The translations under genes were made by a program, and so were the position numbers. This document shows positions 1 to 64,000 of a DNA stretch of 64,000 nt, one piece after another. The DNA comes from Amphiscolops sp. MND2022. Lineage: Eukaryota. Under the pieces are notes generated by a model. That model was not told where the DNA came from. It saw only the letters and a program-made list of their open reading frames with translations, and searched no databases. Each line of letters starts with the position of its first letter. Position 1 is the first letter of the stretch. Location: positions 64,790,001 through 64,854,000 of the forward strand of contig OZ076415.1 in assembly GCA_964187785.1 (NCBI GenBank), written 5' to 3'.

Positions 1-3000
1 ACTAAGCAGATCATTACAGATTCACCAAAGTAGTTGTGTGTTTTTTCCCTTTTTGGTCGATCGGTTGATAGTTGACTTGTTGTTTCTTCTTCGTCTGATT
101 CAGGTTCAGTTGTGGTGAATTTTTCCTATGTTACTGCGGTTTCGATTGCAGCTCTTTGGCTCTGGCTCTCTTCCTCCTCGTCAGTGGAGTCTTTTGCTAG
201 TTGTTCCCAGTTGACCATTCTTTTGAACTCTTTCGGAAGTTTTGACCTTTTCTTTGACCCTGTTGCTTTTATTGATTTGGCCGTTTTTTTGGTTTTGTAT
301 TTTTGATTGGCTCTGCGCTGGTCGTTGGTTATTGGTCAAATTATAGTCTGCGCGTAGTTTGTTTGTTTGTTTGTGGACGATGTTGCTTGCGTCTCATTTG
401 GGTTTGCTATGTCGCGTTTGCTGTATGCGGTCGGCTGTCGCTTCTTGTTGCTTATCGTTATTGTATGCGCTGTTTCATTTGTTATAGTGCCCCTTTTCTT
501 CTTGTAGAGACCGTCCAATTCTGTTCCTCTGGACCGTTCTCGCACGAGGATTTCAGAATCCTGCTCTCCTGGGAAATCCGGCATTTCCAGCTGGAAGTTG
601 TTGTCGTTATCTGAAACAGTGTAGTTTTTGTTTGGTTTAGTGGTGATATTACCTTTGACAGTAGTAACTTTTCTGTTATTATGTAGTTCTGATGGGCAAA
701 ATTAATTTGGTTTTCTTGCTCCCTGTAGTGCATTTAGCGTTTCCGATACGCCTGTAATATCTTTTCCTAGTACTATATTTTTGTAAGCTCTGAGTCGTTC
801 GGTTATTGTCCTTATTAAACGTTCAACTTTCCCGTTACATTTGTGGTCATTTACTGGGCATTTGATAGGTTTCATGGAACATTCATCACAAAATTGACGA
901 AATGCATTACTGGTGACTGCTGTGCCCGGATCTGTTCAAATTTGTTTGGGAATTTCGTTATCTGCAATGTATCTTTGTAAAATATCGAGTACTTTGCGAG
1001 TGGTTGGCGCCCGTAAACATTTTGCATCCTGCCATCCGGTTTTACTATCGATTGATACGATTAAATACTGTTTGGGACTTCTTGCTATTTTAAAATGTCC
1101 CGCGAAGTCTATTCCGATTTCATCATTTGTTTCTTCTGGGATCGGTATCTTGCCAAATTGTCGTTGTTTTAAAATTGGTTTTATTGACTTACCTGCTTCT
1201 TGACAATTTGGGCAGCTTTTAGCCAGTAATGTAATAACACGTTGAATACTTGGCCACCAGATATCGCTAATTTGTTGGAGCTTGTAGTCGCGTTCAATAT
1301 GCCCCCAATCTAACGAGTTTTAAACTGGCACTTGAAGGATTTTAGGAATGACGAGTGAGTCTGTCGTCGGACTGTCTAGGTTCTTTGTTTCTCTTTGTGG
1401 GATTGTTTACTATGTTAATTTCGGTTTTGATTTGCTTGAAATTTAACTAAATGTACTACCTGTTAATTCGCTGGTTGGTTGGGCTAATCCCGTTTTGCGT
1501 TTATCGAATGAATTATTGTTTTCACAGATGACTGTTTGTTTGTTTTGTATTGGCAAGTGTGCGTTTTTGCTTCTTTTATCACTTCTCTGCAGCTTTAGCC
1601 ATCTCCGTCCCCTAATTGGTTCGATCGTTTCGTCTGCTAAAATGTCATTTAAGTTGTTCACGTGATTCACAGTGAACCATGTGTTGCAGAGTTATGACGC
1701 TTTTACACTTCCTCCCTTTATCGGTGATGGGTGTTGAGATAGATGGTCAGCGATGCCCATTGTTCTGCCTGGTGCATGAAATAATTCGAATTCAAATTCA
1801 AGGAGACGCTCCACCAATCTTCTCAGACGGCTAGACTTTGTTTTATTATTTTTCCTTTAAGTACTGCCACCAGAGCTTTACGATCAGAGACTTTGTAGAA
1901 TTTGGTACCAAATAAACAATTCTTGAAGTGTTCTTCTGCCCAAACGACAGCTAGTAATTTTAATTCATTTATCGAATATTTGCTTTCTAACTGTGTTTAA
2001 AAACGTGACGCAGAATGTATTGGTCTCCAGTTTGTTTCGTCGTTCTGCTGCAAAACTGCGCCCAATCCTGGTTTACTAGCGTCGCAAATAATTCTAATGG
2101 GGCAGCTCCGCTTGAAGTTTCCTACTTCTGCGACTGGTTTTACTTTTTTGGTTTTTTTTCTGAATTGCTTTATCATGTTCTTCCCATTTCAAGGGTTGGT
2201 TTTTTTCAATAATGGGCGTAATTCGTGGCATAATTGGGCTAGATTTGGGATGAAACATCTTAGTTGGGTTACTGCTACTAAATATGGTTTGACTTGTTTT
2301 AAATTATTCGGTCTTAAATTTTTGGTCATTTCCTGCACCTTTGAATTGATTGGTTCAAACCCTGTTTGAGATAGTTTATACCCCAACTTCTCAGTTTCTT
2401 CTGCTGCGAATTTGCTTTTTTCTCATTTCAACCGAATGTTTGCGTTATCTAATCTTTTCAAAACTTGTCTTACTACTTCAAAATGTTTTTCCTTTGATCC
2501 CTTTGTCACAACCAGTTTGTCGTCTAGGAGAACGTATGTATTTGATAGGTTTCCCAATTCTTGATCGATAGCTTTGGAATTCCGTGGGCATTATGGTTAA
2601 CCAATAAAATCCTGTTACAAACCGATATGTGCCGGTGGCTTTACCACCAATAATTTGAAAATTGCAATGTTTTGCTGTTTCTTCATCCAATGGCACTTGT
2701 TCATACGCTTAGCACATGTCCAATGATGTATACAGTGCTTTCCCTTGTTCTTCACTATCTAATTGTTCTGCCACTGGATCGACTAAATGTTCTAAACTTG
2801 GCATTTGGTGTTTATCTTTTTCATAATGTCCTTCCTCTACTAATCTATCAATTTCAGCTTGCACTGCGTCTTGCAGCTGTATTGGTAGCCGTCTACTTTT
2901 CGGTTGCGTTATTTTGGCGTTTTGTTTAAATTTGATTTGCACTTCATTTTACTTAATTTATTTAACCCTTCTTGCCGCTCAAATAGTTCTTTGAATTGTT

Positions 3001-4653
3001 GTTTTACTTTTAATTGCTCATTTTGGTGGTTTTTCCAATTTTCTGAATTGATCGTTTCGCCTGGTTCAGCAAACTTAATTGGTTTTGGTTTTGTAGTTCC
3101 GTTCATTACTTTACAAATAATTCGTTTACCTTCATTTTGAGTGGGTGAGACGAATTTATAGTTGAAGGCGTTCAACCAATCTCTTCCAATGAGTGAATTT
3201 GGTCCTCGTTCTGCTACCAATATTCTTTTTTTTGCAGTTTGCTATCTCCAACTTCCATTTGACAGAACACGTAACCCAGTAAGTTTAATTTTCGTTTATT
3301 GAAATCCACATATTCCTCATCTTCGGGCAGTTGTCGTTTGAATAATGTTTTTCTTTTCATTATTCGTTTGATATCTTCAATTACGAATATGGTGACTGGT
3401 GATCCCGAATTCACCATTGTTTTGAATGGGTTGCCATTTATCTTTCCACTCATAGAAAATTGTCCATTTTCATCGCCGTCGATTTTTAAAACAATTTTGT
3501 CGTCAACGACTACCGAGTCTGTGCTACTGTCTTTCCATTCATCTACTCTTTGGATTCTTTGTGCTGGTGCTTCGGTATCTTTTCTACTTTTCGAGAAATT
3601 TCCAGCGCCTTTTGTTTGGCAACACTTCGCGAAGTGGCCCTTCTTTCCGTATTTCATACACGTGATTCACATCGCTTTGCATTCTTTAGAATGTTGTGGG
3701 CTAAATGGGGCTTCACATCGAAAGCACTTTTTACTTGGCCGCCAGCGATTTACTCCTGCATTCATGTTGTTTATTTCACTTGGTTCTGCCTTTATATTTG
3801 GTTGGTCCAAGTCATCAAACAAATGATTGTTGGCGCAATTCCCCTTTTTCATAGGATATTGCGAATCGAATTGTGTCTGCAATAGTGGCTTTGGGCTCTG
3901 TGCAGAGTTTTTGATGTACATCTTTATTGCTCATGTTTACGATGAGTACATCTTTTACCAGGCTTTCAGTGATGTTCCCAAAGTTATATTTTGATGCCAA
4001 GCCACTGAGTTCTTTCCAGAATTGTCTCAACGTCTCGTGTTCTTTCTTTTTCGAATTTAGAAACTGAATCTGTCCAGTTTTTCGTTCTTGGGCTTCTTGA
4101 AACAGTCTTTACACATCTTGACCAGGTACACCACGAGTAATTCTTGCAATATTTACTGTTGGAAATTTATCGGAAATGGTTTTTCTTGCCGCCATCCCTA
4201 GTGCCAGGTACTGAACGCTATTGGTTTTTTTCATAGCTGTTGCCTCCTCCATGTCTCCCATGAGACTTTTTTCTTTGTTGCCTTTAGTTTTTGTAGGTTC
4301 TGCAACTGAAATGTTACTTTTTGCCTTTACCGCTACTTCGAATAAGTCGATCCATTTCTCCCATTCTAATTCTGGGGATTTTGTGGCGTCTTGCCTGTAC
4401 ATAGGTATTGCAGCAATTGAAGAACTGGTTCGCTGTTCAGCTTGCAGCGCCATGTTTTAGGGTTATGATGATGTGAAGTATTTGCTACAGCTGTAAACTC
4501 AGTATTCACTGTGAATATGTTTCAGATCAATGAAGACAGGAAGCAATACTGTATTCTAATCTAGACCATTTGGCAACTGAGACAATCTTCATTTTCAAAC
4601 TCAACAGTTATACAGGTACAATATTGGTAAATATGTAAATAACTTAAGGTACA
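1..4653 (-). mobile_element. Degenerate Ty3/Gypsy (Mag-like) LTR retrotransposon, 3' end beyond window start
   Basis: Minus-strand fragments in Gypsy order: gag (WEKWIDLFE, 4109-4453; knuckle-like CFRCEAPFSPQHSKEC and GKKGHFAKCC), protease (TMVNSGSPVTI, ~3400), RT fragments (LYTSLDM, RFVTGFYWLTIMPTEFQ), RNase H (LRPLLKK), integrase (H..C..C, IDFAG, TDPGT, VERLIRT, ~850-1330). Many stops and frameshifts. Confidence 0.85.
4453..4653 (-). repeat. Probable 5' LTR of the degenerate Mag-like element, followed by a tRNA-Ser-like PBS (TGGCGCTG from 4452 downward)
   Basis: Minus strand reads ...aaaaCA|TGGCGCTGCAAG; the first 8 nt match the complement of a eukaryotic tRNA-Ser 3' end. The TG start at 4653 is a guess because the partner LTR is outside the window. 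Confidence 0.4.
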
Positions 4654-5394
4654 ATTTGGCATCAATGTTTATGTCACTCATATGCTAGATTAGTTAATTG
4701 TTTTAATGTTCTTTTTTTAATTGAGACCTGTCACAGTAAGTGAATCAAAACAATTCATTCATGAAAAGCGACATTGTTTCAATGTTGAAAGGATTTTTGA
4801 AAGCGCTTAATAATTGAAAGCGTCATCTTTTGTAGTAGATGTTTTTGAAATGTTGAAATGTTCGGTTTGCACTGATAAATAAACCAAGATTTTTAATACA
4901 CGAGGAACACTTTAAAAACATTTTAAAAACACTTTGACTTCAATTTTCGCAAAATGATCTGAAAGCATCAACAGAGAGTTCCAAAGTGACAGAGTCAAAA
5001 CGAGTGTTGCGACCACCTCTCCTTTGTCAAACCCAATCAGGAACAAGCCGGGAATGAACAGACCAAGTCGGCCCTTCCGAAAGGCTCAAAAACAGCTGTC
5101 TTTTCATAATATTCATGATCAATTGCTGGGAAAAATCTAATGAATCTCAATGTAAAAACCTGAAAAAAAAACGAGCACCTTGAGATTATCAAACAGTTTT
5201 TCTTTGATTGAAACGTTAAGAAAAGACAAAATTGAAAAAAAAAACGTTTCGAAAAGTGTTCCTTTCAAAACAAATATCTCAGAGTGCCTCAATTTTAAAA
5301 CCGAGATGTCTTGGCTCACTTTACTTTGAAAGCAACAAAAAATCAAAAGTTGAACTTTTCAGTTTTGTTTTTTTTTGCAAGCGATAAAATACAA

Positions 5395-5914
5395 AACAAG
5401 ACGGGAACGTCTAAAGTCGGCGCCATATCTAAGGCTCAAAAAGCTCAAACTTTTTGAAATTGTAAAAGGGGGGACCCTTTGGGTTTTTTGAAAAAAAACG
5501 AAAAATCGAAAAATAAGAATTTTGAGCCAGTCTCATAGTACCGAAAAACTTGAAAGTGGAGACCCTTTGGGCTTTTTGAAACTTCAATTTGCTGTAAAAT
5601 ATCAAAAAACTTGAAGGGGACCCTTTGGAGACAAAAAAAATTTCGAAAAAAGTTGCACAGTGCCGAAAAAAACTCAAACCCTATAGTCTCGTCCTGTTTT
5701 GTATCTTACGATAAAAATGGAGTAACTGAAAGGGGGGACCCTTTGCACTATCCTAAATGCGCTCCCCGTTTGCCTTTGCCGGTCCAGTAGTTTAGTACTG
5801 TATTTAGTAGTTGAACGTTAATTTTAACGTTCGTCGCTTCGAGTCTGTCTTAAAGAAAAAAACGAGTGACTGTAGTAGTCGGGCTCTTTTATTTATAAAA
5901 GCGCCGACTAAAAA
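5395..5914 (-). mobile_element. Non-autonomous Helentron-like element (HINE/DINE-1-like)
   Basis: One end AACAAGACGGG..AAGTCGGCGCCATATCTAAGGCTCAAAA, other end TAGTCGGGC..AAAAGCGCCGACTAAAAA: subterminal inverted repeat AGTCGGCGC/GCGCCGACT plus terminal hairpin; same ends recur in at least 7 copies in the window. Confidence 0.7.
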
Positions 5915-8900
5915 GAACAGCGCAGGATTGAAAGCCACTTCACACATGCTTCCGAGGGCAAGTCAGAGCATCTAGACACACGCGGTAACCATTAGGCCAA
6001 GTGGAAAGTTGCCAGTATCAGGCACAATTATTTCAAACAAATCATAGAAATGCTATGAATTATGAAGTTTAGCGAACGCTTCCAGCTGATGTTATGACCA
6101 ATTAGAGAATTTATATTCGAAAGTAGATAAAAACACTCAAGGTTTTGACGAGGGTGAGCCCTCTGTTTCAGACAAAACATGTACGAGACTGATTATCGTG
6201 CCCGAAAAAGACGATTCAATTTTGAACAGCGGAGTTAAGCGGAAAGTTAGTGAACCATGGGATTGAGTGGAGTCTCAGAAGGGATACAAAGAAGGATCTA
6301 CCAATTCCAAGGAATGATAGTGCCTCTGCTCCTTTGAGATATATAAGCGTCACAGCCCCCACAGTGTTGCGTGTCGGAAAACAAAGAGGCAATGTGAGAA
6401 AAGAGGAAGACCGACATTTATTCAATCCTTTTTCTTTGAGTATAGTTTCAAACTTGTCTTCCATCTCAGATCTTATTCTTCTTATTTTCTTGCTTAAGCA
6501 TTTAACTCCACACTCATTACGATACACATCCCGGTACGAACTAGCAGGATCCTGCTAGTTCGATTTTTGTCCAATCAGAGCGCGAATATTTTTTTGGAAG
6601 TTTTACACTTGTCACACATTACGCGCATTGATAAGACGTTACGCTAGTTGACACAGCTTCGTACGTTGACTAGTTTACACCATTGGATAGTACAGTAATT
6701 GACTAGTTTACACCAATTGACTAGTTTAAGCAATTTGACTAACTACAGTGTGCATCTCACACCTTGGAGTTCCTCTCATCAAAAAGGATGTTTCAGCGGT
6801 GTTGATACCTTCAATGTGGAATATTCCGCGAAATGAGACGCCAAATATAGAGGAAATCTTTGTCAGAGTTGTTTGCATCGATTCACCTAGCCAGTGTGAT
6901 AATGGCTGGGATCGATCCTGTGGTACCAACAGTCACATCCCACGGACTTATCGACCGCGCCAACATCCCCACTTTGCCGCTGCTTTGCACACATTCATAA
7001 ACTTTAAAAACATACATGTACCGTATATGTAACGTGACGTATATGTCACGTGGCGTTATTCAATGCTTTTAATGCTTAACCATGATCCAAAGTAATTCAA
7101 TTTTTGAAATCAATTCTCTCATTCTCTTTTCCATTTGACCAATTGAATTTACTTTTTTACTTCTTTAAAAAACCATTCATTTATTTGACTAAGCAATTAA
7201 TTAACAACAAGCAATAAGGAAACGGTTTTTATCTAAGGGGGGCGAGGCACATTTGGATCTCATATTGGAATAGTGACCTACTTTCAATTGTTTGGGAAGA
7301 CTTGGATGGGGGGGGGTGTTGTTGGATAAGAAACAGTATTTATCTGAGGGAGGATAAGGCACATGATCCAAACTTCGTTTTTAGCTCAAAAATTCAAGAT
7401 CGGTATTCCATAAACTACTGTTTTCGGTTTGATAAAGTTTCAACTTTGTATAGACTATTTGTTACAACTTTTCTTGATGTTGCTCACGACAGGGATCAAA
7501 ATAGGTCCTTGTCAATACCCCGGCTCAAAATACCCAGACCAAAATAACAAGTTACCCAATCATTCCGGTGACCGTGCTCACGACAGGGACCAAAATTAAA
7601 ATTAGTTAGGCAACTGTTAATGAGGGCTGCTTTGAAATTATGTTTTCTTAAAATAGGAAACCTGTTGACAGATCAATCAATTGTTATAATTGTACTAATT
7701 AGAAGCTACAAGGTATTTTGTTTGCACGTAAATGCAAGGATGAAACACGTGTTCACGTGTGCAACTTGCATTGAATGCAGTTTATACGTACTATGCACGG
7801 TAGAGCTTAGTAATGATAACTAATTATTTATTGAATCATTGTTTACTTTGACTGGTTTACGATGTTGTGGTATGAATTGGAATTAAAATGAACACTGAAT
7901 TTTGAATGCATATAAACATGGTGTAAGTTAGTCAAAACTTTGACTAATTTCCACTTATTGCAAGTATAGCGATCTGCAATTTGCAAAAAGTGGAAGTTAG
8001 TCAAAGTTTTGACTGAATTACGAAAAAGAGTATTTTTTGACTAACTTCCACTTTTCACTAACTACGTGCTTTGACTAGTTTACACTATTTTCCATTACGC
8101 GCGTTGGCACAGCTACACCGTTGAAGCATAGACCGTCTTGACTAACTTACGCTGAATGACCATTTTACGGATTACACAGATTACGCTGCGTGACTGAAAT
8201 CCAATTTACCGCTACGTGTATCTTGATGCTTTGTATTTCGTTACTTATTTGACTTGGTTCAGTCAGATGGGAACCCAAGTTGTTTTCATCTAACCTTTCA
8301 TGACAATTAACATCATTGGTATTGAAAGTCTAATAACCTTGATTCCGAGTTTCTACTGCTATGTTGCTTGTTTCTATCTTCGGGGTGGAACTATCTAGCC
8401 TTTTATACCTTCTGTTCCTTTTATTTCCCATCTCTGCTCAAGCAAAAATCAGTTTTGGTGCGGAAGATAATTGATTTAATGATTGGCCAAAGAGTTCTGA
8501 GATCTAAGAATGAAGAGGTACAAACTGGTTATCACTTATGTTGTTACGAAAGAAGTAGATTGACAAGAGCTACTGTTCGGAATGGCGGTTTTGCGGAACG
8601 TGAAAACCTTTTCCTAGCCCACAATGTAATTTTCCCTGGCATGACACTCAGTTTTCACGACATCATACAAAAAAAACAAAGTCATCTGATGTCATTCTAT
8701 TTTTGAACCACAAATTTACATCTTCATGGCAGTGAAAAGCAGTAAAATTCATACAAAAATGAAGGACATTAAAGAAAAAGTGCAGTCGCGTATATACATC
8801 ACTTGTAGAATGGTATAATGACGTCCACTTATTATGCAGTACAACGTCAGCCAACATATTGCTTATCCACAAAGTGACGTATAGTCACAATCATTCAAAC

Positions 8901-10278
8901 CGCACGATGACGCTTATTCGCAAGTCTCCATAATGACTTAAAATCATACAATATAAAAAACATATTGGCGCATTTCCACGTCATTATATGATTATTGGAC
9001 GTATTATGACATAGAAATCATCTGAGGGCATTCCAACAGCACGAAGATAGTTCAAACAAGTCGGGTTTTGGGAGTTGCTAGATTTCTTAAGAAATGCCCC
9101 ATAGCACCAGCACAGCAGTGGCATTATGGCATTTGTGGACTATAGTGCTAAGTATATTTGCAACTGAAAAGAAAACAGACAGAACAAGAGAGACAAAACT
9201 CACTCATGAAACGAAAGCCAGGCGTTCTGCCTTGGACGCTGCCTCAGAATTCAGAGAAATCAGCAAAGTGTCAACTAATCTCAGGCGAGCAGAAAGCGGC
9301 CGCTAGCAAATGTCCGCGCAGCTACCAGGCAGCAAACTAGTTAATTAAGTCTGAGGCAGTGGTCTTGTAGCATTGAAATTATTGAGTGCCAGTCAAGATG
9401 AGCGGAAATCGATTCGCTAATTTTCTTTTAGTACACTGTTTATAACCCATGTGATCGACCTACTTGTGCTGAGTAGTTGGGTATTCGTCCAAGATTTAGT
9501 ACCAGTGCAGTGGATTTGTTTTGATACTCTGTTGAGCCAGCGAGGTTTTTCAAAAATTATCATATATCTTTTGCAGGTACGTTTGTGGATTGTGTGCAGT
9601 TTACCATTTCAAAGAATGAAGCTATGTTGTTTTGAGTGATGCAAAAGATTTCGCTTTCAGACAGCTGGCTGGGCGATTTCCTATGTGCTACCCAATCAAA
9701 TAATCTTCTGAGGACACGTCCCTGATTTTGCTTGTAAATTATATGGAATAAATTATTTTATGTTCATCTGTTCATTTGTCAATCAAAATTTTTTCGTTAG
9801 CTGTACGGAATTTATTTACGATGTTCATTGTAAAATTCTATTCTTATCCCGGGTCAAAAGCTATGTTCATGGATTTCAGTGCTAACTTCAGTTAGAAGTA
9901 CTGCATTGTCGTGATTGAGGGGACTCGGAATTGGGAGTTCGGATGGAAGTTGATTCTAACGTTTCATTGAAATGGGATGATACCAAAAGCCGTGTCCCGA
10001 GGAAGTTTTTCTAGTTGGTATTTTCTAGTATAAAACCTTATTCTAATTTAAACATAACTCCGCTACTCCTTTTCACTCAATCATAATGCCAGAAAAACTT
10101 CATAAAAGAAACTGAGGAAAATATCCCAACAATGCTCAGGAGACGTTGAAGTAGGTGGCTCAATTGCCGACGAGAATATTTGTCTAATGTAACATGATTT
10201 CGAAGAACTATCTAATCGAAAAAACCTAAAATCGTAAACCGGATGTCTAAAAGCCTGAGAGATTCGGATTCGGAGCAT

Positions 10279-10282
<4 letters not shown>

Positions 10283-10313
<31 letters not shown>
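10283..10313. repeat. (GA)n microsatellite
   Basis: Run of AG dinucleotides seen directly. Confidence 0.95.
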
Positions 10314-10315
<2 letters not shown>

Positions 10316-11404
10316 TTGATCGAAAATCTCTTTTCGAAGTAAGACAACTTGTCAAAGGCCACTTCTGAACAATTTTGTTCGAGTTCTAGAATAGCTTTCT
10401 AGAACTTTTATTAAATACCTGCGAGGTGGATTTGTTCGCATTCCGATCTTCTCCTGTATTTTCTCCCATGATAAGCCAAATAGTCGGAAAAAAACAATTT
10501 CAAGACGCTCTTGAGGCGCTTTTTCAACCATTTTCTATGTATAATATGAGTTTGAGTGAACGGGTGCACGAATTTATTCACGCTTTTCAAAAATTTTCAC
10601 AATGAATTTTCAAGCTGTTAACTTTAAGAGTTGCGATTTCATAAATGATTCCATAGTACTCTAAACCATAATTATTCAGGACTTCTTGATCATGAATATT
10701 ACACGTGATCAGTTTTATCTCCACTCCAAGCTGACTATAATTTTCATCTCGAATCAATGTAAAATTTTGGGTCTTTCCTCAGTGTGATTGAAATAAAATG
10801 CCGTAACTTCTATCGGGATATGTAGGCCTATGATAAGCAGAGTAGTTGGGACGGTGCTATTTTAATGAACAGAAAATGATCCCGCCTTAAACTGTCTTAA
10901 ATGCAATGTGATGGTCATAATGGCACACTTTGTCACAATAAAAACTTTACGCGGGTATTTACGGGAATTTCACATTCAAAGCAAGTACTTTTGTTTTCAT
11001 CCGAAGTAAACTGTACTAAACAAAATTATGTTACTCTGTGTAACTAAGAAATTATTCATAAAAAGTGACTCTAACTGTAATTCATTCACTGTAAGCATTG
11101 GAATCAAGATATTGGGTTTAAGTCCAATGTTTTTTGAACGACCAAGCATTGGGTTCATGGTATTGGGTTCAAGTCCAAAGTTTTTAAAACAAATTTGGAG
11201 GGCAACTAATGGTGCAAATTACAGTAGTCTTTTGATAATTGAACTCTCTTCAACTCAATGTTAAATTAACGTTGCAATTCTGGGATCCATTTTTTTAAAA
11301 TTGGAATACCTCCCCGATTCCGCAAGTGGACGACGAATTAGCAGTTCTGTTTTTCTTGCAAGGGTCAGCTTGATGCTGTGTTCTCAAATTGACAAACTCA
11401 AGGT

Positions 11405-11590
11405 GCCAAAAGTCTGGCTGCTCACCGTTCTATTTTTTCCCGCCAAATGCGTCATTTTTTGTCATCGACCATATCACTAAGCTAGGGATGAAGGACTTGC
11501 TTAAGGACCAACAAAGATGAGTTCTGTGAGATTCGAATCTGATACTGCCCCAGTACAGGCCGAATGCTCTAACCACTACACCATGCTCCC
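11405..11590 (-). mobile_element. tRNA-derived SINE
   Basis: Minus strand A-box TGGTGTAGTGG and B-box-like ATTCGAATC, then body GTTGGTCCTTAAGCAAGTCCTTCATCCCTAGCTTAGTG shared with the copy at ~35005-35157. Confidence 0.75.
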
Positions 11591-14032
11591 CACGCAATGA
11601 ACACTGATGAACATTTTTGAGAATTCTACAGTGACCGAAGGAGAGGTGTTCCACTCAGGGATGGGTAATATTGTATTGCAATTGAGGAGTGAAGTTATTG
11701 ATAGTGACGTATAGACAATGTATTGCAATATTTGATTTTAGCTTTTTGAAATTTGGAAAACTTTCATTGCAAAAATTCTTTTCAAGTGCTTAATTCCCCC
11801 ATCCGTTGATCTCCAGTCTCTCAGGGGGTGGTATAAAATGACGATAAGGTTTTGGGTCTTTCGTTGCAAAGAAAAAACTTCTTTTCACGTTGAGAGTTTT
11901 ATACATCCAAAGATGAGTTCAACAATTTGAAATAAGTTTGGTTCTAATGTGTTTTGTCAGTTAGCGTTGCAAGGGAAGGCCAATTAAAAGAAGATGTTTC
12001 GAGGCATCCTGATTTCTCACTGCCTTTAGAATCAGGACCTTGATGAACCAGAGCTTCTGCCAGTATTGTGGGCTATAGAGTTATTTTTTAAATCAAGTGT
12101 ATGGAACAAATTTTGATGTAGCATGAGATCACAATGTATTAATCCCCATATCAACCCCAGTTGAAAGTGCCCGAAACTTTTACGCGTTTTTATAGGCAGC
12201 AATACAAATTTCATAGGGTTTTGGGAGCTGCTTGATGAAGTTTTCATACTCAAAAGTTTCACGCTGCTTCACTAAATTTTCATATCACTAAAATTTATTC
12301 ATTAGGATTTCTCCATGACCCTATCGGGTTTTCGGAGCAACGTCAAGGAAATTCAAAGAAAAATTTAAAACAAAACTGATCGTAGAAATTTTTTCAAACA
12401 GACCACCCGCTGGGTGGATGGACTTTCATTGTTTCAATTCACAATGGCACGCGCACCGACTGAGAAAAAAAATCAACCATTCTTCTCAGCCGTAGAATGA
12501 AAAATCTACTGTCATAAGCCTATGCAGTAACTATTTTTCGTACATGGACCAAAAACCAATAGCTGCATAATTGATCCGTCTCTATTATTCATCTGATAAG
12601 AAACGCTGGCAATAAAAACTGATTCCGACACTTTGTCAGCATCTGCTGACTTTATCAAAGATCTGAGAAACAGCAAATATATTCAAAATTCCCAATAATA
12701 ATGAGGTTTAGCACTAAAGGAAACCAAGATACAAAAAACATCAGGAAACAAGACACGAAAGAGAGTCCGTCTGCTCGTTCAAATCAAGTTTTTGATGTTT
12801 TATGTGAAACGCTCCATTGAATGAGAAAACTAGACCTGAGAAAACTGGATAATCCAGAAGACACAATTTTTTCAGGACGTTAAAACATCTCAGATGAGTT
12901 TGAAAAGTTGATTTGACATCGTGAAAATTCAGACGAGCCCATCCGACTGGTCTCTCAGAAAAACGCTCCCCGACTCTCTCTGTAATACGTGCCATTTGCC
13001 CTAGTTGAATTTACTGGGACGTATTTCACGCTGCTTTCATACGTGCAACGCTAGGTTTCTTACAAAACATGTAAAATTCCAGGAGCCTGCACTGAGAAAT
13101 TTTGTAGGAATACAATGCAGGGTCCACTAATTCAATCAAATCTAAAAAAAATTCAATTTCTTCACCGTCCAGGTCAATTTATTTTCACACTTTCTTTCCT
13201 CAACAAGTTTAATCAGCGTTAATCGAAGTGCACGCCAAAAATGACACTACTTTGAAAAATATAATGTGACTGAAGTTGATTTGCATTACCATGGCGGTGA
13301 AACTGATAATGTATCAGCTGTGTTTAAAAATAGAACTGCTTCTTAATGGAGCTGTGGCTTCAAATTGCTGCCAAGTTTAGAATTCTTTAGGCAGCCTAAT
13401 AAGTACCATTTAAAACAGTGAAATTGTAATGCACGAACGTTTACTTGAGAGTTCAAAAAAATCTTGATAAGCCTTGATTGTATTATGTTGTCCTGTAGTT
13501 TCAACAAGAGTGTTGATACATATGTAGCAATGTTTGAAACTCCTCTGAGGACAATGGAACATGCAGGTGACAGTCACTTCAAGTTCAATTATTAGGCCGC
13601 GCTTTTCGATGAAAACTTGTAACATCTGAGTTCGTGGGTTCGAGTCTCGCACTAAACCAAATTTTATGCTTGCAAAAGTAAAGGGGAGATCAAAGGGTCC
13701 CTTTGGAATTTTTCTGCACTATACGACTTTTGTTCAATCGAAGTTCCCTTTGATTAAAAAAATACATAAAAAAAGTTTCCAGAAGTTTTCAAAAAAATTT
13801 TTAATATAACTTTTGTTTTTTGACACTTTCTCCGGGGTGAGAACTTTGACCATGTTTTGGTCCTGTGGAACTGATGAGAATTTTTCTCAAAAATTGTAGA
13901 AAAGCGGTTTTTTCGTCACTGTGCCTCTTTTTTCCGGAAAAGTTTTCATTTGGTCAAAGGATACCACTTTCATCAAAGTTTTCATTCTGGAAAAAGCGCT
14001 TGGTGAGCCTAAAGCTCCTTTATGAGTGTTTA

Positions 14033-14118
14033 GTCCGAAGGTTTTGTCCGAAGGTTTTGTCCGAAGGTTTTGTCCGAAGGTTTTGTCCGAAGGTTTTGTC
14101 CGAAGGCTTTGTCCGAAG
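14033..14118. repeat. 13-bp minisatellite (TCCGAAGGTTTTG) x~6.5
   Basis: Tandem units seen directly, no spacers. Confidence 0.95.
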
Positions 14119-14245
14119 TGATTTAAAAAATTAGGCCTTGAAAAAAAAACAATTTTATGATCTTTCGAGCTGGGAAAATGGGTTTTCTTATTGTCAATTA
14201 TGTACCTTCGGGTATTTTCCACCACTGTAAGTTTGATAACTTTCC

Positions 14246-15390
14246 CTAGGTTACAAGAAACACAAATCTTGCAAAATTCTTCCGAAATTCTCGTCAACTT
14301 TGCATTTCTTACAAGAATCTTTTAAGTTTGTACAAGAATAGCAAATTTTTTCACATTTCTTACAAATTTCTGATAACAATTTTGCAAAAAATGCATTTTT
14401 TTTGTAAGAAGTTTTTACAAAGCAGCAAAAGGGTCCAAATTGTTAATTTGTCAATTTGTCCAAATTTTCTACCCCAAAAAATACTATAACGTATTCCAGC
14501 ATTGAAACATAACGTATTCCAGATTCTTCCGAAATTCTCGTCAACTTTGCATTTCTTACAAGAATCTTTTAAGTTTGTACAAGAATAGCAAATTTTTTCA
14601 CATTTCTTACAAATTTCTGATAACAATTTTGCAAAAAATGCATTTTTTTTGTAAGAAGTTTTTACAAAGCAGCAAAAGGGTCCAAATTGTTAATTTGTCA
14701 ATTTGTCCAAATTTTCTACCCCAAAAAATACTATAACGTATTCCAGCATTGAAACTCCGGACACAAATTCCGAGAACTCTTCAGCTAATGATGATTGGAA
14801 TATGAACATGGTACCAAATGAAAATACATTTCAAGGGCTTTCTAACGGTTCTAACCCAAACCTGCTGTCAGCTATTGTGATGGCGAAAATCAGTGAAAAT
14901 ACTACAAAACCACCTGTGCAATGGCATATTGAAAACTATAAAAACCCTGAAAATTCTATCAAAATTCAACCATCGGTTTCATTTCTTCCCCAGCCCGTTT
15001 CAACTAGTCAGGAGACTGCTGAGAATGGAGGAAATTGCTCTCTTAGATGCGAAAGCTTTACAGCAATAACGTCAAACAATGCGCATGGTGAAAATAAGGC
15101 ATTCCGATAATTTAAGATCCAGATGCTCTAATATGGGCAATTGTATCATTTTTCGCGTACAGATCGTTTTGCAACAGATCGTTTTGCAACATCTTTTGCA
15201 ACTGTTCAATTTTTTTGAGGTAGGAAATGAAAAAAAAGTCGGATTTATTCATTTTTGTAACATTCTGAGCAGAAATTTGCAAATCTTGCAAGATTTTTGC
15301 AAAAGTTAGATTCTAAAAATGCATTTTCTTACAAGATCTTAGAAGATCTTGTAAGAATTTTGCAAGAGTTGTGATTTTTGTGAACCTTGA
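14246..15390. mobile_element. TIR-bounded (MITE/foldback-like) element of the CTTGCAAG-rich family
   Basis: Left AGGTTACAAGAAACACAAATCTTGCAAAATTCTT vs reverse complement of right end AGGTTCACAAAAATCACAACTCTTGCAAAATTCTT; no TSD determined. Confidence 0.55.
14276..14755. repeat. Near-perfect tandem duplication, 247-bp period
   Basis: ATTCTTCCGAAATTCTCG starts at 14276 and 14523; CATTGAAA ends both units 247 bp apart. Confidence 0.95.
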
Positions 15391-16847
15391 GCGGAGCGCC
15401 GACTTGTGCCGTTCTCGGCTTGTTTAGATTTTCATTCGACAAAAAATCTCAAAATGAGTACGAATTTCGAATTTTGGTAATTTTTCATGTAACACTGCAA
15501 AACTATACACCATTTAGAGTTTTTGGGAAGTGACATTCAACGTAAAGAATTGATACTAGCGTTTTCCTCACTAAATTTACTTTTCGAGAGAATGCAATGA
15601 AAAACTCTAAAATTTTCAAAAGCCGCGGAAAAACGAAGTAAGACACTTTTGTAATTTTCATTCACAAGTATTTACCATGGCAACTGTCGTTTGAAATTGT
15701 AAGGGTCACAACTGTTAGTCTGAAAATTTTTTCATCAAATGCAAGCGGCTTCGAAATTTCTGGTTCTAAGTTTCTGGTACCCCAATGAACTTTGGAAGGC
15801 ACTTGGACTCATCTCAATGTGAAATGCGGAATTCATTTTCCATTCATTTTTTCATGTTTTTTTTCCATTTGCATTGGATTGAGTTTCCGAAGCTTCGAAA
15901 TGCTTTGGACAATAAAAAAGATATGAAAAGTTGAGCAAAAATACTATTAAGTCAACCAAAAGTAAATTTCCACCAAACGCACAACAATTCCACAATTCAA
16001 AATCACGATATTTGTAAACATGGCTCTGAAAGTTTTGAATGATTAACAAGTTGAATTGCAATGTTCGAAGTTATTCTGAAACGTTTGTTAAAATTTTTTG
16101 AAATTTTTACGCCTTCCGTTTTTTTTGGTTCACAGGGTATTTGTTTCAGTCAAAATCAATAACTGTCAAAAAGGTCATTGCGGACCAGTTTGTATACAAA
16201 CAATTTCAAACATCTGAATCAGAGGCGATAAACAAAGTTAATCGAAACGACAGGAAATTTCAAATTACCGATTCATGAACTCTTGATAGAGAAAATTGAA
16301 CAACCAGCTTCTGAAAAATTTATGCGGGATGATGAAAAAATGGAAGGAGAGAAAATCTGTTTGACACTTTATTTTGTAAAAACTAAGATAAGGATGCACA
16401 CAGTTAGGGCATTGTCAGTGATAGTTATGGGGCCTAGACACTTAGAAACGTAGTGCGCATATTATTATTGCGCAATAACTGATACAACTGTTTTCAAGCG
16501 GATTTAGGTCAGTTTTCATTGATTGTCTTTAATGTGATGAGTAATAGAAATGGGAACCTTCAGATGGAAAAAAAACCATTTAATGCAATATACTAAAAAA
16601 TTGCATTTGAACATAATTTGATTCGACTTCTTTGTTCAAGAGAGTGTTAATAATTTTAATAGGTTGAAAAAAATGATTCAAATAAAGTTTTTTTTCCAAT
16701 TTGTTGAAAAATTTCAAATTTTCTTACTATGAAGTTTCCATCCCTATTAGCTGGGTGGAAGGTTACGGATGCGTTTGGAACGGAGCGATTGATTAATCAA
16801 CTTTTTCACCAAACATTCAAAAAATTTTGGCAATAGTTGCTGAAGCA

Positions 16848-17207
16848 TTTTTAGTCGGCGCTTTTCTCAAGAAGAGTCGACTATAGTCACGGCTTTCCGT
16901 TAGTGTTAGTGTTTTTTTTGTAACACCTGAAGTGACCAAAATAGTTCTACCAAAAGTTCCACAAAATTTTAAGAAGACGCCAAATTGTACCTGTTGGCCC
17001 AAGGAACTGAACGAAAAACGTTTCCCGCGTAACATATAATACCGGACGAGACAAAGGGTCCTCTATTTCAGTTGTTTTTCGGCATTGTGAGACTTTTTTC
17101 AAAAAAAATTTCGGGTGCTGTAGAAGAGAATACTTTTTACACTTTGAAGTCCTTTTGCTATTATGAGCCATAGATATGGCGTCGACTTGGGCCGGTCCCG
17201 GTATGTT
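16848..17207 (+). mobile_element. HINE/DINE-1-like element
   Basis: Starts TTTTTAGTCGGCGCTTTTC..GAGTCGACTA, ends GATATGGCGTCGACTTGGGCCGGTCCCGG (subTIR plus GC-rich stem-loop). Confidence 0.7.
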
Positions 17208-18149
17208 TATCTTGTGTTTGATATTCCGATGAATATTCAAGTGTTTTGCTAGGACTCAAAAACTGGCCAAGGGTATTTTTCAAACAAGACTCAAAATTGT
17301 AACTAAAAACTAACGTTCGCTGCAGGTATACAAAATTTTCATTGCCGCAAACTATACTGACCCGGCTTTCATGCACCATTAGAAAACTTATTATAGACAA
17401 GTTTTTTGAGTAAAAAGATTCGATATCCAGTTTATTTTTTTAAAAAACAGGTCCATTCATATTAATTACCTTTTCAACTTCTCTTGGAAAGAATCACGAC
17501 TTGTTTTGTCGATCTTAACTTTTGTGTATTCAAAAATTTTTCGAGAACAATTTTCCGAAGGCCGTAGCAAATTGAAAAATCACTCAATTGAAATATTTAA
17601 TCAATAAATCAAAATATCAGAATTCTTCAAGCGATGTCTTTTAGCTTATGCTTCGCTTGAAATATCTACCAACCGGAAAACCTAACCAAAATTCTCTAAC
17701 GATTCACTTTAGAAAATAAATGCAATTTGAGAAACTGTTCAAAACCTTCGAGCAGATAAAATTACAACAAGCGTGCTGTTCTACAAACGATTGATTAAGC
17801 CATCGCCTTTTTGAGCTCTTTTGATTGATTTTTAATACTTTGTTTTTTCTTTGAGTGTCTTCAAGTTTAAACACTGTGCGAATAAAACAGAGCTTTGAAT
17901 GAAGATACTCCAATGGACTAACCATCTCACGCTTTTTTCAAATTTGCAGACTTTATTTCTCAAAAACTTGAACCAATGAAGCAAGAAAGTTTAATCAAGT
18001 AAATTCAAACTTATATTATATATCTCAATTTTATATTGTCGGCCTCTTTTGATATACAAAACTTGAAAACAGCTTTTTCCAAACTCAAAACGTGTTAAAG
18101 GCATTCGCTGCTCGTTCGTTACTCGAATGTGAGTAAAAATCCATTGAAA

Positions 18150-18920
18150 AGTAAGGCGTGAACGTTTACGACTTACGAGTACTGAATTCGACTACGATGA
18201 TGTTCTTAGCGCTCCTATCGGTCAAAGACAACCCCTTGGTTCTAACTTCGATGGCATTATGACTCATTTCTCTAAGTCCCAGTTGGAGCTTCAGAATGGG
18301 ATTCTCGGAAAAGACCAGAAATATCAGCCTCGATTATATAGAAGCCGAACTGACGTAAGATTAGCCGCAGGTAAAAGGGCGCCGGAGAAAATGCATAACT
18401 TTTCGATATGATATTTCTGATATCTTGGCGTTTTTATTTTCCTATGGTCCGAATGAAAAATTTTTCTGTTTTAACAGTATACTTTTTGGTCAATAACATT
18501 CGTATATTTTTTGCTTTTTGAGAGCAAAAAACTATCTATTTGTCTCAGAATGTGAGAAAAATCATTGTCATTTTTCATTAAAATGTAAGTTTGAAAAAGT
18601 TTAGACGAAACCGCATCAATTTTCCAACGCTGTTGACAAATGCTTCCGAGATTTTTTGATGATTTTATCTGTTTTATACTCTCCAATCTATCACTTTGAC
18701 AAAACTATACTGTTCCTTCCAAATATATTGATTTCCGGAGTCCCTTCAAGGGAATAGATCGAGTCCTGTCAAACCCAATTTGGGTGACGAAATATTTTCT
18801 ATTGCACACCAATGGCTCATCAACAAGACCGGGTCAACAGAAGATGACCTCAAAGGTCACGAACAGGTCATTCCCACCATAGAGGTCGAACCTCCAGCGA
18901 CCCCATCTAGAGAAATGAAG
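18150..18920 (+). CDS. Two putative host exons of unknown product (~18150-18354 and 18741-18920)
   Basis: Open frames ...FDYDDVLSAPIGQRQPLGSNF...RSRTD|gtaaga and ag|SLQGNRSSPVKPNLGDEIF...SREMK|gtcagt join in phase 0; start of the first exon unresolved. Confidence 0.4.
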
Positions 18921-20949
18921 GTCAGTTTCGCTCGAAAGATTCACGTTTCTCACAACTCTGGATTCAGTTTAAAATTGAGCCGTATAACATAATTACCAAA
19001 TTTTCATGGTTCATCGATGTTTCAAGGGTTCGCCATGCCGGGAATTATTCGTGGATGCTCTTGAATGAAACACGAAGATGCCATATGCAATCATAGAGAT
19101 GAAAACCAATGAGTTCAGATTACGTTTTGGATTTGTTTTTGCATCAAAACAGACGATCGACAAACTCTTAACATCTAAATTATGTCGGTATTATTTGATG
19201 CGTGCAAACACAACTAAAACAAAAAAAATCGTCTGAATGATGGAGTGAAATTAGTAGTTTAACGTCCATAAGTAAAAAGTGACATGGTTATACAAAATTG
19301 TTCTTAACCACTTTCTGAAAAAAATCAAACTTCATTTTCTGTGTTTGGAACTAAAAAGTTCGAATGATGAAAGGAAAAAATGATTCTATAGTTAGAAAAA
19401 GAATACATTTTCTTCCATGGATCTTCATGATTGAATCATGGGTTTGAAGCCATCCATGATGACCAAATTAGGGAAAGTTTGTAATAATTATTCCGAGCGA
19501 GAAACGTAATGGAAGTCATTATGAAGGAGTATCTATGGTTCGAATGTAATGACAAAACATCCATGGTTGACCCTGACATTGAAAATAATGGCATGGAAAA
19601 CCTGGATAATAAATGAAATGATGGGTCGTAAAGCGATGTCAAGAATGACCCTGGCTGTCCTACGTTGTCCTGCAATGACTGAAAAATTCTGTTTTTGGTC
19701 ATTGTATGACATTCTTGTTTCATAATGATGATTGTTACCCCTGAATGTTTTCTATAACGGATTGCAGAAGAACAAAATTTTACTTCTGTAAAACCTTTTT
19801 TTATTAGTAACCACCGTCGACTGAATAAGCTGAAGATGGAACCGCAGATCACTCCGTTTTAACCTCCGGTATCTAAGACAGAAAAAATCTTAACCTTTGC
19901 ATATTTTCAAAAGAAAAACGTTCACCTCATCATCAACGTTTAAGAGAAAAATTCGAAATATTAAACAGTATTCGAGAACGATCAAGAATAACTCAGCATC
20001 AGATACCAAGAAATAGTAGTTGTGATATTGTTTTTGATAGAAATTGGTGCATTGATTGAAGAAGAGCTCATAATTTCATAGCATCAGCGTTGATTGATAT
20101 TCTAATCTATCCACAAAATGACATGAGTAGAATCACTTTCCAAACCAAAAATAGATAAAGATTAACTCGCATATTAAAGAAAACACTTTTGTTGACACAA
20201 GACGTCTGAACCAAACTTTGAATGCTAGTTTTAACTTGCAGTTTGCTTTTAAGTGGCAGTGGCAATGTTAAAAAGCCCTAAATGTCCCCGTTTTAAATTT
20301 TTACGCATTAATTTTCTCTTACACTGGATGGTTTACTTTGTGTACAATCTCCGCAAGGCACTCCTGCGGCTGCTCTGGCCCAGCATGCACGCTCTTTCCG
20401 AATTTTGACGTTATATGCGAACTAATTTGCGTTTTACTAAGAAGGAGGCGGAAGTTTGGAAGAAAAGCGCCCCCATGTGGCCCACTACGCTACATTGGAA
20501 TTTTTGAAGCGTTTCCCGAGCACGAAAGGCACCCTTTGGCTGTTTCGACTCTTTTGTGTTAGGTTTTTTAAAGAAAAGTTTAAAGCATGATTTAAAAACT
20601 TTGCGATTTTGTAACCTTAAGTGGGGCACCGACTTGAGACGTTCCTGTCTTGTTTGAGATAACGTGGAAAGTTCCGTGAGCCAGCTAGTAGAACACTTAG
20701 TAGGACTAGAATGCATCTCACTTTATCAATTGAATCAGAAATTGTTTCTATTTTTTCAGTCCCTTTGTTTCAAGGCTTCAGTTTTTCAGGTACTCAACTT
20801 AGGTAATCCCCGTTAGTCTATTTGCACGCTGAGCATTCAAGGTTAGACTACTTCGAAAGCTATAAATGTACAGAAATTTGTTTAAATTGTAACGTCCAGC
20901 AGAAATCGCACAAAAATTTTTTCAACAAGTTAAATATGTGCGAGTCAAG

Positions 20950-22214
20950 ATGGCCGACCTGACAGGAATCGAAAAAGTTCAGACAAAAAGTGAAAAAGAC
21001 ACCCCAAACCCTCGCCCCCCAACTCGGAACGTGAATGACAGTCTTCCCATCATAGAAAAAGCCAGAAAACCCGGAATTTTGCCATCAGTCGGTGTATTTT
21101 CAAGGTTTCTACAGAAGAATGCCCCGAAATCCAGAAATCACCTGTTCGTGGATGATGAAGAAAACTCCGAAACCAGCATGATCGAACTAGAAGAGCTACT
21201 TTTGATCAATTCTAGTGTTATAGATGTTTATTTGCAGGTTTATGGTGATGCTGGATCTGGTAGATCCTTGTATTTGAATTTTTAGACGTTATTCGTCTAA
21301 TAGAATGTGCTTTAGCTAACACCCTGTTTTGGACCTCGGGAGTATGTAGGAACACGAGGAACCTTTGGGAACGTTTGTACGTGCTTGTGGGACGTGTCCG
21401 CACCTTGAGTGTGTCGCCACCTCGCCACGGAGCTCTCATTTTAAGAGTCTCCTTAGACCAATGGAAAGTCCCTTAGGAGACCTTTTCGGGACTAAAGACT
21501 AGTGTCTAGGATTATAGTAGGACATTGGTCTCCTTTTCAAGTAATCTAGACATTGTCCCAGTTCTAGAACATAGCTGTTAGCTTGACGTTACAAATCAAA
21601 ATGACGGTCCAGTCAAAAATTCTCAGCTGCATTTAAAATGAGAACTGTTCTATATTAAAAAAGGCAAAACTAATTAACCTGAATTGCCGCCAAATTTAGC
21701 AGGCATATTTTGAGCAACTTGATAAAACTCAATTGAAAGTGAATTTTCAAAGCATGAAGGTTTGCAAGAGAGTTTTATACAATCATGATAAAGTTGCTTG
21801 GCAAACCTACAAAGCTAGTGAAAAGTTCTATCAGTTTCAACCAGAAAAAATGTTTTAACTAAATAAAAAACCTCAAACATATTCTCGTTATGCAACTGCT
21901 AAAATGCTGCAACACTTTCGCAATGTTGTATTCGAGGTGATTTTATTGCTTTCTTCTCTATTGACTACATGAAATTCTTTCTGCAATAACTTTTGTTCAC
22001 GCTGTTTTAGGTGTATATACCCCTGGAAAAAACTTACAGAGCCGAATTGCGGCAAATCACGGAGAGAATTGGTCTGAAGCTCAACGAGAATGAAAGTTCC
22101 AGGGCAGCCAGAGATTTCGTCACCCAGAATCCAGCGGGCACGGAAGATATTATCAGCCAGGAAAAGAAACGAACCCAGAGAGCGCTGGAAGCAGGGATGT
22201 TGAAAAAATACTAG
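20950..22214 (+). CDS. Putative two-exon host gene, ~163 aa, unknown function (exons 20950-21237, 22011-22214)
   Basis: ATG in CAAGATGGCC context; donor CAG|GTTTAT and acceptor TTTTAG|GTG both phase 0, giving ...VIDVYLQ|VYIPLEKTYRAEL...KKY*. Confidence 0.5.
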
Positions 22215-22601
22215 CTGCACTAAAATGAAACGTCCAGTTATATCAAAAGTGTTTTGCACGATTATAGGCTTCCTCTGAAAACATCTTTGATTTTTGTTCA
22301 TGAAGAATACTTTTTCTCCATAACTTTATTCGAATTACTAACAAAATCTTGAAGTTTTGAGAAATCTTCCAATTCAAAAACTTATTCGATTCACTTTTTA
22401 TGCCAACAAAGTCTACAAAGACTTTTTCAATATCAGGAGGTGTGAAAATCGTCAACACAGCCATTCTTAAGATGCTCTGTCAATTTGCCACGTCATGTCA
22501 TTGAAATTGTTTTCTGCCAGAATTTGTGAGGCAAAATTTCCGAAGATCTTCCAATAATTGACTGATTAATTCGTTTTTATTTCAACGTCCCTGGATCCCA
22601 G

Positions 22602-25600
22602 ACACCAAAAAATCCATAACTTTGCCCCGGGCGCAAACGTCCTACGGAGCTCATTCGATATTGAACCGAAGGAGATCATGTTTTGAAACAAGCAACCGGA
22701 AGTTGGATTTTTCCAGATTTGGGAGACCTTCGGATAACTCCCTCACCCCTGGAACTGATTCGGACAAACTATTTCTGAGAGTCAAAACACAAGACCAAGC
22801 TTCTACTGTGGATAGCAAGAGCTCGAGATGCAGAACAGAGAAAAGTGGCTTACCCAGCCGAACAGACAAGCAATACTTCCGATCAAATAATACCAATGAC
22901 GTCAAGCTCGTCAGTTCTCGTAATCGTGACGAAGTTTCGAGGTAACCGTTCGTTTAGTGATGTAAGAAAGCACGCAGACAAAATTGCCGGAATGAAAGCG
23001 AAAAACGCAGCAAAAACACATGAACAAATTTTTGAAATTTATGATTCTTCGGAATATTTTTCTCACGTTTTTTCGAGGTTTTTCTAGCGTAATTCAAAAT
23101 CTTTTGAATTTAAGATACTCCGAACAAGTTCTGAGTTAGTCATGAGATGAAGACGTTCAACTCAAGAAATGCAAGTATTGAAAGAGAAGTTATGCGTATA
23201 ATTATCACATGAACGCGCATACGCAGAAAATCACATGAACAAAATTACCCAACAATGAATGAAATAGTTTCAAAAATGTTTGAAATCCATGACTTTTCGG
23301 AATATTTTTCTCACATTTTTCGAGGCTTTCATCGACTCATTCAAGATCTTCCGAATTTATGTTACATCGCATGTTCTAGTTAAACTTTCTCAGTTAGTCA
23401 AGAGATGCAGAAGTTCAATAGAAGTTTTGCGTATAAGTTATCGCACTAAACTAGATCTATTTCTTTAGATTCGAAAACGATGAAAACTTGACGACCAAAA
23501 TTAAAGTGGAAAATCATTGCAGCACCGGAAGGACCCTAGTTCGAAGGAAAGCACAGCGCAGAACCCCCAATGCCACTAAAACCATGCCTCCCGTAGCTCT
23601 GGAAGACTCCTTGAAATACCTTCAGGTCAATGACAATATCTCCTCATTTCATGCCAGCGGAATTCCAGACATTCCACCAAACTTTACTCCAGAAATTCCA
23701 CCAACTTTGGCCACTCTCGCTAGGTATGTCGAAAGTTTCCTTGAACCTTTATTCCAAAGGAGAAAAAATATCTCTTACTACGTTTTTCTAGTTTTACTAT
23801 GTTCCATTTTTAAATAAAAAAATAGAAGTTCTTCCATAAAATATAACGACAAAAAATAAGTTCACAGATTTAGGTTTGTGGAGATATCAGAACTTTTTTG
23901 TAAAAAAAATAGAATCCTACAAATAAAAGGGACCCAAAACGAGCAAAAAGCCATTTTTAATTTTTGGAGGACTTGGACAAATTTTCAATGTGGCTAAGAA
24001 AGTTCAGAGTTCAACCATGGTACAACTATCAACTCAAGTATCAGCACATTTTTTTATTTGAGTGAGATTCGAAACTTTTGATACCGCCTAAATCATCCAA
24101 AATGAACCAAAGAATTTTGAAATTATAAAATTTTTGCCGAACGGAAAGAAATTTCGATTAAAATGTGGCTATTACTTTTGTCAAGAAACGTCAAAATGAT
24201 TGTTTGAACAGAAAGATTTTGATTTTTTCAATTGATGACAACAAGAAATCAATGAAAAGTTCTGCTAAACTTCGAAGAGTTAATTGAAAATACCTCGCAG
24301 AATCGTTTTAACAGTAATAATAAATATCAAACAAGTTTTTGTTCACATCATTATACAGACTCTTGGATTACTATGTTGAAAAATCAGATTCAAAGCACAG
24401 ACTGAGAATCTTTTGACTCTTTCGCGGTCCACAGAGGGTCACCCAATACCAACAAGACGGGGCTGACCCAAGTCGGCGCCATATCTAAGGCTCAAAAATA
24501 GCAAAAGGTTTTCAAAGTGTCAAAGTATTCTCTTCTACAGCACCCGAAACATTTTTTGAAAGAAATTTCTCAATGCCGAAAAAAAGTCTCGCAATGCCGA
24601 AAAAACTGAAAAGGAGGGCCCTTTTGTCTCGTCCGGTAATGTATTTTTGCGCAGAACCTTTTTGGTTCAGTTCCCTGGGCCAACAGAGGCAATTTAAAAA
24701 TTTGTAGAACTTTTGGTAGAACTATTTTGGTCACTTCAGGTATATCGAAAAAAATGAAAAAAAAACACTGACGAAAAGCCATGACTATAGTCGGCTCTTT
24801 TCAAGAAAAGCGCCGACTAAAAGAGATCAGAAGCGTTGGCTTCTTCAAATATATTCATGGTATTCGAATATAGGCATGGGATTCCGTTTTTGTTTCAGAA
24901 GTTCATCATACCTAGATTCATTTCATGTTCATGAATGAACTCCTAAGAATTCAACTTTACGTTATGAATTAATTTGCAACAGAGTAGATATATCTTCTTT
25001 TTTCATAGGAGTTCATTCATGATCATGCAGTGATTCTTGATATTACGAACTTTTGAAACATGGATGGAATTCTATGACAGGGATGTTTTCAAGGTTTCTT
25101 GTATGGAATCCTTTTAATCACATGAATGAAATAGCATAAAATAACATGATTCCACGTACGAAATCTCGTCTAAATCCAGGAACTTTAGAACGCAGTTACC
25201 GAAACTATTTTTTACTTACGCAGAGCAATCAGTTTATTTGGGATGTTTTCGTGACTTTCATTAATTTCATTAGCCAAAGAAGACAGACAGCACCTCATCT
25301 GGATACGACGGTGATTCAGAACTCAGCCAGTCACAACGCCAAATATCTGGCACTTCCCAGTTACGACTTGAGGTTGGAACGTTTTTTTCGTAGTTTGTCT
25401 GTAGTTTGATCGAGTTCAGCATGGGATTTTTTTGTATCGAAAAATTCGTGACCAAAATCAAGACCAAGAGAGTATCTCCCTCCCGTTGAAGTTTTAGTTT
25501 TGTACCTTATCAGTCAGAAAACAGAAACTTGGAGTCTTTATAGTTTCTCACAAATACTTTGGATCACTTAGACTTCTATATCTTTCTGTTTTTTTTCTCC

Positions 25601-26058
25601 AGTTTTATAAAAGTAGTTTACTGCCAGAAAAAGTCAAATGGACTTATTTTCAACTAGACATCAGCGAATTTTGACGCTTCAAACTTTGAATATTCCTTGC
25701 TTCACTTGCGAAAATTCGATCATACTTTGCACACAACGTGGAACTATCAGACATCATCCGAATTCCCCCAAATTTAATTTTATCCAAACTCATTCAACAA
25801 TTGACTTAATTGTAATTTCCGCAAAATTCATGTAGATTTGGTATTTTCCCAGGTACCACTTAGAGCCTGAGCGACCCTGGATCAAAAATGACGTCAGCGA
25901 AAGCGAAGACGATGGTAGTCCCGCGACCCCAAAGGTCATGACCCACAACCCCCCTGCAGAGTCGGTCAGCATGTCAATTAGAAAGTGCACCGAGTGGCTG
26001 GCCAGATGTCCTTCTCCGGCTACTTTGACCTCCCAGACCTCGGTCAAATACCCTTGAC
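22602..26058 (+). CDS. Putative host gene 3' exons (~22602-22941, 23469-23723, 25853-~26058), S/P/T-rich protein of unknown function
   Basis: Both introns have GT-AG ends with matching phase 2 (GAG|gtaacc..tttctttag|A; TAG|gtatgt..ttttcccag|G) and give one continuous frame ending ...TSVKYP*. Confidence 0.6.
24451..24822 (-). mobile_element. HINE/DINE-1-like element
   Basis: AACAAGACGGGGCTGACCCAAGTCGGCGCCATATCTAAGG ... AAAAGCGCCGACTAAAA; close reverse complement of 16848-17207. Confidence 0.7.
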
Positions 26059-26430
26059 CTTTGACCCATGAAAAAAATTAGAAGAAACAGGCAAATTGCA
26101 GAAGAAGTTACTTTTATTGGATGAAAAGGGTACATGAACAGCGCTATCAAAAAACTTTTATACATCCAATACGGACGCAAAAGGAGCTTGACTGTTCTTC
26201 AAAAATGCGCCCTGCCTCTTCAAGAATTGACCCTTTGCATGTTTGGTGTGTCCGTTGGAACCTTGTTGCGGGATTTTTGGGAAGTTCCAGTAAAGAATTG
26301 TTAAAATGGAATAAAATTTCTGTTTCACTAAGAAACAGGTAGCTTTAAATCAATTATTGAAGGATGTTCGTTTGGTTATATAATTTAATTTTTTATTGTT
26401 ACCATTTTGAGATTCAATCATTTACGAAAG

Positions 26431-26990
26431 AACAAGACGAGAACGTCTAAAGTCCGCGCTATATCTAAGGCTCAAAAAGCGCAAAATTTTTAAAATTGTA
26501 AAAGGGGGACCCTACGGGCTTTTTTAAAATCCAGTTTTTTGCAAAATATCAAAAAAATTGAAGGGGGACCCTTTGGAGACAAAAGTTTTCGAAAACAAAA
26601 ACAAAAAATGAGAATTTTGAACAGTCTCATAGTGCCGAAAGACTTAAAAGGGGATACCCTTTGGGCGCTTTGGCACTTTAGTTTGCTGCAAAATATCAAG
26701 AAAAACTTGAAGGTGGGACCCTTTGAAGGCAAAAAAAATCGAAAAAAAAGTCGCACAGTGCCGAAAAAAATTTGAGTGAAGGGACCCTTCTGTCTCGTCC
26801 GCTTTCGCAAATGATCGAAAAAGTTTCTGGCTAAAGCAAGGACTCGAACCCGTGACCGCTGGGTTCACCGTGAACCGAGTAAAGTCTGTACTAAAAAGTG
26901 GTACATACACGATGAGGTCTGTGGTCTGACAAGAAAAATTAGCCACTGTAGTAGTCGGGCACGTTTCACTAGAAAAGCGCCGACTAAAAA
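26431..26990 (-). mobile_element. HINE/DINE-1-like element
   Basis: AACAAGACGAGAACGTCTAAAGTCCGCGCTATATCTAAGG ... TAGTCGGGC..AAAAGCGCCGACTAAAAA. Confidence 0.7.
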
Positions 26991-27222
26991 TGAGTATTCA
27001 GCCGTCAAAGGTTTTGAACGCTTGAATCTGATTTCATGTCAGAACCAATTTCTCCCAGTGGCGATTAAAGATTTGCTGATTTTACTTAACTTCATTAATG
27101 AAAATGAGACAAAAAAAATGAAAAAAGTGAATGCATGAATTTTGAAACTCTTTGTATAATGCGAAATCAAAAACAATATCAGATGTCAGATTATGTCAGC
27201 ATAATTGAATCAACATTGATAG

Positions 27223-30200
27223 TCATAATTGTTGAGGATAATTTTCAATCATCTTTCTGTCATTAACTCTCCTCTCGGCCACTAGAATGCCAACTGCGCA
27301 GAATAAAAAATTGAAGGATATTATGCAAATTACCCAGGGTATATGCATGGTTTTGTAGAGATATACCATAACAACCCCTCCTATAGTGCACACGAATTGG
27401 TAGACAGCGAACGCCTGAACCGGGGTGTTCAAAAATGGGATGAAACCCCCTAAATGTAACACCAAAAGTATCCGAGTAGTTTCCACAAAACTCACATTTG
27501 AAAATGGGACATATGACTTGATTTGAGACACATTTCCGACTTGAAGTTGACAGCAGGAACATTTTTATTCAAATTTTTGTAGACCTCAATTTGGTCGAAA
27601 ACATGACGAAACTGTGACTTCGTAATAATTTGCTCAGAATACATGTCACTTCATCTGTGAAACGTGTAGCTGCTTAAACACATTCAAATTGAGTAAGTTG
27701 ACAGTCATTATTGCCAATCCCCGTGATCAAAGTTTGATACTAGAGACACTTTGTTCATGAACAAAAAAACGGTGCGCAAATTTTTCGAGCTCTTGAAACT
27801 GCTAATAGTTGTCAACAAAGATTTAAAAACAATTTTCACTTTTCATCTTGCCATTCAGCTTTTCAGTGATTCAGAGAAGACAACATACAAAGTGAAAAAA
27901 GTTCGCATATCGAAAGTGAAAGCAAAATAACTGGTGAAAAGTGTCTAAACTTTTATGAGAGTTTGAACCCTCCTTCTTTGGCGGCCGGCATATAACGTCA
28001 AAAGAAACAAGGTCCAGACGTTTCGACAATTAAAACATCCAAAAAAGGCAATTGTGATCTACCATGCTCACACCTTTAGTGCCCTTGAAAGGAGGAAGGG
28101 AAGGCTGCACCATACAACAAGTTTACCAATCGGTTTTTCCTTTTCAGGTAAATTTTTGGAAGACCTGTTTTGGACTTGAATAAATAGTCTGAGCTGTCAA
28201 TCAAAAAGTGCGACACGCGTTACAAAAAGTCTGTGATGAAAAATTGAGCTCGTTTTTTAAATTAGGTTCAAGGTACCTGCCAAATCTGTCTGAAAAAGTT
28301 GCGCAAAAGAGAACAAAAACATTCGTACTAGGTGAACCAAAAAAAACGGAACGCACAAAAATTTCAGTGTTTAAAAATTGTAATATTTGTAAACAATTCG
28401 CTGTTAAGCATTCACTTTTTCGGTCAAGCATTCAAAATGAAGCTTTTATTACGTAACCACATCTTCAACAGAGCATGCTTTAAACTTTCCGACAAAGTCT
28501 AGACATCTTTACCAGTCAATTTGTTGGCACTTCGGATGTGTGAAAGCTGAATTTTAGCGTTCAAAGTTGTTTTGAATCATTTTGTTGACAAATATTTGAC
28601 ATTTTGAGAGCATAAAATGTTTTGTGCGTTCCGTTTTTTTTGTTCACCTAGTAGAACTGCCACACACTACACTAAAGAACCGACACAATTGAAAGCTTTT
28701 TTCATACATAATTTTTTTTCGAGCACCCCTGCCTGGTTGTTTTCGAGGTTGCCAGGAAACCAACTGGCCAAGCACACGTATATTTCAGTCTCAATGATGC
28801 AATCGTAGAACCCAAAGAAGATGTTAGTGGAGCAGAAGCAAAATGCCGTGAAGAGATTTGTGAAGTCAATGTTTTCAGCTGTTGGTTCCCAGAGGTCCGT
28901 ATGGATGGGTATCAGACGAAGCAGCATGAGCATGGAAAAACAGAGAGCGGATCCCCCACAACACAGAAAGAACTCCAGCAGAAATTCCGGACTCAGACAT
29001 TTCGGCACCATGAATCTATAACAGTTTGTTTGGAATTGAAAGTATGTGAATTCGCCATTCCCGGATGGATGCAACTCAATATGCGATTCTATGCAATTGG
29101 AATCGCATGGAATTGTGTTGAACATGTGGTTACATGTATGGAAATGCATGAAAACCTCATGAATTCGAATATGGGTTGTCTTGCGGAGCAACCAGAGGCA
29201 TTCATCATTAAAGACTGGTCATAGGATGGAACGCAAAAGTTTGACTCCTACTTAATCATTGTAAGATCATACAACAACTTTACAAATTTCGTATCATTTG
29301 AAAAGTGCCATATTTGGTTAGGTCTTTGATCAGTCTGGGCACGAAACAAATTTTTTAAGGGTCAGATGAGTTTGGTCGAAATTAAGGTATATATAGCACT
29401 TGTATGACCTTTTCAAATGATTCAACGTACCCCGATTTCACTGACAAACAGCAACTGGAATCAACTGAACAGATATGGCACATCAGTTCCAAAATCTTTC
29501 AAGCAGACTGTTCGCTGCAATGTTCCAAGATTCTTCAACAATTTTTTCAAAGAATCCATTATACAAGAACTATATATAAGAACTATATATAAGAACTATA
29601 TACAAGAACCATTATACATTATACAAGAACTTTTAAAATATCTTGGCGGTTCAAAAAACAAGCCGGGAAGGGCAAGGGTCGGCGCCATAACTGAGGCTCA
29701 AAAATAGCAAAAGGACTTCAAAATGTCAAATATTCTCTTTTTCAGTACCCGAAAAACCTAAAAGTTGGACCGAATTGGCGCGCCGACGGCCCGCTAGCGC
29801 GTACCCCTGGAGCGCTAAAAGGGGGGACCCTTTCGGATTTTTCAACATTTCTGTCGCAAACATAAAAAACATTGAACGGAGGACCCTTTGGTGAAAAAAA
29901 ATCCAAGAAAAAATCTCACAATGCCGAAAAACTGGAAGGGGAGACCCTTTAGTCTCTCACGGTATTGTATGTTGCGCTGAAAAAAGGAACAACTCTTTTG
30001 GTTAAGTTCCTTGGGCCAAATGGTCCAATTTGACACCTTATAATATTGTAGAACTTTTAAGAACTATTTTGGCCAGTTCGTGCGGATTGAAAAAATCCAC
30101 TACTATAGTCGCGTTTCACTTCATGAAGCGCCGACTAAAAATGCAAAACTAAGTGGAATACTTTGGGAGGTTTGAAGGAATCCTGCACAAGATCCTTGCA

Positions 30201-33200
30201 AAGAAAACTTTTTTATACAAAAAATGACAGCGTCGCATGGAGAAACAAAGGTGAAATCGTACATCCCACCTGTGTTCTGACACCGCTAATCAGCGAATTA
30301 GCGGCCGCTCAGAATCATTCAGCGATTTTATCAGCGATTCAAATTAGCGACAACTGATAGATTGTCCAAATTCGAAATATCTTCTAGTATACACGGAGTT
30401 TCAAAATTAGTTCCGAAAAATTCCAACTCTTATCCTTGTAAGACCCACAAAGTATGAAAAATTTAGTCTTTTTTTTCGCAAAAACTGAAAGTTAAGTTAA
30501 AATTAAGTCACTTCCTTCAAAATATGCTCGAAGCTTACCATTTAATAATTTTCAGAAAAAATTTTTCAGAAAAAATATTGATTTCGAAATTAGCGGTTTA
30601 GCAATTAGCGAAAAAAAATAGCGATCAAAAAACCCTGTTACACCCCCCAACCAATCACCAATCAAAGGTGAGCTCACCTGAGGAATGCGGCCACTATCTC
30701 ACCTATACCGACCAGAAGAGCTGCTATGTCCATGTAAAACTCCATTTCTTCTTTCTGTCTGCGGAGATCCTTCGAAGTCTGCTGTTTGTCGATTGTCGTT
30801 CCACTCAGAGTCCTCCAGAACTCGACCGTCATTCCATCCAGGAAAAAGATAGGGTACATGTACAGGAGCACTTTCTCAGGGAAAGACAGTTTCACCCCTT
30901 CGGTCGCTTCCCAGAAGGCACGCACTATGGTCTTCTGAAACCAATACACTGATTTCGCTCAAACGAGTTCCAATAAGACCAATACATTGATTTCGCTCAA
31001 ACTTGTTCCAATAAGACTCTTTCGTATTAATCAAAATCATTCTTGTCGAACAATAAAAACCTGATTTGGAGCACAATCAGTTAAATAAGCTGTCGGATTC
31101 TAAAGACAAGGATCGTACTACTCATCAGTAAAAAACCATAGTTTATCGACACTTTTTTGGGTATATTATCGGGATTGATGTTGGCGATGATTGGTTTTCA
31201 TCAACAAAGTTTCGGATATTTTAATGTCTGATGCCTTGCTTCTAGAAAAAGGTGTATGTAATAGAATGGAAAGCAGGTTAGGTTACATTCAGAAAACTAG
31301 CATCTCTTGGTCATTAAAATTTCATTCGAGCAATCTGAATTCCAACAGCGTGGATGCATCATTGGTAAAAATTTCACCGCTTTGCACTATGAGCGCAATT
31401 CCGTTTAAAATCATGAAAAATCATTTCCGAACTTCTCAAGATATTCCCCTTCCTTTCAACGCCCTACTCTATCCAAAATTTTTTTAGTTCAAGCATTGTG
31501 AAGTTTGGAGAAGAGTTGTTCCCTATGTTTTTCAAATTTGCCCTTAAACAAAGCCTTGGTCAGTAGATATGCACAAAGGATTTTGGTGGCACAGCTCTGA
31601 ACTTTTACCGTGTCTACGGGGTAGACGCCTAAAAAGCAGTTTTGCATTTTTAATTCGGTGCCCTTTTGGATACTATCTCCCCATAGCAAGCTTTGGTACC
31701 ACATTTCCAGCCAAGTGGTCAAGTAATGGTGGACTTGAAGCGGTGGTTTCAAAGTGACTTGCTCAAGGTCACAAAGGTCTGACTGCTCACCGTTGCTCTT
31801 TTTATTATTTTCCGCCCATATTTCATATGGGAAAGGAAATATTTAAATCGAACGGGTTTTTTTTCTTACAAAATTTGCCAAGAAGTTATTTATATCAAAG
31901 CTAAAGGGTTTCACCCATAGAATTCAGCTCACATAAATTTAGCTTCGTGCGATTTGTATTTGTGGAGATTTCCGGACTTTTTTAGTTGACCCCAAGGACC
32001 CCAGAATGACCCCAAAAAAATTCAAAAATGACCCCAAAAGGGAAAAAATTTGCATTTTTTTATGCTTTAATGCAATTTTTGTCAAGTTTCCGATAAATGT
32101 CGTGGATTAGAATGTTGAAAAGATTCACAAAGACAAGAACTCGTTGTCCAGTAGTCGTTTATGAAGAGATAAATGCGGTTTTTTGGAAAGAAAAAGACCC
32201 AAAAATGACAAAGAAAACCAAAAACTTCCAGACTTTTAACGTTTTTAAGCAATTTTTGTCATATTTTCGATAGAATTTGAGGACAAGAATGTTAAAAACG
32301 ATCAACATGGTACAAGTTTGTTGTCCAGTAGGCGTTTCAGAAGAGATAACGGCTGTTTTTATTTGCAAAAAGCTTCAACTTGACACCGAAAATGACAAAA
32401 GTCCCTAAATTTTCCATTTTTCAAAGTTTCTACGCATTTTTTGTCAAATTTTGGAGACTTCGTGGTTTGGAATGTTTTAAGGGGTCAACAAGGAAAACGT
32501 TGGTTGTCCATTAACCATTTTTAAGAGTTTATTGCATTTTTCTAAACAACAATGTCTCAAATTGACACCGAAATTGACAAAAAACACAAAATTTTCCAAT
32601 TTTCAAAGTAAAGTTTTATGCATTTTTTGTTAAAGTTTCACAGACTTCGTGGATTGGAATGTTTTAAAGGGTCAACAATGACAAAATTGGTACGTCCCAT
32701 AGTCTTTATTCTTTAATGAAGAGATAATTGCAATGTTCTGATTGAAAATGTCTCAAATTGACACCGGAAATGACAAAAATCCCAAAAATTTCCAATTTTC
32801 AAAGATTTCATACATTTTTCCAAATTTTTGACAGACTTCGTCAATTGGAACAATGAAAAGGGTCAACAAGGAAAATAAGTGTTGTCCATTATGCTTAGAA
32901 AAGAGATAAAGGCAGTTTTTCAATAGGAAATTGTCCGGAATCGACATCGAAAAACACAAAGTTTCGAAAAATTATCAAATTCCTTTTTTTTCTTCACTTT
33001 TTGTCAAAATATCGATAAACTCCGTGGACTACAGTGTTTAAACGCCTAAGGCGTGGGCAAACTTGTTGTTTCGGTGAGCTTTCGTTACGAGATAAGTTCA
33101 ATTCGTAAAAGAAAAGGGCCTCAAATTGACCTAAGATGTCAAAATTTCGAAGTTTTTGTCGTTTTTGATGCAATTTCTGTAGATTTTTCGAAAGACTTTG

Positions 33201-36200
33201 TTCTAAGTTCGCAATCCACTTAACAACGAAAAAACGAGCTATGCAATGTTTTCTTCAAGAGAACATTACATGTTTTGCTTCACAAACACTTCAGAATGAC
33301 TCCAAAGGAGTCGAAAAATTTCAACTTTGTTTTTGTGCAACTTGTGTGCTTTTTGAATCATTTTGGTGTCAGAATGTCAGCAAACGTTCAACAAAGACTG
33401 AACTCTTATTCAATTAGGCTTTCAGGGGAATATTTGCAGATTTCGGTTGGAAAATGGCTGAAAAAAGACCGTAAAAAGTCGAAAGCTTGAAAAGTTTTGT
33501 CGATTTCTCACATTTTCAGTGAATTTTTTTTGAGATTGGAAAATTTTGGTAAACTAAAAAGTTCAAAACGCTCGCGTTGATATACTAGGTCCGGAACACG
33601 GTTTTAAAGAATGCCTAACTTATGGTCGGAAGTTTCCTCAAAATGACACAATTTTTTCAACATTTTCAGGCAGTTTTTTGTTGAATTTTCGAACTACTTC
33701 CTTGCATAAAATGGTTTTAAACACTCAACACTAACTCATCCGGGTATCTCCAGTTGGCAATTTTCAAGAGATAACTGCATGTTTTGTTAGAATTGGTCTC
33801 AAAAACACCCAAAATCCATGAAACAACAAAAAAGCACGTTGTTTGACAAACTAATTCCATTTTTTGTTCAAGCCACGAAAGTTTTTAAGGAAGAGAAATT
33901 CCAATGACCCCAGCGTTTAAACAAAAAGGTATTCAAAACGCAATTGTGGGAAAAAGAGGCATGAAGTTCATCGAGTTTACAGCAAAGATGTCAAACTTTC
34001 CGAACTTTCTTTATTTTCGACAACATAGTCCCAATTTTGGACACTTTCCTAAACATTACTTCAATGAGAAATATCATAGGCTCAGTATTGAAACGTCTAG
34101 TTACCGGTAGTGATCCGTAAAGATATCAGACAAGTTTATTCGCACAACTTTCAAATACTTTACTTGAAAACGTAAATTTCAACCTCATTTGTCCAATATT
34201 TGTCATTCAAAAACCTCCAAGCAAATTCATTAGAAATGGAGTACATCTTCCTAAGAAAGATGTTTCGAGCTACTCGTGGGTTAGATGGTGTAAACATTCA
34301 ACAACAGCTAAACTTGGTATCCAGTAGGCTTATTTTTGAAGAGACATCTGTAGATTCATGTTCGAAAATTTCCTCAAATTGACCCTAAACTTGTCAAAAC
34401 TATTTGTAATTTTTGACAATTCTGGTGAAACAATGTACAAAAATATAACAAACCGGGATTGCTCAACTTTCCTAATTTTGAAACAGACCTAATTTCAAGC
34501 TTTTACAATTTTCTCTTTTACCATTTATGTCGAAACGAGTTTCAGCTCGCGAAACTGCTTTTCTCAAGCCGAAATGTGCTATGAAAGCAAGGGGTACACT
34601 TTGACCAAATGAAAGTACAAAGTCAAAAAAAACTTAAATGAGCTATTTCGCACAATCAAAAAGAAAACTCATCAGTTCCACATGATCAAAAGTAACAAAG
34701 AGGTCACCCTCAAGACTCGGGAAACTTGTTTCCTTTACAGAAAACCTCAAAAACTAAAAATTTTGAAACCTTTCTTTTTTCTCGGTAAGTCGCATAGTGC
34801 CGAAAAAACGAAAAGTGACCAGCTCTCTGAAATAATAAATTAGGGGTTTCCTTTAAAGTGGGGTACGATGAATCAAAGTTTTCTTTTCTTCGAACTTATT
34901 GGCGTTTTTATAGTGCATTGGCTTATTCTTGAGCCTCAAACTTATGTAGTTGTAGAACAGTTCGGGGCGGAAAATATCCCGCTGCTCAGCGGGCGTCTTG
35001 TTTTGTTTTTCTCCGCCAAATGCGTTATTTCTTGTCACTGACCAAACCACTAAGCTAGGGATGAAGGACTTGCTTAAGGACCAACAATGGTGAGTTGAGA
35101 AAGATTCGAACTTGATACCGCCCAGTACAGGTCGAATGCTCTAACCACTACACCATAATCAGAATTTGTCTCAAAGATTTAACTTCAATTAAATAAACAA
35201 AATTTTTCTTACGTAGGCAGTTCCTTTCTTCAACTTAGGACTGCCCTTTTCGTCTGTATTGGTGCCAGCGGGGTCGTGGTAGAGAAAGAGCAGAATCAAT
35301 CCCAGGGTTCCTATCGCAATGGAGAGTACCAGGAAGGACACTAGTCAAAGATCAACACACTAGTTCAAATAACATCGGCGAAGGTGCTCGGTTTACCGCT
35401 CGGTTTACAAAAAGATTACCGCTTCGGTTTATTCATTGTTTGCCGTTTAAAAACACTCTTTCAAACCCAAAGAGTCCTCCTTTTTGTATTTCTATATTCC
35501 ATCTTTGGTTTTTGTCAATTCAAGTCGGAAAAATGTTGCTTTAGGCCCAAAGGAAACTTTTCGGCACCGTGAGAATCCTCAGTTTCGTAAGAGCAGCCTC
35601 TTAGCATATTTGAAAGGTAGAAAAAAACTTCTTTGACCTCTACGGGTCCTCCTTTCTAGTTTTTCGGCACTGTGAAAAGTTTTGAAGTTTTCAAAAGTCA
35701 ATGCTGGAACAATATGAAGCATTTTGCGCTCTTTCGGCTCTTTTTTGCTAAATCATTATTTTCAAACATTTAGGTGCGTATTCATAGTGCATATATGAAT
35801 TTTGTTCACATTTGAAACACTCGGCGAAGCAATTAAGATATTAACTTTCTCAGTATTTTGCTTTATGACTGTAAGATGTAAATTTCGCAACTGCGCGCTG
35901 ATCTGCAAATCTGCACTGATGAACGACTATTTTTTGATAGTTTCTACGAAAAAAAACAGAAAAATAAACTAGTATCCACCAGATGTTATCAACTAAAGAT
36001 TATAGAATTACTTTCAGAATTACTATCGAACTTATCGGAGACAACCGTCATTTTTTGGCAACAATATTCAAAAGTCTTATTCGTTTTGTGGGGAAACTAA
36101 TAAAAATAGCTCGAGTTTTGAACCATCGCGTTTCTGGAACATATGCGTGAACAGCTGTTCATCATTGAAGAAAACCAGTCGAAGGAAGTTTGCAAGCACC

Positions 36201-39200
36201 ACTGAAGATTTGAAGAAGAAGAAAAGCACAGCTGTGTGTTGGTGGATTGTGTTTCTGGCACGTGACAAAAGGCATTGAGATCTACTGTTTTATGTCTCAG
36301 ATTTGATTGGCTGTCGAAATATTTTCATCTCTTTTTCTCGATTTGTATGATATCAAAGAAAAACAAAATCAGTTGAACAACATTGCGGCTCGAACACGGG
36401 ACCTCTTGGGTGAAAAACGAATGGGCTGAGGCCTAAACAAAATTGTTGATTGATGGTTTCACTGCTTTTCAATTGAATAAAATTATCATTCTTGTCACAA
36501 TTTTTTTTATTATTTTCCGTCCACATATAATGCGGGATAATTTTTCCCCAAATTCTGCCGAATCTCCACGATCTCCATCAACTGTGTTGACTATTTAATT
36601 ACTTGACTTTTCTAGTTACTAGTAACTAAAATAGTCAAGTAAGAAGGCAAAAAATATCCGTCCAGCGGGCGTCTTGTTGACGCATATTAGCGGGCGTCTT
36701 GTTGACCGTGCAACTCGTCCATTTTTCAAAGAAAGCACAAAAAGTTGAATTCAACAAGAACGCATTTCCGGTTAACTAATCATTCATGATTAGTTAACCA
36801 TGGTTTTTCACTAACTATTCATGGGTTGGCGATGGTGAGAATTGTTTGTATGGTATCTATGGTTCATGGATAAAAAATCCTGATTCATCGATTATCATGA
36901 ATGAAAAACATGAAGATAACATAACCTTTGCTTTGTGTATTAAATCAGATGATCAAAAACACCCAATCTTTTTAGATATATAGTCAGAAATGATTTGTAG
37001 TGAAAAAAGCGCATTTGCTGCACACCAAATAATACAGGAAAAAGAACATAGCCTTGAGAAACTAGTTCAAACGCTATAAGATTGAGTGACAGATGTATAA
37101 AAAACAAGGGAACGGCCCAAGTCGTCTCCATGTCTAAGTCTCAACAAATTATGTGAAATTTTCGGGAAAAATCGATAATGTTATGCGAGAAATGAAAACG
37201 TTATATCCGAACTTTGAAAACGTTATATCCGAACTATGAAAACGTTACATCCGAACTATGAAAACGTTACATCCGAACTTTGAAAACGTTACATCGGAAC
37301 TTTGAAACGTTATATCAGAACTAAAATCCGGGTTAACCTCTTGGCAAAGAAGTTAAACAACTGCAAAAAAGTGGACCATTCAGAGTGAACTAAAAAAACT
37401 AGTTTCTGTAAAAGTCGGGCACTTTTATTAGGAAAAGCGCCGACTGAACACATGTCAGAATCATGGATGTGCATGCATTATTTTTGGATGACAATGCCTG
37501 TCGGAGTGCACAGTGATGGCCTTGCCGACCGATGTCCACATCACTCCGGCGTTGAAGCCAGACTGGAAGTTGTTGACGTAAGTGACGAACTCCAGAGGAA
37601 TCAGCTGGAGGATCCCAAACACATACAGATTGATCGCACCCAAGACTGAAACACCACTCATGCTGAAAGACGTTTTTGCCGTTTTTATTTTTCGCCCACA
37701 TTCAGCTCATAGAAAAATAAAAGAAAATTATTCGGTGTCTGTGCTTTTCTACACGTTTTGTCATACTCAAGTTTTATACAATAATGTCCCCCCCCCAGAA
37801 ATGTCAGAAATCACCGATGGACAATTAAGGTTTTAAGTTTTTGTATCTACGGAGATTACAATTTCTGTAGAAAATATGAAATTAATAATATTCAGTTTTC
37901 GATCTTTTACCAAATTCTGGAAAAACTCTGAATTTTTTCATTGGAATATGAATATCCATCCAAATCCAACGTCGCAAAACCTTAGCTCCTTAACAAGTGT
38001 TTTGAAACAAAGAGAAGTTGAATTTTTCTTTGACTATTTTTCTGGTTTTTTTCTGATCATTTTCCACATTGGAAAAAAAAACACTTTCACCTGCGTCTTT
38101 TCTCTAATTTTGTCAGGTTTCAATCTTTGCCAAAAAGAATTGAATTAAGGGTACCTAATTGCATTCATAAAAGAATTCATTAACCTCGGTTCTGTTCTCC
38201 TCGGTAGTTTTGGATGTTTCCAGAGATGTAAAGGTGTTCTAAAATTAGTTAGTTTTATTGACTCAAAAGTTTTCTCATCAACTTTTCTGCCCTGCTTAGT
38301 AATTTTTGGGGGGTTGGTTTGAAAAAAATGCATTCCTTACAAGGATCTTGCAAGATTTTCTTACAAGATCTTGAAAGTTAATGCATTTTTCTGCAAGACA
38401 TTTTGCAAGAATCTTGCAAGGAAAAAATTTTTCTTGCAGATTTTCAAGAAGGAAAAATTCGTGAAAGGTTCTTTACATAATTTGTTTTGTTTATATTAAT
38501 TGTTTTTAAAGCTCTAAGTTGACTACTGTATCGTGACTATCAGATTGATGCCACAAACTGCGTTTTTTTTCGAGGATTCCAGTACCAAAAAGATGCAAAC
38601 TCTAGGAATTATCTCTAAAAGTGTGATCGTAGTGAAGTTATTGAAATAGTAATGACATTTCAGTGAGGGAGCATTTAAAATAAAGTTCCAAAGTTTTTTG
38701 AAATTATTTTCATATTAATAGTGTTCTGTTCCGGTTAATGAGTCACAATTAGGCCGTGCATAATTTATTGATTAGAATTATATTTAAATTTGTTAAATTA
38801 CCCTATTAAAACAATAGTAATTAACGTTTTTGACACTATATTCAAACGACGACTTCGTTATCATGTTTTCTCAGTATGAAGTACATTGAATTCGAGAATC
38901 TTGCAAGGAATACATTTCCTTGCAAGATCTTGCAAGGAATGTGTTTTTTGTAAGGATCTTGCAAGATCGTTGCAAGGTATGCATTTATTCTACACCAGAG
39001 AACTGATGTTATTTCACCGCGTTTTGTATACCAATCGATTTGTATCGGAAACCTCGCAAAAGTTTCGAGGATTCTCCATAAGAAATCATTACATCATGTT
39101 TGCTTATACAGCTGATATTATGGCAATTGTTTTCGATAATCTTTACTATTCACACTGTTTTACATTATGTATGATTGTTGTGTTCTACTTACTGATAGTT

Positions 39201-42200
39201 GTTTTGGTTGTGAAAAGGTAAGAGTAGACCGGGGACAGGACTGCAGTTATCAGAAGAGCCAGGTAGTTCAGTAACAGGGCCAGAAAAGGGTCGTACTTTC
39301 CCTACAGAACAACACAAGCCATGTATACTAGAAACATCATAACTATCTATGGACGGGCATCAGGCCGAAATAATTGCTCTTTTCTGCCACCCCCCGCTCT
39401 ACCAAAAGTTTTGAAGATAAATTTCCTTAAACTAGCCTAACTAATTGTGAAACCTTCTTTCATAACAGTGCAGAGTGTTAACGTCTATTAGAAAAACTTT
39501 TTGTTTGAACAAAACGTTTTTCGCACATTCTGACTATAATCATGATTGACTTGAATACAAACAAGAAACCTTCAATTTTAGGGTGACAGTTCACAACGAG
39601 ATACAAACTTTGCCCACACTCTTTTTGCTTGTAAATTTGCTTGCACGCATTCTTGATGAAGAAATCAATAGCTTCCTGTTCCTAATCACAAAGAACAGTG
39701 AATATGAACATGCATGTTCATATTCACTGTTCTTTGTGATTAGGAACAGGAAGCTATTGATTTCTTCATCAAGAATGCGTGCAAGCAAATTTACAAGCAA
39801 AAAGAGTGTGGGCAAAGTTTGTATCTCGTTGTGAACTGTCACCCTAAAATTGAAGGTTTCTTGTTTGTATTCAAGTCTTTTTGTCAACAATATTTTCACT
39901 TATTTTCTGAAAAGAACTTGGTGTAGGGAAAAACAGAAAAGAGCCGAAATTATTTATCGAAAATATCGCTTCGGAAACGGCATCAATGCGATCAACGAAA
40001 AATAGGAAGCCCACAAAATAGAATTAATATTTCAAAACTTTGAATAGAATTAATATTTCAAAACTTTGAAGTAATACTTCAAAACCGCAATACAGACTAT
40101 CTTTTTAGTCGGCGCTTTTCTAGAGAAAAGAGTCGACTATAGTAATGGCTTTTCGTCAGTGTTTTTTTTCGATACACCTGAAGTGACCAAAATAGTTCTA
40201 CCCCAAAAGTTCTACAAAATTTTAAGAAGCCGCCAAATTGTACCCGTTGGCCCAAGGAACCTAACCAAAAAGGTTTCCCGCGTAAATACAATACCGGACG
40301 AGACCAGAGGGTCTCTCTTCCAGTTTTTTCGGCATTGTGAGACTTTTTTTCAATTTTTTTTCCTAAAAGGGTTCCCAATTCACCAATAGTTTGACATTTT
40401 GAAGTCCTTTTGGTATTTTTGAGCCTTAGATATGGCGCCGACTTGGGCCGGTCCCAGCTTGTTTGACTCGGTCTGGAAACTCTTCACAGACTGATACAGT
40501 TCAATTTGGATTTATCCGGTTTGGAATTCTTTCCGAAAAATTGCAATTGACCCAGAATCACAACAAAAAGAGCAGAGAGTTCCATTTCTTTGTAAATTGG
40601 CACCCATAGTTAGAACGAAAAATTGAAGATTGGCCTAATTTATAAACTTAAAGCTGCTAGTTAATTCAATCACCAAAATGCTTCGACTGAAGTTTTCATT
40701 GATTCGAGAAAAGTTTGCTTTATGTCTGCTTCATGTTTTTAGCGCTGGATAATTTAATGTTATTCCTGGTTAAAACATTCAACATTATAAGATGTCGGAG
40801 AATAAGGGGTAAACAAACCGGGAACGGCCAAAGTCGGCGCTATATCTAAGGCTCAAAATTGTAAAAAAGGGGGGCTTTGGGCTTTGTGAAAGACCAGTTA
40901 GTTGCGAAATATGAAAGAAATGAAGGAGGGACCCTTGGGAGATTTTTAAAAATTTCAGAAAAAAATTTTTTGTAGATTTTTGAACAGTGTCACACTGCCA
41001 AAAAATGTAAAAGGGGGGATCCTTTGAGATTTTTTGACATCCATTGTTTTGCAAAATATTGAGACAAATGAAGAGGGACCCTTGGGAGATTTTTAAAAAT
41101 TTCAGAAAAAAATTTTTTGTAGATTTTTGAACAGTGTCACACTGCCAAAAAATGTAAAAGGGGGGATCCTTTGAGATTTTTTGACATCCATTGTTTTGCA
41201 AAATATTGAAACAAATGAAGAGGGACTCTTTGGTGCAATCCAAAAAATTTCAAATAAATGTCTCATAATGCCGAAAAAATGTTGAAAAGTGAAAAACACC
41301 TAGATAGCGAAAGTGTGTTTTCGAAGTTGTGGACGTCGGTTTTGTTTCTTTTTGTGTTGGCAAGGTTCTGAGGTTTAGTGTAGTGAACCTTCGTAGTTCA
41401 TCAAGTTGTTGAACAAATGAACAAAAAAGTGGACCGTACGCGTCTAAAAAAACTACCCACTGTAAGAGTCGGGCTCGTTTTCTTCTGAAATGAGTCGACT
41501 AAAAATTATTCGGAAAGGTTTTGCTGGTAGAAATAAAAGATCAAAAACTGAAACTCAACGAAAGTCTGGTTTGAAAAAAACACTTGTGGACGTGTGAAAA
41601 TGGCAAAAAAAAAACAAGAAGCTTTGGCATCGCGCTTCGGTTCTCTTCAAAGGAAGAAGTAATTTGGAAAACGATAACCTTTCAGTTGAGCAACAACAGT
41701 TTCACAGATCAAATTCTTGTACGTGCCTCAATGTCAAGAACGTCTGCTACATGAAAATGTAGTTCTTACGTAGACATTTGCGGTGAATGTTTTTAAAAAA
41801 ATTATGGAAGAAAACATTTTTAACGTTATACAGCACTCCGTTGATGGGACTATCTAAGCAGATAATCATGGATAGATTCACATAGATCTGGCAGACCATG
41901 TGGTTTTCTACAAAAAGCACAAAGTATCGCTACCACATTCAACAGAAAAAAAAACAACGCAATGCTATGGAGAATTTAAAGAAAAATTATTTCTCCCAAA
42001 AGAACGAAGTTCTCGGTTAAGTTCAAATTTTTAATGAGACACATCACAAGTGGGACTTTTTATGAATCAAAAGTTTCGCACGGTTTGCCGGAACTATCAG
42101 AATATGAGTTTTAGAGCAACAAAACTTCATTAACATATTCCTGGAATTTTTCTCCAGTTGAAAAAAGCGGATGAATGTTCCAGTTTGAATGCTTCGGAAC

Positions 42201-45200
42201 ACCGTGAAATTTCGAACAGGGTGTCGCAGGCTGCCGCCTGTGATGGAAACAGCTACCAAGTGATGGTGAATGAGAACGACCTGAGATATATGCCAGGAAC
42301 ACTGCCACTTTAGGCCGCGTATACCGCTGATCTGCTGGGAAACTTAGTGCAAGACTTCTATTTTTTTTCACAAACAATTAGAATGTGAATTTATGCTATT
42401 ACGGACCGAAGGTCCACTGGTCTTAGTGTGACTTGTAGTACCAATTGCATTTTAGTATTCATTACATAGATATAGCATTCATTGTATTCTGTTTGTTGAT
42501 TTTATACGCTGCGCATGTACACTTTATATATATATTCACGTCTTTATGCTTGTGTATTCTACATGTAAACCAGTAGTGCAGAATGTATTAATTATCGATG
42601 AAATGTAGCTGTAATAATCAAGATAACTGGCAAAGTAAAGGAAACGCGTTCGAATTGTCCGCCGCGTTGGTCAATTCGAACGCGTAGTCCGCAACCTTAA
42701 TTAGCCAATCACATGCGAGCTTTCTTATTCACTTACTTGCTGGCCTTTGCGGCGACGCAAGTCATATTAGACTGCCGGTCCACTTATTGTCGGTGTATTT
42801 ACTTTGATGATTATTAATCTTAACTAAGTGCAATACTATTGGTGCATATAAGTATGAGCTCAGCACAAGTCTTGCTGTCATTAATATGAAAGGCGTACTG
42901 CCTCTTCCCCCCCATTTTCCTTCCTCTTTATCTATTTTTAGATCTAATACACGTAGAGATGCTAATTTTAGAATTACAGGAACATGTGACGTAAACTTCC
43001 CAGGGCCTTTTGCCCGTACTTGTGTCTATATTTAGTTTGACAGCATTACGTCATAGTGACGTTAGTATGTAAGTTGCTAATTTTAGTAACATGACTATAC
43101 ATATTACTGCATGTCATGATGCAAGGACTATAAATACGGGGACCACTAGTCCCAAGGGATGAATCTTGACGATTATTGATGATTACAAACCTACAACTCA
43201 CCGCTATCTATCACCATCAGTGTTCTAATCATTTTGAGACTACAAGTCAACCTTCGCTTTAGTAGACTGCTTTAGTGATATATCGTTCTGTTATTGTTTG
43301 AATACTCAGTTCAAGTTGGGATATTTGATACAAGCTCGAATATACTCTTACCTGAGCAAATATTTCTTCAATGCCTTCTACTAGAAAGCAAAGAGCTAAG
43401 GAAAGACGCTCTAGGCAATTAGACATCATGTCTGATACAGAAAACTTAGACGTAATGCTTGGATCATATCCAAGAAATGAATTAGGAAATGACTCTGATA
43501 GGGATGGTGAAATAGACCTAGGGTCAGATAGGACTAGAGGAGACCCACTGCAAAATAGTGAGGATTTCAGGTCACTTTTAAACTCAAACAGTAAAGAAAA
43601 TAGTGAATCGACGGTTGAGACTATGAGGCTCGTTAATTCTGAGATTACAAAGAAAATTGATGAACTGAGAAGAGAACTTAATTCTCAGCTGGTTGATGTC
43701 ATTAATTCAGCAATCACTGAAAAGGTTTTGCCTGATATTAGAAACTTGGTTTCCAACCAAAATCCAGTGTTTCGGGAAGAAGTGGACCAGAGGTCCAGTG
43801 GACTTAACAGGACCACCGAAGCGAAATTCGTTAAAAACGCTTGGAAAGGTAACTCAAAGCTTAATATGGCAACCAGTAGTCGACAAGACTACTTTAGGAG
43901 AAATTCAGAGAATTCTCAGTCTAGTGACGATGGTCATGAAGAAGACATTATGACCAATAGTCACGACATGGTGACAGGAGCCAAACCTACCCCTCGTACG
44001 GTTCCTGAATTCCTTACTGGACGGCCCATGCATTCCCGCGAAGAAACACAAAATTCCCATTCCCCACGAATTCAAACCTTAGAAAATGTCCCTCCGGTTC
44101 AGGAGACAGACGTCAACGATGGTTCAGACCCCATTAGGCGTCTTGCAGATGTGCTGGTCGGAATGAACAACAAATCATCAACGCAGACACTGATGGTAAG
44201 ACCTGTCAGCACTACTACATTGACGTTCGATGGCAAATCGGAGAAATTTGAACTCTTCGAAGATCTTTTCCATACTATGGTAAAGATGCAACCGGAAATG
44301 ACCGAGACCATGAAAATCAACCATTTCCACTCTTTGTTGAGGAAGAATGCCCTACAAACTTTCCGCAACATCAGCACCGCTAATAGGCAGACCTTGGAAG
44401 ATGTACTTGCAGTCTTCAGACGCAAATACGTCAAACCAGAATCCCAAGCAACTGCCAAACACAAATGGCACAAACTCGTGTTTGACCCAAACACTATGAA
44501 ACTGCCCGATTTCCTTGAAGAATTGAATCAGGGTGCAGAAAAAGCGTTCGGTGAGAACGCTCAAGCTATGATAGACAGCCTATTGTACGCCAAATTGCCT
44601 CCAAAACTCAAAAGATCCGTCAATATGGCAAGACTTGAAAATGCATCGTACGAGGAAATTGTCACTCATTTAGAACGTGAACTTGAGCTTAATGGACTTG
44701 AGGGAGGTGACGACATTCCAGTACCTACAATGTCCACTGCCCCTACAGCAACACGACCGGGCACTGGCCTCCTTTCATCGGGCATTGATCCCAATATCAC
44801 TTGCAATTATTGCAAAAAACCTGGCCACGTCAAAGACGACTGCAGGAAACTCAAACGAAAGGAGGAACAAAGGCGCAACGACGGACAGGATACTAAAAAA
44901 GAATATCCTAAATGCCCGACTTGCGGCAAAACAAATCACCCGGCGGAACGGTGTTGGAAAGGCGCCGGAGCCCACCTCAAGCCCAAGAACCTCAAACTGG
45001 AGGACGCCAAACAAGACGAAGCGTCCCCTGGACAAAACGAGACCAAGGATAAACAATCCACCTCAATATTAAAAAACTCAAAAAACTAGATTTGCCACGA
45101 CTCCAATTTAATGGAAAGTTACGAATTAGACAGTATATAATCTCTGACCCTTCTACCGTATTTTATATTGAATATTATTCTTCACTAAAGAAAACCTCAT

Positions 45201-48200
45201 CGGCTGACTGGCAGCAGCAAATGAGAAATACTCCTACTCAATTTTGCACTTCGGACCACAGGTCCGACAGACTTACCTCGACTACGGACTATATTCGATC
45301 CCTTCCTCTAATACCTGACTATAACCCTTATTACATTGACCCCGACTACGGCATTGACCCCTACTGGGACGCTCAAATCTACAATCAACACGAGCTGCAA
45401 TTTTACGCAAACTTTAACAAACCTCAAACTGAAATTGAACCCGACTGTCCCATGACAGACAGGGCTCTAAACCATACCTTGACCATAGCTCTAGTAGACC
45501 CCTGGCAAGCAAACCCCAATTCCTGTGTCCTACCAACACAGGAAGAACCAGACACCAAATTCAATTCTTTTGGACCACAAGTCTCTCTGACGTCAGCCGT
45601 CGAGGCAAGATTTGTAAACACACTGGTTACCAGAAATGGCGAGCCAGATTATGTTCCGCTCACAACCAATCTCGGACTCAAATACAAAAGACGTATGCTC
45701 TATTTTCCCATGGATTTTGGCGAACTTACATTAGACGGCCTTGTAGACACGGGTGCCCTATCTAGTGCAATCCCCGAAGCTGATCTACGTAAAATCCGAT
45801 TATTAGCCCCTCAGTCTATTGTCAAAGAGGGCCCAGCACCCAACTTCCAGATAATGGTAGCTAATGGGCAGCTGGAAACTCCGAAGAGCACCGTCGAACT
45901 TAAATTTGAGGTCGGCGATATAGAATTTCACGAAATTTTCATTGTAATGGAGAAACTAACAAGTCCGTTGATTGGCCTTTCATTCTTGCAACGAAACAAC
46001 ACCATACTGGACATGAGACAGGGAGTTCTAAATTTCCCATTTTTCTCCATGCAATTGAAAACAGCGGATCATAAGTACACAAACGTCATGGAGCCTATCT
46101 GTACACAGGAGGACATCACAATACCACCAAATGATAGACACCTAGTCACGTTAAGTTCCCAGATGTACGATGATACCACCGTTACTGGCATATTACAACC
46201 GAGCAATGCCCTCACTGAAGATGGAGACATCGCCTTTTGCGCGGCACTGGTCACATTGACCTCCGGTCAAGTTGAAATTCACCTGAATAACTTTACCGAC
46301 CACCCTTATACTCTCAAGAGAGGTTCTCACGTCGCCAACTTCTCTGTCATGACCCCAGGACAGATGAAGTATGTCAAACCTATAGATCCGGTGACCACAT
46401 GGCACCTTTTGCAGGACAATCCTGAAAATGCTGCATTTTACGTTAGCAGCTTGATTAAATCTTCTAAGCCAGAAGATTTTCGGGAAAACTATTGGTTTCC
46501 CACTCCGGAAGACCCCGGGGATCCACAACAACATACGCCGATACAAAAGCGCATTCTCACCGAACTCCTGAATCTACAAGAGCTAGAGAAGCTCAATCCT
46601 CAGGATGACCCTGAGTCCAGACGACGATTCCTGGCCAACTTCGATTGGACAGATTCTATGCTGCAATCAGATGAGATTACACGCATTGAAAATTTGCTAG
46701 TCGAATTCCATGATATATTCGCTAGACATCGATTCGACATAGGCATGAACGAGGAATTCAAGGTCAAATTAACCCCAAAAGACGATTCCCCGGCCTATAG
46801 TCAAAGTCTACCAACGCCTATTAACCTCAAGGAAGATATCCTCGTAGAACTGGCGCTATTACAACGATATGGGATCATAACAACTCTCCCATTTTCCAAA
46901 TATGCTAGCCCGAACTTTGCCCAAAAGAAACCCAATGGCAAATTGAGATTGCTGGTCGACCTTCGCAAGATTAACAATCTCATTTCGGATGATTACATTA
47001 ACAATAATCACCCCGTCAGTACACTGACCGATGCAGCCCAACATATGGCAGGCAAAAAACTATTTTGCAAACTAGATTGTTCGCAAGCATACCACTGCTT
47101 GCAGATGGCGGACCAACGGTCCATTGAAATGTTAGCGTTCAATTTTGCCAGCAGGACATTTGCTTACCGCAGGTTGGCGCAAGGACTCAGCCGTGCTTTG
47201 TCAGCCTTTTCTAGCTTTATGCGCGAATATCTTGACAAAGTTATTAAGGCTGACCAATGTGCTCAATATGTCGATGATATCGGCATTGCTGCAAATGACG
47301 CCGAACAACTCATAAAGAACCTGCGGGCCACTTTCCAATGCATCCGCGAAGCGGGATTGAAGCTCACAATGCACAAATGTCATTTCGGAGCGACAGAAAT
47401 CGACTTTTTGGGTCGAACGATCACGCCAGTCGGAGTACGTCCACAGCGACCACGAGTCCAAAATTTCCTAGAAAACACGAAATTCCCGAAATCAAAGAAA
47501 GCACTGCAGAGATACCTGGGATTTCTCAACTACTATCGTAACTATATTCCCAGGCTATCAGAGAGACTAACACCATTCTTCAAATTATTAAAGAATGATG
47601 AAAAAGTCCTAGTAACACCGGACCTATTGGAGAAATTTACCGATATCAACAAAGCACTTGACCGCTGTTGTGAATTAGCACTTAAACAGCCGCTACCGAA
47701 CAAGCAAATAGCCCTAATGACCGACGCCAGCTTTATGGCCGCTGGGTACGCAGTCCTAATTGAGGATGATCCACAAGAAAAATATACTTCAACGAGGAAG
47801 GCGTTTGCTCCGGTAGCTTACGGGTCAAAGACCTTTAGTCCCGCACAATTGAAAATGTCCATTTATGCAAAAGAATTCTTAGCCATATTCTTTGCGTTCA
47901 AGGAATTTGGACACATCTTTTGGGGGACGCCAAAGCCGGTAATTATACTGACCGATAACAAATCCGTCACGCGTTTTTTTCAAACAAAGATAATACCACC
48001 AACGTTGTGGAACGCATGTGATTACGTTATTCAATTTAACTTCACAATAGCACACATTCCCGGTAAAAACAACACAGCCGCAGACTACTTATCACGCCTA
48101 GAAATATCACCAAAAGAGAAATTGATTCTTCGCATCAGAGAAGATATTCCCACTACGCCAATTGAACTTCACGTCCAATCAGCAGGGATCACAGAAGAAG

Positions 48201-51200
48201 AACAAATCTTCTATACTGACGATGAAGATGAGACAGAAGAGCAAATCTGGCAAAGGAAGAAAAAATCACGAGACAATCCTTCCAATCAATTACCGGATAT
48301 TTCTTTTCAAAAATTTACCACTCATCACAGCAATTATCAAAAATTACCCATTTGTCAAAAACTAGCCAATACCAACACTGTGACTATAGAGCAAAACAAT
48401 GACGTTATACTACAACAACTTAAGCTCAAAATTCAAAAAGAAGAGTATTCTGAAACAATCTTGATACAAGATACAAGATATCAGCACTACCTACGCCAAC
48501 TAGACCGACTGTCCATTCAAAACGAAATCATCACGAGGCAGTATTACGACGAAACTGGCACTGTCAAATACAACCAAGTGCTCTTACCAAAACACCTAGT
48601 AACTGAATTATTAGAATCCCTTCACGGGAAGGCCAATCGCCATCCGGGCATTGCAAAAATGTTACAAGAAATTCGTTCCAAATATTATTATCCTGGAATA
48701 GCGAAAATCGTCCGCAAGTGGGTTAATGGATGTGAAACCTGCATAAAAGATAAAAGAACTCCAAATGAGTTAATAACTCCTGAGCTCCTCAATTTGCCAG
48801 AGTGGACTTTGGGTCCAGAAGACGCTATGCAAATAGACCTATTACCGAACCTCCCGCCGAGCGGAGGCTACGAAAATATTATTACTGCCATGGACGTTTT
48901 TTCACGTTACCTGTTCGCTTACCCAGTTACTGATGCTTCAGCTGCAAATACCGCTAAGGTCATTATCGACATCATGACCAAACATACGTATTTGCCGACG
49001 ACTTTGATTACCGATAAAGGATCAGCCTTCACATCAAAGTTAGTAGCTGAAATTGCGCAAATTTTGGGCATTCAAATTAAATGTGCGACGACGAAACACC
49101 CACAGACCATAGGAAAGCTAGAAAGAACTCATGCCAGTCTTAAGACTAACCTCAAAATGGCCTCAGGGGAGTATAGACGTCAGTGGCACAAGTACTTACC
49201 GTTAGCAGTCCTAAATTACAACACGTCCTACCACTCGACGTTGGGCTGCGAACCATCAAGGATATTTCATGGCCGCATACCGTACAATATTTTAGACCAT
49301 AAATTGGGGCTCAACCCAAACCCACAGGTCCTTCCCACCACGGACTTTGCTGAGGAATTCCAACGTAGATCACAGGTTTTGATTGATTCCACAAAGAAAA
49401 ATATTATGCAGTCTTATTTGAAGTACAAAGAATACTATGACCGAAAGGCCAAAGCAGCACCTTTGAAACTCAATGATTATTGCTTCATTCTACAACCTAT
49501 AGCTGACCATCAAGGATCAAAAATCCCATTTCGCGAATTCCGTTGGATTGGCCCTTACATTATCGAAAAAGTTTTACCAAACGATAATTATATAGTTCGC
49601 AAACTCAATTCCAACAAAACGCAAATTTTACACAGAATACGTCTCAGAAAATATGAGCCTAATACAGACTTACAGGACGTTCGCCCAGAAGGGAATTTAC
49701 AGCCAGACGATGAAATTGTCATTCCCCAAGATGATCTCTACGTAATCACGTGGGAAACGAACTTTGAGGACTTCGCGTCCACTCGACGTCAACCGACCTA
49801 CGAGCAATCAACTGAACGACCAGAAATTACGAGCGGCGAAGATACTAACTTCGACCAGCCAGATCAGATCTTGACCGATGTGGACCTACAGTCCACTAGA
49901 CATGACGAGACGGAAGAAACTCTTCCTGAGCGAATCATGCCCGATTCCGATAATGACTCAATTACTGGTGAGGAAACTTCATCAGGGGGGAGCGATACTA
50001 TCGTGCCCGAAGTATCAGAAAGCGAAAACGACGAAATGATTGTAGAAAATGAAAGCCCTAGAGGAGGGAGATATAACCTCCGTCCGAACCCTACCCCTAA
50101 TTACTCAGAAGAATACAGATACTAGTCAGAACATTTAATTACTACGTCCCAATTTTCTCTCTCTGCCCTTGAGGACATGTATTCTTTACTTGGGACTATT
50201 TTGACTTCACTTTATGACAATTAATAAGGTGCCGACAAACTGACTTAGCGACGAATAATAAAGCCACAAGCAACATTGGCAGAACAAAAGAAAATATGGA
50301 TAAATAGTTTACAGTCTAAAGTTCATATATGTGCACATTGTGTACAATTAGTCTTTACTGCCACACTGACGCAGACTCTTAGCAGTCTGGACCAATTCGG
50401 AATCTGACAAGAGATGAGTAGGACGGACATTCTTCTTAGGGTACTGTAGGGTACTGGGGGACTGCTGGACTGTGACAGTACTGGAAGCGCCCACCTTGCC
50501 AGCTTTGCTCTGAAGTCTGCGTTCAGGATCCAACTTCGACAAAATCTCAGTCCTCCCGAAATTGTCCAAACCCGACCACGGGTCATACGTGTCGCCAAGC
50601 GCAGTGCGACCGAAAGTAGACTCCATTTCGAGGAATTCGGAGATCGAGGCATCGCTGGTCACTGACTCAACTGGATTAACAGCTTGGCTAAAGAACGATT
50701 GCACTGGCAGCACTATGTCCACTAGCTTGCTGGTAGGATCATCCGTGTTGACAGAGCCGAACTTGACTGTCGGGAGATCTCTAAAAGGCTCATCTATGCA
50801 GAGACAAGCCAACTTGAAACAACTAAACAACAATGGACGTGTAGACAGAGTTGTTTGGCCCATGAGGAAATCAATTGTATCCTTGATCAATAGTGTAGGT
50901 TGATCGAACTCTGCAAATTTAACGCGCAACTCGTCGACGAAGGACAGGTACTCTTCATGTGCTGGGGCCTCTTGTTCTTGGGAAAAATACCCACGAAGAC
51001 GGAAGACGGTAAATAACTGACCGAAGCATTTCGTGGCCAGAGTGAGAGGCAACTTCAAGAGGATTTCCAGGTCAAAGCTGGCCAAACCTTGGGCGATGTT
51101 GGTGGTGAAATTGAAGTGACTACGCGTCTCTTTGAACAGATGAGTCACGTAACTCCTGGCCAAACGTCCAAATTCTTCCTTAGCCTTCTCTTTCAATGTG

Positions 51201-54200
51201 TCGATTGACGTCTTCTCTCCTTTCTGTTCATGCTGCTCAATCTCTGCTTTCAACTTGCAGGCATGGTCAAGTTTCGCTCCAAATTTGGTTCTGCTGAGAA
51301 ACACGGGGACGCTGAGGGCCAGAGCAGTTGTGGTATCCAGGTCCAAGATACTCGCGATGTCTTCTTCAGCAGGCAAAGCAGTGGGGAGAACAACGCGCTT
51401 AGCCAATTTGCGAAGGTAGAGACAAAGCTGTCGGAAGGAGTAGAAGGCCCTGTCTCGCCGGCCACTGAGACTGAGTGAGAAGTTGGTGGTGTCTGAAACA
51501 GTGAATCAACCATGAAACCAGATTATGCCTTAAAAGACCTATGGTCCCATTGTCGTAACTAGGACTAAGAGGATTTATTTTGGGACAGTCAAGCTTAGAT
51601 TGGAAATTCGACAAGGCGCAGCCCAGTTCCAGTCAGATGCATCCTATTGAATTATTATGAAGCCATGTGGAAACCAATGTGCAAGGAGAATTAGAGTACT
51701 AACAATCGCGGACAAGCTTCCCAAAGAACTCAAGTCTGCAAGGAAAGAAGTCATCGTGAATGATAGATCGTTCGAAGTTTTGGGGCTGAAAAGAAATGAA
51801 AGCCATCGAGATTTGCCCTACTAGGGACTATGAGTCTAGCTGTCGCAAATTGACCAACCTGGTGTCTGACTCCCTGCATTTGCTGTTGAGGTGAATGCTC
51901 GGAAAGGTAGGTGATCACCGTTTTCCAGTTAGCCATCAACTCCTGACACAATTTTGGGATTGTGGACACGTCAAGCTTGCAAGTTTTAGTGGCCTAAATT
52001 GAAAACCCCACGTCAAACCGGACCAAGCTTCGGGCGGTACTAGGCACGTAGACTGAGGGACTTACCTTAGTCAACTCAGGGGTGAAGAGAGTCCATTCCA
52101 TCTCTAGACTTCCACTCAGGCAGACAACCAAGTACTGTAACACTGAAAAGAAGTCAATGCGTCCAAACACGGAGAAACTGTCTTTGTGCATCAACTTCTT
52201 GATCGCAATCTCGTCGAAAGTAGTTGGTCGCTGTACCCCACGTCTGGTGAGTGGGGACCGATCTAACAGATGGACTAGGCCATATGTAGCCCCAGAGCAG
52301 CACACTAGATCAGCCTCAGCAGATATCGCTGCAAGAAGGGTAGACACAAGGCTGACTTCGGCTGATGTTTGTCCACTGGCCCTGCCGGTTCGCAGTAAGT
52401 AGACCCGGCACAATTTGTCAGCTTTCCAGAACCTGACGTGAAGCAAGAGGAAAACCCCCTGTGGTTCGAATTCTACAGAGAATTGTCCGGACGTCAGGAT
52501 ATCATTGCCAATGATTGGAATGATTTGTGTGAATAGATGATGGAACAACACCTTAAACACATCTTTAGATTAGTACGAACCGGAACATGTGCCCACTCAA
52601 GAACTATTGTTCAAATCATGGACTGTGACTTATCAAATCTAGTCAAGCTTGCATGATATAGGGATAGGACTAGAAGTCAATCAGACGTGAAGAGACTACT
52701 TACTGAGAGTCTAGTTGTGCTCCAGTCGATATCACTGGTGATGGCCTGATGATTCAGTGCAATGCCAATTTGTTGCCAGAGACCACGCAGGACTTGGACG
52801 TCTCCAGACAATGGTAAGAAACAGCCGAGCACAGAAATTTGCAGTCTGGCACGATTTTGCGGTGACGATGCCATATAATCCACGCCTGCCATTGCCTCGT
52901 CGTAGAATGGCAACTTCTCCCCAATGTCTACTAGTTCGCAGTTAATGAAGTGAGGCAGTTCCAGCTGGAGTTGATAATTGGAGAGCACTTTACCATCTTG
53001 ACCTCTCACTTGGTATCTGCGTCGCTTAGTAAGGGGGTCTTCAATAGTGAGGTACTCATACCTCCAGCGCTGATCTTTACGCAGATGACGCTCCGTCGCG
53101 AAATGTCGCAGGATTTCCTTTGGACCCTTTGCACGGATTGAGACATTGCACTTGCAGATCTGGCAGTAGATCTTGTGCTTGTTCCATTTCGGATCAACTG
53201 GCCCAGACACGAAAGTTCTAGTCCAAGGCATTGTCTCGAAGTACTCCTCCTTCATCACTCGGCCTATTCGTCTCCTGGGTCGTGCTTGGCCCCTAGGTCG
53301 AGTGCGAGATGAAGTTTGTCTCCGGGCTTGGCGTTGCTCGTTAATAGCCTCCTGTCTCACGTTGGCGAGGGTTTGAGCCCCAGGGCTGGACACGGCAGGA
53401 GAATGTGGGTCAGTCTCTAAGTCTACCTGTTGATTGCTGGCAGTGGTCGGAGGAGCAGGCATCGCTACACTTGATTGGAAGTCCGGTTGGGATTCAGCCT
53501 CACTGGTCATGCCTGAACTTGCGCCGCCTCTACGTGTGGAGTAGGTAGCTACGGAATCACTTCCGATATCTGTGTCAGTATCATGGCCAGACATCGAAGG
53601 AACACGCCTTCTAGAAGCAGTTTTTGCAGGACTACCCAAGTTCAATCGGCTCGCCCGTTCCACTACGCTGCTAAGCATCTCAAAAGACGCTCGGGCACTT
53701 TCGTCTGCTACAATTCTGAGGATGCTGGTAATTTGATCCTGATTTAGCGCAATGACAGGGTGTCCTGGATCAAGGCAGATAGGGTTTGTTTCTGTGAAAC
53801 ATTGTTTGATGATAACCCTGCTGGTACCTGACAACGGTGGCGGATCAGTGATGGGTGGCAAATCGGCAACGTTTGAATCATGACTAGATTCATCGCGGCA
53901 AGAAATCTCACGAACCTTTGCCGGGCAATACAGCGCTTGTCCCAAGGTAGACCTAGCCATAGATCCGGTGTCGGTCTCCATCTCAAAGCAAGAGTCTTCA
54001 TCTGTTTGGTACCGGTAGTCCATTGGCCCTTTGCTGACTTGCGGATCACCAGACCCAGAAGCATCGATCTCTTGTCTCTCTTCCTGTGCTCCTTGAAGGT
54101 TGGGAGTAACTTGCGGCTCCTCAAGGACTTGTTCCACTAGCCCTATGTTAGCAGGCTGAGACGGGCCCTCAGTGGTAGTAGCAACAACCCCGACTTCAGG

Positions 54201-57200
54201 ATTAGATGCCATCAGGCTTTGGTCAACTACTTTGCTTGCTGACGTAAGGTCCTGTCTTCCGATGGTGGTGTTATTCGTCCCTTCTTGCGAATCGGATTTG
54301 TCCAGGAAGACGACTCTAGGGACGCTTTCTGTAAGTTGGACTTCGGGGATCATCTCATTCAGCGCAGGAGTAACAGCAACCAACTCACTCACACTTGACT
54401 TTGCCTCAACAGGAATCTCAGTTGCACGACTAGCGGGATCTTGCTCAGCGCTCTCAAGCAACTCAGCTGTACGCCTGATGTAGGCTTCGCAGCTTTCAGT
54501 GTCCGTATTGGAAGACAGCTCAACTATAGATCTTATGTCCGTTGGCGACCCTCTGTTCTCAGACTCTAACATCTGTCCAACTGTTGGGGAGTCAATTTCC
54601 ATCTGTTCGGTGACGTTTTGTTCTGGTTGGCCGTCCATTTCTTTGCCTAAACGGAAAGAAATAAATTTTCGCGATCCACTTCCGTTAAAGAAATCCATCT
54701 TATCGCGTTTGAAAGACTTTCGAAAGCAAGCTTATTATTTGTTCATACCTATGGTTGAATATTTCACGATGGAGGAAGTGAAAACTAGTCAATGGGAAGC
54801 CCTGATCAAGCTCGAAATTGACAAAATAAGTTGAAAGAACCAACCTGATGTTTATCCAAATGGAGAACAGAATTGGTGGAGCAAGACGTGGCTGACTGAA
54901 AGGATTCTTGGTCTGTCCGAATCGGAGTAGTGACGCGAAGGATGAGCAGACTGAAACAAAGTCGTAAGACGGCGGATACTGTTGGAAGGGTGACCTATGC
55001 CAATTAGACTGCTAGTCCAATTAGTAGAATCTCGAGGAATGAACAACTTTGGACGGGAGTACTGTCAACAAGTTGGAATACTCGTAGAAGAATAGTTCAA
55101 TGTTGTCTAGGAGAAACAAGAAGGGTGAACTAGATGAAGAATTCTGAACCGAGATTGAAGTCTCAAAAGTGGACTCTACGTCGATCTAGGGACAATTAGA
55201 CCAGTAGTCCTGGAAACGAAGTCCAACGAGAAGATGTAACTAGAAGAACTATCCAAGCAGGAAATATTTTGTGCAGATTTGGGGATCTAAAACTGCTGTT
55301 GAATGATAGAATTAGAATTGGGAATGCAAAATGTAACAAAGGATTAACAATTTGAAAGTCGTACTGTGAACTGTGAAAATTAGCAAACTGGTTTACTATG
55401 CTTTACGGCAATTAGACTGAAAGTCTCACTTACAAGTTTTACTTCTTACCGTTCAACTTGACTCTCAAGACTGATTATTACTCAATCGTATTTTACGTTT
55501 ATTTCATTTACATCAAAGGACGTCGTGGCAAAATACAAGTCATTTATTATTACCAAAGCTATTAGCTCTTTTAATTACCTATACACTATGATCTTCAGTG
55601 TTACAGAACCTGCCAGTGATGTACATTCAGCAATCATTTCTTTTCCATTCCTTTGTTCCAGTATTAGAGTTACCATCATTACCATTATTAATTTCATCCA
55701 TTTATGCCATTTTACCATTTTCATTCAAATTCATTCAGAATTATTTATTCATTTATCAACACGCTCTGATTGGACAGTTGGTCTTTGCTAGCCGCTGAGA
55801 CCGACGGTCTTTGATGACACTTCACTAGTGTTAATGAGTGATGATAAACAATCTCATCACCCATTGTCACCTCTTCAATAGTTAATACAACCACTTGAGA
55901 TCAAACTCAAGCACTTATCAACTTTACAAGCGGCTGATCATCAAAACGAAATTGAGAAGGGAACCCGCTTAATAAGGAAATGTTAAGAAACCAAAGAGGG
56001 CTGCAGGGAAACTTTCCCTAACTTATTTTCCCGCGAATTTTCGACCCTCTGACCTAAGGTCGATCAGCCCGAGGTAGCCATTCTTCTGAATCTCAATCTA
56101 CAAATCAGCAGCTCACTTTCATACTCAAGAATTGCTAAGAAAATCTTACTAAAGAGATTTCAAACAGATATGTCTCTACAATTTGCAGTAGAAGATTTAA
56201 TTAGCCCCTTGGTTAGCCTGTCTTATCTATCCTCAGAGGAAGAAGACATGGACGTGGACGATCCACAAAAAGCCCCAGACGAGAAAGGTTATGACAGCGA
56301 CATAGAAGTGATCGCCTGTTACAGCGAGGCTCAGTCCACTCGACCATTGGGGATAGCGGGACGTGCCATGACCACTGAATTCACGGACGATGATGACTTA
56401 ACGCTACTGGAGGAATTGTATGGCAGGTCAATAAAGACGGACACAGAGCCCCCTAGCGACCTTGTAGACCAGATATTGGGCATTCACCCTCCTAGCTATT
56501 CCAGAAGACTCAGTCAGGAGCGACCCATTGCTGAGTGTGCAAGAATTAGCCCAATTCCAGACACCCCACTATCTCCACCTCCGCACGAGCAAGGGTGTAA
56601 TGTCAATAACGCTGGCAACCCGTGGTCAGATGATGACTTCCCTTATCAGCCCAAGAACGCACATATTACTGGGATTGCCATAAGCAACAGCGGGGTGTGT
56701 GGGCTGCCGAACCAAGTCGCCTTTGGGGACTGCATAGTGTGTGGGAAGTCTTTTGAAACAATACGAGAGGAGATCACCTTCAATTTTTTGGAGCAGACTC
56801 ACCTCGTGGGTGAGACGTACAATACCCGACTCAGACGAAGAAACGCCTTTCAGGCAGGAATGCTTGCAGGCTCGTTTACTGTCATCCCCCGGGGAGTGTC
56901 GCAGGCTGCCGCCTGTGATGGAAACAGCTACCAAGTGATGGTGAATGAGAACGACCTGAGATATATGCCAGGAACACTGCCACTTTAGGCCGCGTATACC
57001 GCTGATCTGCTGGGAAACTTAGTGCAAGACTTCTATTTTTTTTCACAAACAATTAGAATGTGAATTTATGCTATTACGGACCGAAGGTCCACTGGTCTTA
57101 GTGTGACTTGTAGTACCAATTGCATTTTAGTATTCATTACATAGATATAGCATTCATTGTATTCTGTTTGTTGATTTTATACGCTGCGCATGTACACTTT

Positions 57201-59375
57201 ATATATATATTCACGTCTTTATGCTTGTGTATTCTACATGTAAACCAGTAGTGCAGAATGTATTAATTATCGATGAAATGTAGCTGTAATAATCAAGATA
57301 ACTGGCAAAGTAAAGGAAACGCGTTCGAATTGTCCGCCGCGTTGGTCAATTCGAACGCGTAGTCCGCAACCTTAATTAGCCAATCACATGCGAGCTTTCT
57401 TATTCACTTACTTGCTGGCCTTTGCGGCGACGCAAGTCATATTAGACTGCCGGTCCACTTATTGTCGGTGTATTTACTTTGATGATTATTAATCTTAACT
57501 AAGTGCAATACTATTGGTGCATATAAGTATGAGCTCAGCACAAGTCTTGCTGTCATTAATATGAAAGGCGTACTGCCTCTTCCCCCCCATTTTCCTTCCT
57601 CTTTATCTATTTTTAGATCTAATACACGTAGAGATGCTAATTTTAGAATTACAGGAACATGTGACGTAAACTTCCCAGGGCCTTTTGCCCGTACTTGTGT
57701 CTATATTTAGTTTGACAGCATTACGTCATAGTGACGTTAGTATGTAAGTTGCTAATTTTAGTAACATGACTATACATATTACTGCATGTCATGATGCAAG
57801 GACTATAAATACGGGGACCACTAGTCCCAAGGGATGAATCTTGACGATTATTGATGATTACAAACCTACAACTCACCGCTATCTATCACCATCAGTGTTC
57901 TAATCATTTTGAGACTACAAGTCAACCTTCGCTTTAGTAGACTGCTTTAGTGATATATCGTTCTGTTATTGTTTGAATACTCAGTTCAAGTTGGGATATT
58001 TGATACAAGCTCGAATATACTCTTACCTGAGCAAATATTTCTTCAATGCCTTCTACTAGAAAGCAAAGAGCTAAGGAAAGACGCTCTAGGCAATTAGACA
58101 TCATGTCTGATACAGAAAACTTAGACGTAATGCTTGGATCATATCCAAGAAATGAATTAGGAAATGACTCTGATAGGGATGGTGAAATAGACCTAGGGTC
58201 AGATAGGACTAGAGGAGACCCACTGCAAAATAGTGAGGATTTCAGGTCACTTTTAAACTCAAACAGTAAAGAAAATAGTGAATCGACGGTTGAGACTATG
58301 AGGCTCGTTAATTCTGAGATTACAAAGAAAATTGATGAACTGAGAAGAGAACTTAATTCTCAGCTGGTTGATGTCATTAATTCAGCAATCACTGAAAAGG
58401 TTTTGCCTGATATTAGAAACTTGGTTTCCAACCAAAATCCAGTGTTTCGGGAAGAAGTGGACCAGAGGTCCAGTGGACTTAACAGGACCACCGAAGCGAA
58501 ATTCGTTAAAAACGCTTGGAAAGGTAACTCAAAGCTTAATATGGCAACCAGTAGTCGACAAGACTACTTTAGGAGAAATTCAGAGAATTCTCAGTCTAGT
58601 GACGATGGTCATGAAGAAGACATTATGACCAATAGTCACGACACAGGGTAGTCTCTGGTATTTTTGACGAACGATGACAGAATTGTGCCATGGCAGAGAT
58701 CAAAGAATCGAATAAAAATAAACTGTTTTCGAATTTGCTAAGGCCACAGTGGTGGTTTTCAATAATTTAGCAGAACAATTTGTTCTACCGCAAACCGAAA
58801 CACTCTTAGAGAAATTTAGAGCGACTTTCTCTTTGGCCAATTTTTTGTCATTTAGTATCCATAAATGTTTCTACAGATGAACAGGTCCTGAAAACGGCAT
58901 CCCGTAAGTTCAAAAACAGCGAAAACCTTTAAAAAACACGTGGACGCGAAGCAGGTGAAACAGTGGGGTGCAACAACAACAAGTTCCATATGTCTAATAC
59001 CAAAAAAGGAACTTTTTACAAACCACCCACCTTCCCCAATCCCCCACCCTCTTTCACACACACACACGCAGAAAATTCAGATTTTCAACATGTGGGGAGA
59101 TGGTTTTAGGAAAAACATGTCCATAAAAAGTTGTTAAAATAAATGTTTCCTTAGAACGTTTGAGTAGCTGTTGGTTTCACGATTCAGTGAGGTATCCTTA
59201 CTCAGCTCTGTTGTTACTCCATGGATGAGGGGGTGAGGGGGGTGATACTTGCCTGGAAATGAGGGTATATGTGAGGTCCAGCTGCAGAGATTCCTTCAAT
59301 CATGCTGTAGAGGAAGAAGATACCGACGCCCAGGAAAAGAACACTGCGGAAGTCGCAGTAACTGTCATTTAACAT
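27223..59375 (-). CDS. UNC-93-like / MFSD11-like MFS membrane protein, 8 exons: 59375-59253, 39301-39193, 37645-37498, 36254-36124, 35340-35213, 30934-30678, 29015-~28708, ~27449-27223
   Basis: All junctions are phase-compatible. The spliced peptide aligns by eye to MFSD11-type helices: VLFLGVGIFFLYS (TM1), GFNAGVMWTSVGKAITVHSD (cf. GIAAAVLWTAQGNCLTINSD), LLVGIGEIV (cf. IFIGIGEIL), FFGFYDCIIETEIY (cf. LLGFGDSCFNTQIY), AFAVYQF (cf. AFAIFKF). The last junction is least certain. Confidence 0.8.
29657..30141 (-). mobile_element. HINE/DINE-1-like element
   Basis: AACAAGCCGGGAAGGGCAAGGGTCGGCGCCATAACTGAGG ... GAAGCGCCGACTAAAAA. Confidence 0.65.
31960..34400. repeat. Diverged tandem array, ~185-bp period
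   Basis: Motifs such as TTTTTGTCAAA..GACTTCGTGGATTGGAATG..GGGTCAACAA..TTGTCCA..GAGATAA..AAATTGACACC recur at roughly 180-190 bp spacing (e.g. ~32463, 32649, 32840, 33025). Confidence 0.7.
35005..35157 (-). mobile_element. tRNA-derived SINE, same family as 11405-11590
   Basis: Minus strand TGGTGTAGTGGTTAGAGCATTCG..GTTCGAATC followed by the shared body. Confidence 0.75.
37193..37322. repeat. 22-bp minisatellite (GAAAACGTTATATCCGAACTTT) x~6, next to a HINE-type end at ~37410-37446
   Basis: Head-to-tail units seen directly. Confidence 0.9.
38328..38985. mobile_element. TIR-bounded MITE-like element, CTTGCAAG-rich family
   Basis: Left ATGCATTCCTTACAAGGATCTTGCAAG vs reverse complement of right ATGCATACCTTGCAACGATCTTGCAAG; AT-rich non-coding interior. 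Confidence 0.55.
39548..39877. repeat. Perfect 330-bp palindrome, 165-bp arms, no spacer
   Basis: Centre ACATG|CATGT at 39712/39713; ends GACTTGAATAC...GTATTCAAGTC; both strands give the same translation in the ORF track. Confidence 0.97.
40102..40463 (+). mobile_element. HINE/DINE-1-like element
   Basis: TTTTTAGTCGGCGCTTTTC ... GATATGGCGCCGACTTGGGCCGGTCCCAGCTTGTT. Confidence 0.7.
40812..41505 (-). mobile_element. HINE/DINE-1-like element with internal 147-bp tandem duplication (40928-41227)
   Basis: AACAAACCGGG..AGTCGGCGCTATATCTAAGG ... GAGTCGACTAAAAA; GGGAC motif at 40928, 41075 and 41222. Confidence 0.7.
42222..43968 (+). repeat. 5' LTR (1747 bp)
   Basis: Direct repeat of 56897-58643; TG...CA ends with TGTCG/CGACA inverted termini. 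Confidence 0.97.
43129..43135 (+). promoter_or_regulatory. Candidate LTR TATA box
   Basis: TATAAAT about 240 bp upstream of the gag ATG, downstream of several TGACGT/ACGTCA motifs. Confidence 0.5.
43371..45089 (+). CDS. gag: Gag, 572 aa, with the first 199 codons inside the 5' LTR
   Basis: Retrotransposon gag core (FDGKSEKFELFEDLF...) and two CCHC knuckles, CNYCKKPGHVKDDC and CPTCGKTNHPAERC. Confidence 0.95.
   Translation: MPSTRKQRAKERRSRQLDIMSDTENLDVMLGSYPRNELGNDSDRDGEIDLGSDRTRGDPLQNSEDFRSLLNSNSKENSESTVETMRLVNSEITKKIDELRRELNSQLVDVINSAITEKVLPDIRNLVSNQNPVFREEVDQRSSGLNRTTEAKFVKNAWKGNSKLNMATSSRQDYFRRNSENSQSSDDGHEEDIMTNSHDMVTGAKPTPRTVPEFLTGRPMHSREETQNSHSPRIQTLENVPPVQETDVNDGSDPIRRLADVLVGMNNKSSTQTLMVRPVSTTTLTFDGKSEKFELFEDLFHTMVKMQPEMTETMKINHFHSLLRKNALQTFRNISTANRQTLEDVLAVFRRKYVKPESQATAKHKWHKLVFDPNTMKLPDFLEELNQGAEKAFGENAQAMIDSLLYAKLPPKLKRSVNMARLENASYEEIVTHLERELELNGLEGGDDIPVPTMSTAPTATRPGTGLLSSGIDPNITCNYCKKPGHVKDDCRKLKRKEEQRRNDGQDTKKEYPKCPTCGKTNHPAERCWKGAGAHLKPKNLKLEDAKQDEASPGQNETKDKQSTSILKNSKN
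43969..43980 (+). other. Primer binding site, tRNA-Leu-like
   Basis: TGGTGACAGGAG directly after the LTR; 11/12 match to TGGTGTCAGGAG, the complement of the vertebrate tRNA-Leu(CAG) 3' end (from recall). Confidence 0.7.
45071..45086 (+). promoter_or_regulatory. Two tandem A-AAA-AAC -1 frameshift heptamers at the gag/pol junction
   Basis: gag frame ttA AAA AAC tcA AAA AAC TAG; pol is in the -1 frame and open across both sites. Confidence 0.85.
45092..50125 (+). CDS. pol: Pol polyprotein: protease, dUTPase-like remnant, RT, RNase H, integrase
   Basis: LVDTGA (PR), YVDDI (RT), MTDAS/EFLAI/LTDNKS/ADYLSR (RH), H..H..CETC plus QIDLL/TDKGSAF/KLERTH (IN), GPY motif; no chromodomain. Confidence 0.98.
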   Translation: MPRLQFNGKLRIRQYIISDPSTVFYIEYYSSLKKTSSADWQQQMRNTPTQFCTSDHRSDRLTSTTDYIRSLPLIPDYNPYYIDPDYGIDPYWDAQIYNQHELQFYANFNKPQTEIEPDCPMTDRALNHTLTIALVDPWQANPNSCVLPTQEEPDTKFNSFGPQVSLTSAVEARFVNTLVTRNGEPDYVPLTTNLGLKYKRRMLYFPMDFGELTLDGLVDTGALSSAIPEADLRKIRLLAPQSIVKEGPAPNFQIMVANGQLETPKSTVELKFEVGDIEFHEIFIVMEKLTSPLIGLSFLQRNNTILDMRQGVLNFPFFSMQLKTADHKYTNVMEPICTQEDITIPPNDRHLVTLSSQMYDDTTVTGILQPSNALTEDGDIAFCAALVTLTSGQVEIHLNNFTDHPYTLKRGSHVANFSVMTPGQMKYVKPIDPVTTWHLLQDNPENAAFYVSSLIKSSKPEDFRENYWFPTPEDPGDPQQHTPIQKRILTELLNLQELEKLNPQDDPESRRRFLANFDWTDSMLQSDEITRIENLLVEFHDIFARHRFDIGMNEEFKVKLTPKDDSPAYSQSLPTPINLKEDILVELALLQRYGIITTLPFSKYASPNFAQKKPNGKLRLLVDLRKINNLISDDYINNNHPVSTLTDAAQHMAGKKLFCKLDCSQAYHCLQMADQRSIEMLAFNFASRTFAYRRLAQGLSRALSAFSSFMREYLDKVIKADQCAQYVDDIGIAANDAEQLIKNLRATFQCIREAGLKLTMHKCHFGATEIDFLGRTITPVGVRPQRPRVQNFLENTKFPKSKKALQRYLGFLNYYRNYIPRLSERLTPFFKLLKNDEKVLVTPDLLEKFTDINKALDRCCELALKQPLPNKQIALMTDASFMAAGYAVLIEDDPQEKYTSTRKAFAPVAYGSKTFSPAQLKMSIYAKEFLAIFFAFKEFGHIFWGTPKPVIILTDNKSVTRFFQTKIIPPTLWNACDYVIQFNFTIAHIPGKNNTAADYLSRLEISPKEKLILRIREDIPTTPIELHVQSAGITEEEQIFYTDDEDETEEQIWQRKKKSRDNPSNQLPDISFQKFTTHHSNYQKLPICQKLANTNTVTIEQNNDVILQQLKLKIQKEEYSETILIQDTRYQHYLRQLDRLSIQNEIITRQYYDETGTVKYNQVLLPKHLVTELLESLHGKANRHPGIAKMLQEIRSKYYYPGIAKIVRKWVNGCETCIKDKRTPNELITPELLNLPEWTLGPEDAMQIDLLPNLPPSGGYENIITAMDVFSRYLFAYPVTDASAANTAKVIIDIMTKHTYLPTTLITDKGSAFTSKLVAEIAQILGIQIKCATTKHPQTIGKLERTHASLKTNLKMASGEYRRQWHKYLPLAVLNYNTSYHSTLGCEPSRIFHGRIPYNILDHKLGLNPNPQVLPTTDFAEEFQRRSQVLIDSTKKNIMQSYLKYKEYYDRKAKAAPLKLNDYCFILQPIADHQGSKIPFREFRWIGPYIIEKVLPNDNYIVRKLNSNKTQILHRIRLRKYEPNTDLQDVRPEGNLQPDDEIVIPQDDLYVITWETNFEDFASTRRQPTYEQSTERPEITSGEDTNFDQPDQILTDVDLQSTRHDETEETLPERIMPDSDNDSITGEETSSGGSDTIVPEVSESENDEMIVENESPRGGRYNLRPNPTPNYSEEYRY
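50348..54638 (-). CDS. Antisense five-exon gene encoding a hAT-transposase-derived protein (~1260 aa), probably catalytically dead; exons 54638-52704, 52551-52066, 51993-51859, 51785-51704, 51492-50348
   Basis: Four GT-AG introns (152, 72, 73, 211 bp) with matching phases 0,0,0,1 join the ORF fragments into one frame. Order of motifs: TTF/BED-like zinc finger (EEYFETMPW..YCQICKCNVSIRAKGPKEILRHFATERH), RNase-H-like core (QFSVEFEP..LLLHVRFW), ELMANWKTVITYL helix, RKLAKRVVLP, dimerisation-like RPLLFSCFKLACLCI. Confidence 0.85.
56170..56988 (+). CDS. Accessory ORF3, 272 aa, acidic and non-env; crosses the PPT and ends 92 nt inside the 3' LTR
   Basis: ATG-initiated uninterrupted ORF preceded by a branch-like TACTAA and acceptor CAG at 56165-56167; CxxC motif CIVC; no signal peptide or TM segment visible. 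Confidence 0.75.
   Translation: MSLQFAVEDLISPLVSLSYLSSEEEDMDVDDPQKAPDEKGYDSDIEVIACYSEAQSTRPLGIAGRAMTTEFTDDDDLTLLEELYGRSIKTDTEPPSDLVDQILGIHPPSYSRRLSQERPIAECARISPIPDTPLSPPPHEQGCNVNNAGNPWSDDDFPYQPKNAHITGIAISNSGVCGLPNQVAFGDCIVCGKSFETIREEITFNFLEQTHLVGETYNTRLRRRNAFQAGMLAGSFTVIPRGVSQAAACDGNSYQVMVNENDLRYMPGTLPL
56891..56896 (+). other. Polypurine tract (short GGGGAG)
   Basis: Purine run directly before the 3' LTR TG. Confidence 0.65.
56897..58643 (+). repeat. 3' LTR (1747 bp)
   Basis: Same length as the 5' LTR and no difference found in the segments compared; followed by TSD CAGGG. Confidence 0.97.
58046..58651 (+). CDS. 3' LTR copy of the gag N-terminal 199 codons, ending 2 codons into host flank (201 aa)
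   Basis: Identical translation to gag residues 1-199, then TG*. Confidence 0.6.
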   Translation: MPSTRKQRAKERRSRQLDIMSDTENLDVMLGSYPRNELGNDSDRDGEIDLGSDRTRGDPLQNSEDFRSLLNSNSKENSESTVETMRLVNSEITKKIDELRRELNSQLVDVINSAITEKVLPDIRNLVSNQNPVFREEVDQRSSGLNRTTEAKFVKNAWKGNSKLNMATSSRQDYFRRNSENSQSSDDGHEEDIMTNSHDTG

Positions 59376-62300
59376 GCCAAATAGTCACCAATGCCGCAAC
59401 CAGCCAACTTTATCTTGCTAGGCGGCCGCTTTTTGGAGAGAAATCCAGTCCCGATTTAAACTTCAGCTCCAGATTTCCAGATCGCACGAAGACCAGATGC
59501 TAATCTGGATATATCTGTTTGAGCAAGCTACTGAATTTTCAGCGGGTTTAGATCTTTTGCCATCTGCAAAACTAACGCAATCAATAAAGATAAAAAGACA
59601 TGCCACATAAGAGCACTTCGAAATGAACTTGAACTTTTGAACTTTGAGCCATAAAAGCTTTGGAACTCTGAAGAAAATTAAATTCTCTGATAAAGTTCAG
59701 TTCTGATTTGAAGACTGTGAGTTTTTTGAAATGGTATCTGAAATGAAACCAACAACCATGAGTCATTCTCAGTGCAAATTCATTGTGAACTATCAGATGG
59801 GTGATTCTTGAAAACCAATTGAAAGTTTCACTGGTTTCAAATATCACTTGAGTTTGTATGTCAAGTATGAATGACACCCAAATGTCCTGCAACTTCGAAA
59901 AAATACATTCTAGAAACCTGTTCTTAGTTCCAATTATAGATCTGGTTCCAATAATGTTAATTTTAGAACTTATTTCACAACCTTTAAATCGGGTTCTGTA
60001 GAGTGATTTTTGATTTTCAAGATGAAAAATTTCTACGCAGCAAAAAGGAACTTTGGAACTTTACTGGAATAAACACTTTCAATTGAAAATGCTTGAAGTT
60101 CCTACAGGTTTCTCAAGGTTGTCAACAAATTCAAGAATAATAATTCCTTGATGTATTCGACTTCTGTCAAATTGCTCAAAAATTGGCCGCAAATCGAAAC
60201 TAAACAATTTTACAGGTTTGATTAGGTGTTTATTCTTCTATGACAAACAGCTGAGACGTTATCAAATTTGCCGCCATAATAATGCAATGTAACTCCAGCC
60301 ACGTGAAAAACTGCCAACTAGCATCATCTCAAGCCTGCCAAAAGAAGTGGAAACCTTGTAGGGAAATGAGTGCTAAACAAAGAGAACAACCCACGTTGAA
60401 CACTCCCTGCTTATCTGTACAGATCCTGACAGATATTCCAGGATTCGTTGAAAATTAACTAGTCAAAATTTTTGAAATTTTTGAAACTAGTTTTGAAATT
60501 GAAATTAGTTGAATAAAAAGTGCTCTACAAGATAAACACGCCTCCTAATTGAAGTTTTAAAAAAGTTTCTTTGCAGATCTGTGCACATCTGTACAGATCC
60601 TGAAAGATATTTCAGGATTCGTCAAAAATTAACCATACGAAAATGACCAATAAATTACTATAACGTATTCCAAGTTTCCAACAATTACTAAATATATTCC
60701 AGCAAACCATGTTCCCAAAGTATTACAACCATACATGTCTAATTACAGCCGCCAAAACGAAGTCAATTTGGCCAATCAGCCTCTCAAAGTTAAGAACCCA
60801 ATTCTGGAAAGTTCAAATGAAATGAATAAATTTCCCTTGTATAACCAATACCGAATAATCCCGAAACACCAAAATTACCGTGATGGGGACAAGCTTTTCT
60901 GTTAGAGATTTTTGAGTGTGGAGAGTTTCAACTGACTGAGTCTTGGTCAGCTAACATACTTATTGAGGAAGCCAAAATTGAAATATATAGTTTCACTAGA
61001 AGGTCCGGAAGAAATTTTCCTGAAAAATCTGTAAAGATCCTTGCAGATCTGCAGTTGTGTATACGTAGCAGTGGCACGATCTTCACAGATCCTCTAGAAA
61101 ACTGGCTCACAGATGTGTCCAGATTCTCAAGGAAAGCTCATCATGGGAAGGCGCTCGCTGACCATTGGGATATTTCCGCCCCAAATGATCCAGCAACAAC
61201 TTAATTGCTCGAGTGTAGTCAACGAATTCAAAGTTCTAACCCACAAAAACTTTTAACTTTTACAGGAAGTCGTTGAAAATATACCAACATTACAGAAAAC
61301 GAAGAACTTTTTGAGTTTTGGGAGTCATTTAGAAGCTATTTTTCAGAAGCAAAACCTCCATATATTTTTTCAAAAAAGCCTACTTGACAAATGGGTTTGT
61401 TAGTTTTCAAACAAATTTAAACTTTTTTTGGGTCATACTGAGATATTTTTTGTGAAAAGCAACAAAATTCTCTTCAAAAAAGCGTAATGCAAAGCTATTA
61501 CTTCCATCGTCGACCATGTCTGTCGTTCAAACTTGAAAAAATAATTGAAAAATTTACAAAGATTGCTCAAAAACATCAAATTTCTTTAAAATCTCTACCA
61601 AGTCAACGTGCACAATACTATTTTTTCTCAGTTGAATTCTATGGGTGAAACCCTTGCTTTTTTGACACTGAGAAAGTGATAAAAGTTTAAAAACAGTGTG
61701 CTTTGCATAGTCAAGTAACTTGAGCGGGGCACCAACTTGGACCGGTCCCGGCGTGTTTTGTCTGATGACAGATTATAGTCTGATTTACATTTTGCAGAGA
61801 ATTCGATCCCATAAAAGATAAAGCGCCTCTCCATTTCGTTAGTTCACGTTTTATCTGACATTATAAACAAGTCTAAACCCTAGTCGAACCTGCGGGAAAG
61901 TTTCCATGTCGCATCCATGCATGCATTCTAAATTTTTGACAAATATGGAAAATACTAAAAGCGCGCATGAAGAAGTTTTGTAGGATTACAATGCTGCTTC
62001 CACTCTTTCAATTGAACTAAAAACATTTACACATCTTGACTGTCGCGATCACTCTGTAGTCACGTAACAAGTTAGCATTAGAATCAGACATGAATGAGAG
62101 AATTTTTGCATTCTGCTTCCTTACATGCACGGGTAATTTTTTACAGACATGAAAATCCCAAGAACCAGTTTGGAAAAACATTGTAGGATGAACGATTAAA
62201 CTCCAGCTTCCTCCCTTTTGTTAAAAACAGAAAGTCTTTCTACTTCTTCACCGTTTCGATAACTTTGTTTTCACATGTTATTTTCTCAAATACGCGTATG

Positions 62301-64000
62301 TAATTACTGTTGTCAAATAGTACGCTAAATATGACGTTTCTGTGAAACATATGACTGAACCATGATTGTTTTAAAAAGACAATAAAATTGACGCGGTCTC
62401 AGCTGCATTTAGAATTAGAACTGCTCTCCAGTGGATCCTGTAAAACTTCGTAGCTCCAAATTCCCGCCAAATTTAGAATGCATTTTTTCAACCATCATGA
62501 TAAAATTCAGTTAAAGCAGTGAAATTTCAATGCACTGAAAGAAGTCAATAAAACCATGAAGAATTAGCTCGGCAACCTGCAAAATTTTCCAGCAGTTTAA
62601 ACTGGAGCTGCTACAACTGATTCGAGTTGTTTCGCAGCTTTTATTCCGCTTCGGCGTGCTCGTTTTTGGAATAAAACGTTTTTGGATTACTCTTGACATT
62701 CCGAAAAAGTCAAACCAAAAATAGTTTTTGTTTTATTTATTTCAAGTACCTTCGAAATTTTTTAAACCATAAGGTCCCAAGAAGATATGCTTACAAAAGG
62801 ATTGAATCGTTCCCGGAATGCAAGTGGGTTGTGAAGAATTTTCATTTTTTATGTTACTTTCCACCGGAAGAATGTTTTAATAGTTTTCCCTGTACCATGG
62901 TTCAGCTCAAGATTAGATATGGGTATAAATATGGCGCAAGCTAAAAACTTCGAAGAATACTCTACTGTATACGCGGTCTTTCCAACATTGTGTTTCCAAC
63001 TTTATCTACAGATGATATGGGCTAGTACTTTTTGACCTACGAAAATAGAAACTTTTCCTATGAAAAATATAAAACTCTTGATGAAATATAATTTTGTAGT
63101 AGAGTCAGTAAACTAAAGAACATATATAGAGTTACTCGAAGGGGCTCATAAACTTAACGCTGCACCTCTACGGAGTTGAGTCGAATTCAGTACTTAAAAG
63201 CTGTTTTCGTGACGACGGGAGATCAATTTGGAAAATTATCGGAGGAAACCATCAACTAAATCGGAACAAGTACTTTCTGAAATTAGCACTTTGTCAAACA
63301 AGCCATTAGCTTGTTTTGATAAAGACACGGTCTCTATCGGCACTTGTAGAAAAGCAAATGTTCAAAACCTGATAGCGAGTTCATTCAGAAACTATTTTAA
63401 GAGATTCCCTGCAAGATGTATTGCTAGAGTATTGCTGAAAAATTTTCAATGCTGCCTCAGCGTTGGTATCACTCTGTCGGTTTGAGAAAATATATGAAAA
63501 TGATTTAAAAAAAACACCCACAAACGGACAAAAACGAAATCTGAAAGCTGTAACTAGAGGCTTCGTTTTGAAAAAAGTTCTAGAGTCCGAATAATTGCAG
63601 AAGAAAATTCCAGCTGTTGCCTTCCGAGGCAGTTTAGTTAGTATCAAAAAAGGCAGAAACTAACAGTTTTTAAATAAAACTCAATCTACCTCCTTCTAGA
63701 GTGCTTTCTCGGTTGATCTTGCGTGAATGCCTTCAACATGCTTGGTGGTTTGTCAAAAAATTCAATTGGTTTTTTTGGAACTTTGAAAATATTTCATGCT
63801 TGCAACTTGCTTGTTGTTTCGCACTTTATAAGCTGCTTGAAAAAGATGCATAGCAAATTCGAAGCAGTGAAGTAAGTAATACAAGTTTTAGTATGCTCCG
63901 TGTTTGTTTATAAATACAACAGGGCCCTTATCAAATTACCCGAAAACCTAGTTAAGAAATGTAGATTGATTGAAGTAGCTTCACATGAATGCAAATCTAC

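Follow-up and report, generated by a model that had tools for sequence, protein, structure and literature searches.

The window analysed here, a 64,000-nucleotide stretch of Amphiscolops sp. MND2022 DNA (contig OZ076415.1, positions 64,790,001 to 64,854,000), was found to carry a complete Ty3/gypsy LTR retrotransposon (Table 1). The host is a eukaryote with a genome of 1.07 Gb. The element has the domain order protease, RT, RNase H, integrase, TG..CA LTRs, a short target-site duplication and a primer-binding site at 43969, directly after the 5' LTR. Scoring of 40 of 783 candidates gave 33 full-length matches at 99-100% identity, the present copy counted, and the family is therefore young. Two accessory genes were identified. 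The second of them lies on the sense strand, runs divergently from the first and gave no known domain in the domain search. The first is a hAT-derived gene placed in antisense between pol and the 3' LTR, as is typical of an aORF.

Table 1. Features of the retrotransposon and of the hAT-derived gene that it carries (positions in the window)
Feature	Position	Strand	Remarks
Ty3/gypsy LTR retrotransposon, full	42222..58643	+	16.4 kb; 5-bp target-site duplication CAGGG on both sides
5' LTR	42222..43968	+	1747 bp, TG...CA, identical to 3' LTR
CpG-rich imperfect palindrome in U3	42644..42685		17-nt arms; candidate cis site
gag	43374..45089	+	starts within the LTR; zinc knuckle close to the C-terminus
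pol	45053..50125	+	protease, weak dUTPase-like segment, RT, RNase H, integrase
hAT-derived gene, exon 5	50348..51492	-	helical insertion domain, hAT C-terminal helix, new C-terminal extension; stop 50350-50348
hAT-derived gene, exon 4	51704..51785	-	gene model
hAT-derived gene, exon 3	51859..51993	-	helical insertion domain begins; RW motif missing
hAT-derived gene, exon 2	52066..52551	-	RNase H-like core (b1-b2-b3-helix-b4-helix), without catalytic Asp
hAT-derived gene, exon 1	52704..54698	-	N-terminal low-complexity region, basic patch, C2H2 finger, N-terminal domain
Conserved non-coding boxes 5' of ATG	54715..54850	-	candidate antisense promoter or autoregulatory sites
Second accessory ORF	56170..56988	+	~272 aa; ends within the 3' LTR
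3' LTR	56897..58643	+	LTR pair identical

The hAT-derived gene is encoded on the minus strand from an ATG at 54698 and comprises five exons with ~1280 codons. In the initial annotation it had been placed at 50348..53230; the stop end at 50348 was retained, but the start lies ~490 codons further upstream and four introns (52703-52552, 52065-51994, 51858-51786 and 51703-51493) interrupt the coding sequence. The eight splice sites are kept across 24 diverged loci, with GT donors in 24, 20 (GC in the other four), 23 and 23 loci and AG acceptors in 24, 22, 22 and 24, and identity in these loci is 0.59-0.83 in the exon bins versus 0.33-0.45 in the intron bins. Moreover, the splice junctions are confirmed by precise intron losses, namely of intron 3 in L063, intron 2 in L151 and intron 4 in L151, L152 and L154. 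From these losses it appears that a spliced antisense mRNA once existed and was copied back, which suggests that the accessory mRNA may meet the reverse transcriptase of the element. Eight of nine near-identical copies are free of internal stops, and none of the nine has an exon indel. Exon 1 begins with ~476 acidic and Ser-rich low-complexity residues, which precede the basic patch and the finger and contain two islands (residues ~1-25 and ~295-350) conserved among 76 sequences.

The C2H2-type finger was correctly described as intact and reads CxxC...H...H at 53165-53085. Its four ligands are kept in 34-35 of 36 aligned rows, it is the most conserved part of the protein and its profile matches the fingers of donor hATs (E 3.2e-6); a search of the finger gave no zf-BED Pfam match. 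The finger, RNase H core, helical insertion and C-terminal helix follow each other in the collinear order expected from hAT descent, and the hAT origin of the captured gene is supported by these sequence comparisons. The claim that the fold has been kept stood well for the helical insertion and the C-terminal half and weakly for the RNase H core; it did not stand for the last part of the hAT C-terminal domain, which is replaced by ~100 unrelated residues. PHSN-type hATs (e.g. loci L208, L247, L255 and L188) and Hermes share the finger type, the domain order, the helical insertion domain and the C-terminal helix with the captured gene. In the non-gap rows of the PHSN-type hATs the two catalytic Asp (19/19 each), the CxxH (20/20 and 20/21) and RW (23/23 and 22/23) motifs and the final Glu are intact, the last in 35/35 rows by the selection of the rows themselves. 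The captured gene, in contrast, is without the triad, CxxH and RW, and has added a 476-residue N-terminal and a ~100-residue C-terminal extension. According to the available text of PMC10368747, the BED finger of Hermes has no catalytic role; it binds short subterminal repeats.

The proposal that the captured transposase is catalytically dead was borne out by the 36-row alignment, in which the D-D-E triad was not found while the references keep all motifs. The first catalytic site reads FSVEFEP, as reported earlier, at 52482-52462 in exon 2, and in the profile alignment to intact hAT transposases the first catalytic Asp is matched by the Glu of FSVEFE. This column holds Glu in 22 rows, Val in five, Ala in four, Leu in one and a gap in four, with an Asp one position later in eight. 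The second site had been read as CSGA; this motif, without Asp, is present at 52299-52288, whereas its register had been assumed, and a structure model and an alignment disagree on it. A low-confidence model (pLDDT 51.5) places it at the end of strand 4, as had been supposed, and hhalign on the strand preceding CxxH; neither register has an Asp at the second catalytic site, and the end of strand 4 carries Asp in 0/36 rows. The reported lack of ERxFS also held, none being present after the last conserved helix (50815-50771). The profile alignment stops exactly where the PHSN..ER motif of the donors starts, the catalytic Glu motif in exon 5 is replaced by other sequence, and PxS..ER.FS occurs in 0/67 exon-5 sequences. 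The final-Glu column is occupied by L, Y, F, M, S or P without a conserved acid. The CxxH and RW motifs kept by the references are absent from the captured gene throughout the 36-row alignment, and the C-terminal PF05699 domain was detected in 0/49 members and 0/20 of a second set. In the initial annotation the catalytic residues of Hermes had been numbered D180, D248 and E572; this numbering was not found in the portion of the Hermes paper text that was searched. Loss of the catalytic triad is hence supported by the alignments. An altered metal-dependent nuclease or strand-transfer activity could be imagined from the Glu or the shifted Asp at the first site, a Glu on the following helix kept in 33/36 rows and other invariant Asp residues, but the lack of Asp at the end of strand 4, of a conserved acid at the final-Glu position and of CxxH and RW, together with Val, Ala or Leu at the first site in ten rows, makes it highly improbable. 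An active hAT transposase is ruled out by the missing triad, CxxH, RW, PF05699 and element ends.

Searches around the gene gave no tandem or terminal inverted repeats beyond chance-level pairs of 15-27 nt, in agreement with the earlier remark that TIRs are lacking, and in the absence of element ends an 8-bp TSD cannot be placed. The gene was followed in 44 loci picked for diversity from several hundred matches. In each of the 24 loci at 53-90% and each of the 20 taken from families at greater distance it is antisense and tail-to-tail with the gypsy pol, at the same position down to 49% pol identity. It is therefore element-encoded in 44/44 sampled loci, as had been proposed, and not a fixed low-copy host locus. 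Compared with two sister-family copies, the core has dN/dS values of 0.041 and 0.042, close to the 0.03-0.04 of integrase, and the N-terminus has 0.16, which shows that the factor is under selection; in the remaining nine comparisons synonymous sites have reached saturation and the protein is conserved. The idea of a nested, still active hAT insertion, or of a passenger that evolves neutrally, has nothing in its favour except the hAT ancestry. With no TIRs, one position in all loci and a protein conserved past synonymous saturation, this reading is refuted and its probability is practically nil.

Phylogenies of the gene and of RNase H/integrase, built for 34 loci (L041 and L146 were left out for short pol), have 17/31 splits in common and patristic distances correlating at 0.89, with three conflicts among splits of support >=0.95. 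At the deepest split pol is 49-55% identical and the gene 19-25%, and the gene tree is 3.5 times longer (11.1 vs 3.2). A single ancient capture followed by vertical descent fits best. Taken together, hAT ancestry, triad loss, gene structure, fixed position, co-descent with pol and purifying selection are regarded as almost certain. The strict co-descent would also agree with an integration cofactor, in which the dead transposase would tether, protect or import the pre-integration complex by binding cDNA LTR ends or chromosomal targets; the end-holding scaffold is kept along its whole length, and the domain search of pol gave no chromodomain match for the integrase. However, the TIR-contacting CxxH and RW motifs are gone, the gene evolves ~3.5 times faster than RNase H/integrase, and it would be expressed from a separate antisense transcript outside the polyprotein, and we consider such a role unlikely.

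Two candidate cis regions may be relevant to a regulatory function. In the sister family no other island of U3 is conserved as well as the palindrome. Its identity is 83% in L041, L042, L044, L045 and L046 and 71% in L056, and it was not found in two LTRs at greater distance (L062 and L146). As a hairpin it scores z -3.94. Both zinc fingers and RNase H folds that are catalytically dead are able to bind RNA, and a stable hairpin, if transcribed, would suit an RNA-level accessory factor, like Rev or CERV of Cer1, that binds genomic RNA for export or protection. An animal Ty3/gypsy precedent, a spliced-mRNA accessory protein needed for export, is described in the accessible part of PMC10309623. 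The ancestor was, on the other hand, a dsDNA-binding protein, whose finger type is still matched (E 3e-6), and an RNA-level role is judged very unlikely. The second region consists of boxes at 54849-54837, 54810-54800, 54778-54767 and ~54726-54717, three of which are kept in 25, 24 and 25 of 29 aligned rows and show no codon periodicity (0.77/0.77/0.83). This pattern is consistent with an internal antisense promoter, which may be common to the second accessory ORF in a head-to-head arrangement. They could also be autoregulatory, as in a self-limiting or competitive factor that represses its own element outside a germline window, or rivals, or whose antisense RNA modulates small-RNA silencing. 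The anatomy of the protein fits a repressor equally, and antisense transcription can work via dsRNA according to the available text of PMC7264820. Against this, dN/dS of 0.04 indicates that the protein and not the RNA alone matters, there is no overlap of the gene with gag-pol, the clade is both young and abundant, and a genome search with the exact pattern, by which absence is not proven, found no PHSN-type hAT; self-limitation is thus distinctly unlikely.

The reading that we prefer, with about an even chance of being right, is that the hAT-derived protein regulates the element by binding DNA in the nucleus. Its layout resembles that of transcription or chromatin factors: an acidic Ser-rich region with islands is followed by a basic patch, then by the finger and the body of the dead transposase. 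In an ancestor of the Ty3/gypsy clade, a hAT transposase gene would have been taken up in antisense, most simply by a hAT insertion whose ends were later lost. Because the gene is antisense, its introns would survive the copying of genomic RNA. An internal promoter of its own would drive the gene to give a spliced mRNA, and the protein would have lost cutting activity without losing the zinc finger or the scaffold, and would have added at its N-terminus a long acidic disordered region bearing conserved short motifs. The nuclear, sequence-specific and probably oligomeric protein may bind DNA of the element itself, at the LTR and/or the internal promoter, and recruit host chromatin or transcription proteins, by which the element would stay expressed. 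We infer expression, DNA binding, oligomeric state, target and direction of regulation, and the role of transactivator or anti-silencing factor, as first proposed, is likewise putative.

The initial annotation had further compared the protein with VANC of the Mutator-like VANDAL transposons, and this proved to be its weakest part. The likeness lies in an element-encoded accessory protein that diverges between families; to our knowledge, VANC is not transposase-derived. VANC depends on a short tandem motif present in high copy in its element and acts by way of demethylation (available text of PMC6719617), whereas TRF found no tandem array in 42222-58643, no multi-copy motif was found in the element, in which dispersed degenerate sites may still be present, and CpG is not strongly depleted. 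Observed/expected CpG is 1.02 over 277 kb of the genome, and CpG transitions are 0.96-1.76 times as frequent as other C/G transitions in 11 copy pairs (12 tried), the ratio being 2.7 among rare variants in the youngest family (23 vs 39 events, from loci that overlap in part). The protein is therefore unlikely to serve in removing DNA methylation. In a host with little DNA methylation, a counter-silencing factor would act against piRNA/H3K9-type silencing, of which no TE-encoded antagonist was known according to the accessible text of a 2019 review (PMC6719617). That the protein is a lineage-wide counter-silencing or transactivating factor, a class II transposase domesticated by a class I element rather than by the host and diversifying per family, is possible though somewhat unlikely; if true, it would have helped the clade to reach hundreds to thousands of copies.

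Plant Ty3/gypsy antisense aORFs (Grande gene23, RIRE2, Retand TRP28/PF04195) occupy the same site between pol and the 3' LTR in the same orientation and are present in most copies, and an own promoter and a nuclear role have been proposed for them (available text of PMC7264820 and PMC11963269). Their origin is given as unknown in PMC7264820, where the lack of TE similarity is said not to support origin from an inserted TE. In comparison, the present gene has whole hAT transposase ancestry, ~1280 codons, four introns and no TRP28 domain, and its origin is identifiable, unlike that of the common antisense extra genes of LTR elements, whose origin and function are unknown. The accessible text of PMC9289625 describes sharing between class I and class II elements for the plant mobile domain PF10536, common to Gypsy elements and MULE DNA transposons. 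That domain is accessory, whereas in the present case it is the transposase itself. ZBED and DREF, which we take to be domesticated hAT transposases, are fixed host genes that keep hATC, as are DAYSLEEPER/SLEEPER, whereas the present gene is mobile at hundreds of sites and its PF05699 motif is lost. Like DAYSLEEPER/SLEEPER, as described in the available text of PMC3499209, it has kept the finger, lost transposition residues and ends, and come under purifying selection. With lost catalysis under purifying selection it resembles the host-domesticated hATs, and the captured gene may work like them.

Captured ORFs are known in animal LTR elements (accessible text of PMC5408684, PMC6431247 and PMC10309623). 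The DEDDy and GDSL ORF3s of bdelloid LTR elements (PMC5408684) and CERV of Cer1 (PMC10309623) are similar as extra spliced-transcript genes in animal Ty3/gypsy elements; as far as these sources go, they are not transposase-derived, and the bdelloid enzymes keep their catalytic residues whereas the captured gene does not. In the literature searched, whose coverage is incomplete and excludes Repbase, no LTR element was reported to keep an entire hAT transposase as an accessory gene. In the present gene, clearly, one mobile element has domesticated the core enzyme of another, and the hAT ancestry gives the testable prediction of finger-mediated binding to element DNA. It has been kept under selection as strong as that on integrase across a deep radiation, with pol ~50% identical at the extremes.

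Single introns of the antisense hAT-derived gene were found to be precisely missing in the loci L063, L151, L152 and L154, which belong to different lineages. The phase-0 position of intron 1 is the same in the most distant clade, where the donor is found in 7/7 and the acceptor in 6/7 of the loci shown. The intron 2 donor is GC in four sister-family copies (L041, L046, L047 and L048). Database searching has also provided the homologues P0136, P0141 and P0054, and in P0136 introns 3 and 4 are apparently missing. Two of these homologues, P0136 and P0054, were compared with the host genome and matched it at only ~29-31%, so the hAT-derived gene family is present in other hosts too. The host genome itself carries Ac-type and other hAT transposase ORFs which are apparently intact (L097-L102, L170, L172 and L175), and none of these is close to the captured gene. 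L255, one of the PHSN-type hAT transposase references, is a metagenome sequence (L255:260-2959) with an OTU protease domain at its N-terminus (PF02338, E 3.5e-14).

The product of the element's second accessory ORF is acidic in its N-terminal half, and its C-terminal part is conserved and contains Cys. No Pfam match was obtained for it; its homologues were found at 14 loci with identity as low as ~25-29%, and the most distant clade has an acidic ORF at the equivalent position.

The gag start lies ~600 bp within the LTR, hence ~200 gag codons are present in each LTR and the primer-binding site falls within the gag frame. Between protease and RT, a weak dUTPase-like match (window ~46100-46350; E 0.002, below the cut-off) lies at the position that PMC6431247 gives for elements of planarians, rotifers and fungi.

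Outside the element, the palindrome listed in the table may be real or may be an assembly artefact. Tandem arrays of 13, 22, 147, 196 and 247 bp are also present in the window.

Accessory, LTR-borne and repeated features with their window coordinates
Feature	Position	Strand	Remarks
gag-coding LTR portions	43374-43968, 58049-58643		
Second accessory ORF	56170-56988	+	Ends within 3' LTR; divergent to hAT-derived gene
Perfect palindrome	39548-39877		330 bp; arms 165 nt, no spacer
Non-coding dispersed repeat family	5395-5914, 16849-17210, 24451-24822, 26431-26990, 29656-30101, 40125-41504	both	Several diverged copies

Follow-up and report, generated by a model that had tools for sequence, protein, structure and literature searches.

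LTR retrotransposons are usually viewed as intron-free gag-pol machines, and introns lying antisense to an element are not spliced from its sense RNA, a principle on which the his3AI and neoAI indicator cassettes rely. The minus-strand gene HBZ encodes a small bZIP protein and has one intron and a start in the 3′ LTR. The deltaretroviral (HTLV-1/2) antisense genes HBZ and APH-2 have been reviewed (PMC8622228), and a Ty1his3-AI cassette is in use (PMC8074290). In plant Ty3/gypsy elements of the Tat/Retand lineage (Grande gene 23, RIRE2, Retand), antisense ORFs (aORF/eORF) encode PMD or Transposase_28 proteins, and in Grande a separate promoter drives transcription of the antisense gene (PMC11963269, PMC7264820, PMC4408406). 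An earlier note on the DNA analysed here had held its arrangement to be undescribed; the antisense accessory ORFs of Tat/Retand, Grande and RIRE2 contradict the general form of that statement, whereas its specific part stands, a multi-intron antisense accessory gene between pol and the 3′ LTR having been found nowhere in the literature searched. Our main reading, to which we assign a probability of about 0.7, is that the locus at 50348-54698 of the window (the whole 64,000-nucleotide stretch analysed) is a spliced antisense gene of an LTR retrotransposon, encoding a nuclear accessory factor possibly of hAT-type descent and not an active transposase.

The host element and the antisense gene model

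The element, recognised as an LTR retrotransposon already in the earlier note, is complete, spans 16.4 kb at 42222-58643 and carries gag and pol between two 1747-bp LTRs that are 100% identical, end in the short terminal inverted repeat TGTCG...CGACA and are flanked by a 5-bp target site duplication. It is of the Ty3/gypsy type and young or very young. Pfam matches in pol (gag-asp_proteas, RVT_1 with E 1.6e-23, RT_RNaseH, Integrase_H2C2 and rve) follow the order protease, RT, RNase H, integrase, downstream of gag. The gag ATG sits inside the 5′ LTR, and the length of the gag ORF is kept in the related loci L002 and L004. A sense-strand ORF3 with no known domain is likewise kept in L008, L007, L004 and L002.

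42217-42221, no strand: target site duplication CAGGG, 5′ copy, directly before the 5′ LTR
42222-43968, plus: 5′ LTR, identical to 56897-58643
43371-45089, plus: gag, 572 aa, with DUF1759 (E 1e-6) and a CCHC knuckle
43969-43986, plus: PBS-like TGGTGACAGGAGCC..., adjoining the 5′ LTR within the gag ORF, called from its position and TGG start
45092-50125, plus: pol, open frame of 1677 aa with protease, RT, RNase H and integrase
56170-56988, plus: ORF3, 272 aa, acidic, extending 92 nt into the 3′ LTR
56891-56896, plus: short PPT-like purine tract GGGGAG before the 3′ LTR, assigned by position
56897-58643, plus: 3′ LTR
58644-58648, no strand: target site duplication CAGGG, 3′ copy (5 bp), directly after the 3′ LTR

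The antisense gene lies on the minus strand between pol and the 3′ LTR, tail-to-tail with pol and with ORF3 and the 3′ LTR beyond it, and no long sense-strand ORF overlapping it was found. On sequence evidence, 50348-54698 is a protein-coding gene of five exons and four introns, whose transcription, splice junctions, promoter and poly(A) site are predicted as follows, in the order of its own reading.

54699-54874, minus: candidate 5′ UTR or core promoter by inferred function, 176 nt, directly upstream of the ATG
52704-54698, minus: exon 1, aa 1-665
52552-52703, minus: intron 1, 152 nt, phase 0, GTAAGT...TACTAAT...TTTAAG
52066-52551, minus: exon 2, 162 aa
51994-52065, minus: intron 2, 72 nt, phase 0, GTAAGT...ATTTAG
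51859-51993, minus: exon 3, 45 aa
51786-51858, minus: intron 3, 73 nt, phase 0, GTTGGT...TTTCAG
51704-51785, minus: exon 4, 82 nt
51493-51703, minus: intron 4, 211 nt, phase 1, GTTAGT...TTTCAG
50348-51492, minus: exon 5, aa 900-1280, and the stop codon at 50348-50350
50134-50139, minus: candidate poly(A) signal ATTAAA by motif match, about 210 nt after the stop

Read on the minus strand, the donors (TCA|GTAAGT at 52703, AAG|GTAAGT at 52065, CAG|GTTGGT at 51858 and T|GTTAGT at 51703) and the acceptor ends (52552, 51994, 51786 and 51493, the first with TACTAAT 17-23 nt upstream) fall exactly where the earlier note had placed them, with compatible phases of 0, 0, 0 and 1. Scripted splicing joined the exons into 3843 nt, an uninterrupted frame of 1280 codons and a terminal stop, so that the single frame proposed before holds while its proposed length of ~1260 aa was slightly low. 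Retention of any one of the four introns would break the frame by a stop and/or a frameshift. Exon 1 comprises a variable acidic/Ser-rich N-terminus, a conserved block from about aa 289, an Arg-rich stretch, the zinc finger and a helical region. In a comparison with the related locus L008, the 176-nt sequence ahead of the ATG is 91% identical and is the best-conserved non-coding stretch, against 79-82% for exons 2-4 and 62-76% for the introns.

Conservation, selection and intron distribution

A phmmer search with exon 5 alone returned 438 relatives, counted as cluster representatives. The antisense gene was present in all nine other loci fetched, which belong to three metagenome assemblies (L002, L004, L007 and L008 to the same assembly, L003, L006 and L009 to ERZ1742291, L005 and L010 to ERZ26696514). 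In eight of the nine (L002 to L008 and L010) it is antisense to pol, and the element's pol or integrase-type ORF follows shortly downstream on the other strand; the ninth, L009, is a 2-kb contig with the gene present and only an unassigned 65-aa ORF opposite it. One flanking ORF gave a weak match to the animal-type CHGN domain.

Seven other loci have the same splice sites at homologous positions, and the copies that share them range over 24-90% protein identity and come from three metagenome assemblies; the GT...AG pairs stay at the same points of the protein while the introns themselves drift in length and sequence. Intron-less relatives cross junctions 1, 3 and 4 (positions 665, 872 and 899 of the protein) without gaps. 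Intron 1 is missing in L005 and L010, and open in frame in P0085, P0022, P0288 and P0291 as an insertion exactly at the junction. The position of intron 2 is interrupted in every locus examined, in L010 seen only as a 600-nt break in the tblastn match. Intron 3 is missing in P0134/L009, L005 and L010, and intron 4 in L006, L005 and L010, where the alignment is gapless. Intron number varies by sublineage, from four in one lineage to a single intron, or perhaps two, in the most distant one sampled.

Between the window and L008, pN and pS were 0.086 and 0.66 over aa 289-1240, 0.22 and 0.59 over the N-terminus, and 0.045 and 0.36 over gag and pol; exon 2 is under very strong constraint (pN 0.05). 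Non-synonymous change lies far below synonymous change, pN being 0.09 against a pS of 0.66, and the antisense gene is, as judged from these sequence comparisons, under strong purifying selection. Because the splice sites recur in seven loci, intron-less relatives align without gaps and the exons are under purifying selection, we consider the splice sites to go beyond chance. The ORF pieces are, as had been proposed, best taken as exons of one gene, which the element family keeps intact.

It is extremely improbable, in our estimate, that the pieces encode separate small proteins or are open by chance. Prokaryote-style gene callers do call each piece separately, and intron 1 is open and in frame in some copies, but exons 2-5 have no ATG starts, and both the fixed GT...AG positions and the colinearity of intron-less homologues over junctions 1, 3 and 4 argue against separate ORFs. 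Very improbable, too, is a host gene transduced by a single copy of the element and carried as a passenger of no benefit to it. At 46-50%, the region is richer in GC than gag-pol and the flanking genome, which is compatible with a foreign origin, and its synonymous divergence is unlike that of gag and pol. Against a passenger stand the carriage of the gene by 9/9 other loci, in subfamilies down to 24% identity and in three assemblies, its position antisense to an adjacent pol in 8/9 of them, purifying selection as strong as that on pol, and the failure of protein homology and profile searches to find a free-standing cellular homologue.

The predicted product and its possible descent

The 1280-aa product is predicted to have a disordered N-terminus that evolves fast, followed by a stretch rich in Arg and resembling an NLS, then by the zinc finger, a helical linker, the RNase-H-like domain and a new all-helical C-terminal domain, and is, judging from sequence searches, a new and currently unannotated protein family. 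Three parts could be delimited.

53085-53177, minus: C2H2-type zinc finger CQICK...LRHFATERH, aa ~508-538 (Pfam and model)
52252-52485, minus: RNase-H-like unit β1-β2-β3-α1-β4-α2, aa ~688-765 (pLDDT 82-91, P0085 model)
50801-51460, minus: all-α C-terminal domain, aa ~911-1130 (pLDDT >90 over ~220 residues)

The finger (CxxC...HxxxxxH) is conserved, adopts a β-β-α fold in the AlphaFold model and matches zf-C2H2_ZN292 in 32 of 69 members (best E 3e-5) and the KIN17 C2H2 family in Pfam, and not zf-BED. The RNase-H-like unit was modelled on P0085, a 40%-identical relative with a read-through intron, whose model has a mean pLDDT of 61 and is locally confident; Foldseek matched the unit to Hermes, RNase H1, the RNase H of reverse transcriptase, the P element and glucokinase. 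Strand β1 carries a Glu in 28 of 33 members (E692 conserved) and Ala or His in some, the end of β4 is a conserved CCSG with no carboxylate at the position of the second catalytic Asp, and no third residue of a DDE triad could be assigned. The model accordingly describes an RNase-H-like domain that appears to have no canonical DDE triad. The C-terminal helical domain, modelled without the part encoded by exons 2-4, had no Foldseek match in the PDB (all E>1) or in BFVD (best E 0.066, TM ~0.1).

The earlier note had seen in this product a class II hAT transposase domesticated by a class I element. In its full form, which would call for a BED-like finger, a DDE RNase-H core and both the insertion and the dimerisation domain of hAT proteins, we regard the proposal as possible but doubtful. 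The zinc finger, helical region and RNase-H-like unit come in the order found over the N-terminal two thirds of Hermes, and the core precedes a large helical region, a further likeness to hAT proteins. Hermes structures also head the Foldseek results and give the longest alignments (8edg_A over 292 columns at E 3.6e-3; 4d1q_G at E 9.9e-3; probability 0.93-0.97 for the Hermes matches). These matches are nevertheless borderline (E 0.004-0.08, none at E<=1e-3, TM-scores ~0.2), with glucokinase, RNase H1, the RNase H of reverse transcriptase and the P element scoring close behind. Of the two checks by Pfam and by AlphaFold with Foldseek, the second leans towards hAT, Hermes being its best match, and the first does not: 124 family members and more distant relatives gave no hAT, BED, DUF4371 or Dimer_Tnp_hAT match at E<=10, and 55 C-terminal pieces and the distant relatives no PF05699 dimerisation domain at the same threshold. 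Three family profiles found no match among PDB sequences, and a profile search of 5.8 billion proteins returned 72 matches, all of them unannotated family members and none with a hAT domain. The "W-containing insertion helix" and the "C-terminal dimerisation-like segment" were recovered by no tool, the C-terminal domain being unlike the insertion or dimerisation domains of Hermes (Foldseek against the PDB, all E>1). Besides the carboxylate missing from the end of β4, no terminal inverted repeats surround the gene, 49900-56900 holding only imperfect inverted repeats of 15-22 nt at chance level; this last point is weak evidence against hAT, since loss of such repeats is expected after domestication. 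What stands of the hAT proposal is the zinc finger, the RNase-H-like unit and the leading place of Hermes in Foldseek, and on these models a hAT-type DNA transposase may be the ancestor of the gene.

A second enzymatic activity of the element, with the product acting as a nuclease or recombinase (for example a target-site nuclease or a processing enzyme) through a non-canonical acidic site, seems to us improbable. The RNase-H-like fold, the strong constraint on exon 2 and the near-invariant acidic residues E692, E730, D762 and D798, which could form such a site, speak for it. The CCSG at the second carboxylate position, a first Glu in place of Asp that is itself Ala or His in some members, and the complete integrase and RNase H already encoded by the element speak against it.

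Proposed function and comparison with known systems

Under our preferred reading of a spliced antisense gene encoding an accessory factor, the introns, being antisense to the genomic RNA, would escape recognition there by the spliceosome and thereby survive reverse transcription, to be inherited by each new insertion; this part of the earlier explanation is established knowledge. The antisense gene would be transcribed from its own promoter, for which the conserved 176-nt stretch ahead of the ATG is the candidate, and its transcript would be spliced and end near the end of pol. From its domain content, the product would most probably be a nuclear, nucleic-acid-binding accessory factor aiding the element in trans, with possible roles in activating LTR transcription, counteracting silencing or guiding integration.

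A wider proposal, that a lineage of LTR retrotransposons, represented in at least three sampled organisms or communities, permanently recruited a hAT-like, catalytically altered protein as a required factor and kept its multi-intron gene in antisense, strikes us as rather unlikely in its entirety. If true, it would offer a natural system of spliceosomal intron gain and loss inside a reverse-transcribed replicon. Apart from this proposal, the family-wide gene with its four predicted introns shows that LTR elements can carry ordinary spliced eukaryotic genes for long periods, provided that these are oriented opposite to the element, and the lineage-specific presence and absence of introns in a retroelement bears on intron gain and loss. 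The locus may also be an instance in which a class I element employs a class II-type protein (RNase-H-like transposase). Any role of the protein family in retrotransposition is open to assay, and prokaryote-style or repeat-masked annotation splits or hides such genes.

Compared with hAT transposases (Hermes, Ac, Tol2) and their domesticated derivatives of the ZBED and DAYSLEEPER type, the product has the same order of zinc finger, helical, RNase-H-like and large helical regions, but differs in having no hAT Pfam domains, C-terminal dimerisation domain, conserved DDE triad or terminal inverted repeats, and its helical domain is unrelated by Foldseek. With the plant Tat/Retand elements the locus shares a conserved, family-wide accessory gene on the opposite strand, a long region between pol and the 3′ LTR and a product presumed to be nuclear and DNA-binding. 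Unlike those proteins, the much larger product of 1280 aa has no PMD or Transposase_28 (PF04195) domain in Pfam; its gene has four conserved introns, whereas the word "intron" is absent from the plant aORF texts searched for it, and the host is, as far as can be told, not a flowering plant. HBZ and APH-2 are minus-strand genes of retroelements too, with a spliced main mRNA and a nuclear regulatory product, whereas here a 1280-aa zinc-finger and RNase-H-like protein and four introns are predicted, in a gene confined to the internal region and apparently served by an internal promoter. With Ty1 his3AI and L1 neoAI the locus shares its logic, since an intron antisense to the retroelement RNA is not removed from it and stays in the new DNA copy. 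Those cassettes are engineered, and their intron follows the orientation of the element and opposes that of the marker gene, whereas the natural introns described here follow the orientation of the cargo gene and oppose that of the element.

Host retrotransposon

The gene under study runs on the minus strand, in the stretch that separates pol from the 3' LTR, of an element bounded by a direct repeat of 1748 bp (42221-43968 and 56896-58643), the two copies being 100% identical.

Features of the element and exons of the antisense gene (positions in the window; LTR ends as read in the sequence)
42217-42221 and 58644-58648, target duplication CAGGG, 5 bp, directly outside the LTRs
42222-43968, 5' LTR, 1747 bp, TGTCG start and CGACA end
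immediately 3' of the 5' LTR, PBS-like site starting TGG
43371-45089, plus strand, gag, DUF1759 and a CCHC knuckle
45092-50125, plus strand, pol, frame of 1677 codons in the order protease, RT, RNase H, integrase
54698-52704, minus strand, exon 1
52551-52066, minus strand, exon 2
51993-51859, minus strand, exon 3
51785-51704, minus strand, exon 4
51492-50348, minus strand, exon 5
just before the 3' LTR, short purine tract
56897-58643, 3' LTR, 1747 bp, TGTCG start and CGACA end

On sequence criteria, the identical LTRs, the target duplication and the gag and pol content together identify a complete, very recently inserted 16.4-kb element of Ty3/gypsy type, in a window (ENA ERZ25074608, contig ctg184747) free of any N. 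Because gag begins inside the repeat, an artefact of tandem elements was suspected, and was ruled out by the target duplication and the TG...CA ends, which fit one insertion. Translation of gag would begin at an ATG some 600 nt into the 5' LTR, so that between 43371 and 43986 the gag ORF spans the PBS-like site, an unusual layout, though reminiscent of Ty1, as a consequence of which the 3' LTR carries a 201-codon gag stump (58046-58651). No tRNA gene that could be matched to the PBS was found within the window.

Between protease and RT, a weak dUTPase Pfam match (46097-46348, pol aa 336-419, E 0.0019) fell below the curated cut-off. A third sense ORF (56170-56988, plus strand), acidic and 272 aa long, follows on the 3' LTR side of the antisense gene and extends 92 nt into that LTR; it matched no Pfam family, is kept as an ORF in L008, L007, L004 and L002 (comparison loci, identity 61-29%) and has pN 0.25 and pS 0.76 against L008. 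Outside the element the window held no ORF longer than 175 codons, and its AT-rich flanks contain tandem repeats at 14276-14755, 32375-32891 and 40902-41230 (units of 247, 196 and 147 bp). The GC content of the antisense gene region (50001-54000) is 46-50%, against 42-45% for most of gag-pol and 34-39% for the flanking genome.

Exons and introns of the antisense gene

The minus-strand ORF pieces between pol and the 3' LTR (673, 188, 72 and 352 codons) had been read in an earlier note as exons of a single spliced gene. All its proposed donors and acceptors were located at their exact positions, and scripted joining of the five exons gave 3843 nt, an uninterrupted frame of 1280 codons closed by a stop. 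The introns measure 152, 72, 73 and 211 nt with compatible phases of 0, 0, 0 and 1, and retention of any one of them would break the reading frame. Immediately 5' of the ATG, a stretch of 176 nt shows 91% identity between the window and L008. This exceeds the value for the compared exons (79-82%) and points to conservation of a putative promoter or 5' UTR; an ATTAAA motif 210 nt past the stop is a candidate poly(A) signal.

Relatives were numerous: 92 for the 673-aa piece (46-99% identity over the searched region), 45 for the exon-2 piece and, at E<=1e-3, 438 cluster representatives for the exon-5 piece. The exon-1 and exon-2 matches listed were all unnamed and all from ENA metagenome assemblies, one having a single unrelated Pfam match. 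Nine other loci were fetched, four from the window's own assembly (L002, L004, L007, L008), three from ERZ1742291 (L003, L006, L009) and two from ERZ26696514 (L005, L010). In eight of the nine a pol or integrase-type ORF of a like element faces the gene tail-to-tail; L009, a contig of 2 kb, contains little besides the gene. One flanking ORF gave a weak animal-type CHGN match.

When the window's spliced protein was mapped onto these loci, GT...AG pairs were seen at homologous codon positions in L008, L007, L004, L002, L003 and L006, the donors being mostly GTAAGT, GTTAGT or GTGAGT and the acceptors pyrimidine-rich YAG. Intron 1 has drifted in length among copies (152, 151, 144, 95, 76 and 117 nt), and between the window and L008 the introns are 62-76% identical compared with 79-82% for neighbouring exons. 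In the family alignment, exon-1 pieces extending as far as the junction finish with RLS followed by V (GT), exon-2 pieces extending that far begin with residues whose last two before the junction are FQ (CAG), and all of the latter end in PELTK followed by V (GT). L005 and L010, which include intron-free distant ORFs (L005:8376-9278 and L010:822-2144), cross the sites of introns 1, 3 and 4 (residues 665, 872 and 899) without gaps, as do the family members P0134/L009 at 872 and P0135/L006 at 899. The site of intron 2 (residue 827) is broken at one and the same point in all loci examined, L010 being judged from a gap of 600 nt in its match and not from splice sites. Where intron 1 is open and in frame, as in some copies, the extra residues fall exactly at the predicted junction. 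Taken together, conserved positions, drifting length and sequence, and gapless intron-less relatives are what real spliceosomal introns look like. On this comparative sequence evidence the earlier note was right about the predicted gene structure, an intron-containing antisense gene inside an LTR element.

Intron number varies among lineages, with four in the ERZ25074608 copies and L003, no intron 4 in L006 (780-2027), and no introns 1, 3 and 4 in L005 (7593-11260) and L010 (822-3963); at position 2, L005 retains an intron with GT-AG ends, and its frame may be interrupted once more near aa 634. L008 is a partly decayed copy whose exon 5 is frameshifted, and at 7905-7975 its intron 2 has the donor GCAAGA in place of GT.

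Constraint on the minus-strand frame

Between the window and L008, codons 289-1240 gave pN 0.086 and pS 0.66, ratios that are approximate since synonymous sites are near saturation; pN was 0.049 in exon 2 and 0.054 in exon 5, and the 288 N-terminal codons evolve faster (pN 0.22, pS 0.59). No long sense-strand ORF overlapping the gene was found in the window. The constraint can therefore be assigned to the minus-strand frame, and a sequence that is decaying or a mere passenger is excluded. For gag and pol the same pair gave pN 0.045 and pS 0.36. The pS of the antisense gene (0.56-0.71) is about twice that value, a hint that subfamilies have exchanged modules or that the mutation regime differs.

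Predicted protein, its ancestry and known systems

The protein was analysed as separate pieces. Pfam searches of every exon piece, 124 family members and distant relatives returned nothing consistent except a C2H2 finger, weak and alone in the window pieces and, among 69 members, matched by zf-C2H2_ZN292 in 32 (best E 3e-5) and by a KIN17-type C2H2 model in 20. N-terminal to the finger is a run rich in Arg (aa about 455-480). As the most likely working model, the product is a nuclear nucleic-acid-binding accessory protein; the gene would be transcribed from its own promoter and spliced, and the protein would serve the element in trans.

The earlier note had also derived the gene from a hAT DNA transposase, and here the evidence divides. 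In favour are the N-terminal architecture and the top structural match. A model of the zinc-finger-to-exon-2 region, built on P0085 (a relative that reads through intron 1) with 69 sequences, was confident only locally (mean pLDDT 61), in a beta-beta-beta-alpha-beta-alpha unit (pLDDT 82-91) that is, as modelled, an RNase-H-like motif. Foldseek placed the Hermes hAT transposase first (8edg_A, E 3.6e-3; 4d1q_G, E 9.9e-3; prob 0.93-0.97 over 188-292 columns), followed by glucokinases, RNase H1, RT RNase H domains and P-element transposase, with none at E<=1e-3 and TM-scores of about 0.2. The catalytic residues do not favour a hAT origin: column counts showed a conserved Glu on beta1 (28/33), and a conserved CCSG where DDE enzymes have their second catalytic Asp; E730, D762 and D798 are also conserved acidic residues.

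Nor does the C-terminal half. Exon 5 was modelled from 55 sequences as an all-helical domain (mean pLDDT 80, above 90 at residues 11-230) without a Foldseek match (PDB all E>1; BFVD best E 0.066, TM about 0.1), and Pfam found nothing consistent in 55 C-terminal pieces. Every sequence-profile test likewise failed to point to hAT: BED, hAT, DUF4371 and dimerisation families were absent from the 69 members by Pfam, and distant relatives gave no Pfam match. PDB sequences yielded nothing to hmmsearch with the family profiles A1, A2 and A3 or to phmmer with an intron-free distant ORF, and profile A2 recovered from 5.8 billion proteins family members only, all unannotated ENA ORFs with no annotated relative. 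No TIRs flank the gene. Descent from a hAT transposase is a tentative reading, which we hold to be less likely than not.

The earlier note knew of no description of such an arrangement, which stands for part of it. In the literature searched, no LTR retrotransposon was described as carrying an antisense gene with several introns or of hAT-like kind; antisense accessory ORFs as such are already known. REM1 of Chlamydomonas is reportedly an LTR element with a reverse-oriented gene and so a possible precedent. Deltaretroviruses have an antisense gene, HBZ, that is spliced (PMC8622228). Plant Tat/Retand elements are characterised by accessory ORFs that lie antisense in the region from pol to the 3' LTR, those of Grande, RIRE2 and Retand encoding products with PMD or Transposase_28 (PMC11963269, PMC7264820, PMC4408406), and a review on the plant ORFs calls explicitly for a search for antisense and spliced transcripts. 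The placement in the plant elements is the same as here, whereas introns go unmentioned in the plant papers searched and the present gene has four.
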